Positions 1 through 64,000 of a stretch of 64,000 nucleotides of DNA are shown one piece after another. The stretch spans positions 52,969 through 116,968 of the forward strand of contig CAZCJX010000001.1 of NCBI GenBank assembly GCA_964499205.1, written 5' to 3'. The notes under the pieces are model-generated. The model had not been told where the DNA came from and ran no database searches. It worked only from the letters and a program-made list of their open reading frames with translations. The position numbers were made by a program, and so were the translations under genes. Numbering within the stretch: the first letter of the stretch is position 1; each line of letters begins with the position of its first letter. Origin of the DNA: an uncultured Actinomycetes bacterium. GTDB lineage: Bacteria; Chloroflexota; Dormibacteria; Aeolococcales; Aeolococcaceae.

Positions 1-1
1 C

Positions 2-1015
2 TGCGGATCCTCGGCCCTGCCCCCCACCGTCTACCGCGCCACCCAGGGCGGCTGCCCCACCACCTACGCGGGGCACGCCAGCGGCCACAACGTGGTCACC
101 GTGGACTGCAACGGCGTCACCACCCAGTCCGGCATCGTGGGCCAGACCACGATCCAGACCATGCCGCTCTACATGTCCACTCCGTCGACCACCTTCGTGC
201 GCAGCGACCTGCGCAATGCCTACTCCTGGTCGACACCGCCCAGCGACGTTCCCTGGGCGGGCCGCGACTTCATGGTCACCCACGTCCCCGGCGAGCCCTA
301 TGTGCTGGCCGTGAGCGACGCGCTGGACGTCAACAACGCCCTGCACGACTGGTGCTGGACGCTGCACACGTCCATCGAGAACACCGTCGCCCTGACCGGG
401 ACCCAGACCTTCCTGGTGCGCAGCCCCAACGGTGTCTCCATGTCCGGAGCGGTGACCAGCCCCTCGGGGACGGCACCGCTGAACCTCCCCGAGCTCACCG
501 TCCAGCCCCAGGTCAACGAATTCGACCAGCCCGTCGAGCAGTGGGTCTTCTCGCAGCAGGTGCGCCAGACCCCGAGCTACGACAGCCTGGGCGTTCTGGC
601 CGTGGGTGGCATCAACGGCGCGGCGCCGGGTGTCTCGGTGCTGACCGCCACCGGCGGCTCGGTGGTCGACGTCACCTGGAGCGGCGGCGAGATGCTGGTT
701 GGCTCGCTGAAGCACGGGGCCACCTCGCTCTCCTCGACGCGGGTGCAGAGCGACGGCGCCTTCGCCCAGGCCACGGTGGGCCGGGGTGAGGAGGTGCTCG
801 ACCTGGGCAGCAGCCTGGTGGTCGACGGCGTCACCGTGGTCTCCATCGCAGGTGGGCCGGCGAGCGTCGCGGTCAGCGGGGGAGTGGCCACGGCGAGCGG
901 CCCGGCGGGCGCCGTCTACACGGTGTACGCCCCGAGCGGCTTGACGTCGGCGACGGTCAACGGCAGCGCGGTGACCACCTGCGCCATCGGCTCCACCGTC
1001 AAGTTCCCCTGTTGA
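2..1015 (+). CDS. heparinase II/III-like polysaccharide lyase family protein, C-terminal part (5' end outside window)
   Basis: The frame is open from nt 2, with no stop before the listed GTG at 92. The sequence is paralogous to the C-terminal half of the next gene (HNVVTVD/HNVILVD, YVLAVSD/VLLAVSD, WTLHT/WQMHT, shared Y.VY.PS...TVNG.AVT C-terminus). Confidence 0.7.
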   Translation, partial: CGSSALPPTVYRATQGGCPTTYAGHASGHNVVTVDCNGVTTQSGIVGQTTIQTMPLYMSTPSTTFVRSDLRNAYSWSTPPSDVPWAGRDFMVTHVPGEPYVLAVSDALDVNNALHDWCWTLHTSIENTVALTGTQTFLVRSPNGVSMSGAVTSPSGTAPLNLPELTVQPQVNEFDQPVEQWVFSQQVRQTPSYDSLGVLAVGGINGAAPGVSVLTATGGSVVDVTWSGGEMLVGSLKHGATSLSSTRVQSDGAFAQATVGRGEEVLDLGSSLVVDGVTVVSIAGGPASVAVSGGVATASGPAGAVYTVYAPSGLTSATVNGSAVTTCAIGSTVKFPC

Positions 1016-1038
1016 ACGGGCCACGGAAGGAAGGAATC

Positions 1039-3441
1039 ATGACCCAGCTCCGCAGTCGCGCCAGGGTGCGCATCATGCTCGCCGCCGCCGTCGGCCTGGT
1101 GGCCGCCGCGGTGTTCCCCTCCGGGACGGCACCGCGTGCGGTCGCCGCCGCCGCGGCGCATCCCCGCCTCCTCTTCAGCCAGACCGACGTGCCCGCGATG
1201 CAGAGCAAGGTGACCAGCGGCGTGGCGTCGCAGGCGTGGCACGTGGTGCTGACCGAGGCCAAGGAGCTGAGCGATCCCACCAGTCCCCTCTACGTCAACC
1301 CGGCCAACGTCAGCAATCCCAACGACTACAACGGGCAGAACCAGATGCCCGCGTACCTCGAGGACATGGCCTTCGCGTCGGTGATCAGCGGCGATCCCAC
1401 CTACGGGCAGCACGCCATCGACGTGATGAAAGCGCTGGGAGCGGCGGGCTGGCCGGCGTGGAACGGCAACGCGCTGGGCAAGGGTGACCTGCTGCGCGGC
1501 GTCGGCCTCGCCTTCGACTGGACCTACACCATCATGTCGGCGGCCGACCGCAGCACCATCGTCAACAGCATGACCCAGCACGAGCAGTACCTCTTCGGCA
1601 TCACCACCGAGGGCGGCGCGCCGGCGTCACCCGGCAGCAACTGGATGGGGGTGTCGTCGGGCGGCGCGGGGCTGGCGCTGCTGGCCCTGGACGGCGAGGC
1701 CGGCGCGCCCGCCGACCTCAGCACCCAGCTCAACAACGCGTCGAGCCGCATCAACACCTACTTCGGCTCCTTCGACCCCGGCGGCGCCTGGGGCGAGGGC
1801 TGGCTGTACGGCAACTACGGGATGCGCAACGCGCTGCCCTTCGCTCTCGCCTACAACCGCGCCGGCTACGGTGACCTGATCGGCGCCAACCCGCGCATCA
1901 AGTCGATGCGCAACTGGGGCTCCTACGAGCTGATCCCCGGCGACCGCTACGGCATGATCCCGCTCAACGACTCGCCCACCGACACCGGCGACGACGAGCT
2001 GCCCGAGCTCTTCTTCGCGCTCAACCCGGGCGACCCGCAGGACGGCTGGTTCTGGACCCAGACGGTCGGCCCCAACGGCGTCGACGAGTACAACCCGGCG
2101 CGCAACCAGTACTACGCCGGCGCCAAGAACTGCGTGTACCCGACCACCAACCCGGCCTCGGCCGCGCTCTGCCTCGAGTCCAACGCGCCTGTCTACAACA
2201 TCATCTACAACACCGTCGACAGCTCCACCTCGGCGACGCCCGACGGCGTGCTGCCCTACTCGACGTGGTTCCAGCAGCGCGGCCTGGTCGACGCGCGCAC
2301 CGGCTGGTCGCACGGTGGCAACGATTTCGCCAGCACCTTCGAGGCGCACCGCGGACCGGCGGGCCACTGGCAGGAGGACGCCGGGCAGTTCACCCTGTAC
2401 GGCATGGGCACCGCGTGGGCGGTGGACTCCGGATATGGCCACAACTACTCGTGCACCTCGGTGACGGTGATCGTCGAGGGCGGCGGCTCCTGCCCCTACA
2501 CCGACCAGGGCACCGCCGACGGCCACAACGTCATCCTCGTCGACGGCTCGGCGCTGACCCAGCAGTCGATGAACGGCGCCACCACGCTGCAGACCATGAC
2601 CACGCAGCTCACCGGCCCCGACTTCGCCTACGCGCTGGCCGACACCCGCTACCAGTTCGGCGAGCCGCTCACCGCGCCGTACGCCTGGCGCCACTGGATG
2701 CTCGACACCGCGCCGGGACGTCCGGTGCTGCTCGCCGTGTCCGACAGCATGCAGAAGGACAGTGCGCAGCACACCTGGGTGTGGCAGATGCACACCGACG
2801 CAGCCAACGCGGTCGGCGTGGCCGGGCCCAACTTCACCATCACCGGACCCACCGGCGCGACCATGACCGGACTCAACGAGGTCGGCGGCAACCCGATGGT
2901 CAATGCCACGCCCCCGCTGGGCCTGTCGGCGTCGTACCCGCTGCCGGGCGGCCGTCCCTTCGCCATGACCGTGCTCAAGGAGGAGGCCTTCTTCCAGTCG
3001 CTCGCGGTCGACCACCTCAGCGTGATGGCGGTGGTCGCGCCCGGCCAGCTGCCCGCCACGCTGAGCACTCTGCAGGTGGGCGGCGGCAACGCGGTCGACG
3101 TGTCGTGGAACAACGTGCACGACGTCGTCGGCGCTGCGGTGCACGGCTCGACGCGCACCTCCGGGGCGAACCTCGACACCGACGGCGCCTTCTTCAAGTT
3201 CACCCAGGGCATGTGCGAGACGGTGCTGCGCCAGGGCACCAAGCTCTCCGGCTACGGGCAGGACTACGTGGTGGTCACCGGCGGTGCCTCCGACGTCACC
3301 TGCGGCGGCGGCGCGATCAGCGCGACGGGGACGGCGGGCAACACCTACAAGGTGTACTCGCCGAGCGATCCCAGCAGCGTCACGGTGAACGGCACCGCTG
3401 TCACCTGGACCCGCTCCGGGAGCTACGTGACCTTCTCGTGA
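1039..3441 (+). CDS. secreted heparinase II/III-like polysaccharide lyase family protein
   Basis: ATG 1039 is preceded by GGAAGGAAGGA. N-terminal signal peptide (RSRARVRIMLAAAVGLVAAAVFPSGTAPRAVAAAAA). Overall sequence recognised as heparinase II/III-like. The PL family is not resolved. Confidence 0.8.
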   Translation: MTQLRSRARVRIMLAAAVGLVAAAVFPSGTAPRAVAAAAAHPRLLFSQTDVPAMQSKVTSGVASQAWHVVLTEAKELSDPTSPLYVNPANVSNPNDYNGQNQMPAYLEDMAFASVISGDPTYGQHAIDVMKALGAAGWPAWNGNALGKGDLLRGVGLAFDWTYTIMSAADRSTIVNSMTQHEQYLFGITTEGGAPASPGSNWMGVSSGGAGLALLALDGEAGAPADLSTQLNNASSRINTYFGSFDPGGAWGEGWLYGNYGMRNALPFALAYNRAGYGDLIGANPRIKSMRNWGSYELIPGDRYGMIPLNDSPTDTGDDELPELFFALNPGDPQDGWFWTQTVGPNGVDEYNPARNQYYAGAKNCVYPTTNPASAALCLESNAPVYNIIYNTVDSSTSATPDGVLPYSTWFQQRGLVDARTGWSHGGNDFASTFEAHRGPAGHWQEDAGQFTLYGMGTAWAVDSGYGHNYSCTSVTVIVEGGGSCPYTDQGTADGHNVILVDGSALTQQSMNGATTLQTMTTQLTGPDFAYALADTRYQFGEPLTAPYAWRHWMLDTAPGRPVLLAVSDSMQKDSAQHTWVWQMHTDAANAVGVAGPNFTITGPTGATMTGLNEVGGNPMVNATPPLGLSASYPLPGGRPFAMTVLKEEAFFQSLAVDHLSVMAVVAPGQLPATLSTLQVGGGNAVDVSWNNVHDVVGAAVHGSTRTSGANLDTDGAFFKFTQGMCETVLRQGTKLSGYGQDYVVVTGGASDVTCGGGAISATGTAGNTYKVYSPSDPSSVTVNGTAVTWTRSGSYVTFS

Positions 3442-5249
3442 TCGACCGGGAAGTACACGCTGTAGCGCTCGTCGGTGATCTCGTGCAGCGGCACCAGGCG
3501 GATTGACCGTTCCTGACCGACTGTTCGGTAGCGGGTGTTCCAGCGGTCCCACTCGCGCTCGTCGTCGAGGGCGAGGAAGCTGCCGGGATCATCGACGTCG
3601 CCGCGCAGGCGAACCTCCTCGTCGCACAGCCCGGCCAGCGCCACCGGGCCGTCGATGAAGGCAACCGTTCCCGGCCGCCCCGCCAGCGGCTCGGCGACCA
3701 GGCGACGCGGCAGGCGCACGGTGACGGTGTCGTGCTGCCAGCTGCGGGCCAGCGGCAGGAAGCTCGACGCCGCGCCGGCGCGCGGCCGCTCGCCGGCGAC
3801 GCCGATCTCCGCGTCGCCGGCCACCCACCAGGGGACGCGAATGCGCAGAGTGAAGTCGACGGGTCGCTCCGCCGCGACGGTGATCCGGTAGGTGGCCGAG
3901 TCGGGCCGTCCCACGCCGACGTCCTGGCTGACGTCGACACGCCCCGAACCGTCGGGGGCGGCGCTGGCGCCGACGACCTCCTCCAGGGTGACGGTGACCG
4001 CCACGCCGTCGCGCCGCCAGTCGAGTCGGGTGGGCACGTACTCGGCGAGCACCAGGCCGTCGTCGTCCTCGTACCAGGTCTGCGTGCCGTGCAGCGAATG
4101 CGCCTGCACCAGTGAGCCGTGGCAGCAGAAGAAGCTCTCGGTGCGCGTGCCCCAGTCCTTGGTGGCGCCGGGCCGCATCGGCAGGTAGTAGCAGACCATG
4201 CCGGTGACGCGGTGCTGCTGGGCGAGGATGCCGTTCCAGAGGGTGCGCTCACGGTAATCGGCGTACGTCGGGTCGCCGGTCCAGCGCAGCAGGTGCTCGG
4301 CGAGGCGGCGCATGTTGTAGACCATGCAGTGCTCCTGCGTGGTGATGCCCATGCGCACCGGCAGCCGTCCCGGCGGCACCCAGAACTCACCCGCGGACTG
4401 CCCCCCGGTGACCCACTGCTCGCGCTCCTCCACAGCGCAGCGCCAGTAGGCGAGCGCGGCGGCGCGGTAGTGGTCCTCGCCGGTGGCCTCGTAGGCGCGG
4501 GCGACGCCGCACGCTTCGGGGATGGAGGTGTTGGCGTGGCGGTTGGACAGCACGTCGCGACCGGCGACGAGGGCGTCGAACTGGCTGCGCCGGTAATAGC
4601 GTTCCATCAGCTCGCGGTCGCGCGGCTTGCCGGTGACCGCGAACAACCCCGCCCACACGCCCATCATGTGTCCGCATTCCAGATCGACCAGCGCGGCCAT
4701 GTCGGCGGCGCTCCGCTGTCCGGTCCAGCGATGCATCCAGTCGGCCATGCGCTCCAGCACGTCGAGCGCCTGCTCGCTGCCGAGCAGCAGGTGGGCGTCG
4801 AGCAGGCCGCTGAGCGTCTTCTCGACCACGTACTGGGCGGCCCAGGTGGGCTGCCCGCGGGCGGCGCGCTCGAGGTAGGTGGGAGGGATCGAGGACAGCC
4901 ATTCGCCGCCGGCCTCCCGCTGGCAGCGGGCCAGCTCGGCGACAGCCCACTCCGCCTTGCCGCGCAGCTCGGCGTCGCCCGTCGCCGCGGCCACCTGGGC
5001 GGCGGCGGAGAGCCAGTGGCCGGTGAAGTGGCCGCGCACCAGCGAGGTGGGCAGCTCCCAGCCGCCGTGCAGATCGTCGAGCGCCATGGGCGCCTGCAGG
5101 CCCGCTTCGAGGTGGAAGTTCTGCAGCAGGCGCTGGGTGCGCAGCTCGGCGAGGTAGGTCCGGTTGAGGCCGTGCCGCTCGGCGAAGATCGACGGCAGCA
5201 GACGCGCGGGCGCCAGGCGGCGCAGCGACGTGACCGAGGCAGTTGTCAT
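3423..5249 (-). CDS. GH127 (DUF1680) beta-L-arabinofuranosidase family protein
   Basis: Start moved to ATG 5249 (TTG 5261 is the alternative). GHFTGHWLSA motif, an E-x-C motif (TQEHCMVYN) and a CC motif (FFCCHGS), as in the Zn/Cys site of HypBA1-type enzymes. Confidence 0.85.
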   Translation of the reverse strand: MTTASVTSLRRLAPARLLPSIFAERHGLNRTYLAELRTQRLLQNFHLEAGLQAPMALDDLHGGWELPTSLVRGHFTGHWLSAAAQVAAATGDAELRGKAEWAVAELARCQREAGGEWLSSIPPTYLERAARGQPTWAAQYVVEKTLSGLLDAHLLLGSEQALDVLERMADWMHRWTGQRSAADMAALVDLECGHMMGVWAGLFAVTGKPRDRELMERYYRRSQFDALVAGRDVLSNRHANTSIPEACGVARAYEATGEDHYRAAALAYWRCAVEEREQWVTGGQSAGEFWVPPGRLPVRMGITTQEHCMVYNMRRLAEHLLRWTGDPTYADYRERTLWNGILAQQHRVTGMVCYYLPMRPGATKDWGTRTESFFCCHGSLVQAHSLHGTQTWYEDDDGLVLAEYVPTRLDWRRDGVAVTVTLEEVVGASAAPDGSGRVDVSQDVGVGRPDSATYRITVAAERPVDFTLRIRVPWWVAGDAEIGVAGERPRAGAASSFLPLARSWQHDTVTVRLPRRLVAEPLAGRPGTVAFIDGPVALAGLCDEEVRLRGDVDDPGSFLALDDEREWDRWNTRYRTVGQERSIRLVPLHEITDERYSVYFPVDHEKVT

Positions 5250-5299
5250 CCCGTCTCCCAAAAGGTTAGAGAATCTTACTTATTGCCGCGAAGGCTGGC

Positions 5300-5305
5300 T
5301 AGAAT
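5300..5305 (+). promoter_or_regulatory. -10 hexamer TAGAAT, 6 nt before GTG 5312 (leaderless-type promoter)
   Basis: TAGAAT-gccgcc-GTG with no SD, inside an AT-rich island in a GC-rich background. Confidence 0.55.
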
Positions 5306-5311
5306 GCCGCC

Positions 5312-7525
5312 GTGAGCGACGAAGTCGAGGACGGGTACGCGGCGGCCGCCGAGGCGTCGTCGCTGACCGCATCGCCCACCCTGCAGCGGCTCCAGGAGGC
5401 GGTGCCGCTGTTCGCCCAGCCCGGGCGCGTCGCCCGCCGGGTCGTCGGCTGCGCCGGCGTGACCCGGACCCCCGGCGGCGCCAGCCTCGACCTGCTCGTC
5501 GAGGGCGGCGGGCGCGCTCACCTGCGCGTCGAGGCCACGCGCAGCGGCTCGCTGCACCTGCAGTGGCGCTGTCCCGCCGAGGCTCCGCTGCCGGTGTCGG
5601 AGCACGATGGGATGCTCGGCGAGGGCGCCGCGGCAGACGCCGGCGCCGAGGTGGTCGCCGACTCCGCACAGGTGATCGTCACCACCGCGCAGGCTCGCTT
5701 CACCCTGGATCCCGCCACGCTGTCGTGGACGCTGTCCCGGCCCGACGGCACGCTGCGCACCAGGCAGCGCAGCGACGAAGCCGACTTCACCACCCGGCTC
5801 GCCGAGCCCCTGGGCACGTCGGGCGGTGAGGGCCTGCGCACCTGGTCGCACGAGTCATTCGCCCTGCGTCCCGACGAGCGCTTCTACGGCCTCGGCCAGC
5901 AGTTCACCGCGCTGCAGCGTCGCGGCGCGCGCACCGTGCTGTGGAACCAGGACGCGATGGGGTGCAACGCCTCACCGGTGACCTACCACGGCACGCCGTT
6001 CCTCTGGTCGAGCGCCGGCTGGGGGGTGGTGGTGCACAGCGGCGGACGAGTGGCGTTCGAGGTCGGCACGCCGATGCACGACACGCTCACCGTCGCGGCG
6101 GAGGGAGGTGTCCTCGACATCCACCTGCTGGTCGCCGACTCCCCGCGCGAGATGCTGCGCAGCTTCTACGCGCTGGCGGGCCCGGTCCCGTCCATCCCCG
6201 CCTGGGCGCTGGGCATCTGGATGTCGCGCTGCATGTACGACACCGCGGCCCAGGTCGAGGAGGTGGTCGAGCGACTCGACGCGGTGGGCATGCCGTACGA
6301 CGTCGTCAACCTGGATCCGCGTTGGATGCACGTGCATCGCGACTTCGACGGCCGGCTGGGTAGCGACTTCCGCTGGAACGAGGCGGGCTTCGGCGATCCG
6401 CGGGCGTTCATGGCCGCGATGTCGCAGCGCGCGCTGCGCGTCTGCCTCTGGGAGAACCCGCACCCGTTTCCCGGCACGCCGACGTGGTCGCGCCTGGAGG
6501 CGGCGCAGGGACTGGCCGGCGACGACGGCGGCGGCGTGGCCTGGTCGCCGGAGGCCGCGGGGTGCGGCGCCATCGTCGACTTCACCAGCCCGGACGCGGT
6601 GCGTGAGTGGTCGGCAGCGCATGCGGAGCTGATCGGCCTGGGCGCTGCCGCGTTCAAGACCGACTTCGGCGAGGCCGTTCCCGACGCCGCGCGATTCGCC
6701 GACGGTCGCAGCGGGACCGACATCCACAACCTCTACGCGCTGCTCTACAACCGCGCCACCGCCGAGGCGATGCGCGACGCCGGGGTCGAGGAGCCAGTGG
6801 TGTTCGCGCGCTCCGGGTGGCTCGGCTCGCACCGCCATCCCGTGCACTGGTCGGGCGACGCGCGCAGCACCTGGGAGGACATGCGCGGCGCGCTGCGCAG
6901 CGGGCTGAGCGCGGCGCTCAGCGGGCTGGGCTTCTGGGGCTCGGACATCGGCGGCTTCTACCAGCCCGGCTGGGGCGTTCCCGACGACGAGCTGTACGCG
7001 CGGTGGGCCTGGCTGGGCTGCCTGTCCGCGGTGGCGCGCTTCCACGGCACCTCACCGCGCGAGCCGTACGCCTTCGCCGCGGAGGCACGCGACGCCGCCG
7101 TCGCTGCTGCGCGCCTGCGCTACGCGCTGCTCCCGTACCTGGTTGCACAGCAGCCGCGCGGGCGCGTCGACGACCTGCCGCTGATGCGTCCCCTCATGCT
7201 CGGCTGGCCTGAGCACCCCGAGGTGTACGACGAGGCCACCGAATACCTGCTCGGTGACAACCTCCTCGCCGCGCCGGTGCTCGAACCCGGCGGTCGCCGT
7301 CGCGTCTGGCTGCCGCCCGGAGAGTGGGGCGATTGGTGGACGGGCGAGGTGCGCAGCGGTCCGACCCACGTCGAGGTCGCGGTGCCGCTCGACCGGTGTC
7401 CCATCTGGCAGCGCGCCGGCACGGCGATTCCCCTCGCGGTTGCGCCGGCGCGCCGTGCCGGCGAGGCGATGCGCGCGCCGCGGCGCCACAAGCGACACGA
7501 CGAGCCGTACCCGCCGCCGTCCTGA
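5312..7525 (+). CDS. GH31 alpha-glycosidase (alpha-xylosidase/alpha-glucosidase type)
   Basis: 737-aa ORF with the GH31 motifs FKTDFGE (nucleophile region) and HWSGD (acid/base region). GTG start sits 6 nt after TAGAAT. Confidence 0.9.
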   Translation: MSDEVEDGYAAAAEASSLTASPTLQRLQEAVPLFAQPGRVARRVVGCAGVTRTPGGASLDLLVEGGGRAHLRVEATRSGSLHLQWRCPAEAPLPVSEHDGMLGEGAAADAGAEVVADSAQVIVTTAQARFTLDPATLSWTLSRPDGTLRTRQRSDEADFTTRLAEPLGTSGGEGLRTWSHESFALRPDERFYGLGQQFTALQRRGARTVLWNQDAMGCNASPVTYHGTPFLWSSAGWGVVVHSGGRVAFEVGTPMHDTLTVAAEGGVLDIHLLVADSPREMLRSFYALAGPVPSIPAWALGIWMSRCMYDTAAQVEEVVERLDAVGMPYDVVNLDPRWMHVHRDFDGRLGSDFRWNEAGFGDPRAFMAAMSQRALRVCLWENPHPFPGTPTWSRLEAAQGLAGDDGGGVAWSPEAAGCGAIVDFTSPDAVREWSAAHAELIGLGAAAFKTDFGEAVPDAARFADGRSGTDIHNLYALLYNRATAEAMRDAGVEEPVVFARSGWLGSHRHPVHWSGDARSTWEDMRGALRSGLSAALSGLGFWGSDIGGFYQPGWGVPDDELYARWAWLGCLSAVARFHGTSPREPYAFAAEARDAAVAAARLRYALLPYLVAQQPRGRVDDLPLMRPLMLGWPEHPEVYDEATEYLLGDNLLAAPVLEPGGRRRVWLPPGEWGDWWTGEVRSGPTHVEVAVPLDRCPIWQRAGTAIPLAVAPARRAGEAMRAPRRHKRHDEPYPPPS

Positions 7526-7553
7526 GACGGCGCCCACCCCACGTGGCGGCTGA

Positions 7554-8471
7554 TCAGCCTGGTGTGGCTGCCGAGTGGGCTGCCTCGGACGTGCGACCGT
7601 TTGCGCTGCCGCCCGCCGCCTCGCGGTACGGTGTCATGTCCATCGCCGGGTAGCGGGCGGCGACGCCGGCGAGCGTCTGCTCGGTCCAGTAGGCGTGCCC
7701 GGGGGGCGGGAAGCCGATCAGGTTGCGCTGCCGAACCGTGGCACGCTGGATGAAGGCGGCCATGTTGGGGTCGAGGCCGCTGTAGGGCAGGGCGCGCCAG
7801 CCCATCCACTCGCAGCCCGCCTGGCGGTACACGTTGTGGAAGGTGAGCCGCCAGCCCTGGCTGCCGGTGAAGGCGCTGCCGCGGTGATAGGTGCGCATGT
7901 CGTAGAGGAAGATCGAGCCGGCTTTGGCCAGAACTGGGAACTCGTGGGCGTAGATCTCGGGGTGCTGGTCTCGCGGCAGCCGCTCGGGGACCATGGTCCG
8001 TCCCCGCGTGTGCTCGCGAGAGACGGCGTAGGTCGGCCCGGTGGACTCGGTGACATCCTCCAGGTAGAGGATGCTGGCCACGTGGCCGAACACCGCGTCG
8101 TCGGACGGATAGGCCAGGGTGTTGTTGTAGTAGTCGACGTGCAGCTCCTGCTCGACGTCGCCGCGGCCCGGGTACTTGGCCCAGAGCAGCGACTGGGTGA
8201 GCATCAGCTCGCTGGTCGCCAGCGCCCGCTCCACGAAGGAAACCAGGTCGGGGTGGGTGGCGATGTCGTTGAGCGGCGCGTCGACGAAGGGCAGCTCGTG
8301 CTGCAGCGACATGTGGGCGTAGCGGCCGCGACCGCGTTGCCACTCGTCGGCGTCGGGGAAGTAGTGCAGTGCGTTGCGCCGCGCCGCGTCGAGCTCCTCG
8401 GGGCTGAGCAGCGGGGCGATCACGTAGCCGTGGCGCCGCCAGTGGTCGACGTGCTCGTCGGAGATGTGCAT
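7554..8471 (-). CDS. phytanoyl-CoA dioxygenase (PhyH) family Fe(II)/2-oxoglutarate oxygenase
   Basis: True start ATG 8471 (MHISDEHVDHWRRHGY). HxD (ELHVDYY) plus distal His (TYHRG). The upstream 200 aa of the 507-aa ORF are Arg/Pro-rich read-through and are not counted. Confidence 0.8.
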   Translation of the reverse strand: MHISDEHVDHWRRHGYVIAPLLSPEELDAARRNALHYFPDADEWQRGRGRYAHMSLQHELPFVDAPLNDIATHPDLVSFVERALATSELMLTQSLLWAKYPGRGDVEQELHVDYYNNTLAYPSDDAVFGHVASILYLEDVTESTGPTYAVSREHTRGRTMVPERLPRDQHPEIYAHEFPVLAKAGSIFLYDMRTYHRGSAFTGSQGWRLTFHNVYRQAGCEWMGWRALPYSGLDPNMAAFIQRATVRQRNLIGFPPPGHAYWTEQTLAGVAARYPAMDMTPYREAAGGSANGRTSEAAHSAATPG

Positions 8472-8515
8472 GGTCTGCGGAGTTTGGCAGAAATGTTGCC
8501 TAACGGCAAGAGCGT

Positions 8516-11500
8516 TCAGGGAACGAGCAGGCGGGGCCGCCCGAGGATGCCGCAGACGCGCTGGTCCTCCGGGCCGTACACGGTGGGCACGCCGCGGGCG
8601 ACGAGCGGCGCCAGCGTCCCGGCGACCTCCAGCTCGATGAGGTTCTCGCCGGCGCGCAGCTGGACCTCGAGCTGCCACGGTGCGCAGAAGAGAACGCCGG
8701 CCTCGTCGCCGTTGACGCGGACGCCGACACTGCCGCGCACCTCGCCGAGATCGAGCACGGCGGGGCCCGCAGCGTCGACGTGCACCTGCGCGCGGTGGGC
8801 GATGACCCCGGCAAAGCAGTCGAGTCCCTGGCGGTGCCAGGAGATTCCCGTGCGGATGCGCCCCGGCCCGAGGTCGAGGACGGGATGCTCGCGGAAGCAC
8901 GCCGCTCCGCGGCCGCCCGGCGGGGCCTGGACGCGCAGCGCCACCCGGGCGCCACCGTGCAGCGGCAGCACGCCGTCGACGACGGCGGTCTCCCGGCCGT
9001 CGACGAAGGCGCGCACCTCGCCGTCGACGGGGAGAGTCATCGACCGCACCCCGGGCGGCGCCAGGAAGGCGAACCACGAGGGCGGCGGCGGTTGCGGCGA
9101 GTCCGACCAGCGCTGCTCGACCTGGCCGCGCATCACCGACTCACCTTCCAGCCAGGCCACGTCGCGGAGAGGATGGCGGCGCTCGACGGTGAGGCCGTCG
9201 GCCTCGCTCCAGCCCGAGAGCGGTGCCCCGGCACTGAGCTCGAAGGCTCCCACCCAGTCCTCGCCGGCAGCCGCGGTGTCCCACAGCTCGTCGGACACGA
9301 TGCTCACCTCGGCGCCGGAGTCGAGGCGCAGGTCGAGCCGGCAGCGGAACGACGGCGAGGTGATCGCCTCGCCGACCAGCGCCTCGACCACGTGCTCGCC
9401 CGCGGGCAGCCGCTCGGGCAGGTCGAGCGACACCGGCCCCGACGCGGAGACGTGCGACCGCACCTGCGCCGGCTCCGGCAGCACGACGCGGCGGCGGAAA
9501 CGGCGCGGTCCCGCGGCGCCGCGGTAGTCGGGGTGGATCATGCGGCCGCCCCAGATGGCGCGGGCGTCGCGCGCGTAGGGCTCGGTGAGCGCCCAGGTGA
9601 GGTGCGGCGGTGGGGGAGTGCGGTAGCCGCGAAAGGCGAGCGGCGTCGGGCGGCGCGGCTGCACCTCGACGGCGAGCTCGTGCCAGCCGGCGGTGAGCGA
9701 GACGGGCACCGAGAGCACGCCGCCCTCCACCGGCCCGACCAGCCGGCCGCCGTCGAGCCACACGGTGAGGACGCCTCCGCCCTCGATCACCAGGTTCGTG
9801 TCGAAGTCGTCCTCAACTCGGGCATGGGAGACGACGCGGCCGCCGGCCTCGGGGAGCAGCACCTTCCACTGCTCCACGGTGCCGCGCACGCCGAACATCG
9901 TCTCCAGGCAGACGTCCTCGAGCCCGTAGCGCTCCGAGTACTCGGCCGGCGCGCCGTCCACCAGCGCGCGCGGGCCGTAGGTCGAGACCACCTCGCGCCA
10001 GCCGTCTCCCAGGTGGCGCTGGCCCGGCGCGGGCCGCCCGGTGTCACCGGCCATGCGCTCCTCCATGCCGAGCGCGGGCGCCGGATGCTGGCAGTCCTCG
10101 GGCACCACCGGAGCGTTGCGCAAGGCGGGGTCGTCGCCCTCGCGCCAGGCGAAGGTGCGGCGCTCCACCGGTGGAGTGCCGGGATTGGCGGGAAGACGGA
10201 GGTCGCCCCAGCGGTTCTCGCCCCAGGGCAGGTACTCGCAGTCCCACTCCTCCGGGAGTGCGATCTCGCGGCGCGGCTGAACCGGCACCCGCTCCGGCGC
10301 ACCCGGCGGCAGGGCCACCACGGTGAAGGGGCCGTCGAGAGTGAGCAGGAGGTCATCGCCGTCCAGCCGCGCATCGAGGAGCGAGAGGCTGCCGTCGCGC
10401 ACCTCCCAGCGCTCGGCGCGACGGGGACCGACGCCGCGGACGCGCAGCGCGCCCTCGCCGGTGACCAGCAGCACGTCGAGGTCGCCGACGCGGCGCCACT
10501 GGGCGCGGGGCGCGCCGTCCAGCCGCGGCGGGGGCAGCGCGGCCACGGCCGCGGCGGCCGAGTCGACCACGGCGGCGACGGACCGCAACCGCTCGACGCG
10601 CGCGAGGAAGACGGCGTCGTCCTTCCCGTTCTCGGCGGACCACTCCGGCACCGGCTCGACGATCACCACCGGCACGCCCGCCTCGGCGCGCTGGATCAGC
10701 GCATCGACCACGGCGAGCGGCAGGCAGCGGCAGGCGGGGAGGACGACGGGCAGGTCGGGGACACGGTCGAGCCAGTCCTCGTTGACCACCATGCGGTCGT
10801 AGCCGGCGTCGTGGAGTGCGCTGGGGATCACCCAGGCGCCGGCGTCGTTCCACACCCTGGAGCCGTGCATGCCCATCAGCTCCGCGTAGCACTGCTGTGC
10901 GCGCTCCGCATCGGGTCCCCACTCCAGGTTTCCGACGGTGTCGGCCCAAACTGTGGAGAGCGGGTAGAGCACCGCCACCTCGGGGTGATGGCGTCCCGCC
11001 GCGGCCACCGTCATCAGGCGGCCGACCATCTCGGCGAAGGCGGGATAGTGCCGGGCGAACGGCTGCCGCCACGCGGACTCCGGCGAGGCCCACTCCCACC
11101 ACATGCCGCGGGTCGTGTAGTACGCGCCGTGGGGGAGGAAGAGGCTGGCGCCCTCGCGCGCCCACTCGAAGAGCTGCTCGGCCTGGTGGGCCAGGGTCAG
11201 CCCCTGTCCCTGCGAGTGGAAGCCTTCGAGCCACACGCGGGGAGCGCCGGTCAGGGTGGCGACGGAGAGGTGGAAACGGATGTCGCCCATCTGGTCGCTG
11301 CCGGGCGCGCCGGCCCAGGCCATGGTGCGGAAGGGATCGACGTAGGCGAGCGAGGCGAGCAGCGGCAGGCCGGCGCGGCTCATCTGGTCGTAGCCGGCGA
11401 GCAACCCGCGCTGCCTGCACCAGTCGCCGAGCTGCGCGGTGTAGGCGCTCTCGACGCGCTGCCTGGCCACGTCGCTGACCTGCCAGCGCAGCGCCGGCGC

Positions 11501-12154
11501 GCGCGGGTCGTCGGACCGCGCGAAGACCGCCGTCTCGGGTGGGTCGACGCCCTTGCTGCTGCGGTAGGTCGTGGCGAAGTCGGGGCTCCAGCGCGCGAAG
11601 ACCCACAGCTCGTCCTCGAACATGCCCACCACCGGGTCGCCGTAGAGGTCGGCGACCGCCGCGTCGATGCGTCCGGCCACCGTGTCGGGGCCGAGCAGGG
11701 CGGCCACCGCCTGCGGGTTGCCGAGGTCGAACCCGTAGGGCTGCGGCGGCGACCCCGCCTCGACCAGCTCGGCGCGGAATTCGGGGTGGCGGCGCAGCAG
11801 CGCGTCGAGCTCGCGCACACCGCCCACCTGGGTGGGGCTGTGCAGCACCACACCCAGACCGAGCTCCCGGCAGCGCAGGACGATGCGCCGGAAGAGCGCG
11901 TTCCTCTCCGGCGTGCCCATCGCCGGCTGGTCACCCACCGAACCGCCGGTGGCGCCGAAGGGCGCGAAGGAGATCGGCGTCACCCCGCCGCAGCCCATGG
12001 CGGCGAGCTGGTCGAGCTGCCAGAGCAGGCGTTCCTCGTCGAGTGGCTCGCCGCTCCACCACCAGGCGGGGATGGGGCGGTAGCGGTTGTCGGGCGCGGC
12101 GGCGAAGGCGCGGCGCAGCTCGTCAGCGTCGGTGATCGCCGTGGTCCAGTCCAT
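8516..12154 (-). CDS. large intracellular glycoside hydrolase, GH106-like (alpha-L-rhamnosidase candidate)
   Basis: 1212 aa from ATG 12154, with GGGGAG just upstream. The N-terminal motif RYRPIPAWWWSGEPLDEERLLWQLDQLAAMGCGG is typical of the GH106 / glycosylhydrolase-like jelly-roll group. No signal peptide. The family-level call is tentative. Confidence 0.55.
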   Translation of the reverse strand: MDWTTAITDADELRRAFAAAPDNRYRPIPAWWWSGEPLDEERLLWQLDQLAAMGCGGVTPISFAPFGATGGSVGDQPAMGTPERNALFRRIVLRCRELGLGVVLHSPTQVGGVRELDALLRRHPEFRAELVEAGSPPQPYGFDLGNPQAVAALLGPDTVAGRIDAAVADLYGDPVVGMFEDELWVFARWSPDFATTYRSSKGVDPPETAVFARSDDPRAPALRWQVSDVARQRVESAYTAQLGDWCRQRGLLAGYDQMSRAGLPLLASLAYVDPFRTMAWAGAPGSDQMGDIRFHLSVATLTGAPRVWLEGFHSQGQGLTLAHQAEQLFEWAREGASLFLPHGAYYTTRGMWWEWASPESAWRQPFARHYPAFAEMVGRLMTVAAAGRHHPEVAVLYPLSTVWADTVGNLEWGPDAERAQQCYAELMGMHGSRVWNDAGAWVIPSALHDAGYDRMVVNEDWLDRVPDLPVVLPACRCLPLAVVDALIQRAEAGVPVVIVEPVPEWSAENGKDDAVFLARVERLRSVAAVVDSAAAAVAALPPPRLDGAPRAQWRRVGDLDVLLVTGEGALRVRGVGPRRAERWEVRDGSLSLLDARLDGDDLLLTLDGPFTVVALPPGAPERVPVQPRREIALPEEWDCEYLPWGENRWGDLRLPANPGTPPVERRTFAWREGDDPALRNAPVVPEDCQHPAPALGMEERMAGDTGRPAPGQRHLGDGWREVVSTYGPRALVDGAPAEYSERYGLEDVCLETMFGVRGTVEQWKVLLPEAGGRVVSHARVEDDFDTNLVIEGGGVLTVWLDGGRLVGPVEGGVLSVPVSLTAGWHELAVEVQPRRPTPLAFRGYRTPPPPHLTWALTEPYARDARAIWGGRMIHPDYRGAAGPRRFRRRVVLPEPAQVRSHVSASGPVSLDLPERLPAGEHVVEALVGEAITSPSFRCRLDLRLDSGAEVSIVSDELWDTAAAGEDWVGAFELSAGAPLSGWSEADGLTVERRHPLRDVAWLEGESVMRGQVEQRWSDSPQPPPPSWFAFLAPPGVRSMTLPVDGEVRAFVDGRETAVVDGVLPLHGGARVALRVQAPPGGRGAACFREHPVLDLGPGRIRTGISWHRQGLDCFAGVIAHRAQVHVDAAGPAVLDLGEVRGSVGVRVNGDEAGVLFCAPWQLEVQLRAGENLIELEVAGTLAPLVARGVPTVYGPEDQRVCGILGRPRLLVP

Positions 12155-12187
12155 GCGCTCCCCGTGATTGACGGCGGTCCGCCGCGT

Positions 12188-12200
12188 TGGTAAGAATACA
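12188..12200. promoter_or_regulatory. AT-rich bidirectional promoter core (GGTAAGAATAC) between the GH106-like gene and the kinase-enolase operon
   Basis: Reads TAAGAAT on the + strand and TATTCT on the - strand. It is the only AT-rich patch in the 73-nt divergent spacer. Confidence 0.4.
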
Positions 12201-12227
12201 AAACAAATCGATGCACGTCGCCCGACT

Positions 12228-13247
12228 GTGAGCACCTCCACCGCGCCGGTGCTGCTCGACGAGACCAGCGCGGTCGCTCACCTGCGCCGCCGCGGCGTGC
12301 TCGACGCCGGCGAGGTGGCTGCGGTGCAGAGCCTGGGCGGCGGAGTCTCCAACACCGTGCTGCTGGTGGAGGCGCCGTCCTGCCGCGTGGTGGTCAAGCA
12401 GGCGCTGCCCCGGCTGCGGGTGGAGAAGGAGTGGCTCGCCGACCCGTCGCGCACCCTCACCGAGGGTCGCGCGCTGCGCTGGGCCGCCGGCGTCGACGCC
12501 TCCGCGGTGCCGCCCGTGGTCGACCTGGACGAGGAGCGGTGCGTGCTGCTCATCGGCGCCGCCCCGGCGGGGACGGTGGACTGGAAGCAGTGTCTCCTGC
12601 GCGGCGAGGTCTCCTCCGCGGTGGCCGCGCGCGCCGGGTCGCTGGTGGGGAGGCTCCACGCCGAGAGCGCCGGCCGTCCCTGGCTGCACACCGACTTCGA
12701 CTGCTGGGAGGCGTTCGAGCAGCTGCGCGTGCGACCGTACTTCGGCGCCATGATCGAGGCCGACCCGTCGCGCCGCGACATGGTCATGTCCCACGTCGCG
12801 GCCATGCGCGACCGCCGCGTCTGCCTGGTGCACGGCGACGTCTCGCCGAAGAACCTGCTCACCGGCGGTGGTGCCGGTTCCGCTCCGGGCCTGCTCTGGC
12901 TGATCGACTTCGAGGTCGCCTGCGCCGGTGACCCCGCCTTCGACGTCGCCTTCATGCTCACCCACCTCTGCATGAAGGCGCTGCACGGTGCTGCCGACCC
13001 GGGCGCGCTGCTCCACGCCGCGCGCGCGTTCCTCACCGCGTATCGCAGCCACGCCGCTGCACTGCTCGACGACGAGCGGCACGTCGCCGGGCTGCTCGGC
13101 TGCCTGCTGATGGCCCGTGTCGACGGCCGCTCGCCCGCGGAGTACCTCGACGAGCGCTCACGTGGGGCGGTGCGTGTGCTGGGGATGCAGCTCGCCGCCG
13201 ATCCGCCGGCGTCACTGGGCACGGCGCTCTGCGAGGCGCTGGCATGA
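12228..13247 (+). CDS. MtnK-like (methylthioribose-kinase-like) APH-fold sugar kinase
   Basis: GGGVSNTVLLV...VVKQALPRLRVEKEWLADPSRTLTEGRAL resembles the MtnK N-lobe. Brenner motif LVHGDVSPKNLL and metal-binding IDFE. Start is GTG 12228 or TTG 12168. The stop overlaps the next ATG (ATGA at 13244-13247). Confidence 0.75.
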   Translation: MSTSTAPVLLDETSAVAHLRRRGVLDAGEVAAVQSLGGGVSNTVLLVEAPSCRVVVKQALPRLRVEKEWLADPSRTLTEGRALRWAAGVDASAVPPVVDLDEERCVLLIGAAPAGTVDWKQCLLRGEVSSAVAARAGSLVGRLHAESAGRPWLHTDFDCWEAFEQLRVRPYFGAMIEADPSRRDMVMSHVAAMRDRRVCLVHGDVSPKNLLTGGGAGSAPGLLWLIDFEVACAGDPAFDVAFMLTHLCMKALHGAADPGALLHAARAFLTAYRSHAAALLDDERHVAGLLGCLLMARVDGRSPAEYLDERSRGAVRVLGMQLAADPPASLGTALCEALA

Positions 13248-14536
13248 CTGCCGCGACGCAGATCCGCGATCTGCTCGCCTGGGAGGCCCTCGACTCCCGC
13301 GGGCACCCCACCGTCGCCTGCCGGGTGACGCTGGAGGGCGGCGCGCAGGGCACAGCCCTGGCGCCGAGCGGCGCCTCCACCGGCGCCCACGAAGCTGTCG
13401 AACGGCGCGACGGCGGTGCGCGCCACCAGGGTCGCGGAGTTCTCGGCGCCGTCGCCGCCGTGCGTGGCGAGATCGCCGGCGCGCTGCGCGGCATGGACGT
13501 CTCCGACCAGCCCGCCGTGGACACCTGCCTGCGCGCCCTGGATGGCACCGCGCAGCTCAGCCGGCTGGGTGGCAACGCGGTGCTCGCGGTGTCGCTGGCC
13601 TGCGCTCGCGCCGCGGCCGCGGCCGGTGGCCAGCCGCTGTGGCGCGCCCTGGCCTCGGGGCCGCCGCTCCTCCCCATGCCCATGGTCAACATCCTCTCCG
13701 GCGGAGCCCACGCCGGCCGGATGTGCGACGTCCAGGACTTCCTCGCCGTGCCCGTCGGGGCGCACAGCTTCGCCGAGGCGATCGAGTGGGTCGCCCGGGT
13801 GCGCGCCGCGGCCGCCGAACTTGTGGCCGAACGTGGCGGAAACCCGCACCTCGTCGCCGACGAGGGCGGCCTGGCCATGCACCTCGACGACAACGCCGCA
13901 GGGCTGCGCCTGCTCACCGACGCCATCGAGCGCAGCGGCCTGCGCCCGCTGGACGAGGTGGCCATCGCCGTCGACGTCGCCGCCACCCAGCTCTTCGCCG
14001 GCGGCGTGTACACGCTGGCGGCGGAGGGGCGGACCCTGACCGGCGCGGAGATGGTCGACATGGTGGCGGGATGGTGCTCGCAGTGGCCGGTGGTGTCGGT
14101 GGAGGACCCCCTTGCCGAGGACGACTGGGAGAGCTGGCAGCCGGCCACCCGGCGCCTGGGCGGCATCCAGCTCATTGGCGACGACCTCTTCGTCACCTCG
14201 GCGGCGCGGCTGCAGCGCGGCATCGACAGCGGCGTGGCCAACGCAGTTCTGGTCAAGCTGAACCAGAACGGCACGCTCAGCGGCACCGCCGAGGTGATGC
14301 AGCGGGCCCGCCAGGCGGGCTACGCGACGGTGGTCTCCGCCCGCTCCGGCGAGACCGAGGACGACGTCATCGCCGACCTGGCCGTGGCCTGGCGCAGCGG
14401 GCAGATCAAGGTCGGCTCGCTGACGCGGTCGGAACGGACCGCGAAGTGGAACCGGCTGCTGGCCATCGAGGCCGAGCTCGGTGACGCCGCCGTCTTCGCC
14501 GGTGGCGACGCCCTCAGGGGACGACGATCACCTTGA
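13244..14536 (+). CDS. enolase-family protein (divergent paralog of phosphopyruvate hydratase)
   Basis: SRGHPTV, PSGASTG, DEGG, SVEDPLAEDDW, IGDDLFVT, KLNQNGT, RSGETED and QIKVGS..RSER.AKWN motifs. The canonical QEF reads QDF, and SHRSGETED reads SARSGETED. Confidence 0.85.
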   Translation: MTAATQIRDLLAWEALDSRGHPTVACRVTLEGGAQGTALAPSGASTGAHEAVERRDGGARHQGRGVLGAVAAVRGEIAGALRGMDVSDQPAVDTCLRALDGTAQLSRLGGNAVLAVSLACARAAAAAGGQPLWRALASGPPLLPMPMVNILSGGAHAGRMCDVQDFLAVPVGAHSFAEAIEWVARVRAAAAELVAERGGNPHLVADEGGLAMHLDDNAAGLRLLTDAIERSGLRPLDEVAIAVDVAATQLFAGGVYTLAAEGRTLTGAEMVDMVAGWCSQWPVVSVEDPLAEDDWESWQPATRRLGGIQLIGDDLFVTSAARLQRGIDSGVANAVLVKLNQNGTLSGTAEVMQRARQAGYATVVSARSGETEDDVIADLAVAWRSGQIKVGSLTRSERTAKWNRLLAIEAELGDAAVFAGGDALRGRRSP

Positions 14537-15563
14537 GGTGAGCCGTGGGCTCGGCGACCAGCCGTTCGAGCCCATCCTCGACGACGCGGGACAGCACCAC
14601 GCGGTCGGTGATCAGCGGCGCCACCTCGATCTCGCCGGAGCCGACCAGGCGAACCGCCTCGGCGAAGTCGTCGGCCACGGTGTGCGACAGCGAGGCGACC
14701 ACCTCGCGCTCACCGAGCAGCATGTCGAGCATCGAGATCTTGACGAAGTCGTCGTAAACACCCAGGAGCACGGTGCGCCCGCCGCGGCGGGAGAGCGCGA
14801 TGGCCGCCGCCGCCGCGCGCACGTTGCCGGCGACCTCCAGGGTGGTGTCGAGACCGATCCCGTCGCTGAGGTCGAGCGCCGCCTGGCCCGCCTCCTCCGG
14901 CGCCACCGCCACGGTCGCGCCCAGGCGCTCGGCGAGGCGGCGCCGTTCGGGCACGCGGTCCACCACCAGCACCGTCTCGGCGCCGGCCCGGCGGGCGACC
15001 TGCAGGGCCAGCAGTCCCACCGTGCCGCCCCCGACGATGCCCACGCTGCACCCTGGCGCCACCCCGGCGCGGCGGATGGCGCGCACCGCCACCGAGAGCG
15101 GCTCGGCGAGCGCGCCGTGGGCCGCCGGCACGCCCTCGCCGAGGGGCACGCACATCGAGGCAGGGGCGAGCATCACCTCGGCGAGCGCCCCGTCACCACG
15201 CAGGCCCAGCGGGGCGATGTGGACGCAGAGGTGCGTCTCGCCGCGCCGGCACCACCAGCAGTCGCCGCAGCTGAGGTTGCCCTCCACCGCCACCGGGGTG
15301 CCCGGGGCCAGGGCAACGTCCTCGCCGGCCACCTCGACGGTGCCGGCGGGCTCGTGGCCCAGGGTCAGCGGCGCGTTGCGGCCGGTGAGCGGGTGCGGCT
15401 GGCGCGGGATGAGGATCGGCCCCTGGCGGTACTCCTCGACGTCGGTGCCGCAGATGCCGCAGGCGTCGATGCGCAGGCGGACCCATCCCCGCGGCGGCGC
15501 GCCGGGATCGGCGACCTCCTCGACGCGCACGTCGCCGCGGCCGTGCCATCGCGCCGCCAGCAT
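14514..15563 (-). CDS. Zn-dependent MDR alcohol/polyol dehydrogenase
   Basis: Start ATG 15563 (MLAARWHGRGDVRVEEV). CGICGTDVEEY, GHEPAG, structural-Zn loop CGDCWWCRRGETHLC, and GGGTVGLL Rossmann motif. Confidence 0.85.
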   Translation of the reverse strand: MLAARWHGRGDVRVEEVADPGAPPRGWVRLRIDACGICGTDVEEYRQGPILIPRQPHPLTGRNAPLTLGHEPAGTVEVAGEDVALAPGTPVAVEGNLSCGDCWWCRRGETHLCVHIAPLGLRGDGALAEVMLAPASMCVPLGEGVPAAHGALAEPLSVAVRAIRRAGVAPGCSVGIVGGGTVGLLALQVARRAGAETVLVVDRVPERRRLAERLGATVAVAPEEAGQAALDLSDGIGLDTTLEVAGNVRAAAAAIALSRRGGRTVLLGVYDDFVKISMLDMLLGEREVVASLSHTVADDFAEAVRLVGSGEIEVAPLITDRVVLSRVVEDGLERLVAEPTAHLKVIVVP

Positions 15564-15585
15564 GGTCGACAAGGCGTGCAACCGG

Positions 15586-16587
15586 CTAGCGCCGCGGGTC
15601 AACGACAACCTTGATCGCGCTGTCGCGCGCCTCGGCCAGCGCCAGGAAGGCGTCCTGCGCCTCCTCCATGCCGACGCTGCGGTCGATGAGGGCGGGAATC
15701 GGCGAGCCCTCGGCGGCCACCAGCTCCACGGCCCTGGCGAAGTCGGGCTCGTCGTACCCGAAGCTGCCGAGCAGGCGCTTCTCGGGGACCACCAGCTCGA
15801 ACAGTCCCAGCTCGACGCGCGGCACGCCGAGTCCGATCACCACGACGTTGCCGCCGCTGCGCACCGCGGAGAGCGCGCCGCGCAGGGTGGCCCCCACGCC
15901 GACCGCGTCGACCATCACGTCGAACGGCGCGGCGCCGGCCAGCTCGTCGGGGTGCGTGGGGCGCAGGCCGAGCGCCTCCGCGCTGCGCAGGCGCTCCTCC
16001 TGCAGGTCGGACACCCACACCTCGCCCGCCCCGGCCTGGCGGGCCAGGTGGCCACAGAGCAACCCGATCGGGCCGGCGCCCACCACCCCGACCCGCTGGC
16101 CGGGCTGGACGTCGGCCAGGCGCATGGCGTGCACCGAGACCGCGCACGGCTCGACCATGACGCCCTGCTCGACGGGCAGCGCCGCGGGCAGGGGAACGAT
16201 GTTGCGAGCGCGAACGCCGATGCGCTCGGCGAAGGCACCCTGGATGCTGGGGGTGACGCCGATGACGCTGCGGTTCTCGCAGAGGGTGACCCGTCCGGCG
16301 AGGCAGGGGCCGCAGGCACCGCAGAAGAGCAGCGGGTTGAAGGTCACCGGGTCTCCGGCATGGAACTCCGTGACCCGCTCTCCGGTGGCGGAGACCACCC
16401 CGGCGGCCTCGTGGCCCATCACCATGCCGGGGGTGCGCCGGCCGGATTCGCCGGAGTAGCCGTGCACGTCACTGCCGCAGATGCCGACCGCGTGCATCTC
16501 GATGACCACGTCGTCGGGACCGCAGACGGGCTCGGCAACCTCGTCGACGACGAGCTGCCGGGCCTGGCGAAAGACCAATGCGCGCAA
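15586..16587 (-). CDS. Zn-dependent MDR alcohol/polyol dehydrogenase (sorbitol/idonate dehydrogenase-like)
   Basis: TTG start preceded by AAGGAAGGAGAG. GICGSDVHGY, GHEAAGVV, CGACGPCLAGRVTLC, VGAGPIGLL. Confidence 0.85.
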   Translation of the reverse strand: MRALVFRQARQLVVDEVAEPVCGPDDVVIEMHAVGICGSDVHGYSGESGRRTPGMVMGHEAAGVVSATGERVTEFHAGDPVTFNPLLFCGACGPCLAGRVTLCENRSVIGVTPSIQGAFAERIGVRARNIVPLPAALPVEQGVMVEPCAVSVHAMRLADVQPGQRVGVVGAGPIGLLCGHLARQAGAGEVWVSDLQEERLRSAEALGLRPTHPDELAGAAPFDVMVDAVGVGATLRGALSAVRSGGNVVVIGLGVPRVELGLFELVVPEKRLLGSFGYDEPDFARAVELVAAEGSPIPALIDRSVGMEEAQDAFLALAEARDSAIKVVVDPRR

Positions 16588-16626
16588 TGGCTCTCCTTCC
16601 TTGACGGTCGATTAGTTAAAAATAAT

Positions 16627-16638
16627 GCCGAATTCGGC
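16627..16638. promoter_or_regulatory. perfect 12-bp palindrome GCCGAATTCGGC next to an AT-rich internal promoter (TTATTTTTAACTAAT on the - strand)
   Basis: Lies between the CocE/NonD stop (16647) and the dehydrogenase start (16587). Could be a weak hairpin or an operator. Confidence 0.3.
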
Positions 16639-16646
16639 GGCAGCCG

Positions 16647-18287
16647 TCAAGCCACCGGCAGCTCGACCCACGAAGCGCGATCGCCACCGTGGAAGACGCT
16701 CTGCCGCGCGCCGCGCAGCACGCTGGCCTCGGCCGGGTCGCCGCCGCTGGACGGGTTGCGGTCGAGCCGGGGAAAGTTGGACGACGACACCTCGACGCGC
16801 AGCCGGTGGCCGGGCGCGACGGTGATCGCCGTCGAGCCGAGGTTGACGTCGACGGCGCACGGTTCGCCGGGACGCAGCGCGGTGCGCCGCACCGAGTCGA
16901 CGACGTTGAAGGCGCGCCCGTCGGGATGCACGTCGCACAGCTTGACGGTGACGTCCGCCGACGGTGCGGACGATGCGAAGCACACCTGCGCGCGCACCGC
17001 GCCGATGACGGTGAGTGGGCGCTCCAGCGGCTCCGACGTGTAGACGAGCACGTCGTACCGCTCTTCGACTGGCCGCTGGTCGGACGGTCCGGGTGGCGGC
17101 AGGTTGGGAGCGCAGCCGCGTCCGCCGCGTGTCGGCACGGGGTTGCGCGGGTCGTAGCGGAAACGGTCGACGTGTGCCTGCGCGGGATTGCTCCAGCTCA
17201 GCACGCCGTCGCCGCGCAGGCTGTTGGCGCCGCCGGCTGAATCGAGGTAGAGGCGCAGCGGCCTGGCGGGCGGCGGCCAGCTGGGCAGCTCGCGCCAGGC
17301 GTTGTCGCCCATCACGAAGACACGCGTGCCGCCCTCGACGTCCTCACCCGCGGCGGCGCGGCGCGACCAGTCCAGCATCTCCATGTGCACGTCGAAGCCG
17401 AGTGCCCTCGGCCCGAGGTCCAGCTCGGCGTGGCTGCGCATGAAGAGATTGAAGTGGCTCCACGGACCCACGACGAGTCGCTGCGCGCGGCGCGCTTGCT
17501 CGGTGGCGGCGCGCTGCCGCAGCCCGACCGCGTTGGCCAGCGTGCCCTCGCAGAAGATGTCGTACCAGCCGCCGACGTGGAAACCGGGCACCGCGATGCG
17601 CTGGTGCTGCGACTCGACGTCGACGGGAGCCCAGTGCTCGCCGTCGTCGGGCCGCAGCCACCCGGGGAAGGCGTCGTAGAGGCGGCGCAGCGGGCGCGCC
17701 GTCAGCGGCAGCGACCACAGCCGCTCGGGCTCGTCGACCAGCTTCTGCAGGGAGCGCCGCGACGCGGCACTGCGCCGCGGGTCACTGGCGACGAAGCCGC
17801 CGGCCCACACGTGCAGGAAGCCCGCCTGCATGGCGCCGCCCTCGTAGCACCAGCCGTCGGTGTAGCGGCTGGCGGTGAGCACCGGGGTGACGGCGCGCAG
17901 CGCCGGTGGTGCGGCGATGGCGGCGAGCATCTGGGTGGCGCCGACGTAGGAGCCGCCCCAGGTGACCACGTTGCCGTCGCACCACCGCTGCTCGGCGCAC
18001 CACTGCACCGAGTCGGCGCCGTCGCTCACCTCCTGGTGGAAGGGTGTGAAGCAACCCTCGCTGTCGAAGCGGCCGCGCACGTCCTGGATCACCACCGCCC
18101 ACTCGCCGCGCGCCATGGTGACCACGTCGGTGCTCATGCGCGCGTTGGCGCGCGAGTAGGGCGTGCGCAGCAGGAGAGCCGGGCGGCGCCTGGAGTCGTC
18201 CGGCCGGATGACGTCGGCAGCGAGTCGCACGCCGTCGCGCATGGTCATGCGCACGTCGTCGACCAGCAGCCGTGCGGTACGGCTCAC
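16647..18287 (-). CDS. CocE/NonD family (S15 X-Pro dipeptidyl-peptidase-like) serine hydrolase
   Basis: MRDGVRLAADVIRP...LLLRTPY...IQDVRGRFDSEG...GGSYVG, typical of CocE/NonD. GTGA overlap with the upstream GH3 stop (18284-18287). Confidence 0.85.
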   Translation of the reverse strand: MSRTARLLVDDVRMTMRDGVRLAADVIRPDDSRRRPALLLRTPYSRANARMSTDVVTMARGEWAVVIQDVRGRFDSEGCFTPFHQEVSDGADSVQWCAEQRWCDGNVVTWGGSYVGATQMLAAIAAPPALRAVTPVLTASRYTDGWCYEGGAMQAGFLHVWAGGFVASDPRRSAASRRSLQKLVDEPERLWSLPLTARPLRRLYDAFPGWLRPDDGEHWAPVDVESQHQRIAVPGFHVGGWYDIFCEGTLANAVGLRQRAATEQARRAQRLVVGPWSHFNLFMRSHAELDLGPRALGFDVHMEMLDWSRRAAAGEDVEGGTRVFVMGDNAWRELPSWPPPARPLRLYLDSAGGANSLRGDGVLSWSNPAQAHVDRFRYDPRNPVPTRGGRGCAPNLPPPGPSDQRPVEERYDVLVYTSEPLERPLTVIGAVRAQVCFASSAPSADVTVKLCDVHPDGRAFNVVDSVRRTALRPGEPCAVDVNLGSTAITVAPGHRLRVEVSSSNFPRLDRNPSSGGDPAEASVLRGARQSVFHGGDRASWVELPVA

Positions 18288-20548
18288 CTCGGCCGGTCCT
18301 GCGCGTGCGTGCTCGTTGTGCTCAGCGCTCGCCGTCCCTGGACCACCCGCGCCTCACCAGTGATGGTGAACTCGCCGCGGAGATGGATGCTCTCCGCCGA
18401 GGAGCCCACCATCACCTCGATGAGCCCGGGTTCCACCACCCAGCCGACGCCTGGGTCGAACAGCGCGGTCCGCTCGGCGTGGAGCTGGAAGGTGACCCGG
18501 CACGACTCGCCGGCGTCCAGCGCGATGCGCCGGAAGCCCTTCAGCTCGCGACGCGGCCGGACGGTCGTCGCCACCGGGTCGTGGACGTAGAGCTGCACGA
18601 CGTCCTCACCGTGGCGGTCTCCGGTGTTGGTGATGGTGCAGGATATGGCCACAACCTCGGTGCTGGCGATCTCGGGTTGGTCGAGGGCCAGGTCGCTGTA
18701 GGCGAAGGTCGTGTAGCCGAGGCCGTGGCCGAAGGGGAAGTGCGGCCTGACGTCGGCGTCGTAGTAGGTGGGCGCATGCGCCGCCGTGTACGGCATCGGC
18801 ACCACCCCCGGCGTCGACGGCACGGTGATCGGCAGCCGCCCGCCCGGCTCGCGCGTGCCGAAGAGGATCTCGGCCAGCGCGGGCCCGCCCTCCTCTCCGG
18901 GGAACCAGGCGGCCAGCACGGCGGGAACCTCGGCCGCCCAGTCCATCTCCAGCGCCCGTCCCGCCAGCAGGACGACCACCGTCGGCGTCCCGGTGCGCAG
19001 CACGGCTTCGACGAGCTCGCGCTGCACGCCCGGCAGGCGGCAGTGGGCGCTGTCGACTCCTTCTCCGACGGTGGCCGCCGTGAACAGGCCCGCCTGGTCC
19101 CCGACCACCAGCACGGCGACCGACGACTCGCGAGCCAGCGTCGCCGCCTCGGCGATGCCGCTGCGGTCGAGATCGGCGACCGGGCAGCCGCGCGCGTGGC
19201 GGATCTCGACGCCGGCCGGCGCGGCGGCGCGGAGGGCCTCCAGCACCGTAGGGACCTCCACGGTCGCGGAGACGTCGCCGACTGCATCGGGGCTGACCCG
19301 GCGCAGGCCGTCGCGGGCCGAGGGATCGAGTGCGTCGACGAAGACGTCGACGGCGCGGGCCATCACGGGGTAGGAGTAGTTGCCCATCAGCGCGGCCTTG
19401 CGGTCGGCGTTGGGCCCGATCACGGCGATCGAGCGCAGGCCGCCGGTGGCCAAGGGGAGCAGCGGGCGTTCGCCCACCGGCTGGTTGCGCAGCAGGACGA
19501 TGGAGCGGGCGGCGGCCTCCCGCGCCAGGGCGCGATCCTCCGGCAGCTCCAGCGGCTCCACGCTGTCGGCAGGCGCGGCCCGATCGAAGAGGCCGAGCCG
19601 GAACTTCTCGGCCAGCACCCTGCCGGCGGCTCGATCGATGTCCTCCATGGAGACATGGCCGGCGTCGAGAGCTTTGGTCAACCCTGTCAGAAAGCAGACA
19701 CCGGCGAGGTCGACGTCGAGGCCGGCGCGCAGCGCCAGCTCGGCGGAGTGCTGCGGTCCCGACGAGACGCCGTGCCGGGAGTGGAGCTGGTCGACGCCAC
19801 CCAGGTCGGAGACGAGCACGCCGGGCAGCTCGAGCTCGCCGCGCAGCAGGTCGGTGAGCAGCGCGCGCGAAGCCTGCACGGGCACCTGGTCGATGCTGTT
19901 GTAGCTGGCCATGGCGCCCCGCGCACCGGCGGCGATGGCCATCTCGAAGGGGACGGTGTGGACCTCGCGCAGCTCGCGCTCGCCGAGGTGGACCTCCTGG
20001 CAGTTGCGTCCGCCTTCGCTGAGGGCATAGCCGACGAAGTGCTTCAGGGTGACCGCCACGCCGCCGTCGCCCTGCACCGCCGCTGCGTAGGCGGCGGCCA
20101 ACTCGCCGGCGAGGTAGGCATCCTCGCCGAAGGTCTCCTCCATGCGACCCCAGCGCGGGTCGCGGGCGAGGTCGCAGAGCGGGCCCCAGGCGTTGTGGAT
20201 GCCGACGGCGAGCATCTGGCGGTGGACGACCTCGCCGACGCGGCGGAGCAGGTCGGGGTCCCAGGTGGCGCCCATGCCGATGGCATCGGGGAACACGGTG
20301 GCGCCGTCGACCTCCAGGCCGCACACCGCCTCTTCGCAGAAGAGGATGGGAATGTCCAGTCGGGCGCGCCGGCGAAAGCGCTCGCGCAACTCGGCGAGCG
20401 CAGCGCGCGCCTGCGGGGGAGGAAGCTTCGAGGCGCGCACCCAGTGGGTGATCGCTCCCGGCACCAGGCCCTCCGGCATGCCGTCGATGGCCTGCTGCTC
20501 CTGGCCGAAGAGGCAGACCATCTGGGCCACCTTCTCCTCGACGGTCAT
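18284..20548 (-). CDS. GH3 beta-glycosidase (beta-glucosidase/beta-xylosidase type)
   Basis: MTVEEKVAQM N-terminus, KHFVGY, and VLVSDLGGV (SD nucleophile region). The C-terminal region looks typical of GH3 by eye, but no motif was checked there. Confidence 0.9.
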   Translation of the reverse strand: MTVEEKVAQMVCLFGQEQQAIDGMPEGLVPGAITHWVRASKLPPPQARAALAELRERFRRRARLDIPILFCEEAVCGLEVDGATVFPDAIGMGATWDPDLLRRVGEVVHRQMLAVGIHNAWGPLCDLARDPRWGRMEETFGEDAYLAGELAAAYAAAVQGDGGVAVTLKHFVGYALSEGGRNCQEVHLGERELREVHTVPFEMAIAAGARGAMASYNSIDQVPVQASRALLTDLLRGELELPGVLVSDLGGVDQLHSRHGVSSGPQHSAELALRAGLDVDLAGVCFLTGLTKALDAGHVSMEDIDRAAGRVLAEKFRLGLFDRAAPADSVEPLELPEDRALAREAAARSIVLLRNQPVGERPLLPLATGGLRSIAVIGPNADRKAALMGNYSYPVMARAVDVFVDALDPSARDGLRRVSPDAVGDVSATVEVPTVLEALRAAAPAGVEIRHARGCPVADLDRSGIAEAATLARESSVAVLVVGDQAGLFTAATVGEGVDSAHCRLPGVQRELVEAVLRTGTPTVVVLLAGRALEMDWAAEVPAVLAAWFPGEEGGPALAEILFGTREPGGRLPITVPSTPGVVPMPYTAAHAPTYYDADVRPHFPFGHGLGYTTFAYSDLALDQPEIASTEVVAISCTITNTGDRHGEDVVQLYVHDPVATTVRPRRELKGFRRIALDAGESCRVTFQLHAERTALFDPGVGWVVEPGLIEVMVGSSAESIHLRGEFTITGEARVVQGRRALSTTSTHAQDRPR

Positions 20549-20666
20549 CCGGCTGAGCAGCTCGGCGGCGCGCTCCTCCGGGGTCGATCGGTGGTTGGCC
20601 GATGCGGGCGTGGTCGGACTCGACGCGGAGATTGAGAACCCTCCCAGGGGGCACGGTTGTGGTTAG

Positions 20667-20680
20667 TTCAACCGGTTGCA
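20667..20680. promoter_or_regulatory. LacI-type operator TTCAACCGGTTGCA
   Basis: 14-bp near-palindrome directly abutting the TAATAT -10 (20681-20686) of the + operon and the TATATT/TATTAT of the divergent GH3 promoter. Confidence 0.55.
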
Positions 20681-20686
20681 TAATAT
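20681..20686 (+). promoter_or_regulatory. -10 hexamer TAATAT, 6 nt before GTG 20693 (leaderless-type)
   Basis: TAATAT-accccg-GTG, no SD. Confidence 0.55.
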
Positions 20687-20692
20687 ACCCCG

Positions 20693-21550
20693 GTGATCGA
20701 CGGCACGAGCACCATCGTTCGCTTTCTGTCAGACGACGAGGTCGGCGTCGGCGTGCTCGCCGGCGGTCGCATCCAGCGCCTGGAGATCGCCAGCATCGGA
20801 GCGCTGTTGCGTCTCTCCCTGGATGAGGCCCGGCACCTTGTCGCTGCGCCCCCGGGCGACTCGCTGGACGCCGGCCACTGCCGGCTGCTCGCCCCGGTCG
20901 ACGAGCAGGAAGTGTGGGCGGCCGGGGTGACCTACCTGCGCAGCCGCGATGCCCGGCTCGAGGAGTCGGGTGGTGCCGACGCGTACTCGCGCGTGTACCA
21001 GGCCGACCGTCCGGAGCTGTTCTTCAAGAGCCCGGGCTGGCGGGTGGTCGGACCCGACGAGGCGATCGGCATCCGCAGGGACTCCACCTGGAGCCTTCCC
21101 GAGCCCGAGCTTGCCGTGGTCGTCAACAGCCGGCAGGAGATCGTCGGCTACACCGTCGGCAATGACGTCAGCTCGCGGTCCATCGAGGGCGAGAACGCCC
21201 TCTACCTGCCCCAGGCAAAGGTGTACGAGAGGTCGTGTGCCCTCGGTCCCGGCATCGTGCCGGCCTGGGATATCCCCGATCCCATCGAGGCGGCGATCGA
21301 GCTCGAGGTCGTGCGCGGGAGCAGCGTGGTCACCCGCGCGTCGTCGACGCTGGGCAACATGAAGCGCTCGATTCCGGAGCTGCTCGATTGGCTGCACCGT
21401 GCCATCGCGTTTCCGCACGGTGTCGTCCTGCTCACCGGCACCGGCGCGGTGCCGCCGTCGGACTTCACGCTCCAGGCCGATGACCGGGTGGTGATCGAGA
21501 TCACCGGAGTCGGCCGGCTCTGCAACCCGGTGGTGGAGGTGGGACGGTGA
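20693..21550 (+). CDS. FAH-family 2-keto-3-deoxy-pentonate dehydratase-like protein (XylX/KdaD-like)
   Basis: FAH-fold sequence with WAAGVTY...ELFFK...PEPELAVVV...[14 protein letters not shown] start sits 6 nt after TAATAT. GTGA overlap with the next gene. Confidence 0.75.
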
Positions 21551-23010
21551 TCGCATCGCCGCCCCGGGTGGCGTCCTACGTCGCCGGTGAGTGGCTGCGC
21601 GACGGCGAGGCGGCGTCTGACATCAACCCCGCGCGGCCCACGGAGACGGTTGCGCAGGTGACCATGGCAGGAGCGGACGCCGCCGGCCAGGCTGTCGCCG
21701 CAGCCCGCCATGCCTTCGCCGCATGGCGCGACACGCCCGCCCCGGCGCGCGGCGAGATCCTGCACCGCGCTGCCGAGCTGATCCTGCAGCGGCTGGAGCC
21801 CGTGGCCCGGGAGCTGACCAGCGAGGAGGGCAAGACGCTGGCGGAGGCCACCGGCGAGCTGCGCCGGGCGGCGGGCGTCCTCCGCTACTACGCGGCGCAG
21901 ACCCTGGAACCGGACGGCGAGACGTATCCGTCAGCATCGGCACGAACGTTTCTCTACGCGCGGCGCGAGCCGATCGGCACGGTGCTGGCCATCACCCCGT
22001 GGAACTTCCCCGCCGCCATCCCGGCGTGGAAGATCGCGCCCGCCCTGGCCTACGGCAACACGGTGGTCTGGAAGCCCGCTGACCTGGTCCCGCTCACCTC
22101 GCTGCGACTCCTGGAGGCGTTCGTCGACGCGGGGCTTCCGCCCGGCGTGCTGAACCTGGTGATCGGCAGGGGTTCGGTGGTCGGCGATGCCCTGGTCGAG
22201 CATCCCGATGTGTCGGCGATCAGCTTCACCGGGTCGAACCAGGTGGGGTCGTCGATCCGGCTCAGGGCGGCGGCGCGCGGCACCAAGCTGCAGCTCGAGA
22301 TGGGCGGCAAGAATCCCGCGGTGGTGCTGGCCGATGCCGACCTCGACCTGGCCGCCGAGCACGTGGCGCGCGGCAGCTTCCTCTCCGCGGGGCAGAAGTG
22401 CACGGCGACCAGCCGGGTCATCGTCGATGAACGCGTCGTCGAGTCCTTCACCGAGCGGCTGTGCCGGCTCACCGCGACATGGAAGCTGGGCGACCCGATG
22501 GAGCCGGACACGCGCATCGGCCCGGTGGTGTCGCAGCCGGCGCTCGACTCCGTCCTCGGATACATCCGCACCGGGTCGGCCGAGGGCCGGATTGTGCTCG
22601 GCGGTGAGCGGGCGGCGTCGCTCGGCGACGGCTACTTCGTCGAGCCGACGGTGATCACCGGCCTGAGCGAGACGTCGCCGGTGGTCAACGAGGAGATCTT
22701 CGGTCCGGTCGCCGCGGTGCTGCCCGCCCGCGACGCCGCCGATGCGCTGCGCCTGGCCAACCAGACGACGTACGGCCTGTCGGCCAGCGTCTTCACCCGC
22801 GACCTGGGACGCGCGCTGCAGTTCGCCTCCGGTCTCGATGTGGGTGTGGTCAAGATCAACCAGGAGAGCGCCGGACTGGAGCTGCACGTTCCCTTTGGCG
22901 GCAACAAGCAATCGTCCTCGGGTTCGCGGGAGCAGGGAAAGGTGGCCCGGGACTTCTTCACGCAGTGGAAGACGGTGTACGTCGACGCGGAGGCAGAGCC
23001 CACGACATGA
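21547..23010 (+). CDS. NAD(P)-dependent aldehyde dehydrogenase (2,5-dioxovalerate / alpha-ketoglutarate semialdehyde dehydrogenase candidate)
   Basis: ALDH motifs LEMGGKNP (Glu) and GQKCTATSR (Cys). The specific function is inferred from operon context. Confidence 0.85.
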
Positions 23011-23900
23011 TGACCACGCTGAAGCCTGAGCTGGTGATCGACGTCGGTGCCCACGATGGTGAGGGACCGTTCTGGCTCGCGCACGAGCAGCGGCTCGGCT
23101 GGGTCGACATCGGCGCGGGTGCGTTGCACATCACCGATGTCGCACGAGGCACCGACGATGTCATCGCGGTCGGCTCGCCACTCGGCGCCGCCGCCCCTCG
23201 CCGCGGTGGCGGGTACGTGCTCGCTGTCGAGGACGGGTTTGCCCTCATCGACCCCGGGTCGCGTGAGGCTCGTCTGGTTGCCCCCGTCGACTCCGACGGC
23301 GGTCGCGTGCGCATGAATGACGGCAAGTGCGATGCGCAGGGTCGCTTCTGGGCGGGCACCATGGCCTACGACCACCGGCAGCGCCTCGGCGCTTTCTACA
23401 GGCTCGACCCCGATCTGACCGTCACCAAGATCTTCGACGGGTTGGGCATCTCCAACGGCCTCGACTGGTCGCCGGACGGACGGACCTTCTACTACATCGA
23501 CAGCCTCGACCATCGCGTCGACGTCTTCGACGCCGATCCCGCAACCGGCAGCCTGGCCAACCGGCGCACCGCCGTCGAGGTGCCCGACGATCCCTCGACG
23601 GAGCCGGGCATGGCGGTGCCCGACGGGATGACCCTGGACGCGGAGGGCCACCTGTGGGTGGCGGTGTGGGGTGGGGGAGAGGTTCGCCGCTACAGTCCCA
23701 GCGGCGCGCTCGAGGTCGTGGTGGAGATGCCGGTGGTCTGCCCCAGCGCGTGCACGTTCGGCGGAGCCGATCTCGGCGACCTGTACATCACCACCATGGT
23801 CCCCTCCGATGTCGGCCGCGGCCCGCTGCCCGGTGAGGGCGCCGTGTACCGGGTGCGCCCGGGAGTGCGCGGATTGCCGGTGCGCGCCTTTGCCGGCTGA
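23007..23900 (+). CDS. SMP-30/gluconolactonase/LRE-family sugar lactonase
   Basis: ATG 23007 overlaps the ALDH stop (ATGA). EGPFW, NDGKCD, SNGLDWSPDG and PDGMTLD beta-propeller motifs. Confidence 0.85.
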   Translation: MMTTLKPELVIDVGAHDGEGPFWLAHEQRLGWVDIGAGALHITDVARGTDDVIAVGSPLGAAAPRRGGGYVLAVEDGFALIDPGSREARLVAPVDSDGGRVRMNDGKCDAQGRFWAGTMAYDHRQRLGAFYRLDPDLTVTKIFDGLGISNGLDWSPDGRTFYYIDSLDHRVDVFDADPATGSLANRRTAVEVPDDPSTEPGMAVPDGMTLDAEGHLWVAVWGGGEVRRYSPSGALEVVVEMPVVCPSACTFGGADLGDLYITTMVPSDVGRGPLPGEGAVYRVRPGVRGLPVRAFAG

Positions 23901-24549
23901 GCCGTCGCTGCTCGACTCGCTGGTGCGGGGATTGCGCACCGCGTTGCTGTCGGACGTTCTCGACCAACTCGGCCATCGCCAGCACAGCCTCCCGCCGTCC
24001 ATCACCGCGCTCGAGCCCGGCACCGTCCTCGCCGGCTACGCCATGCCGATCCTGGTCGAGGAGGTCGACGACATTCCGGCCGAACCGTACCGTGGCGAGG
24101 TCGCCGCAATGGATGATCTCCGCGACGGAGATGTCGCCGTCCTCGCCGCAGCGGCGACGACGCATGCCGCGCTGTGGGGAGAGCTCTTCTCCACAGCGGC
24201 GCGCGCGAGAGGCGCGCGCGGCGCGATCGTCGACGGCCTGGTCCGCGACACCCGGCTGATTCGCGGCATGCACTTCCCTGTCTTCGCGCGCGGCGCGCTG
24301 CCGCTCGACTGCAACGGCCGCACCGCATACGTGGCGCACCGCCAACCGGTGCAGATCGCCGGGGTGTCCGTCGCCGGCGGCGACCTGGTCTTCGCCGACG
24401 AGGACGGCATCGTCGTCGTCCCGCAACCGCTCGTCGACGAGACGGTGCAGCGTGCCTTCGAGAAGGCGACGACGGAGAACACGGTGCGCGAGGCGCTGCT
24501 CGGCGGGATGACGCTGCGCGAAGCCTGGGATCGCTACCGCGTGCTGTAA
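23890..24549 (+). CDS. RraA-like / HMG-CHA-aldolase-fold protein (putative class II pyruvate aldolase)
   Basis: LRTALLSDVLD..., WGELFSTAARARGARGAIVDGLVRD typical of the RraA/demethylmenaquinone-methyltransferase-like family. Start is TTG 23890 (overlaps the lactonase stop) or GTG 23923. Confidence 0.75.
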   Translation: MPAEPSLLDSLVRGLRTALLSDVLDQLGHRQHSLPPSITALEPGTVLAGYAMPILVEEVDDIPAEPYRGEVAAMDDLRDGDVAVLAAAATTHAALWGELFSTAARARGARGAIVDGLVRDTRLIRGMHFPVFARGALPLDCNGRTAYVAHRQPVQIAGVSVAGGDLVFADEDGIVVVPQPLVDETVQRAFEKATTENTVREALLGGMTLREAWDRYRVL

Positions 24550-24561
24550 CAGAGGGACATC

Positions 24562-25818
24562 GTGCGCATCACCGGACTCAGCACCTGCGTCATCGAAGCC
24601 AACTTCGATTGGACGCTGATCCGCGTCGACACCGACGAGGGAGTCAGTGGCCTGGGCGAGGCCTTCTTCGCGCCCGGTCTCACCGCCATGGTGCGCGAGT
24701 TCGGCACCATCCTGTGCGGCGACAACCCGCTCGACATCGATCGCCTCTACCAGCGCATGCGCTGGGCCGCCTCCGCCGGGTCGGTCGGCGGCATCGTCTA
24801 CAACGCCATCAGCGGCATCGAGGCGGCGCTCTGGGATCTCAAGGGACGTGCCCTCGGCGTGCCCATCTGGCAGCTGCTCGGCGGGCGCTTCCGCGACCGC
24901 GTGCGCATCTACGCCGACTGCCACGGCGGCAACGCGCTGGAGAGCCTGGGACCGTTGCTGCAGCGGCGACGTCCGGCGTGGCTGGCCGACGGCGCCGGCG
25001 CGGCCGAGGCGGAGGTGACCGGTGGCTACTTCGACGCGCCCGCGGGTGACGCTGTCGACTACATGCCGGCGGCCTACGCCCAGGCGGCGCGCCGCGCGCT
25101 CGACATGGGTTTCACCGCGCTCAAGTTCGACCTCGACGTCCCCGTCGCCGGGACGGTGGCGCCCGACGCCTTCGCCCGCAACCTCAGCCCGCGGCAACTG
25201 GACCACCTGGTCAGTCTGGTCGAGGCCACCTGCGAGGCGGTCGGCGGCGACGCCGAGGTGGCCTTCGACTGCCACTGGCGCTTCACCGTGCAGGACGCGG
25301 TGCGCCTGGCCCGGCGCATCGAGGGCTGCCCGGTGGCCTGGCTGGAGGACCCCACCCCGCCGGAGAACCCGGCCACCCTGGCCCGGGTCACCGCCTCGAC
25401 CTCGACGCCCATCGGTTGCGGCGAGAACTGGTTCGCACGCGAAGGCTTCCGCGAGGCGCTGGCGCTCGGCGCCATCGACATCGCCCTGCCCGACCTGCAG
25501 AAGTGCGGCGGCCTCGGTGAGGGCAAGCGCATCGCCGAGCTGGCCGACATGCACGACATCCCGGTGTCGCCACACAACATCAGCGGCCCCATCGGCACCA
25601 TGGCGTCGGCGCATCTCTGCGCCGCGATTCCCAACTTCCGCTCACTGGAGTGGCACGCCATGAGCGTGCCGTTCTTCGACGAGCTGCTGGACGGCGCGGG
25701 CGCTTCGCTCATCCAGGACGGCTACATCGTGCTGCCGGAGAAACCAGGTCTCGGCGTCGAGCTCGACCTCGACGCGGCGCGGCGCTGGGCCAAGCTCGGT
25801 GAGCCGTTCTTCGAGTAA
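24562..25818 (+). CDS. enolase-superfamily (mandelate racemase/muconate lactonizing enzyme family) sugar-acid dehydratase
   Basis: GTG start after AGAGGGA. VDTDEGVSGLGEA...ISGIEAALWDLKGRALGVPIWQLLGG. MR/MLE C-terminal domain with WLEDP. Confidence 0.85.
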   Translation: MRITGLSTCVIEANFDWTLIRVDTDEGVSGLGEAFFAPGLTAMVREFGTILCGDNPLDIDRLYQRMRWAASAGSVGGIVYNAISGIEAALWDLKGRALGVPIWQLLGGRFRDRVRIYADCHGGNALESLGPLLQRRRPAWLADGAGAAEAEVTGGYFDAPAGDAVDYMPAAYAQAARRALDMGFTALKFDLDVPVAGTVAPDAFARNLSPRQLDHLVSLVEATCEAVGGDAEVAFDCHWRFTVQDAVRLARRIEGCPVAWLEDPTPPENPATLARVTASTSTPIGCGENWFAREGFREALALGAIDIALPDLQKCGGLGEGKRIAELADMHDIPVSPHNISGPIGTMASAHLCAAIPNFRSLEWHAMSVPFFDELLDGAGASLIQDGYIVLPEKPGLGVELDLDAARRWAKLGEPFFE

Positions 25819-25839
25819 CAGGTCAGCGCCGGCGCCGGG

Positions 25840-26586
25840 TCAGCTGGCCAGGATGCCCCCGTCGATGACCAGCTCGCTGCCGGTGACGAAGGCGGCGTCG
25901 TCGGAGGCGAGGTAGCAGATCGCCGCGGCCACCTCGTCCGGGCGTCCCAGCCGGCCCAGCGGCTGGCGCGCCACCAGGTCGCGGCGCGCCTGCTCTGGGT
26001 CGGTCGCCGCGGCGAGAAGGCGCCCCACCCACGGCGAGTCCACCGTGCCGGGGCACACGCAGTTGCAGCGGATGCCGCGGGTCGCGTACTGCACGGCCAC
26101 CTGCCTGGTCAGCGCCACCACGGCGCCCTTCGACGCGCAGTAGGCGGCGCGGTCGCGCAGTCCGATCAGCCCGGCCACCGACGCGGTGTTGACGATGACG
26201 CCGCCGGACTCCTGGTCCAGCATCTGCGCCACCGCATGCTTGCAGCCGAGGAAGACGCCACGCGCGTTGACGGCGAAGACGCGGTCCCACTCCTCGACGC
26301 TGCAGGAGACGACGTCGGCGGTGGAGCCGATACCGGCGTTGTTGCACATGATGTCGAGCCGGCCGGCCAGGCGGACCGCGGTGGCCACCAGCATGCGGAC
26401 GTCGTCCTCGCGCGACACGTCGGCCTGCACCGCCTCGCATCCCGCGGGGATGCCGGCCACCTCGCGGTCGGCGGCGACCACCAGCGCGCCCTCGTCGAGC
26501 ATGGTGCGGGCGACCGCCTGCCCGATGCCCGAGGCGGCGCCGGTGACCACCGCCGTCCTGCCGGCGAAGCGCCCCCGCTCAGCCAC
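25840..26586 (-). CDS. short-chain dehydrogenase/reductase (sugar 1-dehydrogenase or 2-keto-3-deoxy-acid 4-dehydrogenase candidate)
   Basis: TGAASGIG Rossmann motif and YCASKGAV (YxxxK). The GTG start overlaps the upstream dehydratase stop by 8 nt. Confidence 0.85.
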   Translation of the reverse strand: MAERGRFAGRTAVVTGAASGIGQAVARTMLDEGALVVAADREVAGIPAGCEAVQADVSREDDVRMLVATAVRLAGRLDIMCNNAGIGSTADVVSCSVEEWDRVFAVNARGVFLGCKHAVAQMLDQESGGVIVNTASVAGLIGLRDRAAYCASKGAVVALTRQVAVQYATRGIRCNCVCPGTVDSPWVGRLLAAATDPEQARRDLVARQPLGRLGRPDEVAAAICYLASDDAAFVTGSELVIDGGILAS

Positions 26587-28336
26587 CGGCGCTGCTCGAC
26601 GGCGGCACCATCACCCCGCCCAGGCTGGGGCTCGACGCCGTGGCCGTGTAGAGGGCGAGCAGCCCGCCGCTGTACGCCGAGGGTCGCGGCGACCAGCGCG
26701 CCCGGCGCTGGTCGAGCACGCGCTGCACCTCGTCGGGGCTGGCTTCGACGCCGGCGACGCCGACCAGGTCGAGGCTGCGTGCATCGAGGTCGACGGCGAC
26801 CAGGTCGCCATCCTCGACCAGGGCGATGGGGCCGCCCACCGCCGCCTCCGGTGAGACGTGGCCGACACACGGTCCCTTGGAGGCCCCCGAGAAACGGCCG
26901 TCGGTGACCAGAACGCAGTGCTCGTCGAGCTCGGGCATCTCGGCGAGGGTGGAGGTCACGTAGTACTGCTCGGGCATGCCGGAGCCGCGCGGACCCTCGT
27001 AGCGGATCACCACCACGTCGCCGGCGCGGATGCGTCCCTCGGTGATCGCCGCCAGCGCCTCCTCCTGGGAGTCGAAGGGTCGCGCCGGGCCGACGCGGCG
27101 CCGCGCACCGGTGACCCCGATGCGCTTGCAGACCGCGCCGTCGGGAGCCAGGCTGCCGCGCAGCAGGGCCAGCGACCCGCGCGGCGAGACGGCCCGGGCC
27201 GGCGGCCGGATCACCTCGTCGCCGTCGTGCCCCATCCTGGCGAGTTGGGCGCGGCGCTCCTCGGTCCAGCCCGCCTGGCGCAGCGCCGCCAGGTTCTCGC
27301 CCAAGGTGCGCCCGGTGACCGTCAGCGCGTCGAGGTGGAGGAGGTCACTGATATGGTCCATGATGGCCGGAACTCCACCGGCGTGCCAGAGCAGGTTGGC
27401 GGGGAAGCGCCCGGCGGGACGGGTGTCGAGCAGGAACGGGGTGCGATCGTTGATCTCCTGCACCCGCGCCAGGTCGAAGGGGACACCGGCCGCGGCGGCG
27501 ATGGCCGGGAAGTGGAGCATGAAGTTGGTCGAGCCGCCGACGGCGGCGTGCAGGGTGTAGGCATTCTCGAACGCCCACGGGGTGAGGATGTCGGCGCTGG
27601 TGATGCCCTGGCGCATCAGCGCGATCGCCGCCGCGCCCGCCTCAGCGGCGCGCTCACGGCTGAACGTCCCTCCCGCCGGCGCCGCCGCGCTGCCGGGCAG
27701 GGCCAGGCCCAACGCCTCGGACACCACCTGGCCGGTGAGCGCGGTGCCCATGAAGGCACAGGCGCCGCACGAGGTGACCGCGCCGGTTCGCCAACTGCGG
27801 TACTCCTCCTCGGAGAGCTCGCCGCGGCGCATTTGCATGGCCAGGCGGCCGATCTGGTCCACGGTGGCGCCGCCGCGGCCGGCCGGCATGGCGCCGCCGG
27901 GCACGTGGACCGCCGGCAGGCGCAGCCGGGCCGCTGCGATCAGGTGCGCGGGCACCGCCTTGTCACATGACGACACCAGCACCACCGCGTCGAAATGCCC
28001 GGCACGCGCGTGCATCTCGGCCGCGGCGGCGATGATCTCGCGCGATGGCAGCGAGAAGTCCATCGCCGAGGTGCCCTGGGCGATGCCGTCGCACATGTCG
28101 GTGCAGGTCTGCCGGGCCACAGCGGCGCCCGCCTGGCGCGCCCCGCGGCGCACCTCCTCGGCGATGCGATCGAGGTGGACCGAGCCGGGATGGGACTCGC
28201 CGCCGGTGGTCTCGACCAGCAGGTAGGGACGGTCGAGGTCCTCCTCGCTCCATCCCACGCCGATGCGCAGGGCGTCACCCTCGGGACCGAGGCGGCGCAT
28301 CTCCTGGCTGTGCAGGCCGGTCACAGGCGAACTCAC
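26579..28336 (-). CDS. IlvD/Edd-family sugar-acid dehydratase (xylonate/arabinonate dehydratase candidate)
   Basis: [16 protein letters not shown] and VPGGAM motifs. 585 aa, GTG start. Confidence 0.85.
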
Positions 28337-28346
28337 TCCGAATTTT

Positions 28347-28361
28347 CCATCCCCGGGATGG
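28347..28361. promoter_or_regulatory. 15-bp palindrome CCATCCCCGGGATGG in the divergent promoter region
   Basis: Arms CCATCC/GGATGG. Lies between the IlvD-like start (28336) and the FAH start (28389). Confidence 0.35.
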
Positions 28362-28376
28362 TTGGTAAGTATTCCA

Positions 28377-28382
28377 TACTAT
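28377..28382 (+). promoter_or_regulatory. -10 hexamer TACTAT, 6 nt before ATG 28389 (leaderless-type)
   Basis: TACTAT-ctaccc-ATG, no SD. Confidence 0.55.
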
Positions 28383-28388
28383 CTACCC

Positions 28389-29312
28389 ATGCGCCTGGCC
28401 ACCCTTCGCCATCCCGACGGCGCGCTGCGCCCCGCGCTCGCCTGCGACGGCCTGCACGTCGACCTCGCCGCCGCGGTGGCGGCGAGCGGGCAAGCGCTTG
28501 CCCACCTCGCCGCCACGCCGGACGAGGCGGACCCCGCCGGCATGCTTCGCCTGCTGCGCGATTGGGAGGCGGTCGCGCCGGTGCTGGAGCGCTGCGCCGA
28601 GGCCGCCCCCGCCCTGCTCACCCGCGGCACGCTGGAGCCGACCGTGGCGCCGCTGGGACCGCCGCTGCCGCGGCCGGGCAAGATCGTCTGCGTCGGGCTC
28701 AACTACGCCGACCACGCCCGCGAGACCGGCCAGGCGGTGCCGACCAGCCCGGTGCTCTTCGCCAAGTTCGCCACCTCGGTGGTCGGGCCTGGCGACGACG
28801 TGGTCCGGCCGATCGGCGTCACCGACCTCGACTACGAGGCCGAGCTCGCCGTGGTCATCGGCCGCCGCGTCCGCCACGTCGCGGCCGCCGATGCCCTGGC
28901 GGCGGTGGCCGGCTACTGCTGCGCCAACGACGTCTCGGCGCGGGGCCCGCAGCTCGGCGACGGCCAGTGGGTGCGCGGCAAGTCCTTCGACACCTTCTGC
29001 CCGCTGGGGCCCGCGCTGGTCTCGGCGGCCGAGGTCGGGGATCCCCAGGAGCTGGGCATCCGCTGCCGGGTCGACGGCGAGACCCGGCAGGACTCGACGA
29101 CAGCGCAGATGGTCTTCGGCGTCGCCGCGCTGGTCGCCTTCTGCGCGCGCGCCTTCACCCTGGAACCCGGCGACGTCATCCTCACCGGGACACCGCCGGG
29201 CGTGGCCATGGGCCGCGACCCCTCGCCCTGGCTGCAGCCGGGCCAGACCTGCGAGGTCGAGATCGACGGGCTGGGCGCGCTGCGCAACCGCATCGTCGAC
29301 GAGGCCAGCTGA
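28389..29312 (+). CDS. FAH-family hydrolase (2,4-diketo-3-deoxy-sugar-acid hydrolase candidate)
   Basis: ATG 28389 sits 6 nt after TACTAT. GKIVCVGLNYADHA, DYEAELAVVIG, GDVILTGTPPGV. Confidence 0.8.
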   Translation: MRLATLRHPDGALRPALACDGLHVDLAAAVAASGQALAHLAATPDEADPAGMLRLLRDWEAVAPVLERCAEAAPALLTRGTLEPTVAPLGPPLPRPGKIVCVGLNYADHARETGQAVPTSPVLFAKFATSVVGPGDDVVRPIGVTDLDYEAELAVVIGRRVRHVAAADALAAVAGYCCANDVSARGPQLGDGQWVRGKSFDTFCPLGPALVSAAEVGDPQELGIRCRVDGETRQDSTTAQMVFGVAALVAFCARAFTLEPGDVILTGTPPGVAMGRDPSPWLQPGQTCEVEIDGLGALRNRIVDEAS

Positions 29313-29345
29313 CCGCTCGGTCGGCAGCGCCGGGGGGATGATGCG

Positions 29346-29359
29346 TGCAACCCGTTCCA
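29346..29359. promoter_or_regulatory. LacI-type operator TGCAACCCGTTCCA (putative autoregulation site)
   Basis: Related to the 20667 and 35828 sites. Ends 14 nt upstream of the preferred LacI start, ATG 29374. Confidence 0.45.
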
Positions 29360-29373
29360 CAGGACGGGCGGCT

Positions 29374-30459
29374 ATGATCGCAGTGATCATGCCCGGCGGC
29401 GACGAACCTTCCCCGCGTCCGCGGCCCGGGCCGGCCCCTCGCCACCACGGTCCGCGCCTGCGCGACGTCGCCGAGCTGGCCCGGGTGTCGGTGGCCACCG
29501 CGTCGCGGGCGCTCAGCGGCGATGCACGGATCAGCACGCAGACGCGGCGGCGCGTCGAGCGCGCGGCGACGCGCCTGGACTACCGCATCAACCCGGTGGC
29601 GCGCGCCCTGTCGCTGCGGCGCAGCTTCACCGTCGGCCTCATCGTCGGCGACCTCACCAACCCCTTCTTCGCCCAACTCGCCCGCGGCGTCGACGCCCGG
29701 CTGCAGGAGTCGGGATACGCCTACTTCATGGCCGACCTCGGCGGCGACGCCACCCGCCAGCCCGAGCTGGCCCAGCGCATGGTCGACCGCCACGTCGACG
29801 GGCTGCTGGTGACCGTTCCCCACGATCCCGCGGTGATGCGCCGCGACGACGTGCCGGTGGTGGCCATCGACCGCTGCGACGGAGTGCCCTCGGTGAGCGG
29901 CGACAACCTCGCCGGGGGACGCCTGGCCGCCGAGCACCTGGTCGCCGCGGGCTACCGGCGCATCGGCATCCTCTACGCCGATCCCGAGCTGGCCCCGGTG
30001 CGCGACCGGCGGTTGGGATTCATCCAGGCGCTGCAGGACGCCGGCCAGCCGCTCGACCCGTCGCTCGACTCCCGCTGCGCCTCGCTGCGCTACGACGACG
30101 CCTTCACCGCCGCCCTCGACATGCTGCGCCGCGGCGCCGACGCCGTCTTCGCCATCGACGACGTGATGGCCGCGGCGGTGATCGCCGCCGCGCTGGAAGC
30201 GGGCAGGTCGGTGCCGGAGGACGTCGGCGTGGTCGGCTACGACGACACGCCCATGGCCGGCTGGCGCACCCTGAGCCTCACCTCGGTGGACCAGCGCAGC
30301 GTCGAGATGGGCGCTGCCGCTGCCGACATGATCCTGCGCCGCATTGAGCATCCCGAGCAGGACCAGGGCTCGCTGACCCTGGCGCCGCGGCTGGTGGTGC
30401 GCGGCAGCTCCGCCGGGCCCAAACCGCGACGGGCATCTCGCCGCGCCCGCTCCGCATGA
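29374..30459 (+). CDS. LacI-family transcriptional regulator
   Basis: HTH LRDVAELARVSVATASRALSG followed by a periplasmic-binding-protein-like sugar-binding core. Start is ATG 29374 (alternatives 29338/29341/29389). The stop overlaps the lutC ATG (ATGA). Confidence 0.8.
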   Translation: MIAVIMPGGDEPSPRPRPGPAPRHHGPRLRDVAELARVSVATASRALSGDARISTQTRRRVERAATRLDYRINPVARALSLRRSFTVGLIVGDLTNPFFAQLARGVDARLQESGYAYFMADLGGDATRQPELAQRMVDRHVDGLLVTVPHDPAVMRRDDVPVVAIDRCDGVPSVSGDNLAGGRLAAEHLVAAGYRRIGILYADPELAPVRDRRLGFIQALQDAGQPLDPSLDSRCASLRYDDAFTAALDMLRRGADAVFAIDDVMAAAVIAAALEAGRSVPEDVGVVGYDDTPMAGWRTLSLTSVDQRSVEMGAAAADMILRRIEHPEQDQGSLTLAPRLVVRGSSAGPKPRRASRRARSA

Positions 30460-30971
30460 GCCCCGCCACCGCCGCACTGCTCGACGCCTTCGCGGAGCGC
30501 CTGCGCGCGGTGGACGGCGAGGTCTCCATCAGTTCCGGAGTTGCTGCCACCCGTGACCACATCGCGGCGCTCTGCACCGAGGCGGGCGGGGAGGTGGTTG
30601 CCAGCGCCGAGGGCCTGGAGTTCGCTCCGACCGGCGCTGTGGCCGGCGCCGATCACGCCCGGATCGCACACGCGGCCTGCGGCATCTCGGTGGCGCGGCT
30701 CGGGGTGGCCGAGACCGGCTCGGTGCTGCTGGCACCGGCATCGCGAGGCGACCGCCTGGTCGCCCTGCTGCCGCCGCTGCACGTCGTGGTGCTGCGCGAG
30801 TCCGCGCTGTGCCGGTCCCTCGACGACGCCGCGGCGCAGATGGCTCCGCTGCTCGACGCCGGCGCCTACCTCAGCCTGGTCACCGGCCCCAGCCGCACCG
30901 CCGACATCGAGCGGGTGATCACCGTCGGCGCCCATGGTCCGCGGCGGGTGCACGTGGCCGTGGTCAGGTGA
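30456..30971 (+). CDS. lutC: LutC/YkgG-family (LUD domain) lactate utilisation protein C
   Basis: 171 aa with GVAETGSVLL...GPSRTADIE typical of the LUD domain. GTGA overlap with the next gene. Confidence 0.75.
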   Translation: MSPATAALLDAFAERLRAVDGEVSISSGVAATRDHIAALCTEAGGEVVASAEGLEFAPTGAVAGADHARIAHAACGISVARLGVAETGSVLLAPASRGDRLVALLPPLHVVVLRESALCRSLDDAAAQMAPLLDAGAYLSLVTGPSRTADIERVITVGAHGPRRVHVAVVR

Positions 30972-33184
30972 GCGAACCCTTCGCCGACCGCTACCGCGCC
31001 GCCACCGGCGACGCCCAGCTGGCCGCCAACCTGCTCGGCTTTCAGCGCGGCTGGCGCGCCGCCCGCGACGCCCGCTTCGCCCCCGGCGCGGCGCCCGCCG
31101 AGTTCGAGGAGCTGCGCGCCCGCCTGGTTGCGGCCAAGGATGACGCCATCGCCCGGCAGCCGGAGTTGCTGGCCCGGTTCACCGAACGGGTGCAGGCGCG
31201 GGGTGTGGCGGTGCACACCGCCGCCACCGCCGGCGACGCTGCGCAGATCGTCCTCGACATCTGCCGCGCCCATGGCGCCACCGCGGTGATCAAGACCAAG
31301 TCGATGGCCACCGAGGAGATCCATCTCAACCACCACCTCGCCGCCGCCGGGGTCGAGGCCACCGAGACCGACGTCGGCGAGTGGATCGTGCAGCTGCGCG
31401 GGGAGACGCCGTCGCACATGGTGATGCCGGCCATCCACCTCGATCGCCGCCAGGTGGCAGCCACCCTGCGCGATGCCACCCACATGACGGTGCCCGACGA
31501 CGACGTCACCGCGCAGGTGGGCGTGGTGCGCGGCGCGATGCGCCCCCATTTCATGGGCACGCCCGTGGGCATCACCGGCGCCAACGCGCTGGTCGTCGAC
31601 TCCGGCGCCGTGCTGCTGGTCACCAACGAGGGCAACGAGGGCCTGCTCACCGCCATGGTCGACGTGCTGGTGGTGGTGGCCGGCGTCGAGAAGGTGGTGG
31701 CGTCGCTGGCCGACGCGGTCGCCCAGGTGCGCCTGCTGGCGCGCTCGGCGACGGGGCAGGCGATCTCCACCTACACCACGCTGCTCAGCGCGCCCGCCGG
31801 CGGGCAGGAGATGCACGTGGTGCTGCTCGACAACGGCCGCAGCGCCATGCGCGACGACCCCGAGTTCCGCGACGCGCTGCGCTGCATCCGCTGCGCCGCC
31901 TGCGCCAGCGTCTGCCCGCCGTACCAGGTGGTGGGCGGACAGGTCTTCGGACACGTCTACTCCGGCGCCATCGGGCTGGTCAACACCCCGTTCCACCACG
32001 GCATCGAAGCCGCCGCCGGGCCGCAGTCGCTGTGCGTCAGCTGCAACGCGTGCCAGACCGTCTGCCCGGTCGACATTCCTCTGCCGCGGCAGATTCTCGC
32101 GGTGCGCCGGCGCGCCGCCGCGACCTGCAGCGCGGGCACCGTGCGCCGCGCCGCCTTCGCGGTGTGGCGCAACCGGCGCCTGTCGGGCGCGCTGATGACC
32201 GCCGCCGCGCTGGCCGCGGCGCCGCTGCGCCGGCGCGACAACACGCTGCGGATTCCCCGTCCGCCGCGCCATCGCTGGCGCGCCGTGCCGGCGCCCGCGG
32301 CACGTCCGGCACACCAAAGCTTGCCGCTGCTCACTCCCGGCGCGGAGGGCGGTCCACTGTCGCGCAGCGCCGCGCGCGGACTGCGCGCAGCGCTGCTCAT
32401 CCAGTGCGTCACCGATCGCTTCAGCCCGTCGCTGGCGCACGACACGGTGCGCGTCCTGGCCGCCTGCGGTGTCACCGTGGTGGTCCCGCCGGCACAGCAC
32501 TGCTGCGGCCTGCCGCTCTTCGACGCCGGCGACTGGGACGGCGCCCGCACACTCGCGCAGCACATGGTGGCGACGCTGGAGGCGGCGGACGCCGATTGGG
32601 TGGTCACCGCGGCGAACTCGTGCGTGGCCATGGCGGTGCACGAGTACCCGGCCCTCTTCGACGGCCTGCCGGAGTGGCGGCGTCGCGCCGAACGGTTGGC
32701 GCGGCGCACTCTCGACGTGGCCACCTTCCTCGCCCGGGTCGCCCAGCTGCCCGATGGCGCGCTGGCCACGGCCGCCGACCCGGCCACCTACACCTATCAC
32801 CCGTTCTGCCAGACGCAGAACGTGCTGCACGCCGACGGCGCGTCGCGGCGCCTGCTGCAGGACGTCTGCGGCATCGCCCTGCGCGAGCTGCCTGAAGCGA
32901 CGGTGTGCTGCGGCTTCGGCGGCTCGACGTCGCTGGTGGCCCCGGAGGTGGGGCGCGGCATCCTGCAGCGCAAGCTGGCCAACGTCGACAGCACCGGTGC
33001 GGACGTGCTGGTCAGCGACAACCCCGGCTGCCTCCTGCACCTGCGCATGGCGGCCATCGCCGGCGGACGCCGGTCACTGCGCACCGCGCACGTGGTCGAG
33101 GTGCTGGCGCGCCGGCTCGATGCCGTCGACGCCGGCGCCACCGACGGTCAGGGCGCGCCCACCAGAGCGCAGAAGCGCGCGTAG
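30968..33184 (+). CDS. LutB-LutA fusion: iron-sulfur lactate utilisation protein B fused to (Fe-S)-binding CCG-domain protein A
   Basis: GTG 30968. N-terminal LUD domain plus two ferredoxin Cys clusters (CIRCAACASVCP, CVSCNACQTVCP). After a basic linker, a LutA-like half with CCG motifs (HCCGLP, VCCGFGG). Confidence 0.8.
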   Translation: MSEPFADRYRAATGDAQLAANLLGFQRGWRAARDARFAPGAAPAEFEELRARLVAAKDDAIARQPELLARFTERVQARGVAVHTAATAGDAAQIVLDICRAHGATAVIKTKSMATEEIHLNHHLAAAGVEATETDVGEWIVQLRGETPSHMVMPAIHLDRRQVAATLRDATHMTVPDDDVTAQVGVVRGAMRPHFMGTPVGITGANALVVDSGAVLLVTNEGNEGLLTAMVDVLVVVAGVEKVVASLADAVAQVRLLARSATGQAISTYTTLLSAPAGGQEMHVVLLDNGRSAMRDDPEFRDALRCIRCAACASVCPPYQVVGGQVFGHVYSGAIGLVNTPFHHGIEAAAGPQSLCVSCNACQTVCPVDIPLPRQILAVRRRAAATCSAGTVRRAAFAVWRNRRLSGALMTAAALAAAPLRRRDNTLRIPRPPRHRWRAVPAPAARPAHQSLPLLTPGAEGGPLSRSAARGLRAALLIQCVTDRFSPSLAHDTVRVLAACGVTVVVPPAQHCCGLPLFDAGDWDGARTLAQHMVATLEAADADWVVTAANSCVAMAVHEYPALFDGLPEWRRRAERLARRTLDVATFLARVAQLPDGALATAADPATYTYHPFCQTQNVLHADGASRRLLQDVCGIALRELPEATVCCGFGGSTSLVAPEVGRGILQRKLANVDSTGADVLVSDNPGCLLHLRMAAIAGGRRSLRTAHVVEVLARRLDAVDAGATDGQGAPTRAQKRA

Positions 33185-34626
33185 GCCTGCTCCCAGCGCT
33201 CGTCGTGGCGCGGCTCGTATGTCGCCAGCGAGGGGTCGGCGGCCAGCAGGGCGCGCGCTTCTGCGACGCAGCCGAGCTCTCCGGCGGCGATCATCTGCAC
33301 CACCAGGTTGCCCACCACCGCCGCCTCCGTGGGGCCTGCCACCACCGGCAGCGCAGTGGCGTCGGCGGTGAGCTGGCAGAGCAGCGCGTTGCGGCTGCCG
33401 CCGCCGACGACGTGGATCACGCCCGGGTCGAGACCCGTGGCCGCGCGCAGGGCCTCGATGGTCCAGCGGTAGCGCAGCGCCAGGCTCTCCAGCAGCACGC
33501 GCAGCAGTGTGCCGCGATCGCCGGGCGTGGGCTCGCCGCTCTGCGCACACGCGCGATGCACCGCCCCGGGAAGATCGCCGGGGCGCAGGAAGGTGGCGTC
33601 GTCGGGGTCGACGACGGCCGTGAACGCTTCGGCACGCGCCGCCATGCCGGTGAGGGTTGGGTAGTCCAGCGGCGCGCCGTCCTCGGCGGCGAAGGCGGCG
33701 CGGCACTGCTGCACCAGCCACAACCCGGCGACGTTGCGCAGCAGGCGCACGGTGCCGCCGTGGCCGTGCTCGTTGCTGAGGTTGCATGCCAGCGCGACGT
33801 CGTTGAGCACCGGCCGGTCCAGCTCCATGCCGACCAGCGACCACGTCCCCGAGGAGATGAACACCGCGGGTTGCGACGCCGGCAGCGGCGTGCCCAACAC
33901 CGCCGAGGCGGTGTCGTGCGACGCCACGGCGACCAGCGCCGCGTCGCAGCCGCCGGTGCGCGCGGCGTGGCGGCCGCTCATGCGCCCGATCACCGTGCCG
34001 CTCGGCACCACCGGTGCGCACAGCGATTCGGGGATGTCGCAGGCCTGCAGGACGTCGCTCGCCCAGCTGCCGTCGCTGGCCAGCATCTGCGTGGTGCTGG
34101 CGTTGCTGCGCTCGCACACCGCGTCGGCGCCGAGCCAGTGCAGCAGCAGGTCGGGGATGAGCAGCATGCGCGCGGCGGCGTCGATCTCCGGCGAGCCGGC
34201 GCGCCGGGCGGCGACCAGCTGGCAAAGCGTGTTCACCTCCATCGCCTGGATGCCGGTGCGGGCGAACAGCTGCTGCCGCGGGACCTTGGTAAAGACGGCG
34301 TCGAGGATGCCGGCGGTGATCGGGTCGCGGTAGCAGCGGGGCAGGGCGACCAGCGACGAGTCGGCGCGCAGCAGGGCGACGTCGACGCCCCAGCCGTCGA
34401 TGCCGACGCTGCGCACTGCGGGTGCGGCGGCGATGCCGTCGAGCACCGCGTCGAGCAGGCCGGTGACGTTCCAGGCAAGGCGATCGGGCAGCGCCAGCGG
34501 GCGGTTGGCGAACCGCGTCACCTCGTCGGTGGCGATGCCGCGGGCGGTGAGGCTGCCGCGCACGATGCGGCCGCTCTCGGCGCCGAGGTCCACGGCCAGG
34601 AACGCCGGCGGCACGGCGGGCGTCAA
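33148..34626 (-). CDS. rhaB: rhamnulokinase (FGGY carbohydrate kinase)
   Basis: AVDLGAESGR N-terminus and FGGY-family architecture. 4-nt overlap with the rhaI stop. Confidence 0.8.
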   Translation of the reverse strand: MTPAVPPAFLAVDLGAESGRIVRGSLTARGIATDEVTRFANRPLALPDRLAWNVTGLLDAVLDGIAAAPAVRSVGIDGWGVDVALLRADSSLVALPRCYRDPITAGILDAVFTKVPRQQLFARTGIQAMEVNTLCQLVAARRAGSPEIDAAARMLLIPDLLLHWLGADAVCERSNASTTQMLASDGSWASDVLQACDIPESLCAPVVPSGTVIGRMSGRHAARTGGCDAALVAVASHDTASAVLGTPLPASQPAVFISSGTWSLVGMELDRPVLNDVALACNLSNEHGHGGTVRLLRNVAGLWLVQQCRAAFAAEDGAPLDYPTLTGMAARAEAFTAVVDPDDATFLRPGDLPGAVHRACAQSGEPTPGDRGTLLRVLLESLALRYRWTIEALRAATGLDPGVIHVVGGGSRNALLCQLTADATALPVVAGPTEAAVVGNLVVQMIAAGELGCVAEARALLAADPSLATYEPRHDERWEQAYARFCALVGAP

Positions 34627-35810
34627 CTCCAGCCGGCGGGCACGCCCTCGCGGCGGGCGGCAGCGCGGGCCTCGGCTTCGCCGCTGTCGAGGTAGGCGGC
34701 CAGGGGGTCGGCGGGGAGGCCGCGCGTGGTGCGCCAGCGGGCGATCAGCGGGCGCACGTCGGTGTCGTGGGCGTCCTTGAGCGCCGAGTTCGCGCCAATG
34801 ATGTCACCATCCTGCTGCGCCGCGCGCAGGGCGGCGCGGTCGACGAGCTGCGCCCTGGTCCACTGCTCCTGCATGGTCATCACGCTGCGGATCATGGCGG
34901 GGATCTTGGGCTCGATGTTGTGCGCCTGGTCGACCATGTACGACACCGCGCGCGCGCAGGCGCCGGTGGCGTCACCGAGGGCGGCCGCGGCGGCCAGCTC
35001 GTTGAAGATGAGGAAGAGCTGGTAGGGGTTGACGCTGCCCAGCATGAGGTCGTCGTCGCCGTACTTGCGGTCGTTGAGGTCGAAGGCGCCGAGGCGGCCC
35101 TCGTCGAGCAGGATGGCGACGATCTGCTCGATGTTGACGCCGTGGGCGTGATGGCCGAGGTCGACGACGACGCGGGCGTTGTCGCCGGCGTGGCGCGCCA
35201 GCAGCAGGGCCATGCCCCAGTCCTGGATGTCGGTGTGGTACAGCGCCGGCTCGTAGAGCTTGTACTCGATGAGCAGGCGCACGCCCGGCGGCAGCATGTC
35301 GTGGACCTCGCGCAGCGCCTCCTGGAGGCGGTGCTTGCGGGCGCGGAAGTCGTCCTGCCCGGGGTAGTTGGTGCCGTCGCCGAGCCACACCTTGACGGCG
35401 TGCGCACCGATCTCTGCGGCGATGGCGCAGCACTCCTCCAGGTGGCGCATCGCCTTGGTGCGCACCGCGGCGTCGGGATGGGCCAGGCTGCCGAGGCGGT
35501 AGTCCTCGTCCTGGAAGGTGTTGCTGTTGACCGCACCCAGGCGCATGCCGCGCGCCTGCGCTGCGGCGCGCAGCGCGCCCCAGTCGTCGACGCGGTCCCA
35601 GGGGATGTGCAGCGAGAGCAGCGGGGCGCAGCCGGTGTAGCGGTGCACCGTGGCCGCGTCCTCGAGCTTCTCCATGGTGTCGCGCGGCGTGCCCGGTTGG
35701 GGAAAGACGCGAAACCGCGTGCCGGTGTTGCTGAAGCCCCAGGAGGGCAGCTCGGCAACGAGGGCATCGAGGCTGGCGTGGAGCCGGGCCTCGTCGAAGT
35801 CGATGCTCAT
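34623..35810 (-). CDS. rhaI: L-rhamnose isomerase (xylose-isomerase-like TIM barrel, actinobacterial/Pseudomonas stutzeri type)
   Basis: 395 aa with WGFSNTGTRF...LHIPWD...HHAHGVNIE. Placed between rhaB and the divergent rhaEW. Confidence 0.8.
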   Translation of the reverse strand: MSIDFDEARLHASLDALVAELPSWGFSNTGTRFRVFPQPGTPRDTMEKLEDAATVHRYTGCAPLLSLHIPWDRVDDWGALRAAAQARGMRLGAVNSNTFQDEDYRLGSLAHPDAAVRTKAMRHLEECCAIAAEIGAHAVKVWLGDGTNYPGQDDFRARKHRLQEALREVHDMLPPGVRLLIEYKLYEPALYHTDIQDWGMALLLARHAGDNARVVVDLGHHAHGVNIEQIVAILLDEGRLGAFDLNDRKYGDDDLMLGSVNPYQLFLIFNELAAAAALGDATGACARAVSYMVDQAHNIEPKIPAMIRSVMTMQEQWTRAQLVDRAALRAAQQDGDIIGANSALKDAHDTDVRPLIARWRTTRGLPADPLAAYLDSGEAEARAAARREGVPAGWS

Positions 35811-35827
35811 CGCGGCTCCGAGAAGGG

Positions 35828-35841
35828 TGCAAACGGTTGCA
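35828..35841. promoter_or_regulatory. LacI-type operator TGCAAACGGTTGCA
   Basis: Best palindrome of the three sites. Lies in the 62-nt rhaI / rhaEW divergent spacer. Confidence 0.6.
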
Positions 35842-35860
35842 GGGCGGCACTCGATGCTAG

Positions 35861-35866
35861 CACAAT
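35861..35866 (+). promoter_or_regulatory. -10-like hexamer CACAAT, 6 nt before GTG 35873 (leaderless-type)
   Basis: CACAAT-gcccct-GTG, no SD. Confidence 0.45.
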
Positions 35867-35872
35867 GCCCCT

Positions 35873-37969
35873 GTGAGCATCGATCCCCTCGCGCTGCCCC
35901 GGCGTGCCGTCGCCTGGGACGACGGCAGTGCGCCGCCGGACGAGGTCGGGCAGCTCCTCTACCGCAGCAACCTGCTCGGCGCTGACCTGCGGGTCACCAA
36001 CTACGCGGGCGGCAACACCAGCTGCAAGGTCGCCGGCGTCGATCCGGTCACCGGCGAGGCCATCACCCAGCTGTGGATCAAGGGCTCCGGCGGCGACCTG
36101 GGCACGCTGCGGCGCGAGGGGCTGGCGGTGCTCGACACCGCTCGCGTCCGCGCCCTGGAGCGGGGCTACCGCGGCGTCGAACACGAGGACGAGCAGGCGG
36201 GGCTGCTCGCCGCCTGCGCCTGCGCGCCCGGCGCCGCGCCCTCCATCGACACGCCGCTGCACGCGCTGCTGCCGGCTGCCCACGTCGACCACGTCCATCC
36301 CGACGCGGTGATCGCCCTGGCCACCGCCGCCGGCGGGCGGCAGCTGGTCGAGGAGGTGTACGGCGGCGAGCTGGGTTGGCTGGACTGGCAGCGCCCCGGG
36401 TTCGACCTGGCCCTGCGCCTGCGCGACCTGGTGGGGCAGCGGCCCGGCCCGCGCGGCGTGGTGCTCGGCGGGCACGGGCTGATCTGCTGGGCCGACACCT
36501 CGCGCGCCTGCTACGAGAACACCCTCGACATCGTCGAGCGCGCGCAGGCGCACATCGAGCGCGTCCACGCGGCAAGTGGGGCCGCGCCGTTCGGGGCGCG
36601 TCGCGTCGCCGATCTCGACGCCGGCGCGCGCACTGCGCAGGCGGCTCGCCTGCTGCCCCTGCTGCGCGGGCTGTGCAGCGGCGCCCGCCCGCCCGTCATG
36701 CACTTTCGCGACGACCCGCAGGTCCTCGAGTTCATCGGGTCGGAGCGCGTCGCCGCGCTCGCCGCGGAGGGGACGTCGTGCCCCGACCACTTCCTGCGCA
36801 CCAAGCGCAATCCGCTGCTGCTCGACCTGCCGCCCGACGCCGACCCGCTGGCGTCCCGGGCGCGCGTGGAGGCGGCGCTCGACGCCTACCGCGAGAGCTA
36901 CGCGTCGTACTACGCGCGCTTCGCCACCGCCGACTCCCCGCCGATGCGCAGCGCCGATCCCGTGGTGGTGCTCTGGCCCGGCGTCGGCATGGCCACCCTG
37001 GCGGCGTCGAAGCGCGAGGCGCGCATCGCCGCGGAGTTCTACGTCAACGCCATCGCGGTGATGCGCGGCGCCAGCATCCTGGGCGGGCCCGCCGGCTACC
37101 GCGGGCTCGACGAGGCCGAGGCATTCCGCATCGAGTACTGGGCGCTGGAGGAGGCCAAGCTGCGCCGCATGCCGCCGCCCCGGCCGCTGAGCGGGCGCGT
37201 GGCCATGGTCACCGGCGGCAGCGGCGGCATCGGCCGGGCGCTGGCCCGCCGGCTCAGCGCCGACGGCGCCTGCGTGGTGGTCGCCGACCTCGACCTCGGC
37301 GAGGCCGAGCGGGTCGCCGCCGAGCTGGGCGAGCAGGGATTGGGTGTCGCCTGCGACGTCGGCGACGAGGCCGCGGTGGAGCGCGCCTTCGCCGCCGCCG
37401 CGCTGCGCTTCGGCAGCGTCGACGTTCTGGTCAACAATGCCGGCATCTCGGTGTCGCGCCCGCTGCTCGAGCACAGCGTCGAGGACTACGAGCGCCTGCA
37501 CCGGGTCATCGACCGCGGCTCCTTCCTGATGAGCCGCGCCTTCGCCCGCCAGGCCATCCTCCACGGCAGCGGCGGCGACATCGTCTACGTCGTCTCCAAG
37601 AACGCGGTCTCGGCGCAGCCCGACAACGTCGGCTACGCCAGCGCCAAGGCGGCGCAGCTGCACCAGATGCGCGTGCTCGCCGCCGAGCTGGGCGAGCATC
37701 GCATCCGGGTCAACGCGGTCAACCCCGACGCCGTGGTGCAGGGCTCCAAGATCTTCGCCGGCGGCTGGGGCGCCGACCGCGCCGCCAAGTACGGTGTCAG
37801 CCCGGAGCGCCTCGGCGAGTTCTACGCGCAGCGCACCGTGCTGCGCCGCGAGGTCCTGCCCGAGGACGTCGCCGCCGCCGTCGCCGTTCTCATCGGGGGC
37901 GAGCTGGGCAAGACCACCGGCGCTGTCATCCCCGTCGACGGGGGCGTCGCCGCGGCCTTCCTGCGCTGA
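35873..37969 (+). CDS. rhaEW: bifunctional rhamnulose-1-phosphate aldolase / SDR-type L-lactaldehyde dehydrogenase
   Basis: 698 aa. N-terminal class II aldolase/adducin domain (NYAGGNTSCK). C-terminal SDR (VTGGSGGIGRA, YASAKAA). Confidence 0.85.
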   Translation: MSIDPLALPRRAVAWDDGSAPPDEVGQLLYRSNLLGADLRVTNYAGGNTSCKVAGVDPVTGEAITQLWIKGSGGDLGTLRREGLAVLDTARVRALERGYRGVEHEDEQAGLLAACACAPGAAPSIDTPLHALLPAAHVDHVHPDAVIALATAAGGRQLVEEVYGGELGWLDWQRPGFDLALRLRDLVGQRPGPRGVVLGGHGLICWADTSRACYENTLDIVERAQAHIERVHAASGAAPFGARRVADLDAGARTAQAARLLPLLRGLCSGARPPVMHFRDDPQVLEFIGSERVAALAAEGTSCPDHFLRTKRNPLLLDLPPDADPLASRARVEAALDAYRESYASYYARFATADSPPMRSADPVVVLWPGVGMATLAASKREARIAAEFYVNAIAVMRGASILGGPAGYRGLDEAEAFRIEYWALEEAKLRRMPPPRPLSGRVAMVTGGSGGIGRALARRLSADGACVVVADLDLGEAERVAAELGEQGLGVACDVGDEAAVERAFAAAALRFGSVDVLVNNAGISVSRPLLEHSVEDYERLHRVIDRGSFLMSRAFARQAILHGSGGDIVYVVSKNAVSAQPDNVGYASAKAAQLHQMRVLAAELGEHRIRVNAVNPDAVVQGSKIFAGGWGADRAAKYGVSPERLGEFYAQRTVLRREVLPEDVAAAVAVLIGGELGKTTGAVIPVDGGVAAAFLR

Positions 37970-38067
37970 GGTTCCGGCGCGGCCTGCACGTGCCCTGCTC
38001 ACCTCAATACTGGGTGGGTCGACGGTCCCTGGTGGCTGGCGCTGCACCGCCGTAGCATCCGGGCACC

Positions 38068-39252
38068 ATGGCGCAGCTCGATCGCAGCGTGGGACGTGAG
38101 GCGACGGGGGCGCAGGACGGGCGGCTGGCGCGCGAGCGGTTGCTCGAAGCCTTCGAGGTGGCGTACCTGGCGGGGGAGATGATCCGCGGCGAGGCGGCTG
38201 CCCCGATGCTCACCCTGGCCGAGGCGCTGCTGCGCGACGTCGGCAGGCCGACCCTCGGTGACCTGCTGCTGCACGGGTTCGTCACCCTCCACCGCCACGG
38301 CCACGCCGCCGCGGCGCCCTCACTGCGGCAGGCCGCCACGCGCGTCGCCCGCCTCTCCGCCGCCGACGTGCCGGACGCCGAGACGCTGCGCTGGTCCTCG
38401 CTGGGCGCGCTGGCGGCGCATGCGCTGTGGGACGTCGAGCTCTCCGCCAGGGTCGCCCGTCGCTGGGTGGCCGCGGCGCGGCAGGCCGGAGCAGTGCGCG
38501 CCCTGCCCGCCGCGCTGGCGCACCTCAGCTGGATCGAGATGGAGGAGGGCGACTTCGACGCCGCCGGCCGCGCCCTCGATGCCAGCGCCGAGGCGGCGAA
38601 GGCGATCCGCGGGGCGGCGGATCGCACGGCGTGGCCGCGGCTCATGCTCCTGGCCCGGCGCGGCCGGGAGGCCGAGGCGCGTGCAGCGGCCGAGGCGATG
38701 CGGCGCGAGGCCACCGCAGAGCTCGCCTGCCGCGCGCGATACCGCATCGCCTACGCGCTCGTGCCCCTGGAGCTCGGGCTGGGCAGATACGAGGCCGCGC
38801 GCGCTGGTGCCGCGATCGTCTTCGACAACGACCCCCGCTACGTCGGCAGCTGGGTGCTCGCCGACCACGTCGAGGCCGCGGTGCGGAGCGGCAACCGTGA
38901 GGAGGCCGCGCGCGTCCTCGCCCGCCTGGAGGAGCGCGCCGCCGTCGCCGCCACGGACCATGCGCGCGGGCTGCTGCACCGAAGCCGAGCGCTGCTCGCC
39001 GCTGAGGGCGACGCGGAGCAGCTCTACCGCGAGGCGATCGACTGCCTGCAGCCCACGGCGGCGACTCCGGAGCTGGCCCGCAGCCATCTCCTCTACGGCG
39101 AGTGGCTGCTACGGCGACAGCGCCGGCGTGACGCGCGGGAGCAGCTGTGCCGTGCCCACCGGCTGCTCAGCGACATCGGCGCGGAGGCGTTCGCCGAGCG
39201 TGCCCGCGCCGGGCTCAGTACAGCACGACCAGGCGATCGTCGACGTCGGTGA
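38068..39252 (+). pseudogene. remnant of a LuxR/LAL (MalT-like) regulator: TPR core only, with no AAA ATPase domain and no C-terminal HTH
   Basis: Ala/Arg/Leu-rich helical repeats ending ...LLYGEWLLRRQRRRDAREQLCRAHRLLSDIGAEAFAERARAGL. Full-length members continue from this point into a LuxR HTH. Here the frame runs into the antisense of the BON gene and stops. Confidence 0.55.
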
Positions 39253-39862
39253 CCCCGGGTGCCGACCACGCCGCCGACACCGCCTCGTCGTGCTCCGCCC
39301 ACGACGGCACGGTGCCCTCGAGGCGCACGGTGCCGCCGGTGGTCTCCACGGTGATCTGGTTGGCATCGAGCCGCGCGCTGCGCTGGAAGGCGTCGCCGAT
39401 CGCCCGCTTGACGTCGGCGGCGGGAACGGTCCGCTTCAGGTCGATGTTCTCGGTGACCTCGTACACGCCGGCGATGCGCGAGGCGACCGTGTAGGCCTCC
39501 TGGCGTTGGTACTGCCAGTCGACGCTGCCGGAGAGAGTGACTCGCCCGTCGCGCACCTTGACCTCGACGGTGTCCGGCACCAGGCTGTCGAGGGCCAGCG
39601 CCTGCAGCACCGCATCGCGCAGGTCGGCGTCGTCGCGGCGCTGGTCGCTGAACAGGTGCACCTCCAGCTTGTTCTCCACGCCGGCCACGCCGCGGACCCG
39701 CTGCGCCGCATGCCCGGCGTCGTTCTTCTCGCGGAAGCTGCCCACCGTGCCGCGCAGGGTGACCACGCCGTCAGCGGCGGACACCGCGATCTTCTGGTTG
39801 TGGATCTTCGGGTCCCAGTACAGCTCAGCGCTGACCGCGCGTTCCAGCTCCTCGTTGGTCAT
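39215..39862 (-). CDS. BON-domain (OsmY-like) protein, three BON repeats
   Basis: ATG 39862 after GAGGG. The pattern V.V.V.DG.VTL.G.V appears three times. Confidence 0.8.
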   Translation of the reverse strand: MTNEELERAVSAELYWDPKIHNQKIAVSAADGVVTLRGTVGSFREKNDAGHAAQRVRGVAGVENKLEVHLFSDQRRDDADLRDAVLQALALDSLVPDTVEVKVRDGRVTLSGSVDWQYQRQEAYTVASRIAGVYEVTENIDLKRTVPAADVKRAIGDAFQRSARLDANQITVETTGGTVRLEGTVPSWAEHDEAVSAAWSAPGVTDVDDRLVVLY

Positions 39863-39885
39863 GACATGCCCTCGTGTCGTCCACC

Positions 39886-39909
39886 CGGTGCCAGGGCGGC
39901 GCACCCGAA
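39886..39909 (-). terminator. perfect 10-bp stem / 4-nt loop hairpin between hdeD-like and BON genes
   Basis: GCGGCGCACC-cgaa-GGTGCGCCGC. No U-tract follows, so it may be an I-shaped terminator or a processing/attenuation element. Confidence 0.45.
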
Positions 39910-39944
39910 GGTGCGCCGCCGCTGGCTTGCCTGCGTTCTCGACG

Positions 39945-40541
39945 TCAGGGCTGGTGCGACAGGACCAGCCGTGCCTCGCGAACCCGCGAACGAGCCTGGA
40001 ACCCGGCGACGACGAAGATCACGCCGTAGATGATCATCCAGACGCCGAGCACCCAGGTCAGCGCCACGATCGAGATGCCGGGGACGGCGAGCACGATCGA
40101 CCCGGCGATGATGCCCAGGATCCCGTTGACGATGGTCCAGCCGCGGTGGGGCAGAGCCGTGTAGTCGATGCCGATGAACAGCTCCAGGACGCCGTGGAAG
40201 ATCCAGAAGATCCCGATGAGGAAGGCCAGCAGCACCAGGCTCAGGACTGGGTGCCCGAGGAGGTACACGCCGACGGCCAGCGAGAAGACGGCGAGGAGCG
40301 CGTACAGGGCTCGCAACCAGCCGTTCTCCATGGGGACGGTGAATGCACCGACGAAGCGGAAGATCCCCGAGAAGATGAGCCAGAGGCCGAAGGCCAGGGC
40401 GATCACCAGCAGGGTCTCCCTGGTGAAGGCCAGGACGGCGGCACCGGCGAGGATGCCGATGACGCCGAAGGCGACCAGCCACCCCCATGCGCCGCCGACC
40501 GCCTTCAGCACGTCGTTGAGGTCTTCGCGTACTTGGAACAT
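39945..40541 (-). CDS. HdeD/DUF308-family membrane protein
   Basis: ATG 40541 after AAGGGGA. Six hydrophobic segments with repeated G..GI..G / G..W.I..G patterns typical of DUF308. Confidence 0.75.
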   Translation of the reverse strand: MFQVREDLNDVLKAVGGAWGWLVAFGVIGILAGAAVLAFTRETLLVIALAFGLWLIFSGIFRFVGAFTVPMENGWLRALYALLAVFSLAVGVYLLGHPVLSLVLLAFLIGIFWIFHGVLELFIGIDYTALPHRGWTIVNGILGIIAGSIVLAVPGISIVALTWVLGVWMIIYGVIFVVAGFQARSRVREARLVLSHQP

Positions 40542-40844
40542 GCTCTTGTCCCCTTGATGGTCTGAACGCGTCTGCCGCACCGGCTGCACACGGTTCGTCG
40601 GCCGCCCCGTGCCGCGAGGACGACCAGCCGGTCATGGGTCAATCCTCGCCGTCGCTCGCCGTCGCAGACAGGGTCATTTGGCCTGACTTGCGAGGCACAG
40701 GCCATTCGACCCTTACGGCCGCTCCCCGTGCCGCGCTAGCCTCGCGGCGCAGGCGCCCGCCTGGGCGCCAGGTCCGGATCGAGGGTGTCACATGGCCAGG
40801 CAGTCCGCTCCTCCGCCGAGGCAACCCGCGCCCGCGGCGTGACC

Positions 40845-43217
40845 ATGGCCGTCGCTGTCCCTTCCGGCGCCGGACGCACGCGTGCTGAGGGCCTGACCGC
40901 GGCCGAGGTGCGCGCCCGCGTCGAGCGGGGACAGACCAACGCGGTGCCGCAGCGGACCAGCCGGACGGTCGGCGACATCGTCCGCGCCAACCTGCTGACC
41001 CGCTTCAACGTCATCCTGGTGATCCTGCTGGCGGCGATCCTCGCCGTCGGCGATTACCGCGACTCGTTGTTTGGCATCGTGCCGACCGTCAACGCGCTGA
41101 TCGGCATCGTCCAGGAGCTTCGCGCCCGGCGCACCCTGGAACGGCTCGCGCTACTTCACGCGCCGCACGCCACGGTGGTCCGGGACGGGGCGGGCAGCGT
41201 CGTCGCCGTCGACGACGTGGTGCTCGACGACATCCTCGAGGTCGCCAGCGGCGACCAGGTGGTTGCCGACGGCGTGGTCACCGACTCGACCGGCCTGCAG
41301 GTCGACGAGTCGCTGATCAGCGGCGAGGCCGACCCGGTCGACAAGCAACCCGGCGACCGCGTGCTCTCGGGCAGCTTCGCCGTCGCCGGCCGCGGGCGTT
41401 TCCAGGCGACCGCCGTGGGCGCCGGCGCCTACGCGCACGGCCTCGCCGCCGAGGCGCGCACCTACACGGTGGTGCACTCCGATCTCCGTGACGGCATCAA
41501 CCGAATCCTGCAGTACGCCACCTATGCGCTGGTCCCCACCGGTGCCCTGCTCATCCTCAGCCAGATCGACACCGGCGTGGGCGTGCGCGACACGGTCAGC
41601 GGCGTGGTGGCGGCGCTCACCGCCATGGTCCCGCAGGGCCTGGTCCTGCTCACCAGCATCGCCTTCACCGTGGCGGCGCTGAACCTCGCCCGGCGGCAGG
41701 CGCTGGTCCAGGAGCTGCCCGCTGTGGAAGGCCTGGCCCGGGTCGACGTGCTCTGTATGGACAAGACGGGGACGTTGACCGACGGCAGCATTCGCTTCGC
41801 CGGCGTCGAGCCGCTGGCCGACGACATGCCGGTGGAAACAGCGCTGGCCGCGCTCGCGTCGGCGACCAACCCCAATGCGACGCTGTCCGCCATCGCCAGC
41901 GCCTACCCGCAGGACCCGGGATGGCGCCGCACCGGCGAGGTGGCGTTCTCGTCGGCGCGCAAGTGGAGCGCGGCCGCATTCGACGGCCACGGTACGTGGG
42001 TCATCGGTGCGCCGGAGATGGTGATGGCGCGCGGCGACGACACCACGGCGCTGGCCCGTGCCGCCGAGCTCGCCGCCGGCGGCAGGCGCGTCCTCCTGCT
42101 CGGCTGCACCGACGCGCCCCTCCAGGGCAACGACCTGCCCGACGGCATCCGGGCCGCCGCCCTGGTGCTGCTGGAGGAGCATCTGCGCGACGACGCCGCC
42201 GACACGATCGCCTACTTCGCCGCGCAGGGGGTGGCGATCAAGCTGATCTCGGGCGACAGTCCCCGCACTCTCGCGGTCATCGCGGAGCAGGTGCACATCG
42301 ACGGCGCCGGTGACGCGGTCGACGCGCGGCAGCTCGACGGTGATGCGGCCGCGCTCGGCTCGGCGCTGGAGGCACACACGCTGTTCGGCCGGGTGATGCC
42401 GCGGCAGAAGCAGGAGATGGTGCGCGCGCTGCAGGCCGGCGGCCACACTGTGGCGATGACCGGCGACGGCGTCAACGACGTCCTCGCCCTCAAGAGCGCC
42501 GACATCGGCATCGCCATGGGATCGGGCGCACCGGCGACGCGCGCGGTGGCCCAGCTGGTGCTCCTCGACGGCCGCTTCGCGTCGCTGCCGGGTGCGGTCG
42601 CCGAGGGACGTCGCGTCGCCGCCAACGTCGAGCGCGTCGCCAACCTGTTCGTCACCAAGTCGGTGTGGGCGACGCTGCTGGCGGTCAGCATCGCGCTTGC
42701 CCGCTGGCCCTACCCGTTCCTGCCGCGCCACATCTCGATCATCGACACGCTGACCATCGGCGTTCCCGCCTTCTTCCTCGCCGTGGTGCCCAACCCGCGG
42801 CGGTACATCCCCGGCTTCGTCGACCGGGTGCTGCACTTCACCATCCCCGTGGGCTTCCTGGTCGCGGCGACGGCGTTCATTGCGTACGCGCTGGCGCGGG
42901 GCGCCGACGTCCCGCTGATCCAGCAGCGCACCGCCGCGACCATCGTGACCCTGGCGATGAGCCTGGGCGTCCTGGTGCTGCTCACGCCGCCGTGGACGGT
43001 GGTCCGAATACTGCTCGTGGCCGGTGTCTGGGCGGCGTTCGTCACGCTGTTCGTCGTCGAGCCGCTGCGCCACTTCCTCGCCCTCGAAGTTCCCCGCAGC
43101 GTGCTCCTCCCCATAGTGGTCGTCGCCGTGGTGGGGCTGGCTTTTCTCACCGGCGGCTGGGCGATCTCTCGGCGGCTCGGTCGCGGGCCGGCCGCGGCGG
43201 TGGACCGCGGCCGGTGA
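40845..43217 (+). CDS. cation-transporting P-type ATPase (P2-like, CtpE/CtpF-like)
   Basis: DKTGTLT phosphorylation site, TGES-region SGEADP, MTGDGVNDVLALK hinge. TM4 motif reads VPQGL. Start is ATG 40845 (ATG 40785 is the alternative). Confidence 0.85.
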   Translation: MAVAVPSGAGRTRAEGLTAAEVRARVERGQTNAVPQRTSRTVGDIVRANLLTRFNVILVILLAAILAVGDYRDSLFGIVPTVNALIGIVQELRARRTLERLALLHAPHATVVRDGAGSVVAVDDVVLDDILEVASGDQVVADGVVTDSTGLQVDESLISGEADPVDKQPGDRVLSGSFAVAGRGRFQATAVGAGAYAHGLAAEARTYTVVHSDLRDGINRILQYATYALVPTGALLILSQIDTGVGVRDTVSGVVAALTAMVPQGLVLLTSIAFTVAALNLARRQALVQELPAVEGLARVDVLCMDKTGTLTDGSIRFAGVEPLADDMPVETALAALASATNPNATLSAIASAYPQDPGWRRTGEVAFSSARKWSAAAFDGHGTWVIGAPEMVMARGDDTTALARAAELAAGGRRVLLLGCTDAPLQGNDLPDGIRAAALVLLEEHLRDDAADTIAYFAAQGVAIKLISGDSPRTLAVIAEQVHIDGAGDAVDARQLDGDAAALGSALEAHTLFGRVMPRQKQEMVRALQAGGHTVAMTGDGVNDVLALKSADIGIAMGSGAPATRAVAQLVLLDGRFASLPGAVAEGRRVAANVERVANLFVTKSVWATLLAVSIALARWPYPFLPRHISIIDTLTIGVPAFFLAVVPNPRRYIPGFVDRVLHFTIPVGFLVAATAFIAYALARGADVPLIQQRTAATIVTLAMSLGVLVLLTPPWTVVRILLVAGVWAAFVTLFVVEPLRHFLALEVPRSVLLPIVVVAVVGLAFLTGGWAISRRLGRGPAAAVDRGR

Positions 43218-43268
43218 CACCGCGGCATCCGCGGTGCCACCGGCTTCACGGTGACTTGGGCGTGGCGG

Positions 43269-43691
43269 TCAGGCGACGCTGGCGTCCGCGACGACTCGCG
43301 CGTCGATGGCTTCGAGCACCGCCTCGTCGGCCGCGTCGATCGCATACAGCGCGAAGTCGACCGCGGCCATGGCGTTCTCCTCGGCGCGGTCGGCGCGTCG
43401 CTGCGCGGCCTTGGCGTCGTGCTTCTCGCGGCGCTCGTCGAGGTCGCGATGGATCTTGTCGACGTTCTCGCGCACCCCGGCCTGGAGGGCCGTCCAGCGG
43501 TTGCTCACCTCCTTGCTCGCCTGGTCCGCCTGGGCCTTGGCGGCGGTGCCGTGCTTCTGCGCGTCGGCCTTCACCTTGGCGATGCGGGCTTCGAGCTGCT
43601 CGTGGCTCTCCTTGCGTGCGGCCGCGGCATTGTCCTCCGCGGTCTTGGCACGAACGGACATGTCGGACAGCATGTCGGACAGTGGACGCAT
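43269..43691 (-). CDS. hypothetical Ala/Lys/Glu-rich coiled-coil protein
   Basis: ATG 43691 after GAGGAG. 140 aa predicted all-helical, with high GC3. No recognisable family. Confidence 0.55.
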   Translation of the reverse strand: MRPLSDMLSDMSVRAKTAEDNAAAARKESHEQLEARIAKVKADAQKHGTAAKAQADQASKEVSNRWTALQAGVRENVDKIHRDLDERREKHDAKAAQRRADRAEENAMAAVDFALYAIDAADEAVLEAIDARVVADASVA

Positions 43692-43789
43692 GGCGTTCAA
43701 CTCCTCGTCGTCGCGTGGATACGCCTCTGTTGGGGGGCGGCTCATCGGAGCCGATGACTCATTCTGGAGACGGCCCACATCGCGTACCA

Positions 43790-43803
43790 GGGACATTGGT
43801 CCC
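43790..43803. promoter_or_regulatory. GGGAC-ATTG-GTCCC inverted repeat (DosR/DevR-box-like core)
   Basis: Lies in the intergenic region about 100 nt upstream of the coiled-coil gene (- strand) and upstream of the small ORF and Nramp-related gene (+ strand). Confidence 0.35.
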
Positions 43804-43901
43804 GGTTTCCCGCGCTCTCGACGCTCTGAGTACATCGCGTCGATGATGCAGGGATGCGACCCGACGGCGACGGCGACGGCGACGACGACGCCACCACCGA
43901 G

Positions 43902-44069
43902 ATGGCGCGCCTGATGTCCGAGGAGGAGGACGCCCGCAAGGGAGGCCTGCCGGTCGATGCCGATCTCCCCCCACCCGACCGCCGCTCGATGCTGTCGCGC
44001 TGGCTGGACTGGCTGGGGGGCCGGTCGGCCTACCCGCGCCGCAGGCGGGACGGCCGCCGCCAGCGATGA
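43902..44069 (+). CDS. possible small basic protein (55 aa), uncertain
   Basis: High third-position GC in frame (MARLMSEEEDARKGGLPVDADLPPPDRRSMLSRWLDWLGG...). No SD, no family. Confidence 0.25.
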   Translation: MARLMSEEEDARKGGLPVDADLPPPDRRSMLSRWLDWLGGRSAYPRRRRDGRRQR

Positions 44070-44073
44070 ATCA

Positions 44074-44085
44074 TGTCATTGTCAC
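44074..44085 (+). promoter_or_regulatory. tandem direct repeat TGTCAT-TGTCAC overlapping a CACTAT -10-like box upstream of the Nramp-related gene
   Basis: The only AT-rich patch in the 44070-44146 spacer. Confidence 0.3.
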
Positions 44086-44146
44086 TATGGGGTAACGTGA
44101 GAGCGTCGCTGTCCACCCGCGCCCGCAGCCCGGCACGAGGTGCCGC

Positions 44147-45529
44147 TTGTTCCCCCTCGACGCTCAGCGCGATCCCTGGGAACCCGACGCGCCAGCCCTC
44201 AAGGAGTCCGGCCGCGAGGAGGACCGGGCGGCTGAGGGCGAGCGCTCCGTCGAGGAGCTGCGCCGCGGCAGCCTGCGCGCCTACCTGCGCCTGCTCGGCC
44301 CAGGCCTGACCAGCGGCGGCAGCGACGACGACCCCAGCGCCATCGCCACCTTCACCCAGGCGGGCAGCGGCTTCGGCTTCGGCCTGCTCTGGACGGCGCT
44401 CTTCACCTTCCCGCTGATGGCCGCGGTGCAGGAGGCGTGCGCGCGCATCGCCCTGCAGACCGGAGTCGGGCTCGGCGCGTCATTGCGGCGGCGCTTTCCG
44501 GTGTGGCTGGTGGGGATTCTCGTCGTCGGGCTGGCCGTCTCCAACCTGATCACCCTGAGCGCAGATCTCGGTGCCGTGGCCGCGGGCCTCGCGTTGCTGG
44601 CACGCGGCCGCGTCGACCCGCTGTGGCTGGTGATACCGGTTGCCGCAGCGCTGCTCGCCCTGCAGTTCCGCGCCACCTTCGAGGTGATCTTCAACGTCTT
44701 CAAATGGCTGACGCTGTCGCTCTTCGCCTACGTCATCGCCGGCGTGCTGGCCCACCCCGACGGTCTCGCCGTGCTGCGCGCCACCGTGGTTCCCCATCTC
44801 GACCGCACGCCGCAATTCCTGCTCACCCTCGCCGCGGTGTTCGGCACCGCCTTCTCGCCGTACATCTTCTTCTGGCAGGGCTCGATGGAGATCACCGAGC
44901 TGGAGGTGCGCGGCCGTCGCAGCGAGGCGCAGCGCCGGGATGTCGACGATCGATACATCCACGCCGCGCGCGCGGACGTCTTCACCGGCATGTTCTTCGC
45001 CCAGCTGGTGATGTACTTCGTCATCCTCACCACGGGCGCGGTCCTGCACACCCACGGCGTCACCGGCGTGAGCAGCGCCGAGCAGGCCGCGCGTGCCCTG
45101 CAACCGGTCGCCGGGCCCGGCGCGTTCCTCCTCTTCTCCCTGGGATTCGTCGGCGCGGGAATGCTCGCCGTTCCCGTCCTCGCCGCGTCCACCGCGTACG
45201 CGGTCAAGGAGTGCATGGGCTTCGGCGGCAGCCTGGAGGTGAAGCCGCGCGCCGCGCCGCGCTTCTACGCCATCATCGTGGTGGCCATGGTCATCGGCGC
45301 GGGGCTCAACGCGCTCCACGTCGACCTGATCCAGGCGCTGGTGGTGGCCTCGGCGGTGAGCGGCGCCGTCGCCGCCCCGCTGATCATCGCCATCACGGTT
45401 CTCGGCGGCGACCGCCGGATGATGGGTGAACGCACCAGCGGTCGCCTCAGCCGGACCCTCACCTGGACCGCCGGAGTGTTGATGACCGCCATCGCGGCGG
45501 CGTGGATCGTCAGCCCGATCCTGCACTAG
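44147..45529 (+). CDS. Nramp-related divalent cation transporter with a non-canonical metal site (NRMT-like)
   Basis: Aligns by eye with MntH. [24 protein letters not shown] corresponds to GSDDDPSAIATFTQAGSGFGFGLLW, and GATIMPHVIYLHS corresponds to GTAFSPYIFFWQGS. TTG start is uncertain. Confidence 0.8.
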   Translation: MFPLDAQRDPWEPDAPALKESGREEDRAAEGERSVEELRRGSLRAYLRLLGPGLTSGGSDDDPSAIATFTQAGSGFGFGLLWTALFTFPLMAAVQEACARIALQTGVGLGASLRRRFPVWLVGILVVGLAVSNLITLSADLGAVAAGLALLARGRVDPLWLVIPVAAALLALQFRATFEVIFNVFKWLTLSLFAYVIAGVLAHPDGLAVLRATVVPHLDRTPQFLLTLAAVFGTAFSPYIFFWQGSMEITELEVRGRRSEAQRRDVDDRYIHAARADVFTGMFFAQLVMYFVILTTGAVLHTHGVTGVSSAEQAARALQPVAGPGAFLLFSLGFVGAGMLAVPVLAASTAYAVKECMGFGGSLEVKPRAAPRFYAIIVVAMVIGAGLNALHVDLIQALVVASAVSGAVAAPLIIAITVLGGDRRMMGERTSGRLSRTLTWTAGVLMTAIAAAWIVSPILH

Positions 45530-45547
45530 CGCCGCTGAGCCGCGGCG
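45530..45547 (+). terminator. 6-bp stem hairpin immediately after the Nramp-related stop codon
   Basis: CGCCGC-tgagcc-GCGGCG, no U-tract. Confidence 0.25.
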
Positions 45548-45669
45548 GCCCTGGCACCCCCAAGGTCCTCGCCACTCCGTGCCCGCCGACCCTGGTGCTC
45601 CGCGGCTCGCTGGGGCACACTCGGCGTATTCGCCCGGCGTCCCCATGCAGCGGCGGCACAGGTGCAGCG

Positions 45670-45921
45670 ATGGCGTTTGCGACTCCCGTTCCGACCACGG
45701 GCGGACGACCCGCCGAGTACGATCCCGCCCTCCCCGACTGGGACCACATGCTGGCCCACGTCGACGTGCTCATCGACCGCCGGCGCATCGGCCCGATGTG
45801 CTTCGAGGACGCCGTCGGCTTCACCCACGCGCTGGTGCGCCTGGGCGTCCCCCCGGCACGGATCCGGCTCGTCCACGCCCGGCATCCCGCGCCAGCGACT
45901 CGGCAGGCTCCGCAGGCATAG
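45670..45921 (+). CDS. hypothetical small protein (83 aa)
   Basis: ATG 45670. Coding-like GC3. Ends 5 nt before the capA-like start. No family recognised. Confidence 0.3.
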   Translation: MAFATPVPTTGGRPAEYDPALPDWDHMLAHVDVLIDRRRIGPMCFEDAVGFTHALVRLGVPPARIRLVHARHPAPATRQAPQA

Positions 45922-45926
45922 CAGCG

Positions 45927-46931
45927 ATGAAGCTGCTGCTCGTCGGTGACGTCATGCTGGGCCGGCTGGTCGACGATGCCCTGCGCACCGAGAGCTCGCG
46001 GTTCGTCTGGGGTGACACCCGCCCGCTGTTCGACGAGGCGGACTGCCGCATCTGCAACCTCGAATGCTGCATCGCCGTGCATCCCGGCGCGCCGCCCGAG
46101 GCCAAGACCTTCCGCTTCGTCTCCGCGCCCGGCAACGTCGCGGTGCTGCGTGCGGCGCACATCGACGCCGTGTCGATCGCCAACAACCACGCCCTCGACG
46201 GCGGGCGGCCCGCCGTGGTGGAGATGACCCGGCTGCTCGACGACGCGGGCATCGCCCATGCCGGTGCAGGGCCGGACGCGGCGTCGTCGCGCCGGCCCGC
46301 GATCGTCCGCCGGGCCGGGATGCGCGTCGCCCTGCTGGCGTGCACCGACAACGAGCCGGCGTGGGAGGCGCACCACAGGCAGGCGGGCGTGTTCCACGTG
46401 CCGACCGACGTGGACGATCCGCGCGCGCGCGTCCTGCTCGACTGCGTCTGGTGCGTCCAGGAGTCGGCCGACCTGGTGGTCGTCTCGCTGCACTGGGGCT
46501 CGAATTGGGGACGCTATCCGCCCGCCGAGCATCGCGCCTTCGCGCGTGCGCTGATCGACGCCGGCGCCGACGTCGTCTACGGCCACTCGGCGCACGTGCT
46601 GCGCGGCATCGAGGTGTACCGAGGGAGACCGATCCTCTACGGCACCGGCGACTTCGTCGACGACTACGCCGTCCATCCGGTGGAGCGCAACGACGAGTCG
46701 GCGGTGTTCGTGGTGGAGACCGACGGCGGCGTCCCGTCGCGCGTGCTCGTCTACCCGACGGTGATCGTGTCGCGGCAGGCGCGCCGCGCCGCGGGGGAGC
46801 AGGCGCTGCGCATCGTCACCCGGATGGCGGACCTGTGCGGCCAGCTCGACAGCGAGACGCATCGCAGCACCGGCATGCTCGAGGTTCCCGTCGCCACCGC
46901 GCGCCGGCGCGGCGCGCGCGCTCTGCCCTAA
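45927..46931 (+). CDS. CapA-family (poly-gamma-glutamate synthesis-like) metallophosphoesterase
   Basis: MKLLLVGDVMLGR, NLEC, ANNHALD, SLHWG and GHSAHV motifs characteristic of the CapA/PGA_cap family. Confidence 0.8.
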   Translation: MKLLLVGDVMLGRLVDDALRTESSRFVWGDTRPLFDEADCRICNLECCIAVHPGAPPEAKTFRFVSAPGNVAVLRAAHIDAVSIANNHALDGGRPAVVEMTRLLDDAGIAHAGAGPDAASSRRPAIVRRAGMRVALLACTDNEPAWEAHHRQAGVFHVPTDVDDPRARVLLDCVWCVQESADLVVVSLHWGSNWGRYPPAEHRAFARALIDAGADVVYGHSAHVLRGIEVYRGRPILYGTGDFVDDYAVHPVERNDESAVFVVETDGGVPSRVLVYPTVIVSRQARRAAGEQALRIVTRMADLCGQLDSETHRSTGMLEVPVATARRRGARALP

Positions 46932-46943
46932 CGGCCTCAGACG

Positions 46944-47297
46944 TCACGACCAGATGTACTCCTCGGCGATGGCGCCGTTGCTCCACCGGGCGACGGTCAC
47001 CATGCGGCCGCCCCCCGCGAACTCGCCCACAACACACGTCCACTCACCCGATCCGAACTTGATCGGGTGCGACGTGATCTGAGGCACCTTTCCTCCAGCG
47101 GACTCCACGTAGGCCTTCATGGCGGCGATGTGCTCCTCGATGCCATGGGTCACCGGTTGGCCCTTCCAATCGACGAGCACGTCGTCGGTGTGGTGACGGG
47201 CGAACACGCCGTGCCAGTCGGCGTGATTCCAACCGATGAAGTCGAGGTCGTCCATGCCCTGGAGGTTGGCGGAAACCTGGTCGTCGTTCATCTGCAT
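46944..47297 (-). CDS. SnoaL/NTF2-like (ester cyclase-like) protein
   Basis: ATG 47297 after GGAGGTG. 117 aa with DDVLVDW.G....G...H...MK typical of the SnoaL-like fold. This is the C-terminal tail of a spurious 578-aa ORF. Confidence 0.7.
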   Translation of the reverse strand: MQMNDDQVSANLQGMDDLDFIGWNHADWHGVFARHHTDDVLVDWKGQPVTHGIEEHIAAMKAYVESAGGKVPQITSHPIKFGSGEWTCVVGEFAGGGRMVTVARWSNGAIAEEYIWS

Positions 47298-47570
47298 CAC
47301 CTCCTGGTCGCCGCGTGGGTGGGTCTGCCGACGACCGGGTCTGCCATTCTGCGAACCGTCCACCTGCCTGACCAGGGCCATTCGACCTGCATTGACGAGC
47401 CGCGCCGTCACCGAGGACCGATGGCACTCCGGCCACGGGTCCAACGCCACTGGCTGCGCCGTACGCGGTGGCCGAGCATGGACCGGACGGCGGTGATCGG
47501 TGGTTCGAGGTACGGGCACATGGCAGTGATGACAGAGTCCACGACGCGTGGCAGGACGGGGACGGGGAGC

Positions 47571-48623
47571 ATGCGCGCCTTCGTCATCGCCGGACCGGGC
47601 GAGACGGCGGTGGTGGAGAAGCCGATTCCCGAGCCGGGGCCGGACGAGGCGGTGGTGCGGACCACCGCGGCGCTGGTCTGCACCTCCGACGTGCACACCG
47701 TGCGCGGCGCCATCGCCGTGCCGGCGGGCCGCACCCTGGGGCACGAGTCGGTCGGGGTGATCCACAGCGTGGGCGCGGCGGTCCGCGGCTTCTCGCCGGG
47801 CGAGCGGGTCGCCGTCGGCGCGATCACGCCCTGCTTCCGCTGCGAGTTCTGCCAGCGCGGCTTCACCTCGCAGTGCCAGGGCATGCTCGGCGGCTACAAG
47901 TACACGACGCAGATCGACGGCAACATGGCCGAGTACTTCGTGGTGCCGGCCGCCGAGGCCAACCTCACCCGCATCCCCGACGATCTGCCCGACGAGAAGG
48001 CGGTGTACGCCTGCGACATGCTCTCCACCGGCTTCGTCGGCGTGGAGCACGCCGAGCTGCTCTTCGGCGAGACGGTGGCGATCTTCGCCCAGGGTCCGGT
48101 CGGGCTCGCCGCCACCATCGGGTGCAAGCTGATGGGAGCGGGCCTGATCATCGCCGTCGAGTCGGTGCCCAACCGCCAGGAGCTGGCGCGCCGCTTCGGC
48201 GCCGACGTGGTGGTCGACCACACCAAGGGCGATCCCGTCGAGCAGATCCTTGCCCTCACCGGTGGCAAGGGCGTCGACGCCGCCATCGAGGCGTTCGGCT
48301 TCCCGCAGACCTTCGAGGCGGCGATCTGGGCGACCAAGCCGGGCGGCCGCATCTCCAACATCGGCTACCACGGCGAGAATCCCGCGCCGCTGCAGATCCC
48401 GCTGGCGCCCTTCGGCATGGGCATGTCCGACAAGAGCATCCGCACCGGGCTGTGCCCCGGCGGCAGCGAGCGGCTCGGCCGTCTCCTGCGCCTGATGGAG
48501 ACGGGCAAGGTCGATCCCACGCCGATGACCACGCACCGCTTCGGCTTCGATCAGATCGCGACGGCGTTCGCGATGATGACCACCAAGGCGGACGGCATCA
48601 TCAAGCCGCTGATCACCTTCTGA
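47571..48623 (+). CDS. Zn-dependent NADP secondary-alcohol dehydrogenase-like MDR (TbADH type)
   Basis: ATG 47571 after GGGGAG. CTSDVHT, GHESVGVI, FAQGPVGL. Confidence 0.85.
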   Translation: MRAFVIAGPGETAVVEKPIPEPGPDEAVVRTTAALVCTSDVHTVRGAIAVPAGRTLGHESVGVIHSVGAAVRGFSPGERVAVGAITPCFRCEFCQRGFTSQCQGMLGGYKYTTQIDGNMAEYFVVPAAEANLTRIPDDLPDEKAVYACDMLSTGFVGVEHAELLFGETVAIFAQGPVGLAATIGCKLMGAGLIIAVESVPNRQELARRFGADVVVDHTKGDPVEQILALTGGKGVDAAIEAFGFPQTFEAAIWATKPGGRISNIGYHGENPAPLQIPLAPFGMGMSDKSIRTGLCPGGSERLGRLLRLMETGKVDPTPMTTHRFGFDQIATAFAMMTTKADGIIKPLITF

Positions 48624-48624
48624 G

Positions 48625-49869
48625 TCAGCGAGACTCCGACACCCGGGCGGCCGGCTGCTCCCGGCCGTCCGGCTGTGCACCGGCCATTCCCAGCGCGGCG
48701 AGGATCGCCTCGGTGTGCTCGCCGAGCAGCGGCGGGGGCAGGTGGATCGACGCCGGCGTGCGCGAGAAGCGCAGCGGGCTGCGCACCAGCGGCAGCGGCC
48801 CCGCGGGGTGATCCACCGTCTGCACCATCTCCACGGCGCGGATGTGCGGGTCGGCGAAGACGTCGCCGATCGAGTTCACCGGCGAGCAGGCCACCCCCGC
48901 GGCGCGGAGCAGCGGCATCCATTCGGCGGCGGTGCGCTGCATCAGCAGCGACTCGACCGCGGCGTCGAGCGCCTCGCGGTTGGCGATGCGGTCGCGATTG
49001 GTGGTGAAACGCGGGTCGTCGAGCAGCGCCGCACCGCCGATCGCGGTGCACAGCTTGGCGAACTGGCCCTCGGTGGTGGCGCCGGCGACGATGCGCCCGT
49101 CGCGGCAGCGGAAGGTGCCGTAGGGCGCGACGTTGGGATGGCGGTTGCCGATGAGTCCGGCTTCGAGCCCGCCGACCAGCAGGTTGCTGGCGTGGTGGGC
49201 GAGCGCGGCGACCGAGCTCTCCAGCAGGGGAACCTCGATGCGCTGGCCGCTGCCGCTCGCCGCGCGCTCGTACAGCGCGGCGGCGATCGCAGTCGCGGCG
49301 TAGAGCCCGCAGACGATGTCGCAGACGGCCACGCCGATCTTCATCGGCCCGCTGGCGGCGTCGCCGGTGATCGACATCATGCCGCTGCGCGCCTGGGCCA
49401 TCACGTCGTAGCCGGGCTCGTTGCCGTCCGGGCCGTCCGAGCCGGCGGCGCGGATCGAGCACCACACCGCGTGGGTGCACTCCTCGGCGAGGCGGTCGAT
49501 TCCCAGAGTTGTGGCCTGCATCGGCAGGAAGTTCTCGACCACCACGTCGGCGCTGCGGGCGAGCCGGCGCACCGCCTCGCGCCCCTGCGCGTCGCGCATG
49601 TCGAGGGCGATGGAACGTCGATTGCGGTTGACGGCGAAGAAGTACGCGGCGTCGTCGCCGTGCCAGGGGGGACCCCAGTGTCGCGTGTCGTCACCGCTGC
49701 CCGGGCGCTCCACCTTGACGACGTCGGCGCCCAGGTCACCGAGGACGCAGGTGCAGAGCGGGCCGGCGAGGACGCGCGAGAGGTCGAGCACGCGCACACC
49801 GGCGAGCGGGCCGGGGCGCGCCTGGTGCGGCCAAGCGTCCGGGTGATCCTCGGGACGGAGGGTGTTCAC
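48625..49869 (-). CDS. family III CoA-transferase (CaiB/BaiF type)
   Basis: GVRVLDLSRVLAGP...GADVVKVERP. The catalytic-Asp region VAVCDIVCGLYAATAIAAALYER is in register with the FRC GDSNSG...LAAL region (alignment from memory). Confidence 0.85.
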   Translation of the reverse strand: MNTLRPEDHPDAWPHQARPGPLAGVRVLDLSRVLAGPLCTCVLGDLGADVVKVERPGSGDDTRHWGPPWHGDDAAYFFAVNRNRRSIALDMRDAQGREAVRRLARSADVVVENFLPMQATTLGIDRLAEECTHAVWCSIRAAGSDGPDGNEPGYDVMAQARSGMMSITGDAASGPMKIGVAVCDIVCGLYAATAIAAALYERAASGSGQRIEVPLLESSVAALAHHASNLLVGGLEAGLIGNRHPNVAPYGTFRCRDGRIVAGATTEGQFAKLCTAIGGAALLDDPRFTTNRDRIANREALDAAVESLLMQRTAAEWMPLLRAAGVACSPVNSIGDVFADPHIRAVEMVQTVDHPAGPLPLVRSPLRFSRTPASIHLPPPLLGEHTEAILAALGMAGAQPDGREQPAARVSESR

Positions 49870-50726
49870 GCCGCGGTGACGGTGTAGGCGAGGTGGGCGA
49901 GGAAGCGTCCGTCCGCGGCGACGGGGGACAGCGACGCCATGCGCAGGGTGGGCCCGGAGCCAGGATGGATGGCATGCTCACTGCACACGAACCACTCGGT
50001 GGCGTAGCGGTGCAGGAGCTGCACCTCGCCGCCGCCCACCATGCTGACCGTCGCCGCCACCGCGTCGCGGATGGCATGGTGGCCGACGGCCACCACGTCG
50101 CGCGGAGGTTCGCCTGCACCACCCGGTGCACAGCGCGCCGCCCAGCGGCAGTCGTCAGTGAGCTCGGCCAGGACGGCGTCGGAGTCGCCCCGGGCGAGTG
50201 CCTCGAACATGCGCTGGTGGCGTCGCACCGCGTCGAGACGGGCGAGCGGCAGGTGCGCATCCTCGCCGCTGGGCGGCTCGGGAAGCCGCGCGCTGCCGCG
50301 GAAGATGTCGACGAAGTCGAAGCGCGTCCACTCCAGCTCGCCGACGATGCCGTCGTCGTCCACAGGGAAGAGCACCGCGGAATGCACCCGGTAGGTGCGG
50401 CCGTCGCCGGGCACGCCTTGGTAGCTGCCCACGTGGCGCACCGTGGCGATGGACTCGTTCATGCCGTACCAGTCGGTGCGGTGCTCGTAGACGCGCGTGG
50501 TGTCGACCACCTCGAAGCCGCCCAGGCGATTCACGTAGTAGTCGTGCACTGCGACGACGTCGGTGAGCACGGTGAAGGGCACGCCGCGCACCAGGATGGG
50601 GAAGAAGGGCGCGCGGCTGACCGTGCCCATGATCACCGCGGGATCGGAGGTGAACTCGGCGTCGACGTGGCGGCGGATGCGCGCATCGGTCGTCTCGATC
50701 GGGGACGGGTCCCGACCCGTGGTCAT
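49866..50726 (-). CDS. hypothetical protein with two NTF2/SnoaL-like halves
   Basis: 286 aa. ATGA overlap with the upstream SBP stop and GTGA overlap with the downstream CoA-transferase start. Fold assignment is tentative. Confidence 0.6.
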   Translation of the reverse strand: MTTGRDPSPIETTDARIRRHVDAEFTSDPAVIMGTVSRAPFFPILVRGVPFTVLTDVVAVHDYYVNRLGGFEVVDTTRVYEHRTDWYGMNESIATVRHVGSYQGVPGDGRTYRVHSAVLFPVDDDGIVGELEWTRFDFVDIFRGSARLPEPPSGEDAHLPLARLDAVRRHQRMFEALARGDSDAVLAELTDDCRWAARCAPGGAGEPPRDVVAVGHHAIRDAVAATVSMVGGGEVQLLHRYATEWFVCSEHAIHPGSGPTLRMASLSPVAADGRFLAHLAYTVTAA

Positions 50727-52045
50727 GCTCCCGCCTTCAACCCCGGCAGGTTGGCCACGCTGCCCACGTAGGTGCCGTCGAGCGGCGCGCTGGCGGTGAT
50801 CACCGACCAGAAGGTCGAGTAGTCGGCCTTGGCCGGCGTGTGGTTGCTGGCGTCGTAGGCGGGGTTGCTGTACGCGTAGAGGCCGCTGACGTTCGCGGTG
50901 CCGATCGACTCCAGCGCCTGGCGCAGCGAGTCGGCCTGTGCGCCGCCCGCCTTGGCGAGGCCCCAGGCGGCGATGTGGGCGAGGTCGGTGGCGAACACCG
51001 AGGCCAGGATGGAGGGCACGTTGGCCTGGTACTTGGTCAGCTGGGTGACATAGGTGTCGAGCGGCGCGTCGAGGCTGTCAGCCTTGCTGCGCATCTGCAC
51101 CTTGGGGACAAGGGCCTTGAACTGCCCGTTGACCTGCGGCGGCACCAGCTTGGAGAGGTCACCGGTCGCGGTGCCGGGCGTGGCCAGTACCTGGACGTTG
51201 TTCCAGCCCAGCTGCTGCACCGCACGCATCGCCGTGCCCAGCGCGCTGGCCGGCGCCTGGAGGATGAGCAGGTCAGCGCCCGACTGCTTGAGCTTGGCGA
51301 CCACCGGAGTGACGTCCTGCGCCGCCGCGTCGAAGCTCTCCTGGTCGGCGATCGGCACGCCCAACCTCTGCATGTCGGCGACGATGGGATCCATCGCGGC
51401 CTTGCCGCCGGCGTCGGCGGTGGTCAGTGTGCCCACCTTCCTGGCGCCCAGCTGCTGCGCCTCGAGCACCATGGCGCGGGCCTGCACCTGGTAGGGGATC
51501 GAGTACATGAAGTTGTACGGGTACTTGGCGGTGTCGCCCAGCGTCGGGTTGCCGCTCTGGGTGAAGGTGAGCACCTTGCGCTGCGTGGTGATCGGCAGCG
51601 AGGCCAGCGCCTCCGCCGAGATCGGGCTGATCTCGACCAGCTCCGCCTTGTCCTTGTCGAGGAGAAGCGTGGTCGCGGTGGCCGCCTTGGCGGGGTTGCT
51701 CTGGTCGTCCTCGACCACCAGCTGCAGCTGATGGCCTCCCGCGCCACCGCGAGCATTGATCTGGTCGATGCCGGTGTGCAGGCCGGCCTCGACGGCCTGG
51801 CCGATGACGCCGAAGCTGCCGCTGATGGGGAGCACCGCGCCGACCACGATCGGCTTGGACGCCGCCGGGGTGCCGTTGTTGCCCGGAGAGCTGCTGCTGC
51901 TGCCGCATGCCGCGATGCAGCCCACCGATCCTGCGACCACCGCGACAACCAATGAACGGCGTTCGACTCCAAGGCGCACGGCGCCACCTCCAACATCGAC
52001 GGGTCCAGGCACCCGGCGTCGGGGAGCCCCCGGGCGCAATGGCAT
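50723..52045 (-). CDS. LivJ-type (type I periplasmic binding protein) ABC substrate-binding lipoprotein, orphan
   Basis: Lipobox CIAAC-GSSSS, followed by IVVGAVLPISGSFGVIGQAVEAGLHTGIDQINARGG, typical of Peripla_BP_6. Start is ATG 52045 or GTG 51979. Confidence 0.8.
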   Translation of the reverse strand: MPLRPGAPRRRVPGPVDVGGGAVRLGVERRSLVVAVVAGSVGCIAACGSSSSSPGNNGTPAASKPIVVGAVLPISGSFGVIGQAVEAGLHTGIDQINARGGAGGHQLQLVVEDDQSNPAKAATATTLLLDKDKAELVEISPISAEALASLPITTQRKVLTFTQSGNPTLGDTAKYPYNFMYSIPYQVQARAMVLEAQQLGARKVGTLTTADAGGKAAMDPIVADMQRLGVPIADQESFDAAAQDVTPVVAKLKQSGADLLILQAPASALGTAMRAVQQLGWNNVQVLATPGTATGDLSKLVPPQVNGQFKALVPKVQMRSKADSLDAPLDTYVTQLTKYQANVPSILASVFATDLAHIAAWGLAKAGGAQADSLRQALESIGTANVSGLYAYSNPAYDASNHTPAKADYSTFWSVITASAPLDGTYVGSVANLPGLKAGA

Positions 52046-52059
52046 TGATTTATATCTTA

Positions 52060-54462
52060 TTAAGGATGCGCTGCGGGGCTCGGCGCGGCGACGGAGCCGG
52101 AGTCGATCAGCCGCTCGATCTCGCCGTCGCCGTAGCCGAGCTCGGCGAGCAGGGCGCGGGAGTGCTCGCCGCACGCGCTGGCGGGAGCGAAGCGATGGGG
52201 GAGGTCACCCACCTGCACCCTGGCCGGCGGGCACCAGTACCGCCCGAACTCGCGATGCTCGGCGGCGCGCAGCAGGCGGTGGCCCTCCAGCCATTCTTCG
52301 AGGGGTTGCTCGCTCACCGCCACCGCGGGCACGTCCGCCGCCTGCAGCGTCGCCGCCAGCGTCGGTGCGTCGGCGCGGCCGGCGACCTCCGCGAGCGCAT
52401 CCGCGAGAAGTGCATCGTGGCGCAGCCGCGCCGCGGAGTCGGCGAGGCGCGGGTCGGAGAGCCATTCGTGGTGGTGCAGCGCCGCCGCCAGCGCCTCCCA
52501 CTCACGCTGCTGCACCACGCCGAGGAAGATCCAGCCGCTGCGGCAGGGGTAGAGCCGGTACAGCGCGTGCGGACCGTGCTGCCCCGCATCCGGCAGCTGC
52601 CACGCGGGCGCGCCGGCGTAGCGCACGAGATGCGGTGACATGGCGTGCGCGGTGCTGGCCAGCATCGTGGTCTCGAGGTACTGCCCGACTCCGTGCACCT
52701 CGCGGGCGTAGAGGCCGAGCATCAGCGCGGTGGCGGCGCCCAGTGCGGAGGCGGGGTCGGGGAAGGAGTCGTCGACGGGCGCGTTGCCGGTGCCCGCCTG
52801 CAGGATGCCCGCGCCCGACAGGGCGGTGGGCGTGGAATGGAAGGCGGCGCGGGCACGCCACGGCCCGCGCGTGCCGTAGGACGCCGCGTGGAGATAGACG
52901 AGTCGCCGGTTGAGCGCGTGCAGCGTCGCGTAGTCGAGGCGCAGGCGTTCTGGCACGCCTGGGCGGAAACTGTGCACCAACGCGTCGCTGCGCTGCACCA
53001 GGCGGTGCAGCACCTCAGTGCCCTCGGGGCGCTTGAGGTCGAGGGCGATGCTCTCCTTGCCGTGCAGGAACTTCGCCGCCTGCAGGCCGGTGCGGCGATA
53101 GGGATCACCGTCGAGCGTCTCCACCTTGATCACCCGCGCGCCCAGCTCGGCGAGCAGCGTGGTGGCGAAGGGGCCGGCGATGAAGTACGCGACTTCGAGG
53201 ATGGTGAGGCCGGCCAGCGGTGGCTGCGGCTGTGGCGGGGCGATGCCGGTGCTGGCGCGCGGTGGCCATGACAGGGCTGCATGCTCGTCGAGCGCGGGCG
53301 CCGGGCGGTCGACGCGCGCCGGCGTGTCGGAGAGATGCACCAGCGGGCCGGGCATGCGCACCGTGCCCACCTTCGCATCCTGCACCGTGGCGACGCGGCC
53401 GTTCTCCACCATCTCGGGATGGGTGAGGAACTCGTCGGGCGTGAGGAAGGGATCGCCGCCGACGTCGGCCTGCACCAGCAGATCCATCCACTCGGCGCTG
53501 CTGCGCTGCCGCATCCGCGCGCGCACCAGCTGCTCCAGCGCGTCGACGTCGGCCACGCTGGGGATGCCCAGCGGTGCGCGCGCGTAGCGCGGGTCGTCGT
53601 AGATGTCGGCGAGCCCGAGCAGCGTCATCCAGGCGCGGAAGTGGTGGTCCTGGCGTGCGCACATCTGGATGTGCCGCCCGTCGGCGCACTCGGCGACCAG
53701 GAAGCACAGCTCGATGCCGCGATGCATCGCCGCGCTGATCGGCGCCACCCTGCCGGCCGGCTCGCCGCGGGGCATCTCCTGGCGCATCAGGTAGGCCGAT
53801 GCGCCCTGGAGCAGGCTGGTGCGCACGTGGTGGCCGCGACCGCTGCGGCGCCGTTCCAGCAGCGCGGCCAGCACCCCCTGGGTGGCCAGCTGCGCGGCCG
53901 CGAAGCAGGCGGTGGCGGTGGCGCTGTAGCGCGGCCGCGCCGGCTCCGACTCGTACCCGGCGGCGGCGCCGGAGAGGCGGTCGAGGCCGGCGAAGCGGCC
54001 GATGGCCGCGGCCACCACGCCCTCGTATCCCTGCAGCCCGGCCAGCTCGCCGACCTCCCCGAAGCCGCTGATCGAGCAGCCGACGACACCGGGATTGGCC
54101 GCGGCGAGCTGCGCGTATCCCAGTCCCAGGCGATCGGCGACGCCGGGGCGGAAGCTCTCCACCACCACGTCGGCGGCGGTGGCCAGGCGCACCGCCTCGG
54201 CCCGGCCGCCGGGCTGGGTGAGGTCGAGGACGACACTCTGCTTGCCGCGGTTCCACATCAGGAAGCCCGGCGTGCCGCGCGACCAGTCGCCCTGCGGCGG
54301 CTCCACCTTGACCACCTCGGCACCGTGGTCGCAGAGCAGCATGCCCACCATCGCGCCGGCCATGCCCTGAGCCAGGTCGACCACCCGCAGGCCGTCGCAC
54401 ACGCCGCTCACCGCTGCTCCATCCACGCGCTCCGCAGCCGCTGTATCACCGTTATGATGCAC
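52060..54462 (-). CDS. tandem fusion of two family III CoA-transferase domains
   Basis: 800 aa with two copies of the N-terminal signature (GLRVVDLAQGMAG...GAEVVKVEPP and GLTILEVAYFIAGP...GARVIKVETL). Start is GTG 54462, 54426 or 54411. Confidence 0.85.
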   Translation of the reverse strand: MHHNGDTAAAERVDGAAVSGVCDGLRVVDLAQGMAGAMVGMLLCDHGAEVVKVEPPQGDWSRGTPGFLMWNRGKQSVVLDLTQPGGRAEAVRLATAADVVVESFRPGVADRLGLGYAQLAAANPGVVGCSISGFGEVGELAGLQGYEGVVAAAIGRFAGLDRLSGAAAGYESEPARPRYSATATACFAAAQLATQGVLAALLERRRSGRGHHVRTSLLQGASAYLMRQEMPRGEPAGRVAPISAAMHRGIELCFLVAECADGRHIQMCARQDHHFRAWMTLLGLADIYDDPRYARAPLGIPSVADVDALEQLVRARMRQRSSAEWMDLLVQADVGGDPFLTPDEFLTHPEMVENGRVATVQDAKVGTVRMPGPLVHLSDTPARVDRPAPALDEHAALSWPPRASTGIAPPQPQPPLAGLTILEVAYFIAGPFATTLLAELGARVIKVETLDGDPYRRTGLQAAKFLHGKESIALDLKRPEGTEVLHRLVQRSDALVHSFRPGVPERLRLDYATLHALNRRLVYLHAASYGTRGPWRARAAFHSTPTALSGAGILQAGTGNAPVDDSFPDPASALGAATALMLGLYAREVHGVGQYLETTMLASTAHAMSPHLVRYAGAPAWQLPDAGQHGPHALYRLYPCRSGWIFLGVVQQREWEALAAALHHHEWLSDPRLADSAARLRHDALLADALAEVAGRADAPTLAATLQAADVPAVAVSEQPLEEWLEGHRLLRAAEHREFGRYWCPPARVQVGDLPHRFAPASACGEHSRALLAELGYGDGEIERLIDSGSVAAPSPAAHP

Positions 54463-54467
54463 ATCAT
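54454..54467. promoter_or_regulatory. palindrome ATGATG-CA-CATCAT in the divergent promoter of the CoA island
   Basis: 6-bp arms within the AT-rich patch GTTATGATGCACATCATATAAATGTTAGG. Overlaps the most upstream candidate start of the tandem CoA-transferase. Confidence 0.4.
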
Positions 54468-54488
54468 ATAAATGTTAGGGGGCTGGAG

Positions 54489-54929
54489 ATGGAGCAACCG
54501 GGTCGCCTGCCCGCCGTGGCCGGCTGGTTCCGCGTCGACGGGGACGGGGTGCGCCTGCTCGGCGGCCGCTGCCCGAAGTGCCGCACCTACTCGTTCCCCG
54601 TCGCCCGGCTGGGGTGTCCCAATCCCGCCTGCGGCGAGACCGAGGTGGAGGAGGTGGAGCTGAGCACCCGGGGTCGGGTGTGGTCGTACACCGAGAACCT
54701 GTATCCGCCGCCGCCGCCCTACGTCGCCGCCGAGCCGTTCCAGCCCTACGCCATCGCCGCGGTGGAGCTGGAGGAGGAGCGCATGGTGGTGCTCGGCCAG
54801 GTGGAGCCCGACGGGCCGCCGCTGCGGGTGGGCATGGAGATGGAGCTGGTGCTGGGCACGCTCTTCGAGGACGAGCGCGGCGAGCACGTGGTCTGGAAGT
54901 GGCGGGCCGTCGCGGAGCAGAGCGCATGA
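54489..54929 (+). CDS. DUF35 Zn-ribbon/OB-fold protein
   Basis: ATG after GGGGGCTGGAG. CPKC...CPNPAC zinc ribbon followed by an OB-fold region. ATGA overlap with the thiolase-like gene. Confidence 0.85.
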   Translation: MEQPGRLPAVAGWFRVDGDGVRLLGGRCPKCRTYSFPVARLGCPNPACGETEVEEVELSTRGRVWSYTENLYPPPPPYVAAEPFQPYAIAAVELEEERMVVLGQVEPDGPPLRVGMEMELVLGTLFEDERGEHVVWKWRAVAEQSA

Positions 54930-56119
54930 GCGGCGTGCAACCGGTCGCGGTGCTCGGCGCCGGCATGCATCCCTGGGGCAAGTGGGGACGCAACTTCGTC
55001 GAGTACGGGTTGGTCGCGGCGCGCCAGGCGCTGGCCGAAGCGGGCCTGGAGTGGCGCGACGTGCAGCTGGTGTCCGGCGCGGAGACCATCCGCAACGGCT
55101 ATCCCGGGTTCGTCGCCGGGGCCACCTTCGCCCAGGCGCTGGGCTGGTCGGGCGCGCGCGTCGCCAGCAGCTACGCCGCCTGCGCCTCCGGCGCGCAGGC
55201 GCTCAACGTCGCCCGCGCCCACATCCTCGCCGGCATGTGCGACGTCGCCCTGGTGGTCGGTGCCGACACCACCCCCAAGGGGTTCTTCGCACCCGTCGGC
55301 GGCGACCGTCCCGACGACCCCGACTGGCTGCGCTTCCGCCTGCTCGGTGCCACCAACCCGACCTACTTCGCGCTCTACGCGCGGCGCCGCATGGAGATGT
55401 ACGGCGCCACCGAGCGCGACTTCGCCATGGTGAAGGTCAAGAACGCGCGCCACGGCGCACTCAATCCCAACGCCCGCTACCGCGCCGAGGTCAGCGTCGA
55501 CGAGGTGCTCGCCTCGCCGGTGGTGGCGTCGCCGCTGCACCTCCTCGACATCTGCGCCACCAGTGACGGCGGCGCTGCGGTGGTGCTGAGCAGCATGGAG
55601 TTCGCCAGGCGCCACACCAGCGCGCCGGTGACGCTCCGCGCCGTGGCCACCGCCACGCCGACCTATCCCAACACGGTCATCGAGATGCCCAACTTCGCCA
55701 CCGACTCGGCGGCGGCGGTGGCGCCGCCGGGACGCGGCTTCCGCAGCGCCATCGCCGCGGCCGCGTACGAGGAGGCGGGCATCGGTCCCGAGGATCTCGA
55801 CCTCGCCGAGGTCTACGACCTCTCCTCGGCGCTGGAGCTCGACTGGTACGAGAACATCGGGCTCTGCGACGAGGGCGAGGCGGAGCGCCTGGTGCGCGAC
55901 GGCGACACCGCCGTGGGCGGGCGCATCCCGGTCAACCCCAGCGGCGGCCTGGCCTCGTTCGGGGAGGCGATTCCCGCGCAGGCGATCGCCCAGGTGTGCG
56001 AGCTGGCCTGGCAGCTGCGCGGCGCGGCGGGGCGGCGCCAGGTCGCCGGCGCCCGCACCGGGATCACCGCCAACCAGGGACTCTTCGGGCACGCCTCGGC
56101 GGTGGTTGCGGCTCGCTGA
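54926..56119 (+). CDS. SCP-x-type thiolase-like protein (DUF35 partner)
   Basis: Nucleophile motif AACASG. The C-terminal NPSGGLASFGEAIPAQAIAQVCELAWQLRG aligns with SCPx [30 protein letters not shown], so GHP is replaced by GEA. Confidence 0.85.
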   Translation: MSGVQPVAVLGAGMHPWGKWGRNFVEYGLVAARQALAEAGLEWRDVQLVSGAETIRNGYPGFVAGATFAQALGWSGARVASSYAACASGAQALNVARAHILAGMCDVALVVGADTTPKGFFAPVGGDRPDDPDWLRFRLLGATNPTYFALYARRRMEMYGATERDFAMVKVKNARHGALNPNARYRAEVSVDEVLASPVVASPLHLLDICATSDGGAAVVLSSMEFARRHTSAPVTLRAVATATPTYPNTVIEMPNFATDSAAAVAPPGRGFRSAIAAAAYEEAGIGPEDLDLAEVYDLSSALELDWYENIGLCDEGEAERLVRDGDTAVGGRIPVNPSGGLASFGEAIPAQAIAQVCELAWQLRGAAGRRQVAGARTGITANQGLFGHASAVVAAR

Positions 56120-56227
56120 ATCGTCGCCCGGGGTTCGCCGGTTGACCCCTTTCCCTATATATGGTAGAAATCATTTATAGGTTAGGCGGGGCCAGGTTCC
56201 GTGCTCGGTTGGAGGATCTGCGGTTCC

Positions 56228-57403
56228 ATGCTCATCTCGGCCGATTCCCATGTCGTCGAACCAGGTGACCTCTGGGCGCGCAACCTGCCCGCCCGGTTCC
56301 GCGACCAGGCGCCCCGGGCGGTGCAGGATCCCGACAACCATCACTGGTACCTGCGCGGACCGGGCATGAGCCGCGGCGTCGACCTGACGCTGTCGACGTG
56401 TGCCGGGATGAGCGCCGCCGAGGTCAACGAGCTGCTGGCGCGCGATCCCGGCGCCACCGTCGGCGTGCAGGGTGGCAGCGATCCCGTCGCCCGCATCCGC
56501 GACCTGTGGCGCGACAACACCGTCGCCGACGTGGTGTACCCCACCTGCGGGCTGAGCATCATGCAGCTCGAGGACGACGAGCTGCAGCAGGCCTGCTGCC
56601 GGGTCTACAACGACTGGCTGGCCGAGTTCGTCAGCGCCGATCCCCAGCGCCTCGTCGGCCTGGCCATGCTGCCGTCCTGGGACCTCGGCGTCGCCGTCGA
56701 GGAGCTGCGCCGCAGCCACGCCCTCGGCCTGCGCGGCGCCATCATCTGGACCGCCCCGCCCGGCGACACCGGCTTCTTCGACCAGGCCTACGAGCCGCTC
56801 TGGAGCGCGGCGGAAGAGCTGGGCATGCCGGTGTCGTTCCACATCCTCGGCGGCGCGCGCTCCAAGAAGGGCCTGGCCGAGTTCAACACCACCGTCAGGG
56901 GCACCTTCTATTTCACCTTCATCTCCCGCGACGAGGTGCAGCGCTCGATCTGCGAGATGATCGCCGCCGGCGTCTTCGAACGCCACCCCGACCTGCGGGT
57001 GGTCGCCGCCGAGGCCGGCATCGAGTGGGGCGCGACGCTGGAGCGCACCCTGAACAACAGCTACGGCAGCTTCTGGTCGAAGCTCCCCGGCGCGCCGCCG
57101 CTGACTCCGGGCGAGTACTTCCGGCGCAACGTCTACCTCACCTTCATCGACGACCCGATCGGGCTCAACAACCTGCGCTTCACCGGCGCCGACCACTTCA
57201 TGTGGTCGAGCGACTACCCGCACCTGGCGGCGACGTGGCCGCAGTCGCAGTCGGTGATCGACACCGAGTTCGGCAACGCGGGAGTCAGCGCCGAGGACCG
57301 GCGCAAGATCACCCTGAGCAACGTCGCCGAGCTCTACGGCATCGACCTCGACACCGTCGCCCAGCCGAGTCGCCACGTCGACGCGGCGGCGGCGGGCGTC
57401 TAG
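56228..57403 (+). CDS. amidohydrolase_2 (ACMSD/LigW/LigJ-like) family protein
   Basis: MLISADSHVVEP N-terminus and WSSDYPH C-terminal motif. GGAGGA lies 12 nt upstream of ATG 56228 (GTG 56201 is the alternative). Confidence 0.8.
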   Translation: MLISADSHVVEPGDLWARNLPARFRDQAPRAVQDPDNHHWYLRGPGMSRGVDLTLSTCAGMSAAEVNELLARDPGATVGVQGGSDPVARIRDLWRDNTVADVVYPTCGLSIMQLEDDELQQACCRVYNDWLAEFVSADPQRLVGLAMLPSWDLGVAVEELRRSHALGLRGAIIWTAPPGDTGFFDQAYEPLWSAAEELGMPVSFHILGGARSKKGLAEFNTTVRGTFYFTFISRDEVQRSICEMIAAGVFERHPDLRVVAAEAGIEWGATLERTLNNSYGSFWSKLPGAPPLTPGEYFRRNVYLTFIDDPIGLNNLRFTGADHFMWSSDYPHLAATWPQSQSVIDTEFGNAGVSAEDRRKITLSNVAELYGIDLDTVAQPSRHVDAAAAGV

Positions 57404-57433
57404 CCGGCGCCGGCAGGGAGGCGAGGCGCCGCC

Positions 57434-58210
57434 GTGAAGATCTTCGTCGTCGACACCGGCGAGGCGGAGGCCAGCGACACCCACCTGGGCGGCTGCAGCG
57501 CCACCGGAGTCCGCTGGAGCCGGCTGGGCAGCCCCGATGGCTACCCGCTGCGACTCGCCGTCACCGAGATGGAGGACGGCGGCGAGCTGTCCTGGGACAC
57601 CGCCCACGGCGACGAGGCGGTCTACGTCGTCGAGGGCGCGCTCGACGTCGCGGGCCACGTCGCGCCCGCCGACGGAGCGGTGATCGTCGAGTCGGGCGTG
57701 GCGACCACGGCACGCGCCGTGGGCACGACGCGTATCGCCCACTTCCGGCCGGAACGCATCGACCCGCCGAGCGACGGGCTCTACGGCCCGCCGGCGCCGC
57801 AGGGACACACCGTGCACGTGCTCGGTCCCGGTGCCTGGTACGCCTCGGGCGCGCGCGAGAACGTGGTCGCCCGCTGGTTCGCCGACTCCACCTGTCCCAC
57901 CTGCCGGGTGCAGCTGCTCCACGTCGCCCGCGACGGCGCCAGCGGGCAGGGCCCGCAGCACAGCCACACGCAGGACGAGATCATCCACGTGCTGCACGGC
58001 AGCGTGTATCTCGGCAAGCGTGAGCTGACCGCAGGGATGAGCCTGTGCATCCCCGCCGACATCCGCTACCGCATCAGCGGCGGACCCAACGGCTACGCCT
58101 TTCTCAACTTCCGCCGCGACGTCTCCGAGCAGGTGTACGGCGGTGATCGCGCCACCGAGCTGGAGGGCGGCCTGGCTCGTGGCGGTGTCCCGGTGAACGA
58201 CTTCCGATGA
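57434..58210 (+). CDS. bicupin protein
   Basis: The C-terminal cupin has an intact motif 1 (GPQHSHTQDEIIHVLHG). The N-terminal cupin is degenerate (HGDEAVYVVEG). GTG start after GGGAGGCGAGG. Confidence 0.7.
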   Translation: MKIFVVDTGEAEASDTHLGGCSATGVRWSRLGSPDGYPLRLAVTEMEDGGELSWDTAHGDEAVYVVEGALDVAGHVAPADGAVIVESGVATTARAVGTTRIAHFRPERIDPPSDGLYGPPAPQGHTVHVLGPGAWYASGARENVVARWFADSTCPTCRVQLLHVARDGASGQGPQHSHTQDEIIHVLHGSVYLGKRELTAGMSLCIPADIRYRISGGPNGYAFLNFRRDVSEQVYGGDRATELEGGLARGGVPVNDFR

Positions 58211-58230
58211 GGCAACAAGGAGAGCTGCCC

Positions 58231-59820
58231 ATGCAACGGTTCAGCCGCCTGAGAACCCGTGCGGCGATTTCCCTGGGGATCGGGACCATCTCGCTGGTCA
58301 CCGCCTGCGGCTCGTCGGGCGGGACGGGAACCTCGGACTCGAGCTCCGCATCGGCCGCGGCCAACACCGTGGTCAAGTCGCACCTGGAAGCGCTGCACAT
58401 CCTCGACCCGGTGCACAACGTCGACCAGTGCAACCTGAACGGCCTCTCCAACCTCTACGACAACCTGATCCGCACCACCCAGGACAAGAAGCTGGTGCCC
58501 GGCCTGGCGGCGAGCTGGAGCAGCCCGGACTCGACGACGTTCAGGATGAACCTGCGCCAGAACGTCAAGTTCCAGGACGGCACGGCATTCAACGCCGCCG
58601 CCGTGGCCGCCGCCATCACCCGGGGACAGACCGACCCCACCTCGACGCTCAAGGGCGACCTGGCGCCGATCTCCAGCGTCGACACCCCGGACGACCACAC
58701 CGTGGTGCTCCACCTCAGCAAGCCGGTCTCGGGCGCCATGGTCGGCGTGTTCAGCGGCATGGCCGGGCTGATCCCCTCGCCCAAGGCTGTTGCTGACATG
58801 GGTGACCAATACGGCGTCACCGGCGCGGTCGGCGCCGGTCCGTTCAAGTCGATCGCCTTCAGCGCCAACCAGGCCTGGAGCGTGCGCGCCTGGGACGGCT
58901 ACTGGGACGCCGCCAACCGCAAGCTGGCCGGCGTCGACTTCATCGACATGGGGCAGACCACGGACACCCTGGTGCCCAGCCAGGTGGCCTCGGGACAGCT
59001 CGACATCGGCTCCATCAAGGACTCCGAGATCGACCTGGTCAAGGGCAAGTCGGGCCTCAAGTACATCGCCTCGCCGACCTACCAGTACGCCGAGATCTTC
59101 CTCAACTACGGCCAGGCACCGTTCAACAACCCCAAGGTCCGCGAAGCGCTGGAGTACGCGGTTAACCGGCAGCAGCTGGCCGACTCGCTGACCGGCGGCG
59201 CTGACAAGGTCGCCTGGCAGCCGCTGCCCGCGTCGATGAACGGGCACGATCCCTCGCTCGACAACAAGTACCCGTACAACCCGCAGAAGGCCAAGCAGCT
59301 GCTCGCCGACGCGGGCTATCCCGACGGGCTGAAGATCGACGTCGCCGAGATCGCCTTCGACTACTACCAGCGCCTCGCCCAGGCGGTGCAGGGACAGCTG
59401 GCCCAGGCCGGCATCACCATCACCCTGCAGCCGGTGGCCGGCACGGCGATCAACGACGTCCTCTACAACACCAAGAAGTACAACGCGGCGATCACCGCCT
59501 ACGCCGGCAACGCCGATCCCGGCCGCACCCTGCGCGCCAAGTTCAGCACCGGCGGCCTCAACAACCCGTCGCACACCACCACGCCGGGCATCGACGAGGC
59601 GCTGGCCAGCGCCGACGCCACCGCCGACGTGGCCAAGCAGGGCGCCGCCTACCAGCAGATCTCCAAGATCGTCATGGAGAACGCCCTCTCGGTGCCGCTC
59701 TACTTCAACAGCGGCGTCACCGTGTACTCGCCCAGCCTGCAGAACGTGGCCTACGGGCAGACCACCTGCTCGCAGGGCAACTTCACCAGCCCGCCGTCCG
59801 TGTACACCACGGCCGGCTAG
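58231..59820 (+). CDS. ABC transporter substrate-binding lipoprotein, family 5 (Dpp/Opp type)
   Basis: ATG 58231 after AAGGAGAG. Lipobox LVTAC-GSSGG. SBP_bac_5-like sequence. Confidence 0.85.
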   Translation: MQRFSRLRTRAAISLGIGTISLVTACGSSGGTGTSDSSSASAAANTVVKSHLEALHILDPVHNVDQCNLNGLSNLYDNLIRTTQDKKLVPGLAASWSSPDSTTFRMNLRQNVKFQDGTAFNAAAVAAAITRGQTDPTSTLKGDLAPISSVDTPDDHTVVLHLSKPVSGAMVGVFSGMAGLIPSPKAVADMGDQYGVTGAVGAGPFKSIAFSANQAWSVRAWDGYWDAANRKLAGVDFIDMGQTTDTLVPSQVASGQLDIGSIKDSEIDLVKGKSGLKYIASPTYQYAEIFLNYGQAPFNNPKVREALEYAVNRQQLADSLTGGADKVAWQPLPASMNGHDPSLDNKYPYNPQKAKQLLADAGYPDGLKIDVAEIAFDYYQRLAQAVQGQLAQAGITITLQPVAGTAINDVLYNTKKYNAAITAYAGNADPGRTLRAKFSTGGLNNPSHTTTPGIDEALASADATADVAKQGAAYQQISKIVMENALSVPLYFNSGVTVYSPSLQNVAYGQTTCSQGNFTSPPSVYTTAG

Positions 59821-59891
59821 CACCAGGCGCGGGCGATGACGGCAGCAACCCGTGGCGCCACCTCCGCCACCTCCATGCCGGGGACGGCGCA

Positions 59892-60857
59892 GTGATCCTG
59901 CGCCGTCTCCTTGCCGTCATCCCCATCGTGTTCCTCGTCTCCTTCGGCGTCTTCGGCCTGGAGACGCTGCTGCCCGGCGACGCGGCGGTGACCATCGCGG
60001 GTGAGAACGCCTCACCCGCGACGGTGGCCCAGATCCGCCACTCGCTGGGCCTCGACCACTCCATCGTGCAGCGCTACGTCGACTGGCTCGGCGGCGTGGT
60101 GCACGGTGACTTCGGCCACTCGCTGTTCACCCACGCCTCGGTGAGCAGCATGATCTCCAACGCCTGGGTGATCACCTTCGCGCTGGTGCTCGGCGCGCTG
60201 GTCATCGCCCTGCTGGTCAGCCCGGTGCTCGCCCTGGTGGCCGCCCGGCGCAGCGGCGGTGCCGTCGATCGCGTGATCACCGTCCTGGCCAGCATCGGCA
60301 CCGGCGTACCCGACTTCGTGGTCGGCATGTTCATGCTGCTGCTCTTCGGCGTGGTGCTCGGCTGGCTGCCCCTCACCGGGTACGTGCCGATGTCGAAGGG
60401 CTTCGGCACCTGGGTCAGCCACCTGGTGATGCCGGTGCTGGCGCTGTCACTGCCGATGACCTCGTCGCTCACCCGGCAGCTGCGCTTCAGCCTGGCCGAC
60501 ACCCTGGTGCAGCCCTACATCCGCACCGCGTACGCCAAGGGCCTGAGCGACCGGGTGGTGCTGGTCAAGCACGCGCTGCGCGCCGCGGCGCCGGCGGCGG
60601 TGTCGGTGTTCGGCGTCTACGTCGCCCGCCTGCTCGGCGGCGCGGTCATCGTGGAGTCGGTGTTCCAGCTTCCCGGCTTGGGCAACACCACGGTCACCGC
60701 CATCCTCAACCGCGACTTCCCGGTGATCCAGGGCGTGATCCCGCTGCTGGTGCTGGTCGCCGTTCTCGCCAACGTCGGCGCCGACGCGCTCAACGTGGTG
60801 CTGCGGCCGCGCACCGCCACGGCGATGCGCGAGGTGCGCAGGGCGGCGGCGGCATGA
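59892..60857 (+). CDS. ABC transporter permease (DppB/OppB type)
   Basis: 321 aa polytopic, with YIRTAYAKGL EAA-loop region. 4-nt overlap with the next permease. Confidence 0.85.
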   Translation: MILRRLLAVIPIVFLVSFGVFGLETLLPGDAAVTIAGENASPATVAQIRHSLGLDHSIVQRYVDWLGGVVHGDFGHSLFTHASVSSMISNAWVITFALVLGALVIALLVSPVLALVAARRSGGAVDRVITVLASIGTGVPDFVVGMFMLLLFGVVLGWLPLTGYVPMSKGFGTWVSHLVMPVLALSLPMTSSLTRQLRFSLADTLVQPYIRTAYAKGLSDRVVLVKHALRAAAPAAVSVFGVYVARLLGGAVIVESVFQLPGLGNTTVTAILNRDFPVIQGVIPLLVLVAVLANVGADALNVVLRPRTATAMREVRRAAAA

Positions 60858-61738
60858 CCGACACGGCAGTTCCCATGGGCGCGGTCCGGCGCAGCAGCGC
60901 GGTCCGCCGCCTGCTGCAGGGCCGGCGGATGCAGGCGTTCCTGCACGACCGCGTCGGCATGGCCGCGGCGATCTTCCTGGTCGTGGTCGGCCTGGCCGCC
61001 ATCTTCGCCGGCAAGGTGGCGCCCCACGATCCCAACCAGACCGACCTGGGGGCGATCTTCCACGGCGTGTCGCGGCAGCACCTGCTGGGCACCGACGAGC
61101 TCGGCCGCGACGTGCTCAGCCGGGTGATCTTCGGGGCGCAGGTCTCGGTGATGGTGGGCCTGCTCTCGGTCACCGCCGCGCTGATCATCGCCCTGCCCTT
61201 CGGGCTCCTCGCCGGCTACCACGGCAAGCTCACCGACACGGTGGTTGTGGCCATCGTCGACATCATCCTGAGCGTGCCGCCGCTGGTGCTGGTCTTCGCC
61301 ATCGCCGGCATCCTCGGCGCCAGCATCACCAACGTGGTGCTCGCCCTGGCGGTTTTCTTCACCCCGGTGCTGGTGCGGGTCACCCGCACCGAGACCATGC
61401 ACGTGCGCCACTCGCAGCTGGTCGAGGCGGAGATCGCCGTGGGCGTGCGCACCCGCACCATCCTGCTGCGCCACGTGCTGCCCAACATCGCGCCCGCGCT
61501 GATCGTGCAGTGCGCGCTCAACATCGGCATCGCCATCATCGCCGAGGCGGGACTCAGCTTCCTCGGCCTCGGCGTGCGCCCGCCCACCGCCAGCTGGGGC
61601 GGGATGCTCAGCAGCGCGTACCAGTACATGGTCGCGCACCCATGGCAGATCGTTCCTCCGGGCCTGGCCATCGTGCTCACGGTGGTGGCCTGGAACCTCG
61701 TCGCCGACGCGTTGCGGTCGACCCTCGACCAGCGCTAG
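60854..61738 (+). CDS. ABC transporter permease (DppC/OppC type)
   Basis: 294 aa polytopic, with LLGTDELGRDVLSRVIFGA typical of DppC/OppC. Confidence 0.85.
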   Translation: MTDTAVPMGAVRRSSAVRRLLQGRRMQAFLHDRVGMAAAIFLVVVGLAAIFAGKVAPHDPNQTDLGAIFHGVSRQHLLGTDELGRDVLSRVIFGAQVSVMVGLLSVTAALIIALPFGLLAGYHGKLTDTVVVAIVDIILSVPPLVLVFAIAGILGASITNVVLALAVFFTPVLVRVTRTETMHVRHSQLVEAEIAVGVRTRTILLRHVLPNIAPALIVQCALNIGIAIIAEAGLSFLGLGVRPPTASWGGMLSSAYQYMVAHPWQIVPPGLAIVLTVVAWNLVADALRSTLDQR

Positions 61739-61763
61739 CCACTAACCCCAGGAGGCCCCAGGC

Positions 61764-63200
61764 ATGCTGACCACGACCAAGGCGGCAGAGGTCCGCCGCA
61801 AGGTCGGACATCCCATCGTCGACGCCGACGGGCATTTCGTCGAAGTCGGCCCCATCATCGACGACGAGATCGCGCAGTACGTCGAGGAGATCGGCGGCAC
61901 CGCGATGCGGGAGCGCTACCTGGCGCAGGGCATCCGTCCCACCGACACCGCAACAAACACCGCCGACCGCGACAACCCCATCGTGCGCCAGCTGTGGGCG
62001 GCGATGCCCTCGTGGTGGGGCTGGCCGGTGAGCAACGTGCGCGACCGCGCCACCTGCCACCTGCCCCGGCTGCTCTACGAGCGGCTCGACGAGATGGGCA
62101 TCGACTTCGCCATCCTCTACCCGTCGATGACCATCTCCTTCCTCGACCTCGCCGACGACGAGCTGGCGGGAGTGGTGGCCAGGGCGGTGAACACAGCCCA
62201 TGCAAAGCGCTTCGCCGCCTACGCCGACCGCATGACGGTGGCCGCGATGGTGCCGATGCGCACTCCCCAGATCGCCATCGCCGAAGCCACCTACGCCGTG
62301 AAGGAGCTGGGCTTCAAGTCGATCCTCATCGCCGGCTACGCGCGCCGCCCGCTGGAGGGCAGCAGCTACCGCCTCGACACCTTCGGCCTCGACAGCGCCT
62401 ACGACTACGACCCCTTCTGGCAGGCCTGCGTCGACCTCAAGGTGGCGCCGGTGTCGCACAGCTCGCTGCAGTACCACCGGGTCACCCGCTCGGTGTCGAG
62501 CTACGTCTACAACCACATCGGCGGCATCGCCCACGCCCAGGAGTCGCTCTGCAAGTCGCTGTTCCTGGGCGGCGTGACCAAGCGCTTCCCGTCGCTGCGG
62601 GTCGGCTTCCTCGAGGGCGGGGTGGCCTGGGCCTGCAGCCTCTTCGCCGACACCGTCGGGCACTGGGAGAAGCGCAACGGCCGGGCGATCCACGAGCTCG
62701 ACCCCAACCGGCTCGACGTCGACGCGCTGATGGGCTACTTCGCCGAGTGGGGCGATCCCGACATGACCTCGCAGCTCGACAGGCTGCGCGCCTACTTCTC
62801 GCGCACTCCGGCAACCCCCAAGCAGGTCGACGAGTTCGCCGCGCTGGGCGCGGAGACCAAGGAGCAGATGAAGGAGCTCTTCGAGAGCCGCTTCTACTTC
62901 GGCTGCGAGGGCGACGACAAGACCATCGCCTGGGCCTTCGCCCAGAACGTCAACCCGGCGGGGGCGCGGCTGCGCCCGATGATCGGCTCGGACATCTCCC
63001 ACTGGGACGTGCCCGACATGCTCGAGCCGATCGAGGAGGCCTACGAGCTGGTCGAGGACGGCCTGATCGGCGACGCCGAGTTCCGCGAGCTCACCTACCT
63101 CAACGCGGTGCGCCTGCACGCCGGCATGAACCCCGACTACTTCACCGGCACGGTGGTCGAGAACGCGGTCGCCCAGGCGATCCGCGACGGACAGGTCTGA
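61764..63200 (+). CDS. amidohydrolase_2 family protein (second copy, longer)
   Basis: ATG after CAGGAGG. IVDADGHFVE N-terminus and IGSDISHWD C-terminal motif. Confidence 0.8.
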   Translation: MLTTTKAAEVRRKVGHPIVDADGHFVEVGPIIDDEIAQYVEEIGGTAMRERYLAQGIRPTDTATNTADRDNPIVRQLWAAMPSWWGWPVSNVRDRATCHLPRLLYERLDEMGIDFAILYPSMTISFLDLADDELAGVVARAVNTAHAKRFAAYADRMTVAAMVPMRTPQIAIAEATYAVKELGFKSILIAGYARRPLEGSSYRLDTFGLDSAYDYDPFWQACVDLKVAPVSHSSLQYHRVTRSVSSYVYNHIGGIAHAQESLCKSLFLGGVTKRFPSLRVGFLEGGVAWACSLFADTVGHWEKRNGRAIHELDPNRLDVDALMGYFAEWGDPDMTSQLDRLRAYFSRTPATPKQVDEFAALGAETKEQMKELFESRFYFGCEGDDKTIAWAFAQNVNPAGARLRPMIGSDISHWDVPDMLEPIEEAYELVEDGLIGDAEFRELTYLNAVRLHAGMNPDYFTGTVVENAVAQAIRDGQV

Positions 63201-63215
63201 GGAAACACCAAGCAG

Positions 63216-64000
63216 ATGAACAAGACTGACGCCAGGCCGCTGCGCACCGTGCTGTTCTGCGCGGGGCACGACATCGCGGAGATCGAGGCGGCGGTGGCCG
63301 CCAATCCCGACTCGGTGGTGATCGACCTCGAGGAGCCGCGCACGCCCTTCCCGGAGAACGAGCGGGTCAAGGCCCGTGAGGTGGTCAACCAGTTCCTGCG
63401 CCGGCCCAAGACCAACGACACGCTGTACTTCGTGCGCGTGCAGCCGCCGTCGAGCGGGCAGACGCTCAAGGACCTGCGCGCGGTGATGACCCCCAACCTG
63501 GCCGGCATCCTGGTCCCCAAGGTGCAGGGTCCCCAGGACATCCACGCCGCCGACGCGCTGCTCACCTGCATGGAGGTCGAGGCCGGCCTTCCTGCCAACT
63601 CTGTCTGCATCTACCCGATCCTGGAGACGGCGCAGGGCCTGCGCCTCGCCTACGAGATCGCCATGGCCTCGCCGCGCGTCGCGGTGATGGGCGGCGCGGT
63701 GTCGCGCTTCGGCGACATCCACCAGGCGGTCGGCTTCCGCTGGACCGCCGAGGGCCGCGAGACCCTCTACCTGCGCTCCAAGGCGCTGATCGACGTCAAG
63801 GCCGCGGGCATCCGCTATCCCGTGAGCGGCATGTGGGGCGGCCGCCGCGACGACATCGACGGCCTGCGCACCTGGGCCAGGCAGCTGCGCGACCTCGGCT
63901 ACTACGGCATGATGATCTCCGACCCCGAGCACGTCCCGGTGGTGCACGAGATCTTCTCGCCGACCGACGAGGAGCTGTCCTACTGGCAGGATCTCGACCG
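63216..64000 (+). CDS. HpcH/HpaI-CitE family CoA-ester lyase (malyl-/citramalyl-CoA lyase-like), 3' end outside window
   Basis: Not in the supplied ORF track because it has no stop in the window. My own translation from ATG 63216 gives MNKTDARPLRTVLFCAGHD...VVIDLEEPRTP...GILVPKV...PILETAQGL, which is CitE-like. Confidence 0.75.
   Translation, partial: MNKTDARPLRTVLFCAGHDIAEIEAAVAANPDSVVIDLEEPRTPFPENERVKAREVVNQFLRRPKTNDTLYFVRVQPPSSGQTLKDLRAVMTPNLAGILVPKVQGPQDIHAADALLTCMEVEAGLPANSVCIYPILETAQGLRLAYEIAMASPRVAVMGGAVSRFGDIHQAVGFRWTAEGRETLYLRSKALIDVKAAGIRYPVSGMWGGRRDDIDGLRTWARQLRDLGYYGMMISDPEHVPVVHEIFSPTDEELSYWQDLD

What the first reader, a model, noticed from the sequence alone, without database searches (positions are those of the whole stretch)
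12228..14536. Translationally coupled MtnK-like sugar kinase and an enolase paralog with altered active-site residues
The kinase has the MtnK-type N-lobe (VKQALPRLRVEKEWLADPSRTLTEGRAL) and intact HGDxxxxN / DFE catalytic motifs. Its stop overlaps the ATG of a full-length enolase-family gene. Compared with canonical enolases (yeast numbering, from memory), all metal ligands and both catalytic lysines are present (DEGG, D246, SVEDP, GDD, KLNQ, QIKVG). Two residues that contact the C3-hydroxyl side differ: E168 (QEF) is Asp (QDF), and H373 (SHRSGETED) is Ala (SARSGETED). I know of no described pathway that pairs an APH-fold sugar kinase with an enolase. The pair sits divergent to a rhamnosidase-like GH and inside a deoxy-sugar locus. 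That suggests phosphorylation followed by beta-elimination on a non-glycolytic phospho-(sugar) acid, or a salvage route for a modified sugar.
Basis: partly seen in the sequence, partly recalled or inferred. Interest (0 to 1): 0.62.

Follow-up and report, generated by a model that had tools for sequence, protein, structure and literature searches.

The report
Kinase coupled to a variant enolase
A kinase and an altered copy of the glycolytic enzyme enolase form a tightly linked gene pair that recurs in many bacteria and some archaea, is labelled by databases as ordinary enolase, and probably turns a glycerate-like acid into a phosphoenol compound by a route nobody has described.

Summary
An MtnK-fold kinase (12228-13247) ends in an ATGA overlap with a full-length enolase-family gene (13244-14536). 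That enolase keeps every metal, phosphate and acid/base residue but has Asp for yeast-E168 and Ala for yeast-H373.

This is not a strain oddity. The same signature defines a clade (169 sequences: Asp 169/169; Ala/Val/Gly 166/2/1). It separates from 80 canonical enolases with 100/100 bootstrap support and carries six further pocket changes. The kinase sits next to the enolase in every enolase-side locus examined and in 62 of 69 scorable kinase-side metagenome loci. None of 80 canonical enolase loci has such a kinase.

The pair occurs in Actinobacteria, Chloroflexi-type MAGs, Alphaproteobacteria and Haloarchaea, often on plasmids. One contig carries both the paralog and a canonical enolase. Natural fusions exist: kinase-enolase, and D-2-hydroxyacid dehydrogenase-kinase.

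Best reading: 2-oxo acid or aldehyde, then a D-2,3-dihydroxy acid, then its 2-phosphate, then a phosphoenol acid. The substrate is unidentified. I favour a glycerate homologue that housekeeping enolase cannot handle. The main rival is plain D-glycerate to 2-PG to PEP.

I found no prior description. NCBI's enolase model names the clade "phosphopyruvate hydratase".

The parts
12155..12227 (+). Divergent intergenic region with the only sigma-70-like promoter match of the region (TTGACG, 18 nt, AAGAAT at 12168-12197), about 30 nt upstream of the kinase start
   Evidence: 1 site found, 0.0 expected in shuffles. Sequence. The GH gene ends at 12154 according to the gene calls.
12228..13247 (+). MtnK-fold (APH/protein-kinase-like) small-molecule kinase, 339 aa, GTG start. 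Proposed role: 2-O-kinase for a D-2-hydroxy acid.
   Evidence: invariant K57, HGD-SPKN, DFE, ARVDGxSPxEYL. (AF2 pLDDT 92.7). (Foldseek top hits are MtnK). (1171 representatives at E<=1e-30).
13244..13247 (+). ATGA start/stop overlap, indicating translational coupling of kinase and enolase
   Evidence: The same 4-nt overlap is seen in L004, L006, L170-L172, L174-L176 and L178-L181.
13244..14536 (+). Enolase-family paralog of the 'D/A clade', 430 aa. Catalytic and metal/phosphate residues are intact. It has D165 (yeast E168) and A366 (yeast H373), plus S152, L167, A205, L210, V390 and W402. Proposed role: dehydratase for a 2-phospho-3-hydroxy acid.
   Evidence: (100/100 split from canonical enolases). 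(AF2 pLDDT 91.5; TM 0.94-0.96 to solved enolases, at most 50% identity).
14514..16587 (-). Two Zn-dependent alcohol/polyol dehydrogenase genes (14514-15563 by the gene calls, and 15586-16587), convergent with the enolase and overlapping its 3' end by 23 bp. Possible upstream pathway members; association is tentative.
   Evidence: The same ADH-ALDH-ADH set lies in one operon with the pair in L181.
20693..23010 (+). FAH-family protein and an aldehyde dehydrogenase (similar to alpha-ketoglutarate-semialdehyde dehydrogenase). These are recurrent neighbours of the pair in other loci; association is tentative.
   Evidence: Recurrence shown.

Best explanation
The two genes form a self-contained, horizontally mobile catabolic module. 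The MtnK-fold kinase phosphorylates the 2-hydroxyl of a small D-2,3-dihydroxy acid (glycerate-like). That acid comes either from a D-2-hydroxyacid dehydrogenase acting on a 2-oxo-3-hydroxy acid, or from an aldehyde dehydrogenase acting on an aldol-cleavage product. The translationally coupled enolase paralog then uses ordinary enolase chemistry: two Mg2+ ions, a Lys base at C2 and a Glu acid on the C3 leaving group. It eliminates water and yields a phosphoenol acid (PEP or a PEP homologue) that enters central metabolism at the PEP/pyruvate node. I think the acid is most likely not plain glycerate. I favour a homologue with extra, non-polar bulk at C3, such as a C4 tetronate or 4-deoxytetronate, or an O3-substituted glycerate. 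The housekeeping enolase would handle the 2-phosphate of such an acid poorly. That would explain why the kinase always carries its own enolase with a widened, less polar C3 pocket. What is shown: gene linkage, fusions, the residue pattern and paralogy. What is inferred: the position of phosphorylation, the direction of the pathway and the identity of the substrate.
For: Linkage:
- The kinase is adjacent and on the same strand in all enolase-side loci: the window, Amycolatopsis, Gordonia, Nocardia, Frankia, Streptomyces, two long metagenome contigs, and plasmids of Rhodococcus, Sphingobium, Methylobacterium, Haladaptatus and Halomarina.
- It is adjacent in 62 of 69 scorable kinase-side metagenome loci.
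- None of 80 canonical-enolase loci has such a kinase.
- 4-nt overlaps are the rule, and the gene order is flipped in some loci while the genes stay adjacent.

Fusions:
- P0241 is a kinase-enolase fusion. P0325 is a D-2-hydroxyacid dehydrogenase-kinase fusion.
- Both the dehydrogenase and the kinase must act on the C2 oxygen. Together with the retained phosphate site of the enolase, this allows only one linear order: dehydrogenase, kinase, enolase.

Residues:
- The Mg ligands, H159, Q167, R374, S375, K345, K396 and E211 equivalents are invariant in 169 clade members.
- E168 is Asp in 169/169. H373 is Ala/Val/Gly in 166/2/1.
- Six further clade-specific switches line the pocket and make it less polar.

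Paralogy:
- The clade splits from canonical enolases with 100/100 bootstrap support.
- Plasmid-borne copies exist.
- L144 carries both types on one contig.

Context:
- Partners in the same operon are D-2-hydroxyacid dehydrogenases, FAH, ALDH, a DeoC-type aldolase, Zn-ADHs, DhaK/L and a near-equivalog of LarA.
- The pair stands alone in many loci.
Against: - No biochemical data exist. The position of phosphorylation is inferred only.
- The gene contexts fit ordinary D-glycerate perfectly well. This is the hydroxypyruvate reductase, glycerate 2-kinase, enolase logic of the serine cycle and the glucarate pathway.
- From memory of the yeast literature, H373N keeps roughly a tenth of activity. The altered pocket may therefore still turn over 2-PG.
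- I could not measure pocket geometry because no model coordinates are exposed. 'Larger and less polar' is read from side-chain identities only.
- No pathway known to me produces the favoured C4 acids in all these contexts.
- Seven kinase homologues lack an adjacent enolase.
Confidence: 0.45

Rival explanations
1. Ordinary glycerate route. The kinase is a non-orthologous D-glycerate 2-kinase. The paralog is a true 2-PG enolase isozyme dedicated to catabolic flux (glycerate to 2-PG to PEP). Its pocket changes are neutral or regulatory, for example different kinetics or different sensitivity to inhibitors.
For: - The enolase scores above the curated TIGR01060 cut-off (437-491 bits), and all catalytic residues are kept.
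- Contexts give glycerate naturally. L181 has an aldolase plus ALDH. GhrB/PGDH-like dehydrogenases are fused or adjacent. L140 has DhaK/L.
- The logic is known from the serine cycle, E. coli GarK and mammalian GLYCTK (my knowledge).
- A stand-alone pair makes sense for a ubiquitous metabolite.
Against: - If the product were 2-PG, the resident enolase would suffice, and the paralog should often be lost. Instead linkage is near-obligate across phyla, on plasmids and in a fusion.
- Asp at E168 and a small residue at H373 never revert in 169 sequences, and six more positions co-vary. This indicates selection for a different pocket.
- The clade never pairs with a classical glycerate kinase in the roughly 20 enolase-side loci seen.
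Confidence: 0.3
2. L-glycerate route. The kinase and enolase are specific for the L enantiomer: L-glycerate from L-glyceraldehyde, or from diketo-hydrolase cleavage of L-hexonates, then 2-phospho-L-glycerate, then PEP. This would explain the need for a dedicated enolase.
For: - Tight coupling and the altered environment around E211.
- FAH diketo-hydrolase-like neighbours.
- A LarA-type 2-hydroxyacid racemase sits upstream of the kinase in L148.
Against: - The dehydrogenase fused to, or directly upstream of, the kinase belongs to the D-isomer-specific family.
- Inverting C2 would require remodelling around K345. That residue and its neighbours are unchanged, and the changes lie on the C3 side.
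Confidence: 0.08
3. Desulfonation route. 3-Sulfolactate from sulfoquinovose degradation is phosphorylated. The paralog then eliminates sulfite from 2-phospho-3-sulfolactate to give PEP, which is the chemistry of phosphosulfolactate synthase ComA run in reverse.
For: - L006 has GH31 genes, a sulfatase and a TauE-type exporter next to the pair, plus a lactonase, an IlvD/EDD dehydratase and an ALDH. This resembles the sulfo-Entner-Doudoroff gene set.
- A larger pocket at the leaving-group position.
Against: - The window's GH31 resembles alpha-xylosidase (392 bits) more than YihQ-type enzymes (205 bits), and its ALDH resembles alpha-ketoglutarate semialdehyde dehydrogenase.
- TauE and the sulfatase were seen in only one locus.
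- The pocket loses His and Thr and keeps two carboxylates (D165, E207). That is unfavourable for a sulfonate.
- No literature link was found.
Confidence: 0.07
4. The two proteins are linked but do not act in sequence. Examples: the kinase phosphorylates a sugar at the anomeric position as MtnK does, or the enolase paralog serves a non-catalytic or regulatory role.
For: - The nearest folds are anomeric-OH kinases.
- Fusions of the kinase to FGGY and PfkB sugar kinases exist.
- Canonical enolases are known to moonlight in complexes; PDB entries listed include RNase E, RibD and Csm complexes.
Against: - The full catalytic apparatus is under strict conservation in 169 sequences.
- The kinase-enolase and dehydrogenase-kinase fusions point to consecutive steps on a 2-hydroxy acid.
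- No MtnA/MtnB-type partner appears in any locus.
Confidence: 0.05

Closest known systems
Canonical enolase / phosphopyruvate hydratase (EC 4.2.1.11; NCBIfam TIGR01060; Pfam PF03952 + PF00113)
   Same: - Same two-domain fold (TM 0.94-0.96, rmsd about 1.5 A to M. tuberculosis, E. coli and other enolases).
- Same Mg ligands, phosphate and carboxylate binders, Lys base and Glu acid.
- Scores above the family cut-off.
   Different: - At most 50-55% identity to canonical enzymes.
- A separate clade with 100/100 bootstrap support.
- E168 to Asp, H373 to Ala, plus N152S, M167L, G205A, F210L, T390V/I and Y402W.
- 150-200 bits lower on TIGR01060.
- Always next to a kinase, often on plasmids, and co-existing with a canonical copy.
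5-Methylthioribose kinase MtnK (EC 2.7.1.100; TIGR01767) and its relative 5-deoxyribose kinase DrdK
   Same: - Closest solved fold (2pyw, 2pun, 2olc).
- Shared N-lobe motif KQALP-R.
- APH-type catalytic loop and DFE metal motif.
   Different: - 39 bits against a cut-off of 275, and 15-18% identity.
- No MtnA/MtnB/DrdI/DrdA-type neighbours in any locus.
- A family-specific C-terminal motif, ARVDGxSPxEYL, and many invariant Arg/Lys residues. My inference is that these suggest an anionic substrate.
- Partnered with an enolase and D-2-hydroxyacid dehydrogenases.
Hydroxypyruvate reductase, glycerate 2-kinase, enolase segment (serine cycle HprA/GckA/Eno; E. coli GarR/GarK; archaeal non-phosphorylative Entner-Doudoroff). 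This comparison rests on my own knowledge.
   Same: - The same order of reactions is inferred: 2-oxo acid or aldehyde, then 2-hydroxy acid, then 2-phosphate, then phosphoenol acid.
- The same kinds of neighbours: GhrB-like dehydrogenase, ALDH, HpcH/DeoC aldolases.
   Different: - The kinase is unrelated to class I (GarK/GlxK), class II (MOFRL) or class III glycerate kinases.
- Those pathways use the housekeeping enolase, whereas this module brings a remodelled one.
Phosphosulfolactate synthase ComA (coenzyme M biosynthesis). This comparison rests on my own knowledge.
   Same: Interconverts PEP and a 2-phospho-3-X-propanoate by Mg-dependent addition/elimination at C3, which is the kind of reaction considered here.
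   Different: Unrelated fold and opposite physiological direction. The sulfonate hypothesis is disfavoured by the residue pattern.

Membership tests
Enolase (phosphopyruvate hydratase, TIGR01060 / EC 4.2.1.11) | Enolase_N + Enolase_C domain architecture and fold | tested here: met
   Pfam E 1.5e-43 and 8e-88. AF2 model has TM 0.94-0.96 to solved enolases.
Enolase (phosphopyruvate hydratase, TIGR01060 / EC 4.2.1.11) | Score above the curated equivalog cut-off | tested here: met
   475 bits against a cut-off of 300. Canonical enolases score 640-647 and clade members 437-491, so the cut-off does not discriminate between them.
Enolase (phosphopyruvate hydratase, TIGR01060 / EC 4.2.1.11) | Mg ligands (D246, E295, D320, S39), base K345, acid E211, K396, R374, S375, H159, Q167 | tested here: met
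   All are present and invariant in the clade. The exception is the S39 equivalent, which is Ser in 152 sequences and Ala in 16.
Enolase (phosphopyruvate hydratase, TIGR01060 / EC 4.2.1.11) | Glu at yeast position 168 (invariant in 80/80 canonical sequences) | tested here: not met
   Asp in the window protein and in 169/169 clade members.
Enolase (phosphopyruvate hydratase, TIGR01060 / EC 4.2.1.11) | His at yeast position 373 (invariant in 80/80 canonical sequences) | tested here: not met
   Ala in the window protein. Ala/Val/Gly in 166/2/1 clade members.
Enolase (phosphopyruvate hydratase, TIGR01060 / EC 4.2.1.11) | Groups with canonical enolases in a tree; is the cell's glycolytic copy | tested here: not met
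   100/100 bootstrap split. Plasmid-borne in five genera. Co-resident with a canonical enolase on contig L144. This could not be tested for the window's own genome.
Enolase (phosphopyruvate hydratase, TIGR01060 / EC 4.2.1.11) | Catalyses 2-phospho-D-glycerate to PEP efficiently | not testable with these tools
   Needs an enzyme assay.
MtnK, 5-methylthioribose kinase (TIGR01767) | Score above the equivalog cut-off | tested here: not met
   39 bits against 275, and only residues 10-111 match.
MtnK, 5-methylthioribose kinase (TIGR01767) | MtnK-type fold | tested here: met
   The Foldseek top 14 hits are MtnK structures, TM 0.68-0.78.
MtnK, 5-methylthioribose kinase (TIGR01767) | Genomic association with methionine-salvage or 5-deoxyribose genes (mtnA, mtnB, drdI, drdA) | tested here: not met
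   None appear in about 100 loci inspected by clustering and Pfam.
APH / protein-kinase-like phosphotransferases (PF01636) | Domain match plus ATP-binding Lys, catalytic HGD...N loop and DFE metal motif | tested here: met
   64 bits against a cut-off of 23. K57, H202-G203-D204, N209 and D227-F228-E229 are conserved: all invariant in 32 homologues except F228, which is kept in at least 90%.
Known glycerate kinases (GarK/GlxK class I; MOFRL class II) | Sequence homology to either family | tested here: not met
   No such family appears among the Pfam or NCBIfam hits of the kinase.
Sulfo-Entner-Doudoroff pathway (considered for context) | Sulfoquinovosidase-type GH31 and a sulfite/sulfolactate exporter in the locus | tested here: not met
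   The window's GH31 is closer to alpha-xylosidase than to YihQ-type enzymes (392 against 205 bits, both below cut-off). TauE was seen only in L006.

The most novel reading that the evidence does not exclude
[quoted passage not shown] That family dehydrates a 2-phospho-2,3-dihydroxy acid other than 2-PG, for example 2-phospho-tetronate or 2-phospho-4-deoxytetronate, to a PEP homologue. It is fed by a new family of MtnK-fold hydroxyacid 2-kinases. Together they would form a widespread, ATP-primed route from dihydroxy acids to 2-oxo acids that needs no Fe-S cluster. The route would close sugar, polyol and aromatic catabolic pathways in Actinobacteria, Chloroflexi, Proteobacteria and Haloarchaea.
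Probability: 0.45. Interest if true: 0.8.

Novelty: new variant of a known kind. Interest (0 to 1): 0.7.

Why it matters
- Enolase is one of the most conserved and best-studied enzymes, and its subgroup is used as a textbook example of an isofunctional family. A large clade with a remodelled C3 pocket and an obligate kinase partner would be the first clear functional split inside it, or at least a new isozyme class with a new family of glycerate-type kinases.
- The clade passes NCBI's curated enolase model. It is therefore annotated as "eno / glycolytic process" in RefSeq genomes and plasmids. This inflates glycolysis calls in metabolic reconstructions and hides an unassigned step.
- The module sits at the end of pentose or sugar-acid, polyol and aromatic ring-cleavage clusters, including plasmids of Rhodococcus opacus PD630, a strain widely studied for aromatic catabolism (my knowledge). 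Knowing its substrate would complete those pathways.
- The kinase family is large (1171 representatives at 50% identity) and has no assigned function.

Tried and rejected
- Genome scan with the enolase as query. The conserved peptides are shared with housekeeping enolases, so all 80 loci returned were canonical. As a result I have no systematic count across named genomes.
- Sulfoquinovose / sulfolactate idea, raised by L006. I rejected it as the main reading.
- F420 / 2-phospholactate idea, prompted by LarA, the LUD genes and the taxonomic spread. I rejected it because 2-phospholactate has no C3 leaving group, and no cofC/cofD/fbiC gene was seen beside the pair.
- Uronate-1-phosphate or anomeric phosphorylation followed by elimination. 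I rejected it because the phosphate site of the enolase is unchanged and the pocket changes are small.
- Ten literature searches found no description of the pair or the clade.
- Transcription evidence. Only soil-metagenome DNA runs hold the window.
- Pocket geometry. Model coordinates are not exposed, so I could not measure distances or volumes.
- Third-gene search. No neighbour family occurs in more than about 10 of about 70 loci.
- The seven kinases without an adjacent enolase do not form a subfamily of their own.
Full report
**What is at the coordinates**

The window is high-GC (about 72%) soil-metagenome DNA of actinobacterial type. Third-position GC and independent gene calls on identical contigs define two genes:
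- a 339-aa gene at 12228-13247 (+), with a GTG start
- a 430-aa gene at 13244-14536 (+)

The junction reads GCATGACTG, so the enolase ATG overlaps the kinase TGA by four bases. Upstream lies a 73-bp region shared with a divergent 1212-aa glycoside-hydrolase-like gene. This region holds the only promoter-like match in 12000-14800. The enolase 3' end overlaps a convergent Zn-dehydrogenase gene by 23 bp. The window has no second enolase or kinase copy.

**The kinase**

- It matches the APH phosphotransferase family (PF01636).
- It matches MtnK only weakly and only in the N-lobe (39 bits against a cut-off of 275).
- In 32 homologues the ATP-binding Lys, HGDxSPKN, DFE and a family-specific C-terminal ARVDGxSPxEYL motif are invariant or nearly so, along with several Arg/Lys residues.
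- A confident model (pLDDT 92.7) is closest to MtnK structures (TM about 0.75, 15-18% identity), followed by PsiK and LxmK.

"MtnK-like" is therefore right for the fold and wrong for orthology. The family is large: 1171 representatives at 50% identity with E <= 1e-30.

**The enolase paralog**

- It has both enolase domains and scores 475 bits on NCBI's enolase equivalog model, whose cut-off is 300.
- Its model superposes on solved enolases at TM 0.94-0.96, but no solved structure is more than 50% identical.
- Alignments to solved enolases show QDF for QEF and SARSGETED for SHRSGE(T/S)ED.

I compared 169 relatives that share this signature with 80 canonical enolases. Every Mg ligand, phosphate and carboxylate binder and both acid/base residues are invariant in both sets. 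The position of yeast E168 is Asp in 169/169 relatives and Glu in 80/80 canonical sequences. The position of yeast H373 is Ala/Val/Gly in 166/2/1 relatives and His in 80/80 canonical sequences.

Six further switches separate the sets: N152S, M167L, G205A, F210L, T390V/I and Y402W. Judged from side-chain identities alone, the C3 side of the pocket becomes larger and less polar, while the C1/C2/phosphate side is untouched.

The two sets split with 100/100 bootstrap support. Median identity is 0.61 within the clade and 0.50 between the sets. The outgroup is mostly alphaproteobacterial.

**Is the pairing real?**

| Test | Result |
|---|---|
| Enolase side: the window, Amycolatopsis thermalba, Gordonia terrae, Nocardia noduli, Frankia AgB32, Streptomyces triticirhizae, two long metagenome contigs | Kinase adjacent in every locus |
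| Enolase side: plasmids of Rhodococcus opacus PD630, Sphingobium, Methylobacterium nodulans, three Haladaptatus, Halomarina | Kinase adjacent, usually with a 4-nt overlap; gene order sometimes reversed |
| Kinase side: 80 metagenome loci (kinase identity down to 32%) | 62 of 69 with enough downstream sequence have an enolase next door on the same strand; all scorable ones carry the signature |
| Negative control: 80 canonical-enolase loci | No such kinase within 10 kb |
| Seven unlinked kinases | Scattered among linked ones; not a separate subfamily |

**Is it the housekeeping enolase?**

This cannot be tested for the window's own genome. In relatives the answer is no:
- The pair lies on plasmids in five genera.
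- Contig L144 carries the kinase, a signature enolase (437 bits on TIGR01060) and, 5.8 kb away, a canonical enolase (647 bits).

Canonical enolases score 640-647 bits and clade members 437-491. The curated cut-off therefore does not separate them. RefSeq names the clade "eno, phosphopyruvate hydratase, glycolytic process".

**What the fusions and neighbours say**

Four long kinase-family hits are natural fusions:

| Protein | Fusion |
|---|---|
| P0241 | kinase + enolase (signature kept, with Gly at the H373 position) |
| P0325 | D-isomer-specific 2-hydroxyacid dehydrogenase + kinase |
| P0261 | FGGY kinase + kinase |
| P0289 | PfkB kinase + kinase |

P0261 and P0289 are each followed by an overlapping signature enolase.

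A 2-hydroxyacid dehydrogenase and a kinase that feeds an enolase-type active site must both act on the C2 oxygen. The only consistent order is therefore 2-oxo acid, then D-2-hydroxy acid, then 2-phosphate, then elimination at C3.

No third gene is universal, and in many loci the pair stands alone. The recurrent settings are:
- **Sugar-acid sets** of the Weimberg or diketo-hydrolase type: lactonase, IlvD/EDD or MR/MLE dehydratase, FAH, ALDH, SDR. Found in the window, L006, freshwater low-GC loci and haloarchaeal plasmids.
- **A polyol or ketose operon** in L181: ABC permease, DeoC-type aldolase, FGGY-kinase fusion, enolase, Zn-ADH, ALDH, Zn-ADH. The window has the same ADH pair and an ALDH nearby.
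- **Aromatic ring-cleavage clusters** in Frankia, Nocardia, Gordonia, Amycolatopsis, Rhodococcus and Sphingobium: 2-hydroxyacid dehydrogenase, kinase, enolase and FAH together with a BphC-type dioxygenase and an FAD monooxygenase.
- **Single cases**: DhaK/DhaL upstream in L140 and a near-equivalog of LarA upstream in L148.

All of these point to a small 2-hydroxy acid of defined C2 configuration as the kinase substrate.

**Mechanism and what remains open**

The retained residues imply ordinary enolase chemistry on a 2-phospho carboxylate with a leaving group on C3 that needs protonation. The simplest substrate is D-glycerate. The module would then copy the known hydroxypyruvate reductase, glycerate 2-kinase, enolase logic (my knowledge), with an unrelated kinase.

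Two observations argue for something else:
- Linkage to a private enolase is almost obligate, although a canonical enolase is present.
- Asp and a small residue at the two C3-side positions never revert, and six other positions change with them.

I therefore favour a glycerate homologue with extra neutral bulk at C3, such as a C4 tetronate or 4-deoxytetronate, or an O3-substituted glycerate (0.45). Plain glycerate is the main rival (0.30).

I disfavour an anionic leaving group such as sulfonate. The pocket loses His and Thr and keeps two carboxylates, and the sulfosugar context did not hold up. I disfavour L-glycerate because the partner dehydrogenase belongs to the D-specific family.

**Prior knowledge**

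Ten full-text searches found no description of the pair or the clade. Papers built on the Structure-Function Linkage Database treat the enolase subgroup as one family. From memory, enolase homologues with other roles exist in phosphinothricin biosynthesis; I did not test any relation to them.

**Verdict**

- The feature is a real, widespread, mobile and mis-annotated two-gene module whose substrate is unknown.

Noticed in passing
window 30456-37969: A classical actinobacterial L-rhamnose catabolic set: a LutB-like LUD/CCG/4Fe-4S protein, an FGGY kinase, a xylose-isomerase-like TIM-barrel protein, and an aldolase-II/SDR fusion that looks like a rhamnulose-1-phosphate aldolase joined to a lactaldehyde dehydrogenase.
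   Followed up: partly
window 20693-29312: A set of non-phosphorylative sugar-acid pathway genes: FAH, an ALDH similar to alpha-ketoglutarate-semialdehyde dehydrogenase, an SGL lactonase, an RraA-like protein, an MR/MLE dehydratase, an SDR, an IlvD/EDD dehydratase, and a second FAH resembling 2,4-didehydro-3-deoxy-L-rhamnonate hydrolase.
   Followed up: partly
window 8516-12154 (-): A 1212-aa protein divergent from the kinase. It has no recognised catalytic domain, only a C-terminal rhamnosidase-type jelly-roll match (43 bits against a cut-off of 1300). It may be an undescribed glycoside hydrolase.
   Followed up: no
window 92-3441 (+): Two consecutive genes (307 and 809 aa) with strong coding signal but no Pfam or NCBIfam match.
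   Followed up: no
NCBIfam TIGR01060, seen on window 13244-14536 and L144: The curated 300-bit cut-off does not separate canonical enolases (640-647 bits) from the variant clade (437-491 bits). RefSeq therefore labels the clade 'eno, glycolytic process'.
   Followed up: yes
L144 6999-16333: One metagenome contig carries the kinase, the variant enolase and a canonical enolase within 10 kb.
   Followed up: yes
L112, L120, L147, L151, L157: Low-GC loci (0.42-0.48) share an operon of a U32-like TIM-barrel protein (309 aa, no NCBIfam match), an SDR, the kinase and the enolase. FAH and ALDH (and IlvD/EDD in two of the loci) lie nearby. The role of the U32-like protein is unknown.
   Followed up: partly
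L180 344-2263; L181 2148-4742: The MtnK-like kinase is fused to a ribokinase-like PfkB domain (P0289) or a xylulokinase-like FGGY domain (P0261). It is unclear whether both kinase halves act on one molecule.
   Followed up: partly
L172, L175, L176 (haloarchaeal plasmids): A small cupin gene always follows the enolase. An ilvC-like reductoisomerase, four or five MR/MLE genes and a thermosome-type chaperonin gene lie beside the pair.
   Followed up: no
window 48625-54462 (-): Two family III CoA-transferase genes. The second is an 800-aa protein with two CoA-transferase domains.
   Followed up: no
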